Shown one piece after another: positions 1-19,839 of a stretch of DNA of 19,839 bases. This stretch comes from an uncultured Myxococcales bacterium (lineage in GTDB: Bacteria > Myxococcota > UBA4151). The stretch spans positions 1-19,839 of the forward strand of contig CAXGWI010000058.1 of the NCBI GenBank assembly GCA_964013405.1, given 5' to 3'. The notes under the pieces were generated by a model that searched no databases, was not told the DNA's origin, and saw only the letters and a program-made list of their open reading frames with translations. The translations under genes and the position numbers were made by a program. How positions within the stretch are numbered: position 1 is the stretch's first letter; the number at the start of each line of letters is the position of its first letter.

Positions 1-2
1 GT

Positions 3-191
3 GTGCACGAAGAGCCCACTTGCGGGTACGGCGAAGCTGACTTTGACCTCTTCGCCGAGCTCATAGTCGCCCTGAACGCTGATGCCCCCGGCGCTGATGT
101 TCACGCTGTGAGAAGCCGAACTCATCTGACCACCATCGAGGTCGACGGTCAGCTGCAGATCATGGCGTTCATGGGCCCGGGGCTCGTTCAT
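3..191 (-). CDS. PilZ-domain protein (c-di-GMP receptor), 3' partial, runs off the window start
   Basis: Not in the ORF track. Manual translation from ATG 191: MNEPRAHERHDLQLTVDLDGGQMSSASHSVNISAGGISVQGDYELGEEVKVSFAVPASGLFVH. Contains both PilZ motifs, RxxxR (RAHER) and [D/N]xSxxG (NISAGG). Confidence 0.85.
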   Translation of the reverse strand, partial: MNEPRAHERHDLQLTVDLDGGQMSSASHSVNISAGGISVQGDYELGEEVKVSFAVPASGLFVH

Positions 192-307
192 GGATGCTCT
201 CGTTCGCAGGGGCCACCTAGCGCGCCTAAAGCTCCGTTGCAACGCCGACCTTCATCGCAGTAGTGATGCTTGCCAGCCCTCCGTCACCGACTGCCGAGGA
301 GTTCTCA

Positions 308-1573
308 ATGCAACGCCCCCTTTTGCCGTTTGTCACCACACTTCTCTTCGCCGCTCCTGCCAGTGCCGGCGGCTATGACACCCCGATGCTCTATACGGCT
401 GAGCACATGGGAGGCGGTGGGGCAGCTGTGGCTTGGGTCGATGACCCCAGTGCGTTGTTTCATAACCCAGCGGGACTTGCCCGAACCGAGCGCTTCTCGG
501 GCCTGCTTGATGTCAGCTATCTCTCCGGTTGGATCAAAGGCTCACCAAACGGGACCCCAGACGCAACAAGCATCAAGTCCGAGCCCACCTCTGCGCCCTT
601 CTTTATGGTGGGTGCAGCGGGGGCGATCTCACCCAAGGTCCGAGTCGGTTTCGCCTTCTACCCCATCGCCTCGGCCGGAGGTAGCTATCGATACAAACTC
701 GTTGGCAACCAAGTCACCGATTCCACCCGTCTGGTCTTCCTCGAAGCGACCCCTGGCCTTGCGCTCCAGTTGCCCGGCCGACTCAACCTCGGCTTGGGTT
801 ATCGCTTCACGCTGATGACCCTCACTCGCCTCACCCAACCGGAGGGCCAACTGCCCACCACCAATTTCGAGTTGGCGGGACAGGAAGCCACGGGCCTGCG
901 GGCTGGGCTACAGTGGACCGCTATTGAGGAACGCAACGGGCCGGTCGGGCTCGACCTAGGCTTGAGCTACAGACACCGGGTGATCGTGCCGGTGACCGCG
1001 GAGAATGGCACTGCGGTGGCCATGAACTTTAAGGACATCGAATCCACCTTTACCCTACCCTCTCGCCTGATCGCAGGGCTGAGCGCCCACAAGTCGGGCT
1101 ATCGTTTCAATCTGGATGTGGAGCACGGCTTCAACAGCCAGAACCAATCCTCCGAGTTGCGAGGCATGCAGGTGCTCAATGGGGAGGACCAGAGCGAGCT
1201 CGGTGTCAAAAACGTCTTTGCGTGGAAGGATGCCCAGACGCTCCGAGTCGGCTTTGAAGCCCTGGAGCGCTTCAAGGGCCATCAAGTCTTGGCCCGGCTC
1301 GGTTATGCCCACGACGGGACCACCAGTTCAAAGGTCTATCCGACCGCCTTTGGGACCCCGCCGGGCCCCACCCAGATCTTCACCTTGGGACTCGGTTTCC
1401 GACCCAAGAACATGAAGATCGACATCGCCTATGCCCACCGGACGGGCGAGGCGACCGTCACGCAAGAGGATGTGACCCAACGGACCGAGGTTTGCTTATT
1501 TTGTAGTCATCCCGGTGACTACGAAATCGCCCTTAACGGATTCTACACCTCCTTCGTTTACCAATTGCCCTGA
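308..1573 (+). CDS. OmpP1/FadL/TodX-family outer-membrane transport protein
   Basis: Signal peptide ending APASA, then the FadL-like N-terminal hatch motif GGAAVAWVDDPSALFHNPAGL and amphipathic beta-strands. Start moved to ATG 308 because GAGGAG lies at 296-301. Confidence 0.85.
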   Translation: MQRPLLPFVTTLLFAAPASAGGYDTPMLYTAEHMGGGGAAVAWVDDPSALFHNPAGLARTERFSGLLDVSYLSGWIKGSPNGTPDATSIKSEPTSAPFFMVGAAGAISPKVRVGFAFYPIASAGGSYRYKLVGNQVTDSTRLVFLEATPGLALQLPGRLNLGLGYRFTLMTLTRLTQPEGQLPTTNFELAGQEATGLRAGLQWTAIEERNGPVGLDLGLSYRHRVIVPVTAENGTAVAMNFKDIESTFTLPSRLIAGLSAHKSGYRFNLDVEHGFNSQNQSSELRGMQVLNGEDQSELGVKNVFAWKDAQTLRVGFEALERFKGHQVLARLGYAHDGTTSSKVYPTAFGTPPGPTQIFTLGLGFRPKNMKIDIAYAHRTGEATVTQEDVTQRTEVCLFCSHPGDYEIALNGFYTSFVYQLP

Positions 1574-1658
1574 TCAGGAGCAGTTCCCCGGAGATCGGCG
1601 CTAGCGCCCGCCCGCATTCGAGCGTATGAAGACGGGCACCAAAACGAGGAAGTCCAAT

Positions 1659-2300
1659 ATGTTCCACCGCCTGTTTCTCATCGCACTTCTCCCGGTCATG
1701 GCCTGCCCAGCCAACGACGCAGATTGCGATGGCCACTCGATCGGTGAGAACTATGCGGCCGCAGATGGTTGCAACACCTGCTCCTGCACGGCCGAGGGTG
1801 GGGTCTGCACCACCATGGACTGCGCCCCGGAGGATGCGGGTCCCCAGGTGCCGCCCGATGCTGGCGCCGCTGTGGATGGCGGTGTGGCTCCAGCCGCAGA
1901 TGCAGGTGCTGCCCCCGGGCTGCCAGAGAATGCCTGCCAGAATGCGGAAGACCTTGCGGCCCACGATCAAACCTTTGGTGATCAAAATAAAACGATCGCG
2001 ACGCTGGCTACCGACTGCGCCATCTCCTGCTTTATGGGGGGCCGGGGGGATGACCCAGCCTGCGTCACCGAGTGTCTTCAGGAAGGCACCGGCAACGCAG
2101 TCTCCGCTGATTGTGCCACCTGCTATGCCGCCTCGGCCGGCTGCGCAGGCACCAACAACTGTGCTGGCGTTTGCCTCGCCAACGCAGAGGCACCGCTCTG
2201 CATCCAGTGTCGCTGCGGCCAAGACGACCCGAGTCACACCAACTGCTATGAACTCTTCGCAGCCTGCTCCGGCTTCCCCCCCTCCAACGACTGTCAGTAG
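1659..2300 (+). CDS. Cys-rich lipoprotein: pacifastin/VWC-like module, DAG linker, Cys-rich C-terminal domain
   Basis: GAGGA RBS before ATG 1659. Lipoprotein signal MFHRLFLIALLPVMA-C. Contains CNTCSCTAEGGVCTTMDC, followed by Pro/Asp/Ala/Gly linker repeats. Confidence 0.8.
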   Translation: MFHRLFLIALLPVMACPANDADCDGHSIGENYAAADGCNTCSCTAEGGVCTTMDCAPEDAGPQVPPDAGAAVDGGVAPAADAGAAPGLPENACQNAEDLAAHDQTFGDQNKTIATLATDCAISCFMGGRGDDPACVTECLQEGTGNAVSADCATCYAASAGCAGTNNCAGVCLANAEAPLCIQCRCGQDDPSHTNCYELFAACSGFPPSNDCQ

Positions 2301-2311
2301 AAAGAACGCCC

Positions 2312-2773
2312 ATGTACTGCCCCCAATGCTACGACGAGTTCCGGGCGGGGTTTTTGACCTGCCCGGACTGTGAAGTGGCCCTGCTCCACGGCACGCCAGG
2401 CAAACGGGTCACCTACACCCCGGCTGAGGCTGAAAATCGACTCAGGGAAGCGCCGGTGGCCATCCTGGGGACTTTGCCGCAAGGGCCGGCATTGCAACTT
2501 CGGGATAACTTACTGAACTCCGGCGTCGACTGTGTGCTGACCCGCGAGGGGGGGGATTGCGGCCCCAGCGGTTGTGCTCCGGCCAGCTTCCACCTCCTCG
2601 TCCGTTCCGATCAAGTGGATGTCCTCAAGCAACAGCTCAATGCCCGGGCCGAAGCCTACGCCCAGGCCCATGGCATGCAATCCCAAGCGGATGCACCCAA
2701 CTGCCCTTGTTGTGGTTACAATCTGACAGCGAACGATGATGAATGCCCCGATTGTGGCATCGCCATCGTCTGA
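2312..2773 (+). CDS. Double zinc-ribbon protein with probable central DUF2007-like domain
   Basis: N-terminal CPQC..CPDC and C-terminal CPCC..CPDC knuckles. The central segment (ALQLRDNLLNSGVDC...FHLLVRSDQVD) resembles DUF2007-type proteins, by recognition only. Confidence 0.7.
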   Translation: MYCPQCYDEFRAGFLTCPDCEVALLHGTPGKRVTYTPAEAENRLREAPVAILGTLPQGPALQLRDNLLNSGVDCVLTREGGDCGPSGCAPASFHLLVRSDQVDVLKQQLNARAEAYAQAHGMQSQADAPNCPCCGYNLTANDDECPDCGIAIV

Positions 2774-2794
2774 GTCAGGGCAACCGACAGCTAT

Positions 2795-2827
2795 AAAAAA
2801 CAAACAAGACGCCGGTCGGCGTCTTGT
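2795..2827 (-). terminator. Rho-independent terminator of tRNA-Val, possibly bidirectional
   Basis: On the minus strand, a perfect 10-bp stem ACAAGACGCC-GACC-GGCGTCTTGT followed by TTGTTTTTT, starting 5 nt after the tRNA CCA. Confidence 0.85.
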
Positions 2828-2832
2828 GTCTC

Positions 2833-2907
<75 letters not shown>

Positions 2908-2918
2908 GCAGGTGGCGG

Positions 2919-2947
2919 CAACTAGGCTTGGTCGCCTAGGCTGTCAA
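2919..2947 (-). promoter_or_regulatory. Probable sigma70 promoter for tRNA-Val
   Basis: Perfect -35 TTGACA (2947-2942), 17-nt spacer, imperfect -10 TAGTTG (2924-2919), then a GC-rich discriminator CCGCCACC as in stable-RNA promoters. Confidence 0.55.
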
Positions 2948-2960
2948 GCAAGGAGTCAAA

Positions 2961-3146
2961 CTATGGAATCGGAAGGCTAAGGACGAAGTCCACCGAATCC
3001 TGATACACATCCCAAGCGTAGACAAAGCGAGGCAGCATAAAGCCTCCCACCGCCCAGCATCCGATCAAAAATACCGAGGTCACGACGGCGTATTCAGCGA
3101 GACTCTGCCCCGACTCGTCGGCCCAAAACGCCCGCCAGCGGTTCAT
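2961..3146 (-). CDS. Small Flp/Tad-type pilin-like protein
   Basis: 61 aa. Prepilin motif ESG|QSLAEY (Glu+5, Tyr+6) followed by a hydrophobic helix. ATGA overlap with the upstream gene. Confidence 0.8.
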   Translation of the reverse strand: MNRWRAFWADESGQSLAEYAVVTSVFLIGCWAVGGFMLPRFVYAWDVYQDSVDFVLSLPIP

Positions 3147-3850
3147 GGTCCCTCCGCTGCCGATGGCATCCGCTGCTCTCGTACCATCACCTGTCCATCT
3201 TCAGTCTTCACATGATCCACCTGAAGGACTTGATGGCCCAGCTGCCACGTCTCGCTGTGCCGACCTTGCTGGCGCTGCTCATGGGCCCCCTCTTGAATCC
3301 GCGTCCAACCGGCCTCTCGAAGGGCCGCAGCCTTGGCTTCGACCGCCTGATTAAATCCCTCTTTAGCCTGCTGCGTGGAGCCGCCGGAAAGACCACCAAG
3401 GGCCGGGCCGACATGCTGTCGCGCGGTGCTCGACTCAGCGGCAAAGTCGGTGCGCCCCACCAGGACCGTCCGGGCTCCACTTCGATCCTCAATCAGGTAG
3501 GTCACTTGATCGCCGGCGCTGAAGTCGATGCTGGAAAGGAAGGCACCGCCATCTTCGAGCGGCACGACCCGCCCGCCCCGGCCCTGGGCGGCCCAATGCT
3601 CCATCACGAGATCGGCCAAGGCCTCGACGGAACGGGGATCCATTCGGTAGCCGCTCGCGACCCACCGCCCCGTCACATCCTGGCTCCAACCCAGTCGAAC
3701 CCAGTCGGAAAAGGGTGCCGTTGGCAGATCTAAGGTCTTGGGCGGTGCTTGAACGGGCGGCGCCGTAGGCTCCGGACCGCTGCCGGCCACTGCGAAGGCA
3801 CCGAGGCCCCCAAGACACAGTGAAACCGCAAAGACACCAAGCCACTTCAT
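3143..3850 (-). CDS. Hypothetical exported or membrane-anchored protein in the Tad pilin cassette
   Basis: Hydrophobic N-terminus MKWLGVFAVSLCLGGLGAFAVAG and a Pro-rich linker. ATGA overlaps at both ends (3847-3850, 3143-3146) indicate translational coupling. Confidence 0.7.
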   Translation of the reverse strand: MKWLGVFAVSLCLGGLGAFAVAGSGPEPTAPPVQAPPKTLDLPTAPFSDWVRLGWSQDVTGRWVASGYRMDPRSVEALADLVMEHWAAQGRGGRVVPLEDGGAFLSSIDFSAGDQVTYLIEDRSGARTVLVGRTDFAAESSTARQHVGPALGGLSGGSTQQAKEGFNQAVEAKAAALREAGWTRIQEGAHEQRQQGRHSETWQLGHQVLQVDHVKTEDGQVMVREQRMPSAAEGP

Positions 3851-4833
3851 CGGAAACACTCCGCCTCAGAGACCAATCGAGGACAACCCATGTAGTGTTC
3901 ACCCCGGGCCTGTAGGGTCCGCCCGTAGACGGAACCGCTGCCATCCTCGTCGTCGGTTCGCATCGGCGCCGTATCGAACCGGCTTTGACCACCGCTGACC
4001 GACTGTTCGATCCGCCCGGACTCAGGTCCTTCCCCCCGGCCGAAGGCAGCCATGCCGTAGTTGAGACTCGCCACCTGGACTTCCATCGGGTTGGTGTCCG
4101 CGCCCACCAACGCGGCCAGCGCAGCGAACAGTTGCCCAAAAGACTGGACGGTATCAGCCATGTCGCCGCCGAAAGCGACCCGCCCAACCTGTTTGGTAAA
4201 GCGGGCATCGCCCTCGCCAGGGCGAACATCTCGCCCGTCATGGAGACGCCAAGAACCAGCCAATAGCCGATAGTTTTCTTCGAAGCGCAGCACGCGCCGC
4301 ATGGGAGCGAAGGGGTTGTCGTTGAAGCGGCGCCCCACCAGGAAATTATGGGGAAAGAAATCGTCGATACCGAGGGCGCTTGTCTGGACCCGGGTCTGCA
4401 TCTCGCCCCGGGAGGGAAAGGCCTGATCGATCAGCGGGTTGTTCGCGGCCGGGCCATCTGCAACCTCGGCCTCAACAGCTTCAATACGCCGCTCGATGGT
4501 AAAATCCCGCGGCATCTCATTGCCGTTTCTGGTGGCATCCAGGTTCGCATACATCCGTCGAACCGCATCCACCGAGCCAGCGGCCGCTTGATCGATCACT
4601 CCATCGTGCTGCCCCTCGTCGTAGTCATGCATGGGGCGATTGATGGCGTCCCATGTGACCATCCGGGCCATCTCTTGCGTGTCCAACTTCAACTGCACCA
4701 GATCGACGAAATACCATGCGAAGAACAGCAAGACGATGATGACGGGGGCCATCACCGCAAACTCGGTCAAAGCCGCGCCTGATTCCTCGTCCCGGAACCG
4801 TTTCAATCCTTGCTGCAGCCGACGATGCATCAT
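3847..4833 (-). CDS. TadE-like minor pilin
   Basis: Prepilin motif ESG|AALTEFAVMAPVIIVLLFF followed by the TadE-type amphipathic helix (TQEMAR). AGGA lies upstream of the ATG. Confidence 0.85.
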   Translation of the reverse strand: MMHRRLQQGLKRFRDEESGAALTEFAVMAPVIIVLLFFAWYFVDLVQLKLDTQEMARMVTWDAINRPMHDYDEGQHDGVIDQAAAGSVDAVRRMYANLDATRNGNEMPRDFTIERRIEAVEAEVADGPAANNPLIDQAFPSRGEMQTRVQTSALGIDDFFPHNFLVGRRFNDNPFAPMRRVLRFEENYRLLAGSWRLHDGRDVRPGEGDARFTKQVGRVAFGGDMADTVQSFGQLFAALAALVGADTNPMEVQVASLNYGMAAFGRGEGPESGRIEQSVSGGQSRFDTAPMRTDDEDGSGSVYGRTLQARGEHYMGCPRLVSEAECFR

Positions 4834-4843
4834 CTCAAGGTTC

Positions 4844-6544
4844 CTAATGGGTCAGCAGGTTTTCGCCGAGTAGCGTGCCGAGGGTACCCCCGAACAAGCC
4901 CCCAAGCGGCGTATTGCCCAAACCGACCATCACGGGAGCGAGTTTGGCACGCCAGAACGGATTGAAGAAATTAGGCATTTCCTTCCAGTTGGAAACCCCC
5001 TCACCGGGACCGCTGCTGCCCGGCGGGCGGTGGTAGTAGGTCTGGGCCCGAGAGATCACGTTCATACCATTGAGCCCCACCAACCCACTCTCTGCACCGA
5101 TCCGACCATCGAACTCGATGCCCTGTCGCTGGGCGGTCGAGAGACGAAACTGAAGGGCTGGACCACTACTCCCGTCCCGATCGATCGCCGCGCTCTCCTT
5201 ATTGAGGAAGATCCATGTCGAGGGTTGCCCAAAATGGAGTTGGGGCGAGGGGTTGGCTGCGAAACGCATAAACGGGGCAATACCAGAGAAGCGACGATTG
5301 GGGTCCTGAACCACCCGGTAATTGTTATCGCGCCGGGCCCCGCGACGGTAAAGCATGCCAAAGCAGATGGTGTTGTAGCTACCGTTCGGGTCCCACTCCT
5401 TGTGGCTACCACCGTTGGGTCCTGCGATCACGAAGGTGCCATTATCCTCCATCGGAATGGGCGCTCCAACGGCCGCTGCAAGCAGGGGTACCGTCTGCCC
5501 ACTAAACTCCTCCTCGCTGGCCAAATACTGCCCGGGGCTTGCGATACTGCGCCCGAAACGATTCTGCGTAATTTCCGGTACGGTATGACGAGCTTGCTCA
5601 CGGATCTCGCCATCTCGAATCAACTTGCTCTGTCCCTTGATCGTAATGCCCGGCACCAAGGCCTGGGCCGCGGCAAAAAGCGAGCCTTCAGCCTTTCGCT
5701 CGGTGACGAACTCACCGTGGCGAGTGGCGTTGGCCAACTCCCCCATCAAACGCCGGCTCTCCTCAGGATTGAGAACATTGGGCGGCAAGGCCCTGGCCGT
5801 GGGCTCGATGGCGGCTTCAAAGGCCAGCGCATTGGCCCGCGACAACAGGGTCTCGACCACCCGAGCAGCATTCGTTTGGCCGATCTTCTCGTCCTGGGCC
5901 TCCACCTGCTCTTTCCAGCCCCGCAAAATATAGCTTCGAGCACCGGCCAACATGGCCTCATTAGCCGCAGGCATTGCTGTCCGGTTTCCTGTTTCAATGG
6001 CTAAGCGCATCGGTGTTACCGCCTGGTCGAACTGTTGCGCCGTTTGGAGCAGGTTCCGGGCGATCTCCCGCAGTTGGGGCACCACTTGCAGCGCAAGTGT
6101 TCGAGCCCGGGCGCACGCAGTCGGGGCACAATGGGTGATGCAACCGATCCCACAGGAACAACACCCACAGCCCCTGGTTCCAAGGAGCCAGCAGCAAGCG
6201 AAGCCATTGACCCAACTGGCCGCCTCCCACATCGCATCGGTGGCCGAGCCGATGAGATAACTCATGCCATAGAGGTAACTCACATAGGCCTGCAGCCCCA
6301 TCATCGCGTTGTAGTGCGTCAACTGGGCCCGATTGGAGAAGGCGAAGAAGTTGTAGGTCCGGGCCTCGGTCGCCGCGACCGAATAGGCCGCCTGGTCAGC
6401 GATGTTTTGGACGTGGATCCGCTGATGGACAGCCCGACCAACCTGCACCGTCGCGAGCACACCGATCGCGATGCCCAGCATCGCGACCGCCGCCAATGCG
6501 ATGGCTTGTCCATCCTCTTCCCGTTGCAGCTCCCGCAAACTCAT
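4844..6544 (-). CDS. Large TadG-like minor (tip) pilin
   Basis: EDG|QAIALAAVAML lacks Glu+5, as is typical for TadG-like proteins. Contains the Tad-domain motif VQNIADQAAYSVA and a C-terminal YYHRP...EMPNFFNPFWRAKL motif. Confidence 0.85.
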   Translation of the reverse strand: MSLRELQREEDGQAIALAAVAMLGIAIGVLATVQVGRAVHQRIHVQNIADQAAYSVAATEARTYNFFAFSNRAQLTHYNAMMGLQAYVSYLYGMSYLIGSATDAMWEAASWVNGFACCWLLGTRGCGCCSCGIGCITHCAPTACARARTLALQVVPQLREIARNLLQTAQQFDQAVTPMRLAIETGNRTAMPAANEAMLAGARSYILRGWKEQVEAQDEKIGQTNAARVVETLLSRANALAFEAAIEPTARALPPNVLNPEESRRLMGELANATRHGEFVTERKAEGSLFAAAQALVPGITIKGQSKLIRDGEIREQARHTVPEITQNRFGRSIASPGQYLASEEEFSGQTVPLLAAAVGAPIPMEDNGTFVIAGPNGGSHKEWDPNGSYNTICFGMLYRRGARRDNNYRVVQDPNRRFSGIAPFMRFAANPSPQLHFGQPSTWIFLNKESAAIDRDGSSGPALQFRLSTAQRQGIEFDGRIGAESGLVGLNGMNVISRAQTYYHRPPGSSGPGEGVSNWKEMPNFFNPFWRAKLAPVMVGLGNTPLGGLFGGTLGTLLGENLLTH

Positions 6545-7416
6545 GGACAGGCCCTCGCCAGATGGTGACGATATAGATTCGACTGCATCTGCATCGCGTA
6601 GGTCGTCTCGAGGGGGATGAAGTGATAGCCTCGATCGGCGAGGAAGCGTAGAATCGCAAACTCAATATTTTCCTGCATGGTCAGGTTGCGAGGAGGCTCG
6701 ACTTGCGGTTCCTCCTCATTATGAATCGGACTCAGTCGGTTTTCGTGCTTGCGGCCAAACACGGAAGCCAACCACGCATCGTGGATCAGGTTGGCGGCAA
6801 AGGGGATGCGCATCCAATAGTTGTAGCGCAGCCGAATCGACAGACGGTTGATGCGCCGGGCATCGGCAGCGGCAACCCCCTGACACCGACCATCAACACA
6901 ATCAAAATCCAGTTCACGTTCGGGCAGGTCACCGGGTGTTGGATTCGTGATCTCGATATTCACGAGCCCTGCTCTCGGCGTAAAATTCGGAATCGGGAGA
7001 CCGAAGCCGTTCAGCCAAGCATGGAGGCTTGCTACGCCGCATTGAGCCAGCCCGGTTAGAGTTAAAAGGACCTTAGCTCGAAGCCAGGTTTGCAGGAGGC
7101 CGGGCCGGCGACGATTGCGAAATGGATCCCGCTTGCCGGCGAGACTATCGGTCGCCCCTAGGCTGGGCAGCACAGCGATTAAGGCCGCATTCAGCATGGG
7201 CTTGCGATCCCCGTTATGGACAATGCCGGTCCTCGTGGCCTGGTAGGCGGCATATTCCGTCAACACTTTCGCCTGCTGAATCTGAAGGAGTTGGATGGTC
7301 CCCACCACGATGAAGGTCATCAGGGGCAGCACAATGGCCGCCTCAACCATCGCCTGCCCTTCTTCCCCCGACCGGAGGTGAGCCAGGCGACGAGCCATGG
7401 GTTTCAAGATCCGCAT
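6541..7416 (-). CDS. TadE-like minor pilin
   Basis: EEG|QAMVEAAIVLPLMTFIVVG..EYAAYQATRTG is a classic TadE N-terminus. Start placed at ATG 7416 (GGGAG upstream); 7398 is also possible. Confidence 0.85.
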   Translation of the reverse strand: MRILKPMARRLAHLRSGEEGQAMVEAAIVLPLMTFIVVGTIQLLQIQQAKVLTEYAAYQATRTGIVHNGDRKPMLNAALIAVLPSLGATDSLAGKRDPFRNRRRPGLLQTWLRAKVLLTLTGLAQCGVASLHAWLNGFGLPIPNFTPRAGLVNIEITNPTPGDLPERELDFDCVDGRCQGVAAADARRINRLSIRLRYNYWMRIPFAANLIHDAWLASVFGRKHENRLSPIHNEEEPQVEPPRNLTMQENIEFAILRFLADRGYHFIPLETTYAMQMQSNLYRHHLARACP

Positions 7417-7483
7417 CCCGCTCCCGGTGATACCGATACGTACACGATTATCGGCGCACCTGCCTATCGGTTGCCCAGAGGTA

Positions 7484-8392
7484 TCATGCCCGGGGGTGGG
7501 CATGGTCGTAGACTTGCTCCAAATGGGCGAGGCTTACGGCGGTGTATTTCTGGGTGGTGGACAAGCTGGCGTGCCCCAACAACTCTTGGATGGCCCGTAA
7601 GTCTGCCCCCCCTTCGAGCAGGTGGGTGGCAAAACTGTGCCGTAACCTGTGGGGGTGAACCCGACCGGCGAGCCCGGCTCGCTTGGCTAGCTGCTGCAGT
7701 CGGCGGCGAACGCCGTCGGGCCGAAGAGCCGTGCCGCGCCGACCGAGGAACAGGGGCTCCGACAAGCCCGGCTCCCCCTCAAAAAAATGCAAGCTCCGCA
7801 GGCCTAACCAAGCCAAGAGGGCCTCTTTGGTCGCCACGGGAAAAGGCACGATCCGTTCCTTGTTCCCCTTGCCCAGCACCCGGACCGTTCGCTGCCGCAA
7901 GTCGAGGTCGCCCGGGGCCAGGCCACAGAGCTCGCTGATGCGGAGGCCAGCGCCGTACAGCAACTCGACGATCGCCCGATCCCGACAATCCAGATCAAGG
8001 CCTGTCTCCAGATCCTCTCGACCTTCCAATGGTGTGTCGGCCAAGGACGACGCATCCTGAGGCCCTAGCGGTCTAGGAAGGCGTTTCGGCTGCTTCGGAT
8101 GCTTCAACCCCGCGCCCAGGTCATCCTCTGTCCAACCACGGCTAAAGAGAAAGCGCAGGAACTGTTTCAGGGCGCTGACCGATCGGGACAATGATGCAGC
8201 CTCGACCTCGCGGTGCCGCTGGGAGAGAAAACGTCGAATCCGACGGGGCCGCAGGGCGCTGGTGTCTGGATCGCCAAGCCCATCCACGAGGCGAGCGACC
8301 TCTGCGCAATAGGCCCGGCAGGTGTGCTCCGACAAAGCCCGCTCCGCAGCGAGGTGCTGGTTCCAGTCCACTAAGGCTTCGCTGAGCCGCAT
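7484..8392 (-). CDS. xerC: Tyrosine recombinase XerC
   Basis: N-terminal SAM-like domain (LSEHTCRAY). Catalytic residues intact: R (GLRISEL), K (GKGNKER), HxxR (HRLRHSFATHLL), H (LLGH), Y (TQKYT). XerC/D-type tail YDHAHPRA. Start at ATG 8392 after GGGGGAGG. XerC versus XerD judged by motif resemblance only. Confidence 0.85.
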   Translation of the reverse strand: MRLSEALVDWNQHLAAERALSEHTCRAYCAEVARLVDGLGDPDTSALRPRRIRRFLSQRHREVEAASLSRSVSALKQFLRFLFSRGWTEDDLGAGLKHPKQPKRLPRPLGPQDASSLADTPLEGREDLETGLDLDCRDRAIVELLYGAGLRISELCGLAPGDLDLRQRTVRVLGKGNKERIVPFPVATKEALLAWLGLRSLHFFEGEPGLSEPLFLGRRGTALRPDGVRRRLQQLAKRAGLAGRVHPHRLRHSFATHLLEGGADLRAIQELLGHASLSTTQKYTAVSLAHLEQVYDHAHPRA

Positions 8393-8520
8393 GCCTCCCC
8401 CCGGATGGTCAGACGGATCATGCCATGAAATCCCTGCCAGGCCTAGCTCGAAGGGGACGCAATCTGCGGTTTTTTTTGCGTACGCCTCGTGCGCGAGGTT
8501 CAACAGGCGAGGGGGATCTC

Positions 8521-10593
8521 GTGCTACTTGTGGCTCAAACCGGATTCGTCGCCGCCCTTTTGCTGGCGGTGATCGCGGTCAGCCACTCAGCCCGTGGGCA
8601 AGGCCGGCGCCAAGATGACCGCCTCGTGATCTTCGCCGCCAACCTCGGTTTCGTGCACCTATTTTCGGCCATGGCTGCCCTTTCGTCCTACGGCCTTTGG
8701 CCCCGTTTGATGTGGATCGCTGCCGGACTCACGCCGGTCACTGCCTCTGCCTTTCTCCGCTCCTTGGTCGGCAGCGCAGATCGTGGGGCAGTGCAAACAG
8801 GCCGGTTTCCCGCCGCTCTGTTTGCCTTGGTCACGGTCGTCCTCTCCCTGACCCCTTGGCTCGTGGAGGGGGGGCTCATCCCCACTTTGCTCGGCGGCCT
8901 TCTGCTCGGCCTCCACACCTATCTGATCGACATGATTCGGAAAGCCGCACAGGTGGCCGACTCGCCAATCAGCCAGGCCCGTCTCCGTCTCCTCTGGGCG
9001 GGGGCAGGCCTGTGCATGGGCTTGACCGCACTCGATCTAGCCACCGGTCGCCAGTTGATTGGTTTGGCGACGATTTCCCAAGTTCTCTACACCGGCCTAC
9101 TGTCCGCCAGTTTACTGCGGGAGCGGCTACTCGACCTCCAAGATCTCATCGCCCGCGGCCTAATCTTTGGTCTGCTGGTTCTCATCCTCACCGCCCTCTA
9201 TGGTGTGCTCGTCTTCCCCTTCTACCAAGAGGGCGAGACCTTTCTCTTCGCCACCCTCGTCTGCTCAGCGATCCTCCTGCTGCTGATCAACCCGATGACC
9301 CGCAGCATCGAAAACCTCATCATGCGCCTCATGCTCGCCGACACACAGGTGCTTACCGAGGCCTGTTATACGGCGAGAGACCGCATTCGCCGCAGCGTCC
9401 AAGCGCGGGAGATGATGGACTCGGTGGTGGTCGCGTTGATGGAAAACGGCACCGTCACCCGAGTCGCAATCTATCTCACAGGGCCCATGGGACTGTCCTT
9501 CAATCTTAAAGCGAGCGGCGGACCGAGCCCCCAGGCGACTCTGGAGGTGAGAGACTTTCCAGAATTCTACTCCCAACTGAGGGGTGATCAGGCTTCACTC
9601 TCCCGTTCAGGTATTCAACGCCAACTCAGCCGTCGGGCCGAATGGATCGGTCCGATCAACGCAGAGACCGACCCGGAGATCGCCCATTTGAAGGCCCTGG
9701 AGGAGGGGCTGACGAAGGCAGGAGCGGACCTCCTGCTCCCTGTGAGCAGTCAAGGCCAAGTCCTCGGGCTCCTCTCGGTGGGGGATGATCGGCGGCCTGA
9801 GGGATTCACCCGGACGGAGGCTGCCGCCCTTTCGGCCCTGGCAGGCCGCTTGGGTATCGGCATCTCCAACACCCAACATATGGAACAACTGCGCTTCCGA
9901 GACCGCCTGGCCGCACTGGGTGAAATGAGTGCAGGCCTAGCCCACGAGATTCGTAACCCCCTCGGCTCGATTCAAGGGGCTGTTCAGATGCTCGAGGATG
10001 AACTTCCCCTCGACGACGAGCAGCAAGAACTCTTCGAGATCATCACCAAAGAGATTCGCCACCTCAGTTCAGTGGTACAAGGCTTCTTGGACTACTCCCG
10101 CCCCCTAAAGGTCCAACCGGAACCCGTCCTTCCTGCCGAGTTTCTGGCGGCCTGCGCCCAAGTCCTGGCCGGGACCCCGGTGATCGAGGTGAGTCAGAGC
10201 GTCGAAACGGCCTGGATTGATCGAGACCGAATCCTCCAAGTGCTGCGAAACTTGGTCAACAATGCCCGCGAAGCCGATCCAGAAAGAGAGCCAACCATCA
10301 GTTGCCACGACAGCAGCCTCGGGACCGTCATCGAGGTGATCGACCAGGGGCCCGGGATCCCCGATGAGCAGCGGGCCAAACTCTTCACCCCCTTCTTTAC
10401 CACCAAGGACCGAGGCACAGGCTTGGGGCTTGCGATCTGCCAGCAGATCACCAAAGCTCACGGTGGCCGCTTGGATCTTTTGGCCAATCCTGGAGGTGGC
10501 ACCATCGCCCGAATCACTTTACCCAAACCCAGGGATGGTCAAGGGGCCGGTGCTTCTCTAGAGTCCCCCAGCAAGGAGAGCCCTTCCACGTGA
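8521..10593 (+). CDS. Membrane sensor histidine kinase (multi-TM, GAF, HisKA, HATPase)
   Basis: About 8-9 hydrophobic segments and a GAF-like region (LLLPVSSQGQVLGLLSVG). H-box AHEIRNPL, N-box NLVNNA, G1 DQGPGI, F-box FTPFFTTK, G2 GTGLGL. Start placed at GTG 8521 after GAGGGGG. Confidence 0.93.
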   Translation: MLLVAQTGFVAALLLAVIAVSHSARGQGRRQDDRLVIFAANLGFVHLFSAMAALSSYGLWPRLMWIAAGLTPVTASAFLRSLVGSADRGAVQTGRFPAALFALVTVVLSLTPWLVEGGLIPTLLGGLLLGLHTYLIDMIRKAAQVADSPISQARLRLLWAGAGLCMGLTALDLATGRQLIGLATISQVLYTGLLSASLLRERLLDLQDLIARGLIFGLLVLILTALYGVLVFPFYQEGETFLFATLVCSAILLLLINPMTRSIENLIMRLMLADTQVLTEACYTARDRIRRSVQAREMMDSVVVALMENGTVTRVAIYLTGPMGLSFNLKASGGPSPQATLEVRDFPEFYSQLRGDQASLSRSGIQRQLSRRAEWIGPINAETDPEIAHLKALEEGLTKAGADLLLPVSSQGQVLGLLSVGDDRRPEGFTRTEAAALSALAGRLGIGISNTQHMEQLRFRDRLAALGEMSAGLAHEIRNPLGSIQGAVQMLEDELPLDDEQQELFEIITKEIRHLSSVVQGFLDYSRPLKVQPEPVLPAEFLAACAQVLAGTPVIEVSQSVETAWIDRDRILQVLRNLVNNAREADPEREPTISCHDSSLGTVIEVIDQGPGIPDEQRAKLFTPFFTTKDRGTGLGLAICQQITKAHGGRLDLLANPGGGTIARITLPKPRDGQGAGASLESPSKESPST

Positions 10594-11960
10594 TGAGCGA
10601 GCGGATTCTGGTCGTCGACGACGAACCGAGTATGAGAAAGGTGTTGGGCCGACTCCTCGAGCGGGCCGGCTACAGTGTGGAGTTGGCGGAAAATGGCCAA
10701 GAGGCCCTTCGACGGCTTCAGGATGGCGGCATCGATCTCGTCATCACCGACATCCGCATGCCGGTGATGGATGGGATCGAGTTGCTCGCCGCCATGGCCC
10801 CCAACCTCCCCGATATTCCGGTCATCGTCATTACGGCCCATGGGACGGTCGACACCGCGGTGTCGGCCATGAAGATGGGTGCATTCGATTTCGTCTCGAA
10901 ACCTTTCGAGTCGGACCAGCTCCTACGGAACTGTCAGAAGGCCCTGGCTCAGAGTCGAGCAGAGCGCCGCAGTGTGCAGACGGGCCGGGAAGGGTCGGGC
11001 GTGCGCTTACTGGGCACCTCGACCGAATCCCAGGCCCTGCGGGACTGGATCGACAAGGTTGCGAACCTCCCCAGTGCAACCCTTCTGAACGGGGAACCAG
11101 GCACCGGCCACGGCCTGGTCGCCCGGGCGATTCACGAGGCGAGCCCCCGCAAAGAGGCGCCCTTCGTGAAGATTACCTGTGGCGCCATTCCCCGAGACTG
11201 GTTCGAAAGTGAACTCTTCGGTCATGAGGCTGGCGCCGTCCCCGGCAGTGCCTCTGAACGGCCTGGCCGTTTGGAATTAGCCGATGGGGGCACGCTGTTC
11301 CTCAACGAGATCGATGCCATGCCGATGGACGTTCAAGGCCAACTGCTGCGGGTCATTAAAGAGGGGAGGGTGGGCCGCCTCGGCGCTCTGAGCGATCGGG
11401 CCGTTGATGTGCGACTCATCGCGGGAACCCACGCAAATCTGGAGGAAGCCGTCAGCGAGGGGCGGTTCCGAGATGACCTCTTTTATGCCCTGAACGTGGC
11501 CCATTTCGAGTTGACCGCGCTCCGCAGTCGCCTGGAAGACCTTCCCGATCTGGCCGAGTACTTCGTTGCCAAGTTCAACACGCGCCTGGGCCGTCAAGTC
11601 ACGGGGATTTCGCCCCAAGCGATGAGTATGCTCCTTGCCCACCGTTGGCCTGGCAATGTCCGCGAGTTGGAGAACGTCATCGAGCGAGCGATGTTGTTTG
11701 CCGATGGCGAAGTCTTGGACGTGGGCCACCTGCCAGGTCAACTCCAAGGTGGCGGTGAGCCTGACCTGCCCATCACTGATTTCGATTCCAACATGAAGTC
11801 GATCGTGCGGCGGGCGACGGCGAATATCGAGCGCCAACTCATTCGGGGCGCCCTCGATGAGAGTCAAAATAACGTGACCCACGCGGCGAAGGCCCTTGGT
11901 ATCAGCCGCAAGAGCTTGCAGACGAAAATGAAGGAACTCGGGCTGAGAGAGGACGTCTAA
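10593..11960 (+). CDS. NtrC/AtoC-family response regulator (REC, AAA+, Fis HTH) with a degenerate AAA+ domain
   Basis: Receiver intact (VVDDE, ITDIRMP, TAHG, KPF). ESELFGHE and WPGNVRELEN present, with C-terminal HTH NVTHAAKALGISRKSL. Start overlaps the kinase stop (TGATG). Confidence 0.93.
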   Translation: MSERILVVDDEPSMRKVLGRLLERAGYSVELAENGQEALRRLQDGGIDLVITDIRMPVMDGIELLAAMAPNLPDIPVIVITAHGTVDTAVSAMKMGAFDFVSKPFESDQLLRNCQKALAQSRAERRSVQTGREGSGVRLLGTSTESQALRDWIDKVANLPSATLLNGEPGTGHGLVARAIHEASPRKEAPFVKITCGAIPRDWFESELFGHEAGAVPGSASERPGRLELADGGTLFLNEIDAMPMDVQGQLLRVIKEGRVGRLGALSDRAVDVRLIAGTHANLEEAVSEGRFRDDLFYALNVAHFELTALRSRLEDLPDLAEYFVAKFNTRLGRQVTGISPQAMSMLLAHRWPGNVRELENVIERAMLFADGEVLDVGHLPGQLQGGGEPDLPITDFDSNMKSIVRRATANIERQLIRGALDESQNNVTHAAKALGISRKSLQTKMKELGLREDV

Positions 11961-11963
11961 ACC

Positions 11964-12125
11964 ATGGGTTGCGCACGTGTCATACTGGCCATTATTTTCC
12001 CCCCCCTTGCGGTCCTCGACAAGGGCTGCGGCCCCATCATCATGGTCAGCTTTCTCACCTTGCTTGGCTACATTCCGGGCTTGATCGCTGCGATCATCAT
12101 GGGAAGCGCAAAAGACGAGGATTAG
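11964..12125 (+). CDS. yqaE: YqaE/Pmp3 (UPF0057) small membrane proteolipid
   Basis: Below the ORF-track cutoff. Manual translation MGCARVILAIIFPPLAVLDKGCGPIIMVSFLTLLGYIPGLIAAIIMGSAKDED (53 aa) carries the family signatures PPLAV and LTLLGYIPG. Confidence 0.88.
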   Translation: MGCARVILAIIFPPLAVLDKGCGPIIMVSFLTLLGYIPGLIAAIIMGSAKDED

Positions 12126-12196
12126 CTGACGGTCCCGTTCGGACTTGCGTCTCGGCTGCCCCATGATTCATATAGCGCAGCATGGAGGTTCGCCTG

Positions 12197-13705
12197 ATGC
12201 ACCGTTGCATATCGCTCAGCCTACTGGCGCTGTTGGCGTGGCCCGCTCAGGCGACCCCGCGGTTTGTGACGCCCGTTGAGCGTAGCAGTAACCTCGACCA
12301 GCGCGACGGAAACGACCCTTTCGATTCCCGCATCGAGTTCGGCTGGTACTCGCAGAGCGAGGAGTCGGTCATCGGTCAGGAAACCATCGTCGATGGGATC
12401 CGTACCACGAAAGAGGTTGCAACCTATCGCATGAACCGACGGGTGATCGAGCCGAAGCTCCGCATCGGACTGTTCAGTCGCCTCGCCCTCTTCGTCGAGT
12501 TTCCGATGGTGGTCGGCTGGAATCAAACCTGGGAAGCGACCGATAACTTGCACAACGAGGACATGGTCTACCAGGGAGTCGAGCCAGATCCGGACAGCCG
12601 CTATACCTTTGGCGTCCCGGCCTTGCAGCGAACGCCGTCAGCGACCCTGCGCGAGGGCTACGACGCCCCCATCCATGAAACCTTTCGGCGCTCCTATGTC
12701 GGTGACCTACGAGCCGGTTTGACCTTCGACCTGCTGAGCGAGATCGCAGATCCGAGTAAACCCACCTGGCTGTGGGAACTCTGGAGCCGATTCCCCAGTG
12801 GCATGCCGATGGAGCCGACCTATCGGGGCGAAGATACAGACCTCGATGGCCGGAACCCCCGGGCCGGTAACACCACGAACACGGCCACCGAGAGCAACCC
12901 GGGCGGCGTCAGTCAGGGCTACTACCGCTTCGGCGTCCGAACGACCCTCGGGCGCTGGGTCGGCAAGGCCAGACCTTATTTCTCCGTGGGCTACAGTTTC
13001 GGCAACGCCATGCAGAACGATCGCTACGACGCCCAGAACATGTACGACCACGCGAGCTTTCTAGATCCCAGCCCAGGGGACGACGACAACCCATTTGACC
13101 TGCCCAGTGACCACCTTGCGGACAGTTGCCCAGTGACCACGGGCCAAGTCCACGCCCGCTGTCGACGCAAGTCCATGTCGCTCCAAGGCCAGACGCTCAC
13201 GATCGATCATGGAGCCGGACTGCGACCTTCCCATATCGGTGAGACGGAGTTCGGTGTCTCCACCAACCTGTGGAAATCCGGGGGCTACCAGGGCTCTTAC
13301 GTAAAGCTCGACCTGATGGTTCGCGGCGAATACCACAGTGAAGGGCGAGAGCTAAACCGCATGGCCGATCTCCTGGGGCGGCCCACCTTCCAAGAACAGT
13401 TCGCTCGTACAGGTTTCGGCGCAGGCCTGCGCTTCGCCCATGCGGGGATCATCGAGGCTCGACTCCTCGGCAGCATGGGGACAGAGACCAGCCACTTTGT
13501 CACCTTCGAAGACTACGGCGAAGCGGACACCCTCGATCCAGGGGATGTCGGTAAGTCCGAAGCAGATGACACTTATCGCTCCATCAACGAGGCCTACGAA
13601 TACAGCCCGTATCACCGGAGCGCTTTCGACGGCGTGGGCAATCGACTGCGACTGATCAGTAACAGCTTCGCCAGCGTCAACGTGGATCTCCGGATCCGCT
13701 TCTAG
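12197..13705 (+). CDS. Predicted outer-membrane beta-barrel protein of unknown family
   Basis: GGAGG lies 8 nt before ATG 12197. Sec signal ends AQA. Alternating beta-strands (PKLRIGLF, YFSVGYSF, FGAGLRFA) and a BAM-type C-terminus VNVDLRIRF. Confidence 0.75.
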   Translation: MHRCISLSLLALLAWPAQATPRFVTPVERSSNLDQRDGNDPFDSRIEFGWYSQSEESVIGQETIVDGIRTTKEVATYRMNRRVIEPKLRIGLFSRLALFVEFPMVVGWNQTWEATDNLHNEDMVYQGVEPDPDSRYTFGVPALQRTPSATLREGYDAPIHETFRRSYVGDLRAGLTFDLLSEIADPSKPTWLWELWSRFPSGMPMEPTYRGEDTDLDGRNPRAGNTTNTATESNPGGVSQGYYRFGVRTTLGRWVGKARPYFSVGYSFGNAMQNDRYDAQNMYDHASFLDPSPGDDDNPFDLPSDHLADSCPVTTGQVHARCRRKSMSLQGQTLTIDHGAGLRPSHIGETEFGVSTNLWKSGGYQGSYVKLDLMVRGEYHSEGRELNRMADLLGRPTFQEQFARTGFGAGLRFAHAGIIEARLLGSMGTETSHFVTFEDYGEADTLDPGDVGKSEADDTYRSINEAYEYSPYHRSAFDGVGNRLRLISNSFASVNVDLRIRF

Positions 13706-13724
13706 AAGCCGGCTTGGCTTCCAG

Positions 13725-14522
13725 ATGATCAGAATCGCCCACCTTTCCGATCTGCATATCTCGAAACAGCCCCCTCACTGGACTGCGTTTGCAGACCGGC
13801 GTCTCAGCGGGGCCCTCAACCTCACCGTGGGGAAGCGGCGTCATGGCTACCGCATGTCGGCGATCCGCGGCGAAGCCGCCGTTCGCCAGATCATCGCCCA
13901 GGCCCCAGACGCCATCGTCTTCGGGGGTGACGCGAGCTCGCTGGCTGAGCGGGAGGAACTGGCCGGTGCCGCCGATGTCCTCGCGCCCCTCTTGGATTTG
14001 GGCGTTCCCTGCTTTGCCCTGGCCGGCAACCATGATCGCTACACCCACCGGGCCCAGGCCCAGCGTCGCTTCGAAGCGGCTTTTTGCGATTGGCAGCAAG
14101 TCGAGGATGGTTTTCGCCGAGTTCAGTTAGGCCCGGTGGCCATAGGCCTCGTGGATACGGCCCGGGCCAATCGGTGGCTCTGGGACAGTCGTGGACGGGT
14201 GATCCGTCTGCCCGAGAACCTGCCTCCGCTCCTCTTTAGTCACTACGCGTTGGTGCTGCCAAATGGCCAGCCGGACCGATACTGGCATGGCCTACGAAAC
14301 GGCCCCGAAGTCCTCGAGCGTCTTCGCGAAGGCGATCCCGTGACGTGGTGTAGCGGCCATATCCATCACGCCTTCGAAGTCCAATGTGGTCAGGTCCGCC
14401 AGTTCAGCGCTGGCAGCGTCGGCAGCCCAGCGGCCACCTGGCAGTTGGTCGAAGTGGATGGGCCAACGATCCGCAGGCAGGTTTTCTCGGCCGGCGAATC
14501 CGCGGCGAATCCTAACCGATAA
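13725..14522 (+). CDS. Calcineurin-like metallophosphoesterase (CpdA/Icc-like)
   Basis: All five motifs present: SDLH, GGD, GNHD, SHY, GHIH. No signal peptide. Confidence 0.9.
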   Translation: MIRIAHLSDLHISKQPPHWTAFADRRLSGALNLTVGKRRHGYRMSAIRGEAAVRQIIAQAPDAIVFGGDASSLAEREELAGAADVLAPLLDLGVPCFALAGNHDRYTHRAQAQRRFEAAFCDWQQVEDGFRRVQLGPVAIGLVDTARANRWLWDSRGRVIRLPENLPPLLFSHYALVLPNGQPDRYWHGLRNGPEVLERLREGDPVTWCSGHIHHAFEVQCGQVRQFSAGSVGSPAATWQLVEVDGPTIRRQVFSAGESAANPNR

Positions 14523-14589
14523 CAGCTACGAGGGCCGACCGATGGTGAAGGCGGCGGCGCTGAAGGCACAATCCCCCCCTGGAGGCAGG

Positions 14590-16617
14590 ATGCTGAGAAC
14601 TTGGGCCGCGCTTTCCCTGCTGTTGCTGACGGGCTGTCCCGACGACAAAGTCGCGCCGGAGGCACAGCCCGATGCAGGCCCCATTCGTTGGGGTCTGAGC
14701 CTGGCGCACGATAGTCAGATCACCATGGATCCAGGGGGCACCTTTCCCCTCCGGGCGATGTACTTCAACACCGAACTCGGTGGCCTCGAAAACCAACCTG
14801 TTTCCTTTCTGATCGTCGGCGATGCCCAGGGGGGTAGCCTGGCGGCCAATTCGGGTCAGACCGATGAAGATGGCTTCGCAACCTTGGATTTCCAGGCGCC
14901 GCTCGAAGCGACTCAAAGGCCGATCCAAGTTGAGATCTCCGCCGCTAAAGTCGAGGCACCGCTCTACGTGCAGATCACGGTCACCGAGCCGGACCTAAGG
15001 CTTCTGCCCGTCGGCGCGACGGAACGGGATGTACGCCCCAACATGGTCTTGCCCGTGCAAATCCTCGTCGAACGGGTCGGTGGCGGTGCCATCGCGGGCG
15101 TCTCCGTCGACGCCCAACTCCGTTTGGCTGACGGTGTCGTGCCGCCTGGGATGGGTCTTCAGGAAGTTGGTCTGGCGACCGTTTCCACCGACACCAGGCT
15201 CTCGGGCATCGCCCGGGTCGAACTCCACACCGGCCCGGAAGAGGCTGATATATGGGTGGACATGGGCGTCGCTGGCGTCGGTACGGTCTCCTATCTATTT
15301 CACGTCCGCGCTGGCGGTATGGGTGAGGGGGGCTGCCGGCTCGACCGGGACTGCGGCGAGGGGTTCATCTGCGTCCGAGAGGGTGAGGGTGAAGAGGCTC
15401 AGAACGTCTGCGTGCCCGACGAGGAATCGGGCTGCGACCCGATCAACCCGGCGCCCGGTCAATGCCCCCCTGGCTTCACTTGTGATCCCAATGGCGAATG
15501 TGTCCCGGGCGCCATCACCGGCTGCCTACAAGCGCCCGAGGTCTGCCCGGAGCACTTCGAGTGCATTGCGGACGTCTGTGTCCGACTCTGCGACCCCGAC
15601 GACCTTTGTCCCGACGGTTTCGAGTGTATAGAAGGCGTCTGCCAAGAGCCGGACCCGCCACCAGACATGGTGCGCGTAGAGGGCTTGTGGCTCACCCTCT
15701 ATCAGTTCGACCTGAGCGAAGTCCTCGGCTTCCTCGGGGGGCTGGGCGGACCACTCGACTTTGTCGATCAGGCCTTCCGTGGCAATCTGAATGTGCCCAT
15801 CCCTCTGCTCGGCGACCTCATCGAGGACGCCGTGGGTGATTTGATCGCCCGCTATGTCCCCCCTTGGGTCCCCGACTTAGTCCACGGTCTCAACACCCTG
15901 GTCCACATCTTCCAAGAGCTCCAAGTGGCTGGCGAGATGGAACTTCGCCACCGGCAGAACCCGCTCCACGTCCGCGGCACCGAAATGTGGCACCATGCGA
16001 TGATTCACCTCATCGACCGCTGCCCCCTCGGTCGGCAGGACCCCAACTGGCCCCGCTGTGCTCAGGTCGACATCATGTTCGATCAACAGTTGGGGGACTT
16101 TGGCGAGATTCACACCGACCCGCGCCCATTCTCTGGTCGTCTCTATCTAGACCAGCAACAAGAATGGCGCCTACTGCTCAATCGCGAAGTCGAGGCGGAT
16201 CTCGTCGGACTGGTTCGCTACATTGTGAACCTAGTGGTTTCGATCAGCACCAACGGCCGGGCCAGGGACCTTCCCCAGGCCCTGGAGCAAGCCATCGACT
16301 GCCGCGGGGTGGCCAGGGCCGCGAACGATGCGGCCCGCCAGATGGGCCTCAATGGCGGCATTCCAGGTGTGGAGCAAATGTGTCAGGCCGCGGTGGCGGA
16401 AGCCGGCCGCCAAGTCGACGAGATTCTCGGCCGAATCGGCATCGGCTGGGAGGTCATGGACTTCGACCAGCGTGCCCGTGTGTACGATGATAACAACGAC
16501 CTTCTTGGCGATGAGTTAGGCCGTTGGCCCGACGCACCCGGTGATCTCGATGGGCGCTTCCGTATCATCTGGCGGGCCCCCATCGACGGGGTCTGGTTTG
16601 GGGATCGCCCTCGGTAA
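14590..16617 (+). CDS. Lipoprotein with Ig-like (Big_1/invasin-like) domains, Cys-rich repeats and an unknown C-terminal domain
   Basis: GGAGG RBS and lipobox LLTG-C. NQPVSFLI...GQTDEDGFATLDFQAP is Big_1-like. Several CxxxxxCPxGFxCxxxxC modules follow, then a globular C-terminus of about 320 aa. Confidence 0.8.
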   Translation: MLRTWAALSLLLLTGCPDDKVAPEAQPDAGPIRWGLSLAHDSQITMDPGGTFPLRAMYFNTELGGLENQPVSFLIVGDAQGGSLAANSGQTDEDGFATLDFQAPLEATQRPIQVEISAAKVEAPLYVQITVTEPDLRLLPVGATERDVRPNMVLPVQILVERVGGGAIAGVSVDAQLRLADGVVPPGMGLQEVGLATVSTDTRLSGIARVELHTGPEEADIWVDMGVAGVGTVSYLFHVRAGGMGEGGCRLDRDCGEGFICVREGEGEEAQNVCVPDEESGCDPINPAPGQCPPGFTCDPNGECVPGAITGCLQAPEVCPEHFECIADVCVRLCDPDDLCPDGFECIEGVCQEPDPPPDMVRVEGLWLTLYQFDLSEVLGFLGGLGGPLDFVDQAFRGNLNVPIPLLGDLIEDAVGDLIARYVPPWVPDLVHGLNTLVHIFQELQVAGEMELRHRQNPLHVRGTEMWHHAMIHLIDRCPLGRQDPNWPRCAQVDIMFDQQLGDFGEIHTDPRPFSGRLYLDQQQEWRLLLNREVEADLVGLVRYIVNLVVSISTNGRARDLPQALEQAIDCRGVARAANDAARQMGLNGGIPGVEQMCQAAVAEAGRQVDEILGRIGIGWEVMDFDQRARVYDDNNDLLGDELGRWPDAPGDLDGRFRIIWRAPIDGVWFGDRPR

Positions 16618-16620
16618 AAA

Positions 16621-16652
16621 GACCGAGAAGGGCGTGCGCTCTCCCATCGGTC
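16621..16652. terminator. Possible intergenic hairpin
   Basis: GACCGA...TCGGTC outer stem with an imperfect inner GGGCG/CGCTC stem just after the stop at 16617. The U-tract is only on the minus strand. Confidence 0.3.
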
Positions 16653-16752
16653 ATCTATACCATCTCACGTTGATCGATCTTGACTTGGCTCCGGTTTCCC
16701 CTCACAGACCGGCGCCTAAATCGAAGGGCCTATGGCCCACCGGGAGTAATTG

Positions 16753-18849
16753 ATGAATCTGCGCACCCCCCATCTCATTGGCCTTCTCGCCGCCTTCGCA
16801 CTCTGTACCACCACGGCCTGCGTCCCACCGGCGGAAGACACCCCCGAAGACGCAGGTCCCAGCGAGCCCGCTACCTGTTCAGATGAACGGGATTGCGCCG
16901 CGGACGAACTCTGCATCAGCGGTGCCTGTGAAGCGGCTGAATGCAACACCGACCGTCAGTGTCGGATCACCGAGATCTGCGAGAGTGGCCGCTGCATCGT
17001 CGATAACAGCTGCACCTCGGATCGGGACTGCGATGTGGGTTTCCTCTGCCAAGCGAGCGAATGTGTTCGGGACACTCGTCAGCGTTGTAGTCAGCACGCA
17101 GACTGCCCAGACACCGGCCAGATCTGCGATATCATGAGTGGTGAAGCCGAGGGCTTCTGCCTCCATCACACCGACGTCGAGTGTGTCGATGACTCGGAGT
17201 GCTCCTTCCCGGGCGGGCAAGCGGATCAAGAGAACCGGGCGATCACCTACACCTGCGAAGAGGGTGTGTGTAAGGCCGGTGAGAAGGACGGCTGCACGGT
17301 TTCCGCTGACTGCCTTTCTGGCAAAGACTGCGTCGCCATGAACAATGGCAGCCGCTGCCTCACCCCGTGCACGGTGAATCAAGATTGTGGCTCTATCGAT
17401 CAATGTGAGCCGAACCTGAATGGGCACTGCTGGTACAATCTCTGCGGTAACCCCAACGATCTCAGCCCGGGCTTCGCCGACATGCCCCCCAATGGCGCCC
17501 TGGGCGGCGGTTGCCAGGCCGATGCCCCCGACGCACCGAGCCTCCCCTTCTGCGAGTCGGACGCCGAATGTGACGAAGGCGAACGCTGCAACACCGAACT
17601 GGAAGAGTGTGAGAAGTTCTGCGCTGCTCCCGCCGACTGCGGTGGTGGCGACAATCCTTGGCTGACCTGCCGCACCTATGAGGCTGCTGACAACGATGCC
17701 TGCCGGACCCCAGCGGATGCTGTGGAAGAAGTGATGGGTCAATGTGCTGTCCAAGCCGCTGGCTGCAATGCGGATGCTGACTGTGGCGACGGGGTGACCT
17801 GTGGTGGCTACGTGGCACCTGTCGATGCCGTTGAAGAGGTGATGGGCGCATGCGACGACGGAGACGCCGCCGCCTGCAGTGCGGATGCCGATTGCGCCGA
17901 GAATATTGCCTGCGTGGGCTACGTCGCTCCCGTCGACGCTGTAGAAGAAGTCGAAGGTCAATGCCAAGTGGGTGCAGGGGCTGCTTGCAGCGAAGATGCC
18001 GACTGTGACGAGGGTGTGGCTTGTGCCGGTTACGTCGCAGCCGTCGACGCTGTCACCGCTTGCGACGAAGGCGCCTCCTGCCTCGCTGATGTCTGCGTAA
18101 CGAACTGCACCACCGATGCCGACTGCAGCGAGGAAACCCGCTGCACGGGCGAAGCCGATGGCGCCGCCTACTGCGAAGCCGTGAGCGGCATCTGCAGCCA
18201 CAACCAGTCCGATGGTCACTGCCTTGAAGTGAACGCTGGTACCGATGAGGCCGGCAACCCCGAGTGGGTCGGTCTCTGCTTCGAAGGTGGTCACCTGGCA
18301 GAAGGCGAAGTCTGCAATCCCGATGAGGAGAGTCTGATGAGCCGGACGGCTGTGCGTGGGAACGACGCTGAGCAATGCAGCGGCGGCCTGATCTGTGCGG
18401 GCGGCAATGCGGATGGTGACACCACCTGCAGCCGTACCTGTGCGGTGGGTGGACACGGGCTCGTGACCTGCAACGAAGGCGAGCTCTGCCTTGGTCAGGC
18501 CTACAACTTTGGCGTCTGCCTCACCGAGGACGACACCTGCGAGCTTGGCTACCAAGAGGACAGTTGCGGTGCGGAGGCCCGTTGCGGCTTCTTTGGCTGG
18601 GAGATGGCCCGCAGTTTCTGCATGTCCGCCGCTCCCGAAGCCGAACGCAAGGCCGCCGGCGAAGCCTGCGATGCGACCGCTGAATGTGGTGATGAAGCGG
18701 TTTGTGTCGGTCAACCGGCCGCCTGCCGCGTGATTTGCCGCCCCGGCGAAGAGAACAGTGCACAGTGCCCCAGTGGTACCAGTTGCCAGTCCCTCTCGTC
18801 ACTCACCCAAGGCCAGGTCGAATCCGAGTTGGGCCTCTGCTGGCAATAG
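16753..18849 (+). CDS. Large acidic Cys-rich repeat lipoprotein
   Basis: GGGAG lies 6 nt before ATG 16753. Lipobox TTA-C. Many CxxDxDCxxGxxC modules. Confidence 0.88.
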   Translation: MNLRTPHLIGLLAAFALCTTTACVPPAEDTPEDAGPSEPATCSDERDCAADELCISGACEAAECNTDRQCRITEICESGRCIVDNSCTSDRDCDVGFLCQASECVRDTRQRCSQHADCPDTGQICDIMSGEAEGFCLHHTDVECVDDSECSFPGGQADQENRAITYTCEEGVCKAGEKDGCTVSADCLSGKDCVAMNNGSRCLTPCTVNQDCGSIDQCEPNLNGHCWYNLCGNPNDLSPGFADMPPNGALGGGCQADAPDAPSLPFCESDAECDEGERCNTELEECEKFCAAPADCGGGDNPWLTCRTYEAADNDACRTPADAVEEVMGQCAVQAAGCNADADCGDGVTCGGYVAPVDAVEEVMGACDDGDAAACSADADCAENIACVGYVAPVDAVEEVEGQCQVGAGAACSEDADCDEGVACAGYVAAVDAVTACDEGASCLADVCVTNCTTDADCSEETRCTGEADGAAYCEAVSGICSHNQSDGHCLEVNAGTDEAGNPEWVGLCFEGGHLAEGEVCNPDEESLMSRTAVRGNDAEQCSGGLICAGGNADGDTTCSRTCAVGGHGLVTCNEGELCLGQAYNFGVCLTEDDTCELGYQEDSCGAEARCGFFGWEMARSFCMSAAPEAERKAAGEACDATAECGDEAVCVGQPAACRVICRPGEENSAQCPSGTSCQSLSSLTQGQVESELGLCWQ
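17713..18063 (+). repeat. Intragenic tandem repeat, about 3 units of 108-111 bp
   Basis: The Asp codon of DAV recurs at 17716, 17824, 17935 and 18046. Unit consensus is DAVEEVxGxC..AxCxxDADCxxxxxCxGYVAPV. Confidence 0.85.
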
Positions 18850-18852
18850 TGA

Positions 18853-18882
18853 TTGAGCCAATCTCCAACCCCTAGCTTTAAT
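18853..18882 (+). promoter_or_regulatory. Possible sigma70 promoter for the last lipoprotein gene
   Basis: TTGAGC-N18-TTTAAT in an AT-rich intergenic gap, with an AAGGA RBS downstream. Confidence 0.3.
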
Positions 18883-18907
18883 CTTTAAGAAAACAAGGAA
18901 CCCAATC

Positions 18908-19839
18908 ATGAAGATGATGAAACTCTGTACCCTCTTCGCTATCGCCGGTTTGACCCTGGCCTGCGTGCCTGTCGACTCCGCGGGCGGTAACGGTAGCGGT
19001 AGCGGTGGCAACAACGTGGGCGACAACAACGGTGGCAACAACGGCGGCGGCGACAGCGGTTGCGAGACCGACCGGGGCTGTAACCGGGGTGAGGTTTGCG
19101 AACAAAACAGTTGTGTTGCTGGCTGCCGTCGGGACACCGACTGCCGCACCGTCGGCCAGGTTTGCCGCATCGATGGCAACGATGAGATCGGTCAGTGCAT
19201 CACAGACGACCGGGTCAGTTGCGGTGCGAACAGCGCCTGCCAGGCCGGTGAGGTATGCGATGCGGGTTACTGCTCGGCCATCACGGAAATCACCTGCTCC
19301 AGCGACGAGCAGTGCTCCTTCGGTGACGGCCAAGACGCCATCAATGGCACCTGTGACAATGGTGTCTGTAAGGTGCGCTCCTACGGTGGCTGCGCCAGCA
19401 ACGATCATTGCGCGACGGGCGACCGCTGCCAGGCCATGCAGAACGGTGAACAGATCTGCGTGACCGAGTGCACCCAGTCGGATCAATGCGAGGGTATTGA
19501 GGCCTGTCAGGCCATGCAGGGGATCTGCTGGTACAACTTCTGTGGTTCGGCCGAAGAGAGCGCCATCGCTTACTGCGGTGGCCAAACCGGCGCTGAATGC
19601 AACGGTACCTTTGGCGAGACCTGCAACGGTCACGGCGAAGGAGACGGCTTCTGCATGCAGCAGCCCTACCAGAACGGCTGGGTTGGCCTGTGCATGGCGA
19701 ACCAGCCCGGTGAAGCCTGCACCGTGCTCGGCGAGAACACTTGTGGCGACGGCCAGCGCTGCCACATGGTCGGTGCTTGGGACGCCAACGGACGCTGCGG
19801 CGCTGACGGTGGTGCGGGTCAAGCGCAGGCTTGTGAGGC
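18908..19839 (+). CDS. Cys-rich repeat lipoprotein, paralogue of 16753..18849, 3' partial
   Basis: Not in the ORF track because it is open to the window end. Manual translation begins MKMMKLCTLFAIAGLTLA-CVPVDSAGGNGSGSGGNNVGDNNGGNNGGGDSGCETDRGC. Shares CSF, TCxxGVCK, AMxNG, CWYNxCG and WVGLC motifs with the upstream gene. Confidence 0.9.
   Translation, partial: MKMMKLCTLFAIAGLTLACVPVDSAGGNGSGSGGNNVGDNNGGNNGGGDSGCETDRGCNRGEVCEQNSCVAGCRRDTDCRTVGQVCRIDGNDEIGQCITDDRVSCGANSACQAGEVCDAGYCSAITEITCSSDEQCSFGDGQDAINGTCDNGVCKVRSYGGCASNDHCATGDRCQAMQNGEQICVTECTQSDQCEGIEACQAMQGICWYNFCGSAEESAIAYCGGQTGAECNGTFGETCNGHGEGDGFCMQQPYQNGWVGLCMANQPGEACTVLGENTCGDGQRCHMVGAWDANGRCGADGGAGQAQACE

What the first reader, a model, noticed from the sequence alone, without database searches (positions are those of the whole stretch)
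10593..11960. NtrC-like regulator whose AAA+ domain looks like a dead pseudo-ATPase, paired with an intact kinase
Seen in sequence: four substitutions at functional positions. Walker A reads GEPGTGHG (11091-11114; canonical GESGTGKE, catalytic Lys to His). The sigma54-contact loop reads GAVPGS (11232-11249; canonical GAFTGA). Walker B reads FLNEI (Asn at 11304; canonical FLDEI). The arginine-finger region reads DLFYALNV (Ala at 11487; canonical DLYYRLNV). Scaffold motifs (ESELFGHE, WPGNVRELEN), the phosphoacceptor Asp, the HTH and the reading frame are intact. Established: these residues are needed for ATP hydrolysis and sigma54 remodelling, and sigma54-independent relatives exist (HupR, TyrR, NtrX), although loss of all four together is extreme. 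Inference: a phosphorylation-switched repressor, a sigma70 co-regulator, a dominant-negative subunit for other enhancer-binding proteins (compare FleT), or a repurposed ligand-binding pocket.
Basis: partly seen in the sequence, partly recalled or inferred. Interest (0 to 1): 0.78.

Follow-up and report, generated by a model that had tools for sequence, protein, structure and literature searches.

The report
Conserved dead-motor version of core regulator
A gene switch that most myxobacteria carry as an ATP-driven activator has, in one uncultured family, lost the amino acids needed to burn ATP and to contact sigma-54 yet stays under strong selection beside an intact sensor kinase, so it likely now works as a simple phosphorylation-controlled DNA-binding regulator, a type already known from a few other bacteria.

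Summary
The four substitutions are real and at the stated coordinates. They are neither decay nor an assembly error. All 6 genomes of this uncultured Myxococcota family share the Walker A Lys-to-His change, the arginine-finger loss and the broken GAFTGA loop. The Walker B Asp-to-Asn change is limited to this genus. Synonymous sites are saturated while pN in the AAA+ domain is 0.066. The gene is the family's only copy of a single-copy regulator found across the phylum, likely the orthologue of the M. xanthus orphan NtrC3555; it is canonical almost everywhere else. It therefore replaced the active gene, with no active twin to inhibit. Kinase motifs, phosphoacceptor Asp and HTH are intact, and rpoN and canonical activators remain. 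In a second lineage, two reduced genomes with no detectable rpoN keep the same orthologue, with HTH intact and GAFTGA lost. Best reading: a sigma54-independent, phosphorylation-switched DNA-binding regulator on a dead AAA+ scaffold, like VpsR or NtrX. Its targets are unknown. The xerC link is incidental. Earlier unchecked scan notes describe dead activators in another phylum, as paralogues. A new member of a known kind.

The parts
10593..11960 (+). NtrC-type response regulator (receiver - AAA+ - Fis-type HTH), 455 aa, with a degenerate AAA+ domain; its ATG overlaps the kinase stop (TGATG)
   Evidence: fold predicted with mean pLDDT 87, AAA+ part at 1.2-1.8 A rmsd to most isolated AAA+ domains of solved activators
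10749..10751 (+). Phosphoacceptor Asp53; D9, D10, T81 and K103 also kept
   Evidence: D53 in 10 of the 10 clade sequences that cover it
11091..11114 (+). Walker A GEPGTGHG: Lys173 to His (His in 10 of 11 clade sequences, Ala in 1), Glu174 to Gly (this genus)
11199..11201 (+). Trp203, fixed in 11 of 11 clade sequences where 110 of 110 others have Leu
11232..11249 (+). Loop 1, GAVPGS in place of GAFTGA; GAFTGA absent in 11 of 11 clade sequences and variable among them
11298..11312 (+). Walker B FLNEI: Asp238 to Asn in this genus only (3 of 11); Glu239 kept in 11 of 11
11487..11489 (+). Arginine finger Arg299 to Ala (Ala in 10, Ser in 1 of 11)
   Evidence: role of NtrC1 R299 from PMC7175178 (passage)
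11661..11663 (+). Sensor II Arg357, kept
   Evidence: Arg in 10 of the 10 sequences that cover it
11823..11939 (+). HTH_8 DNA-binding domain; the most conserved part, diagnostic of the orthologous group
8521..10593 (+). Membrane sensor histidine kinase (several hydrophobic segments, GAF, HisKA, HATPase_c); probable GTG start 8521 (longest ORF from 8425); phospho-His codon about 9943-9945
8485..8498 (.). 14-bp palindrome CCTCG-N4-CGAGG just upstream of the kinase start; candidate auto-operator, a weak lead
   Evidence: identical in G001 but not in the other genus, and not enriched genome-wide
12182..13705 (+). Conserved downstream gene (507 aa, no family match), syntenic with the regulator across the phylum, with its own sigma70-like promoter
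7484..8503 (-). xerC-like recombinase (probable start near 8392), divergent neighbour; not part of the system

Best explanation
This protein has lost the residues for ATP hydrolysis and sigma-54 contact while keeping its receiver, DNA-binding domain and partner kinase, so it is likely a sigma54-independent regulator that the adjacent kinase would phosphorylate and that would bind DNA sites at ordinary (sigma70-type) promoters. SHOWN in sequence: (1) Lys173, the GAFTGA Phe/Thr pair, Lys250 and Arg299 are lost across the clade, Arg253 in 10 of 11, and Glu174, Asn195 and Asp238 additionally in this genus; (2) strong purifying selection on all three domains, strongest on the HTH; (3) it is the genome's only member of a single-copy, phylum-wide orthologous group, so it replaced the active gene; (4) the kinase keeps all catalytic boxes and overlaps the regulator's start codon. 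FROM ESTABLISHED KNOWLEDGE: without these residues a bEBP cannot remodel sigma54 holoenzyme. INFERRED: the kinase phosphorylates Asp53; this changes the oligomer state or DNA affinity; the AAA+ fold survives as a scaffold that couples receiver to HTH; the output is promoter occupancy, more likely repression than activation (about 60:40, a judgement from simplicity and the NtrX precedent), using a DNA site like the ancestor's. Target genes were not identified.
For: Motif loss across the clade versus 0 of 110 near homologues. G000-G001: pS 0.75-0.85 (saturated) and pN 0.047 / 0.066 / 0.028 for receiver / AAA+ / HTH. Of positions at least 90% conserved in canonical homologues, those lost in all clade members number 14 of 89 in the AAA+ core, 2 of 42 in the receiver and 0 of 20 in the HTH. 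The clade is monophyletic (SH-aLRT 100) inside the orthologous group (99), and the genome's 8 other bEBPs fall outside it (quick tree). rpoN is in 6 of 6 family genomes and 7 of the 8 other bEBPs keep Lys, DE and the R-finger, so the loss is specific to this gene. Independent case: G078 and G136 (94% and 88% complete) have no rpoN match, and their only bEBP is this orthologue, with GAFTGA lost, HTH kept and pN/pS 0.17. No sigma54 promoter motif in the window or the four family loci scanned, whereas the same scan found the Pxr promoter in 5 of 7 Pxr loci. Precedents: VpsR lacks GAFTGA and has Asn-Asp in Walker B; NtrX represses (PMC6158489, passages); VpsR needs no ATP (10.1101/2023.06.06.543975, passages).
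Against: No target promoter or binding site was established. The palindrome at 8485-8498 is conserved only within the genus and is not enriched. Activation versus repression is undetermined. Retention after rpoN loss is not unique to this group: unrelated bEBPs also persist in rpoN-negative genomes of that family (G013, G043, G154, G146), G134 keeps GAFTGA without a detected rpoN, and the orthologue was not found in 16 of the 21 genomes; absence of rpoN from draft genomes is not proof. Several GAFTGA-less regulators still need ATP binding (Caulobacter and R. capsulatus NtrC), and Glu239, Arg293 and Arg357 are kept, so residual nucleotide binding is not excluded. Canonical orthologues also lack a nearby sigma54 promoter, so that absence says little. 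No biochemistry was possible.
Confidence: 0.62

Rival explanations
1. Repurposed ligand pocket: the dead active site binds a nucleotide or another small molecule and is a second input to the DNA-binding regulator. This is compatible with the best explanation.
For: His173 is kept in 10 of 11 sequences across two genera despite saturated synonymous sites; Trp203 and Tyr323 are fixed in 11 of 11; Glu239 and sensor II Arg357 are kept. A His at this position also occurs in unrelated degenerate bEBPs, among them NtrX-like proteins. VpsR uses a second messenger.
Against: One clade member has Ala173. Pocket residues keep eroding in this genus (Glu174, Asn195, Asp238). About 44 positions are clade-fixed, most of them probably plain shared ancestry. 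The convergent His cases were found by a pattern that required His; in an unbiased set, 0 of 6 Walker A Lys losses were to His. The Arg-Asn pair seen in FlrA reads Arg-Ala or Gln-Ala here, which argues against a FleQ-type c-di-GMP site (residues from PMC8335546, passage; the mapping to FleQ numbering is partly recalled).
Confidence: 0.15
2. Decoy or partner subunit: it enters rings of other, active enhancer-binding proteins, or occupies their enhancers, and so tunes sigma54 transcription.
For: rpoN and 8 other bEBPs are present. The AAA+ fold is intact. Mixed rings are known for HrpR/HrpS, FleQ/FleT and RedR1/RedR2 (PMC10084136, passage).
Against: No close paralogue: the nearest one in the genome is 41% identical and outside the orthologous group. 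The trans-acting residues Arg299, Lys250 and Arg253 are lost. The orthologue persists in genomes where it is the only bEBP and rpoN is not detected.
Confidence: 0.09
3. Phosphate sink or signalling partner: only the receiver matters, draining or relaying the kinase's phosphate, and the rest is baggage.
For: Receiver and kinase motifs are fully intact.
Against: The HTH is the most constrained domain (pN 0.028; 18 of 20 conserved positions kept in all clade members), and AAA+ scaffold positions are also held.
Confidence: 0.06
4. Still a sigma54 activator, through compensating changes or unusual chemistry.
For: rpoN present; Glu205, Glu239, Arg293 and Arg357 kept.
Against: Loop 1 has lost the Phe/Thr pair and drifts freely (seven variants in 11 sequences); the P-loop Lys and the R-finger are gone.
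Confidence: 0.04
5. Incipient pseudogene or assembly error.
For: A long stem branch (0.84 changes per column) shows a period of fast change.
Against: Open frames in 6 of 6 family genomes (G005 cut by a contig end; G004 with an internal gap); pN/pS 0.07 with saturated pS; the same residues under different codons; an identical public contig.
Confidence: 0.02

Closest known systems
VpsR of Vibrio cholerae (atypical bEBP; PMC6158489, passages read)
   Same: Receiver-AAA+-HTH layout, no GAFTGA, Walker B Asp to Asn, acts without sigma54; reported not to need ATP (10.1101/2023.06.06.543975, passage).
   Different: VpsR is described as driven by c-di-GMP and as not needing phosphorylation. This protein has a co-encoded intact kinase and has also lost the Walker A Lys and the R-finger. 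It is not an orthologue (PDB match E 2e-45 against 4e-93 for NtrC1).
NtrX of Brucella abortus (PDB 5M7N/O/P)
   Same: Kinase-paired NtrC-type regulator with an altered GAFTGA, a repressor at its own promoter; among the top fold matches.
   Different: NtrX structures hold ATP or ADP. This protein scores below the NtrX family cut-off (371 against 600 bits) and its kinase has a GAF domain rather than NtrY's HAMP/PAS.
GAFTGA-less NtrC of Caulobacter and Rhodobacter capsulatus (10.1101/2023.06.06.543975, passages read)
   Same: A conserved orthologue that moved from sigma54 to sigma70 control in one lineage while staying phosphorylation-dependent.
   Different: Those have a loop-1 deletion and still need Walker A (Caulobacter also Walker B); here the loop length is kept and the catalytic residues are gone.
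NtrC3555 (MXAN_3555) of Myxococcus xanthus (PMC3892784, passages read)
   Same: Likely orthologue: the best match in a Myxococcaceae-type genome lies directly downstream of encA (EncA = MXAN_3556, PMC11126975, passage), has no adjacent kinase, and falls in the same tree group with a near-identical recognition helix.
   Different: That gene keeps all canonical motifs and is an orphan; no phenotype is listed for it in the table read. The assignment rests on gene order in a relative, not on a direct comparison with strain DK1622.
FleT of Cereibacter sphaeroides; HrpR/HrpS
   Same: Non-standard bEBPs acting in mixed oligomers.
   Different: FleT lacks the regulatory and HTH domains and is needed for activation; this protein keeps both domains and has no close partner in its genome.

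Membership tests
NtrC-type bEBP family (by descent and architecture) | Receiver + Sigma54_activat AAA+ + lid + HTH_8 | tested here: met
   all above Pfam cut-offs
Canonical sigma54 activator | GAFTGA in loop 1 | tested here: not met
   GAVPGS; GAFTGA in 0 of 11 clade sequences
Canonical sigma54 activator | Walker A lysine | tested here: not met
   His173
Canonical sigma54 activator | Walker B Asp-Glu | tested here: not met
   Asn-Glu in this genus; Asp-Glu in the other 8 of 11
Canonical sigma54 activator | Arginine finger (NtrC1 R299) | tested here: not met
   Ala299
Canonical sigma54 activator | ATP hydrolysis and open-complex formation | not testable with these tools
   needs biochemistry
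Atypical, sigma54-independent bEBPs (VpsR, NtrX, HupR, TyrR, PhhR, HsfA) | bEBP architecture with altered GAFTGA, with or without non-consensus Walker motifs | tested here: met
   class as described in PMC6158489
Atypical, sigma54-independent bEBPs (VpsR, NtrX, HupR, TyrR, PhhR, HsfA) | Regulates sigma70-type promoters independently of rpoN | not testable with these tools
   indirect only: the orthologue persists where rpoN is not detected; no target found
NtrX | Score above the NF051870 cut-off and an NtrY-type kinase | tested here: not met
   371 against 600 bits; kinase is GAF-HisKA-HATPase_c
PxrR/SpdR/Nla19 of M. xanthus | Encoded directly upstream of the Pxr sRNA | tested here: not met
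   In G014 and G117, Pxr lies beside a different bEBP, far from this orthologue
PrsK/PrsR (PEP-CTERM system) | Scores above the TIGR02915 / TIGR02916 cut-offs | tested here: not met
   327 against 503 bits and 90 against 300 bits
NtrC3555 orthologous group of Myxococcota | One tree group, single copy per genome, shared HTH, synteny with the kinase and the downstream gene | tested here: met
   the name is assigned by gene order
FleT-like partner subunits | Lacks regulatory and HTH domains and has a cognate active partner | tested here: not met
   both domains present; no close paralogue
FleQ-type c-di-GMP effectors | R144, R185, N186, E330, R334 | tested here: inconclusive
   The Asn of the Arg-Asn pair is Ala in 11 of 11; no direct FleQ alignment was printed, so the numbering is partly recalled
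Two-component pair | Phosphotransfer from this kinase to Asp53 | not testable with these tools
   motifs intact and genes coupled; transfer not shown

The most novel reading that the evidence does not exclude
The phylum-wide NtrC3555 regulator has a sigma54-independent core job that has survived two separate losses of sigma54 contact. In this marine family the dead ATP site was rebuilt around fixed His173, Trp203 and Tyr323 into a new ligand sensor, giving a two-input switch (kinase phosphate plus small molecule) on an AAA+ pseudoenzyme scaffold.
Probability: 0.12. Interest if true: 0.72.

Novelty: new member of a known kind. Interest (0 to 1): 0.4.

Why it matters
It is a clean natural series for how an ATP-driven sigma54 activator turns into a plain DNA-binding regulator: canonical orthologues across the phylum, a GAFTGA-only loss where rpoN is missing, a family with three catalytic losses, and this genus with four or more. 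It also points to an almost unstudied single-copy core regulator of myxobacteria (likely NtrC3555) that can be studied in M. xanthus, where replacing it with the dead orthologue would separate its sigma54-dependent from its sigma54-independent roles. The class itself is known (VpsR, NtrX, Caulobacter NtrC) and no target or ligand was found here, so the surprise for a specialist is moderate.

Tried and rejected
PxrR/SpdR orthology (my first guess, from memory): rejected; Pxr lies beside another bEBP. PrsK/PrsR and NtrX membership: below cut-offs. The degenerate Walker A DNA pattern matched 41 of 401 genomes; of 30 loci checked outside the family, 1 was a degenerate bEBP and the rest were not bEBP genes. 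The metagenome pattern scan gave 23 loci, only 2 of this clade, both near-copies of known genomes. Operator search: the palindrome is not enriched (36 genomic copies at 4-base spacing against 44 and 41 at spacings 1 and 7; mismatch counts like the reversed control). The sigma54 promoter scan found no consistent promoter near the orthologue in any lineage, so no regulon could be assigned. Homo-oligomer prediction of the AAA+ domain (3 copies with ATP): no verdict, score 0.35 against a mark of 0.42. The representative-protein search returned only generic bEBPs and was used as background. Rfam found only a tRNA. The careful tree did not finish, so a quick tree was used. The mutant paper cited for NtrC3555 (PMC421606) could not be read. 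No supplements of any paper were read; phenotype or expression data for MXAN_3555 may lie there.
Full report
Observation. The ORF at 10593-11960 encodes a 455-aa receiver-AAA+-HTH protein. All four substitutions are at the stated coordinates. Alignments to solved activators put Lys, GAFTGA, Asp and Arg opposite them. Further changes are Glu174Gly, Asn195Thr and Lys250Gln; Glu205, Glu239, Arg293 and sensor II Arg357 are kept. His280 at sensor I is not counted as a loss, because active FlrA and ZraR also have His there. A bEBP review (PMC7175178, passages) describes GAFTGA as the sigma54 contact, the switch Asn and Walker B Glu as the nucleotide sensor, and NtrC1 R299 as the trans-acting finger. 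The Caulobacter NtrC preprint (passages) states that the Walker A Lys is needed for ATP binding and the Walker B Asp for hydrolysis. AlphaFold gives a confident model (mean pLDDT 87) whose AAA+ part matches most isolated AAA+ domains at 1.2-1.8 A. That model was built on an alignment of mostly canonical proteins, so it shows only that the sequence is compatible with the fold.

Context. Named homologues are mostly Myxococcota. The genome is 3.9 Mb, 61% GC and 94% complete. Two marine metagenome runs hold pieces identical to the window, and one may be its source. I could not name the family. The regulator's ATG overlaps the stop codon of a membrane GAF-HisKA-HATPase_c kinase, whose H, N, G1, F and G2 boxes are intact in every family sequence that covers them.

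Conservation. All 5 other genomes of the family carry the gene at 61-90% identity, with His for the P-loop Lys, Ala for the R-finger and a broken loop 1. Among 121 aligned proteins (the query and the 120 best hits), 11 form this clade, several being the same proteins as those genomes. K173 is His in 10 and Ala in 1; R299 is Ala in 10 and Ser in 1; GAFTGA is in 0 of 11; D238N is in 3 of 11 (this genus). Of the other 110, none loses any of these motifs. As background, among 171 ungapped AAA+ domains from 150 representative proteins none had all four losses and 5 had three. Between G000 and G001 synonymous sites are saturated (pS 0.77) while pN is 0.047, 0.066 and 0.028 for receiver, AAA+ and HTH. 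The derived residues persist under different codons. Losses concentrate in the AAA+ core: 14 of 89 conserved positions, against 2 of 42 in the receiver and 0 of 20 in the HTH. Pseudogene and assembly error are excluded.

Orthology. A quick IQ-TREE run (55 proteins; the careful search did not finish) makes the clade monophyletic (SH-aLRT 100) inside a 44-protein group (99) that excludes all 8 other bEBPs of the genome; FastTree agrees. The group's HTH matches in 102 of 151 phylum genomes, once per genome in 101. Orthologues are canonical in 14 of 14 other-family genomes, and in 31 of the 33 genomes with readable motifs (37 genomes examined, 4 truncated and dropped; two genomes overlap). Of ten 18-kb loci from other families, 5 have the same kinase directly upstream, 6 have the downstream 507-aa gene, and 0 have xerC. 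In a Myxococcaceae-type genome the orthologue follows encA and has no kinase. EncA is MXAN_3556 (PMC11126975, passage) and NtrC3555 is listed as an orphan NtrC (PMC3892784, passages), so the likely M. xanthus orthologue is NtrC3555. This is an inference from gene order. My first guess, PxrR, failed (PMC10217877, passages).

Sigma54 context. rpoN is in 6 of 6 family genomes. Seven of the 8 other bEBPs keep Lys, Asp-Glu and the R-finger, and a near-consensus sigma54 promoter precedes a pilin-like gene. The loss is therefore specific to this gene.

A second loss. In a family of reduced genomes, the orthologue was found in 5 of 21 genomes and rpoN in 5 of 21. G022 and G140 have rpoN and GAFTGA. 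G078 and G136 have no rpoN match; their only bEBP is this orthologue, with GAFTGA lost, ATPase motifs and HTH kept, and pN/pS 0.17. Against reading too much into this: G134 keeps GAFTGA without a detected rpoN, unrelated bEBPs also persist in four rpoN-negative genomes, and all are drafts or single assemblies.

Targets. None was established. No sigma54 motif lies in the window or the four family loci scanned, while the scan recovered the Pxr promoter in 5 of 7 control loci; canonical orthologues lack a consistent nearby motif too. A 14-bp palindrome at 8485-8498, inside a possible -35/-10 spacer before the kinase, is identical in G001 but is not kept in the other genus and is not enriched. It is a lead only.

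Mechanism. Best supported (0.62): the kinase phosphorylates Asp53, and the regulator binds DNA and acts at sigma70-type promoters without ATP hydrolysis, with the AAA+ fold as scaffold; repression is somewhat more likely than activation. Only the sequence anatomy and selection are shown; the rest is inferred. Rivals: repurposed ligand pocket (0.15), decoy subunit (0.09), phosphate sink (0.06), residual sigma54 activation (0.04), pseudogene or error (0.02).

Comparison with what is known. It fails every sequence test for a canonical sigma54 activator and meets the sequence definition of an atypical bEBP. VpsR already combines GAFTGA loss with Walker B Asp-to-Asn, and NtrX is a kinase-paired repressor (PMC6158489, passages). 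What differs here is the added loss of the Walker A Lys and R-finger in a kinase-paired protein that has replaced a phylum-wide core gene. Searches of the held library for MXAN_3555 and NtrC3555 returned one paper that mentions it (PMC3892784). Searches for degenerate bEBPs returned nothing on this clade; for most listed papers I saw only listings, and subscription journals and supplements were not covered. Two unchecked scan notes describe dead activators in another phylum, there as paralogues beside an active copy; a word search and a relatives search found nothing on this locus.

Verdict. Real, conserved and under selection; a new member of a known kind; interest 0.40.

Noticed in passing
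window 11964-12125 (+): Unlisted 53-aa Pmp3 proteolipid gene (Pfam PF01679, E 3e-10) starting 3 bases after the regulator's stop; not present at this place in the other family genomes whose intergenic region was printed, so probably a recent insertion.
   Followed up: partly
window 12182-13705 (+); L118, L119, L121, L124, L125, L127: Conserved 430-510 aa protein with a signal-peptide-like start and no Pfam or NCBIfam match, syntenic with the regulator across Myxococcota; Atlas look-alikes are unnamed Myxococcota clusters, with one weak lead to PF13557 (11% of a cluster). A sigma70-like promoter precedes it in most loci printed.
   Followed up: partly
G078:C6:15065-16528 and G136:C26:2829-4268 (L292, L293): Second, independent loss of GAFTGA in the same orthologue, in 1.4-1.5 Mb genomes with no detected rpoN; both also have Pro in Walker A (GEPGTGKE), as in the window's clade, and no adjacent kinase.
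   Followed up: yes
L194, L196, L202, L207, L198, L210, L163: Other, more degenerate bEBP families with His in place of the Walker A Lys; the best NCBIfam match is NtrX (below cut-off) for L194, L202 and L198. Found by a pattern that required His, so frequency cannot be judged.
   Followed up: partly
window 3143-7503 (-): TadE / TadG / TadE-like pseudopilin cluster directly downstream of xerC, conserved with it in G001 and G003.
   Followed up: no
window 2312-2773 (+): Zinc-ribbon protein matching the '(seleno)protein DG' family below its cut-off (NF049953, E 1e-20); read here with no in-frame TGA.
   Followed up: no
window 2833-2907 (-): tRNA-Val(GAC).
   Followed up: yes
window 14386-19837 (+) and 1626-2300 (+): Several large cysteine-rich, probably secreted proteins with repeated disulfide modules, typical of Myxococcota; little or no Pfam assignment.
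   Followed up: no
G000:C46:7777-9273 (-): Another bEBP of this genome has Walker B Glu to Gly (FLDGV) and GAFTDA, two genes from a canonical bEBP: a second possible pseudo-ATPase.
   Followed up: no
L109-L112 (G113, G054, G094, G079): Weak Pxr-like RNA matches (43-51 bits, below the Rfam cut-off of 80) in smaller genomes of the family that holds true Pxr; three have no bEBP within 1.5 kb.
   Followed up: no
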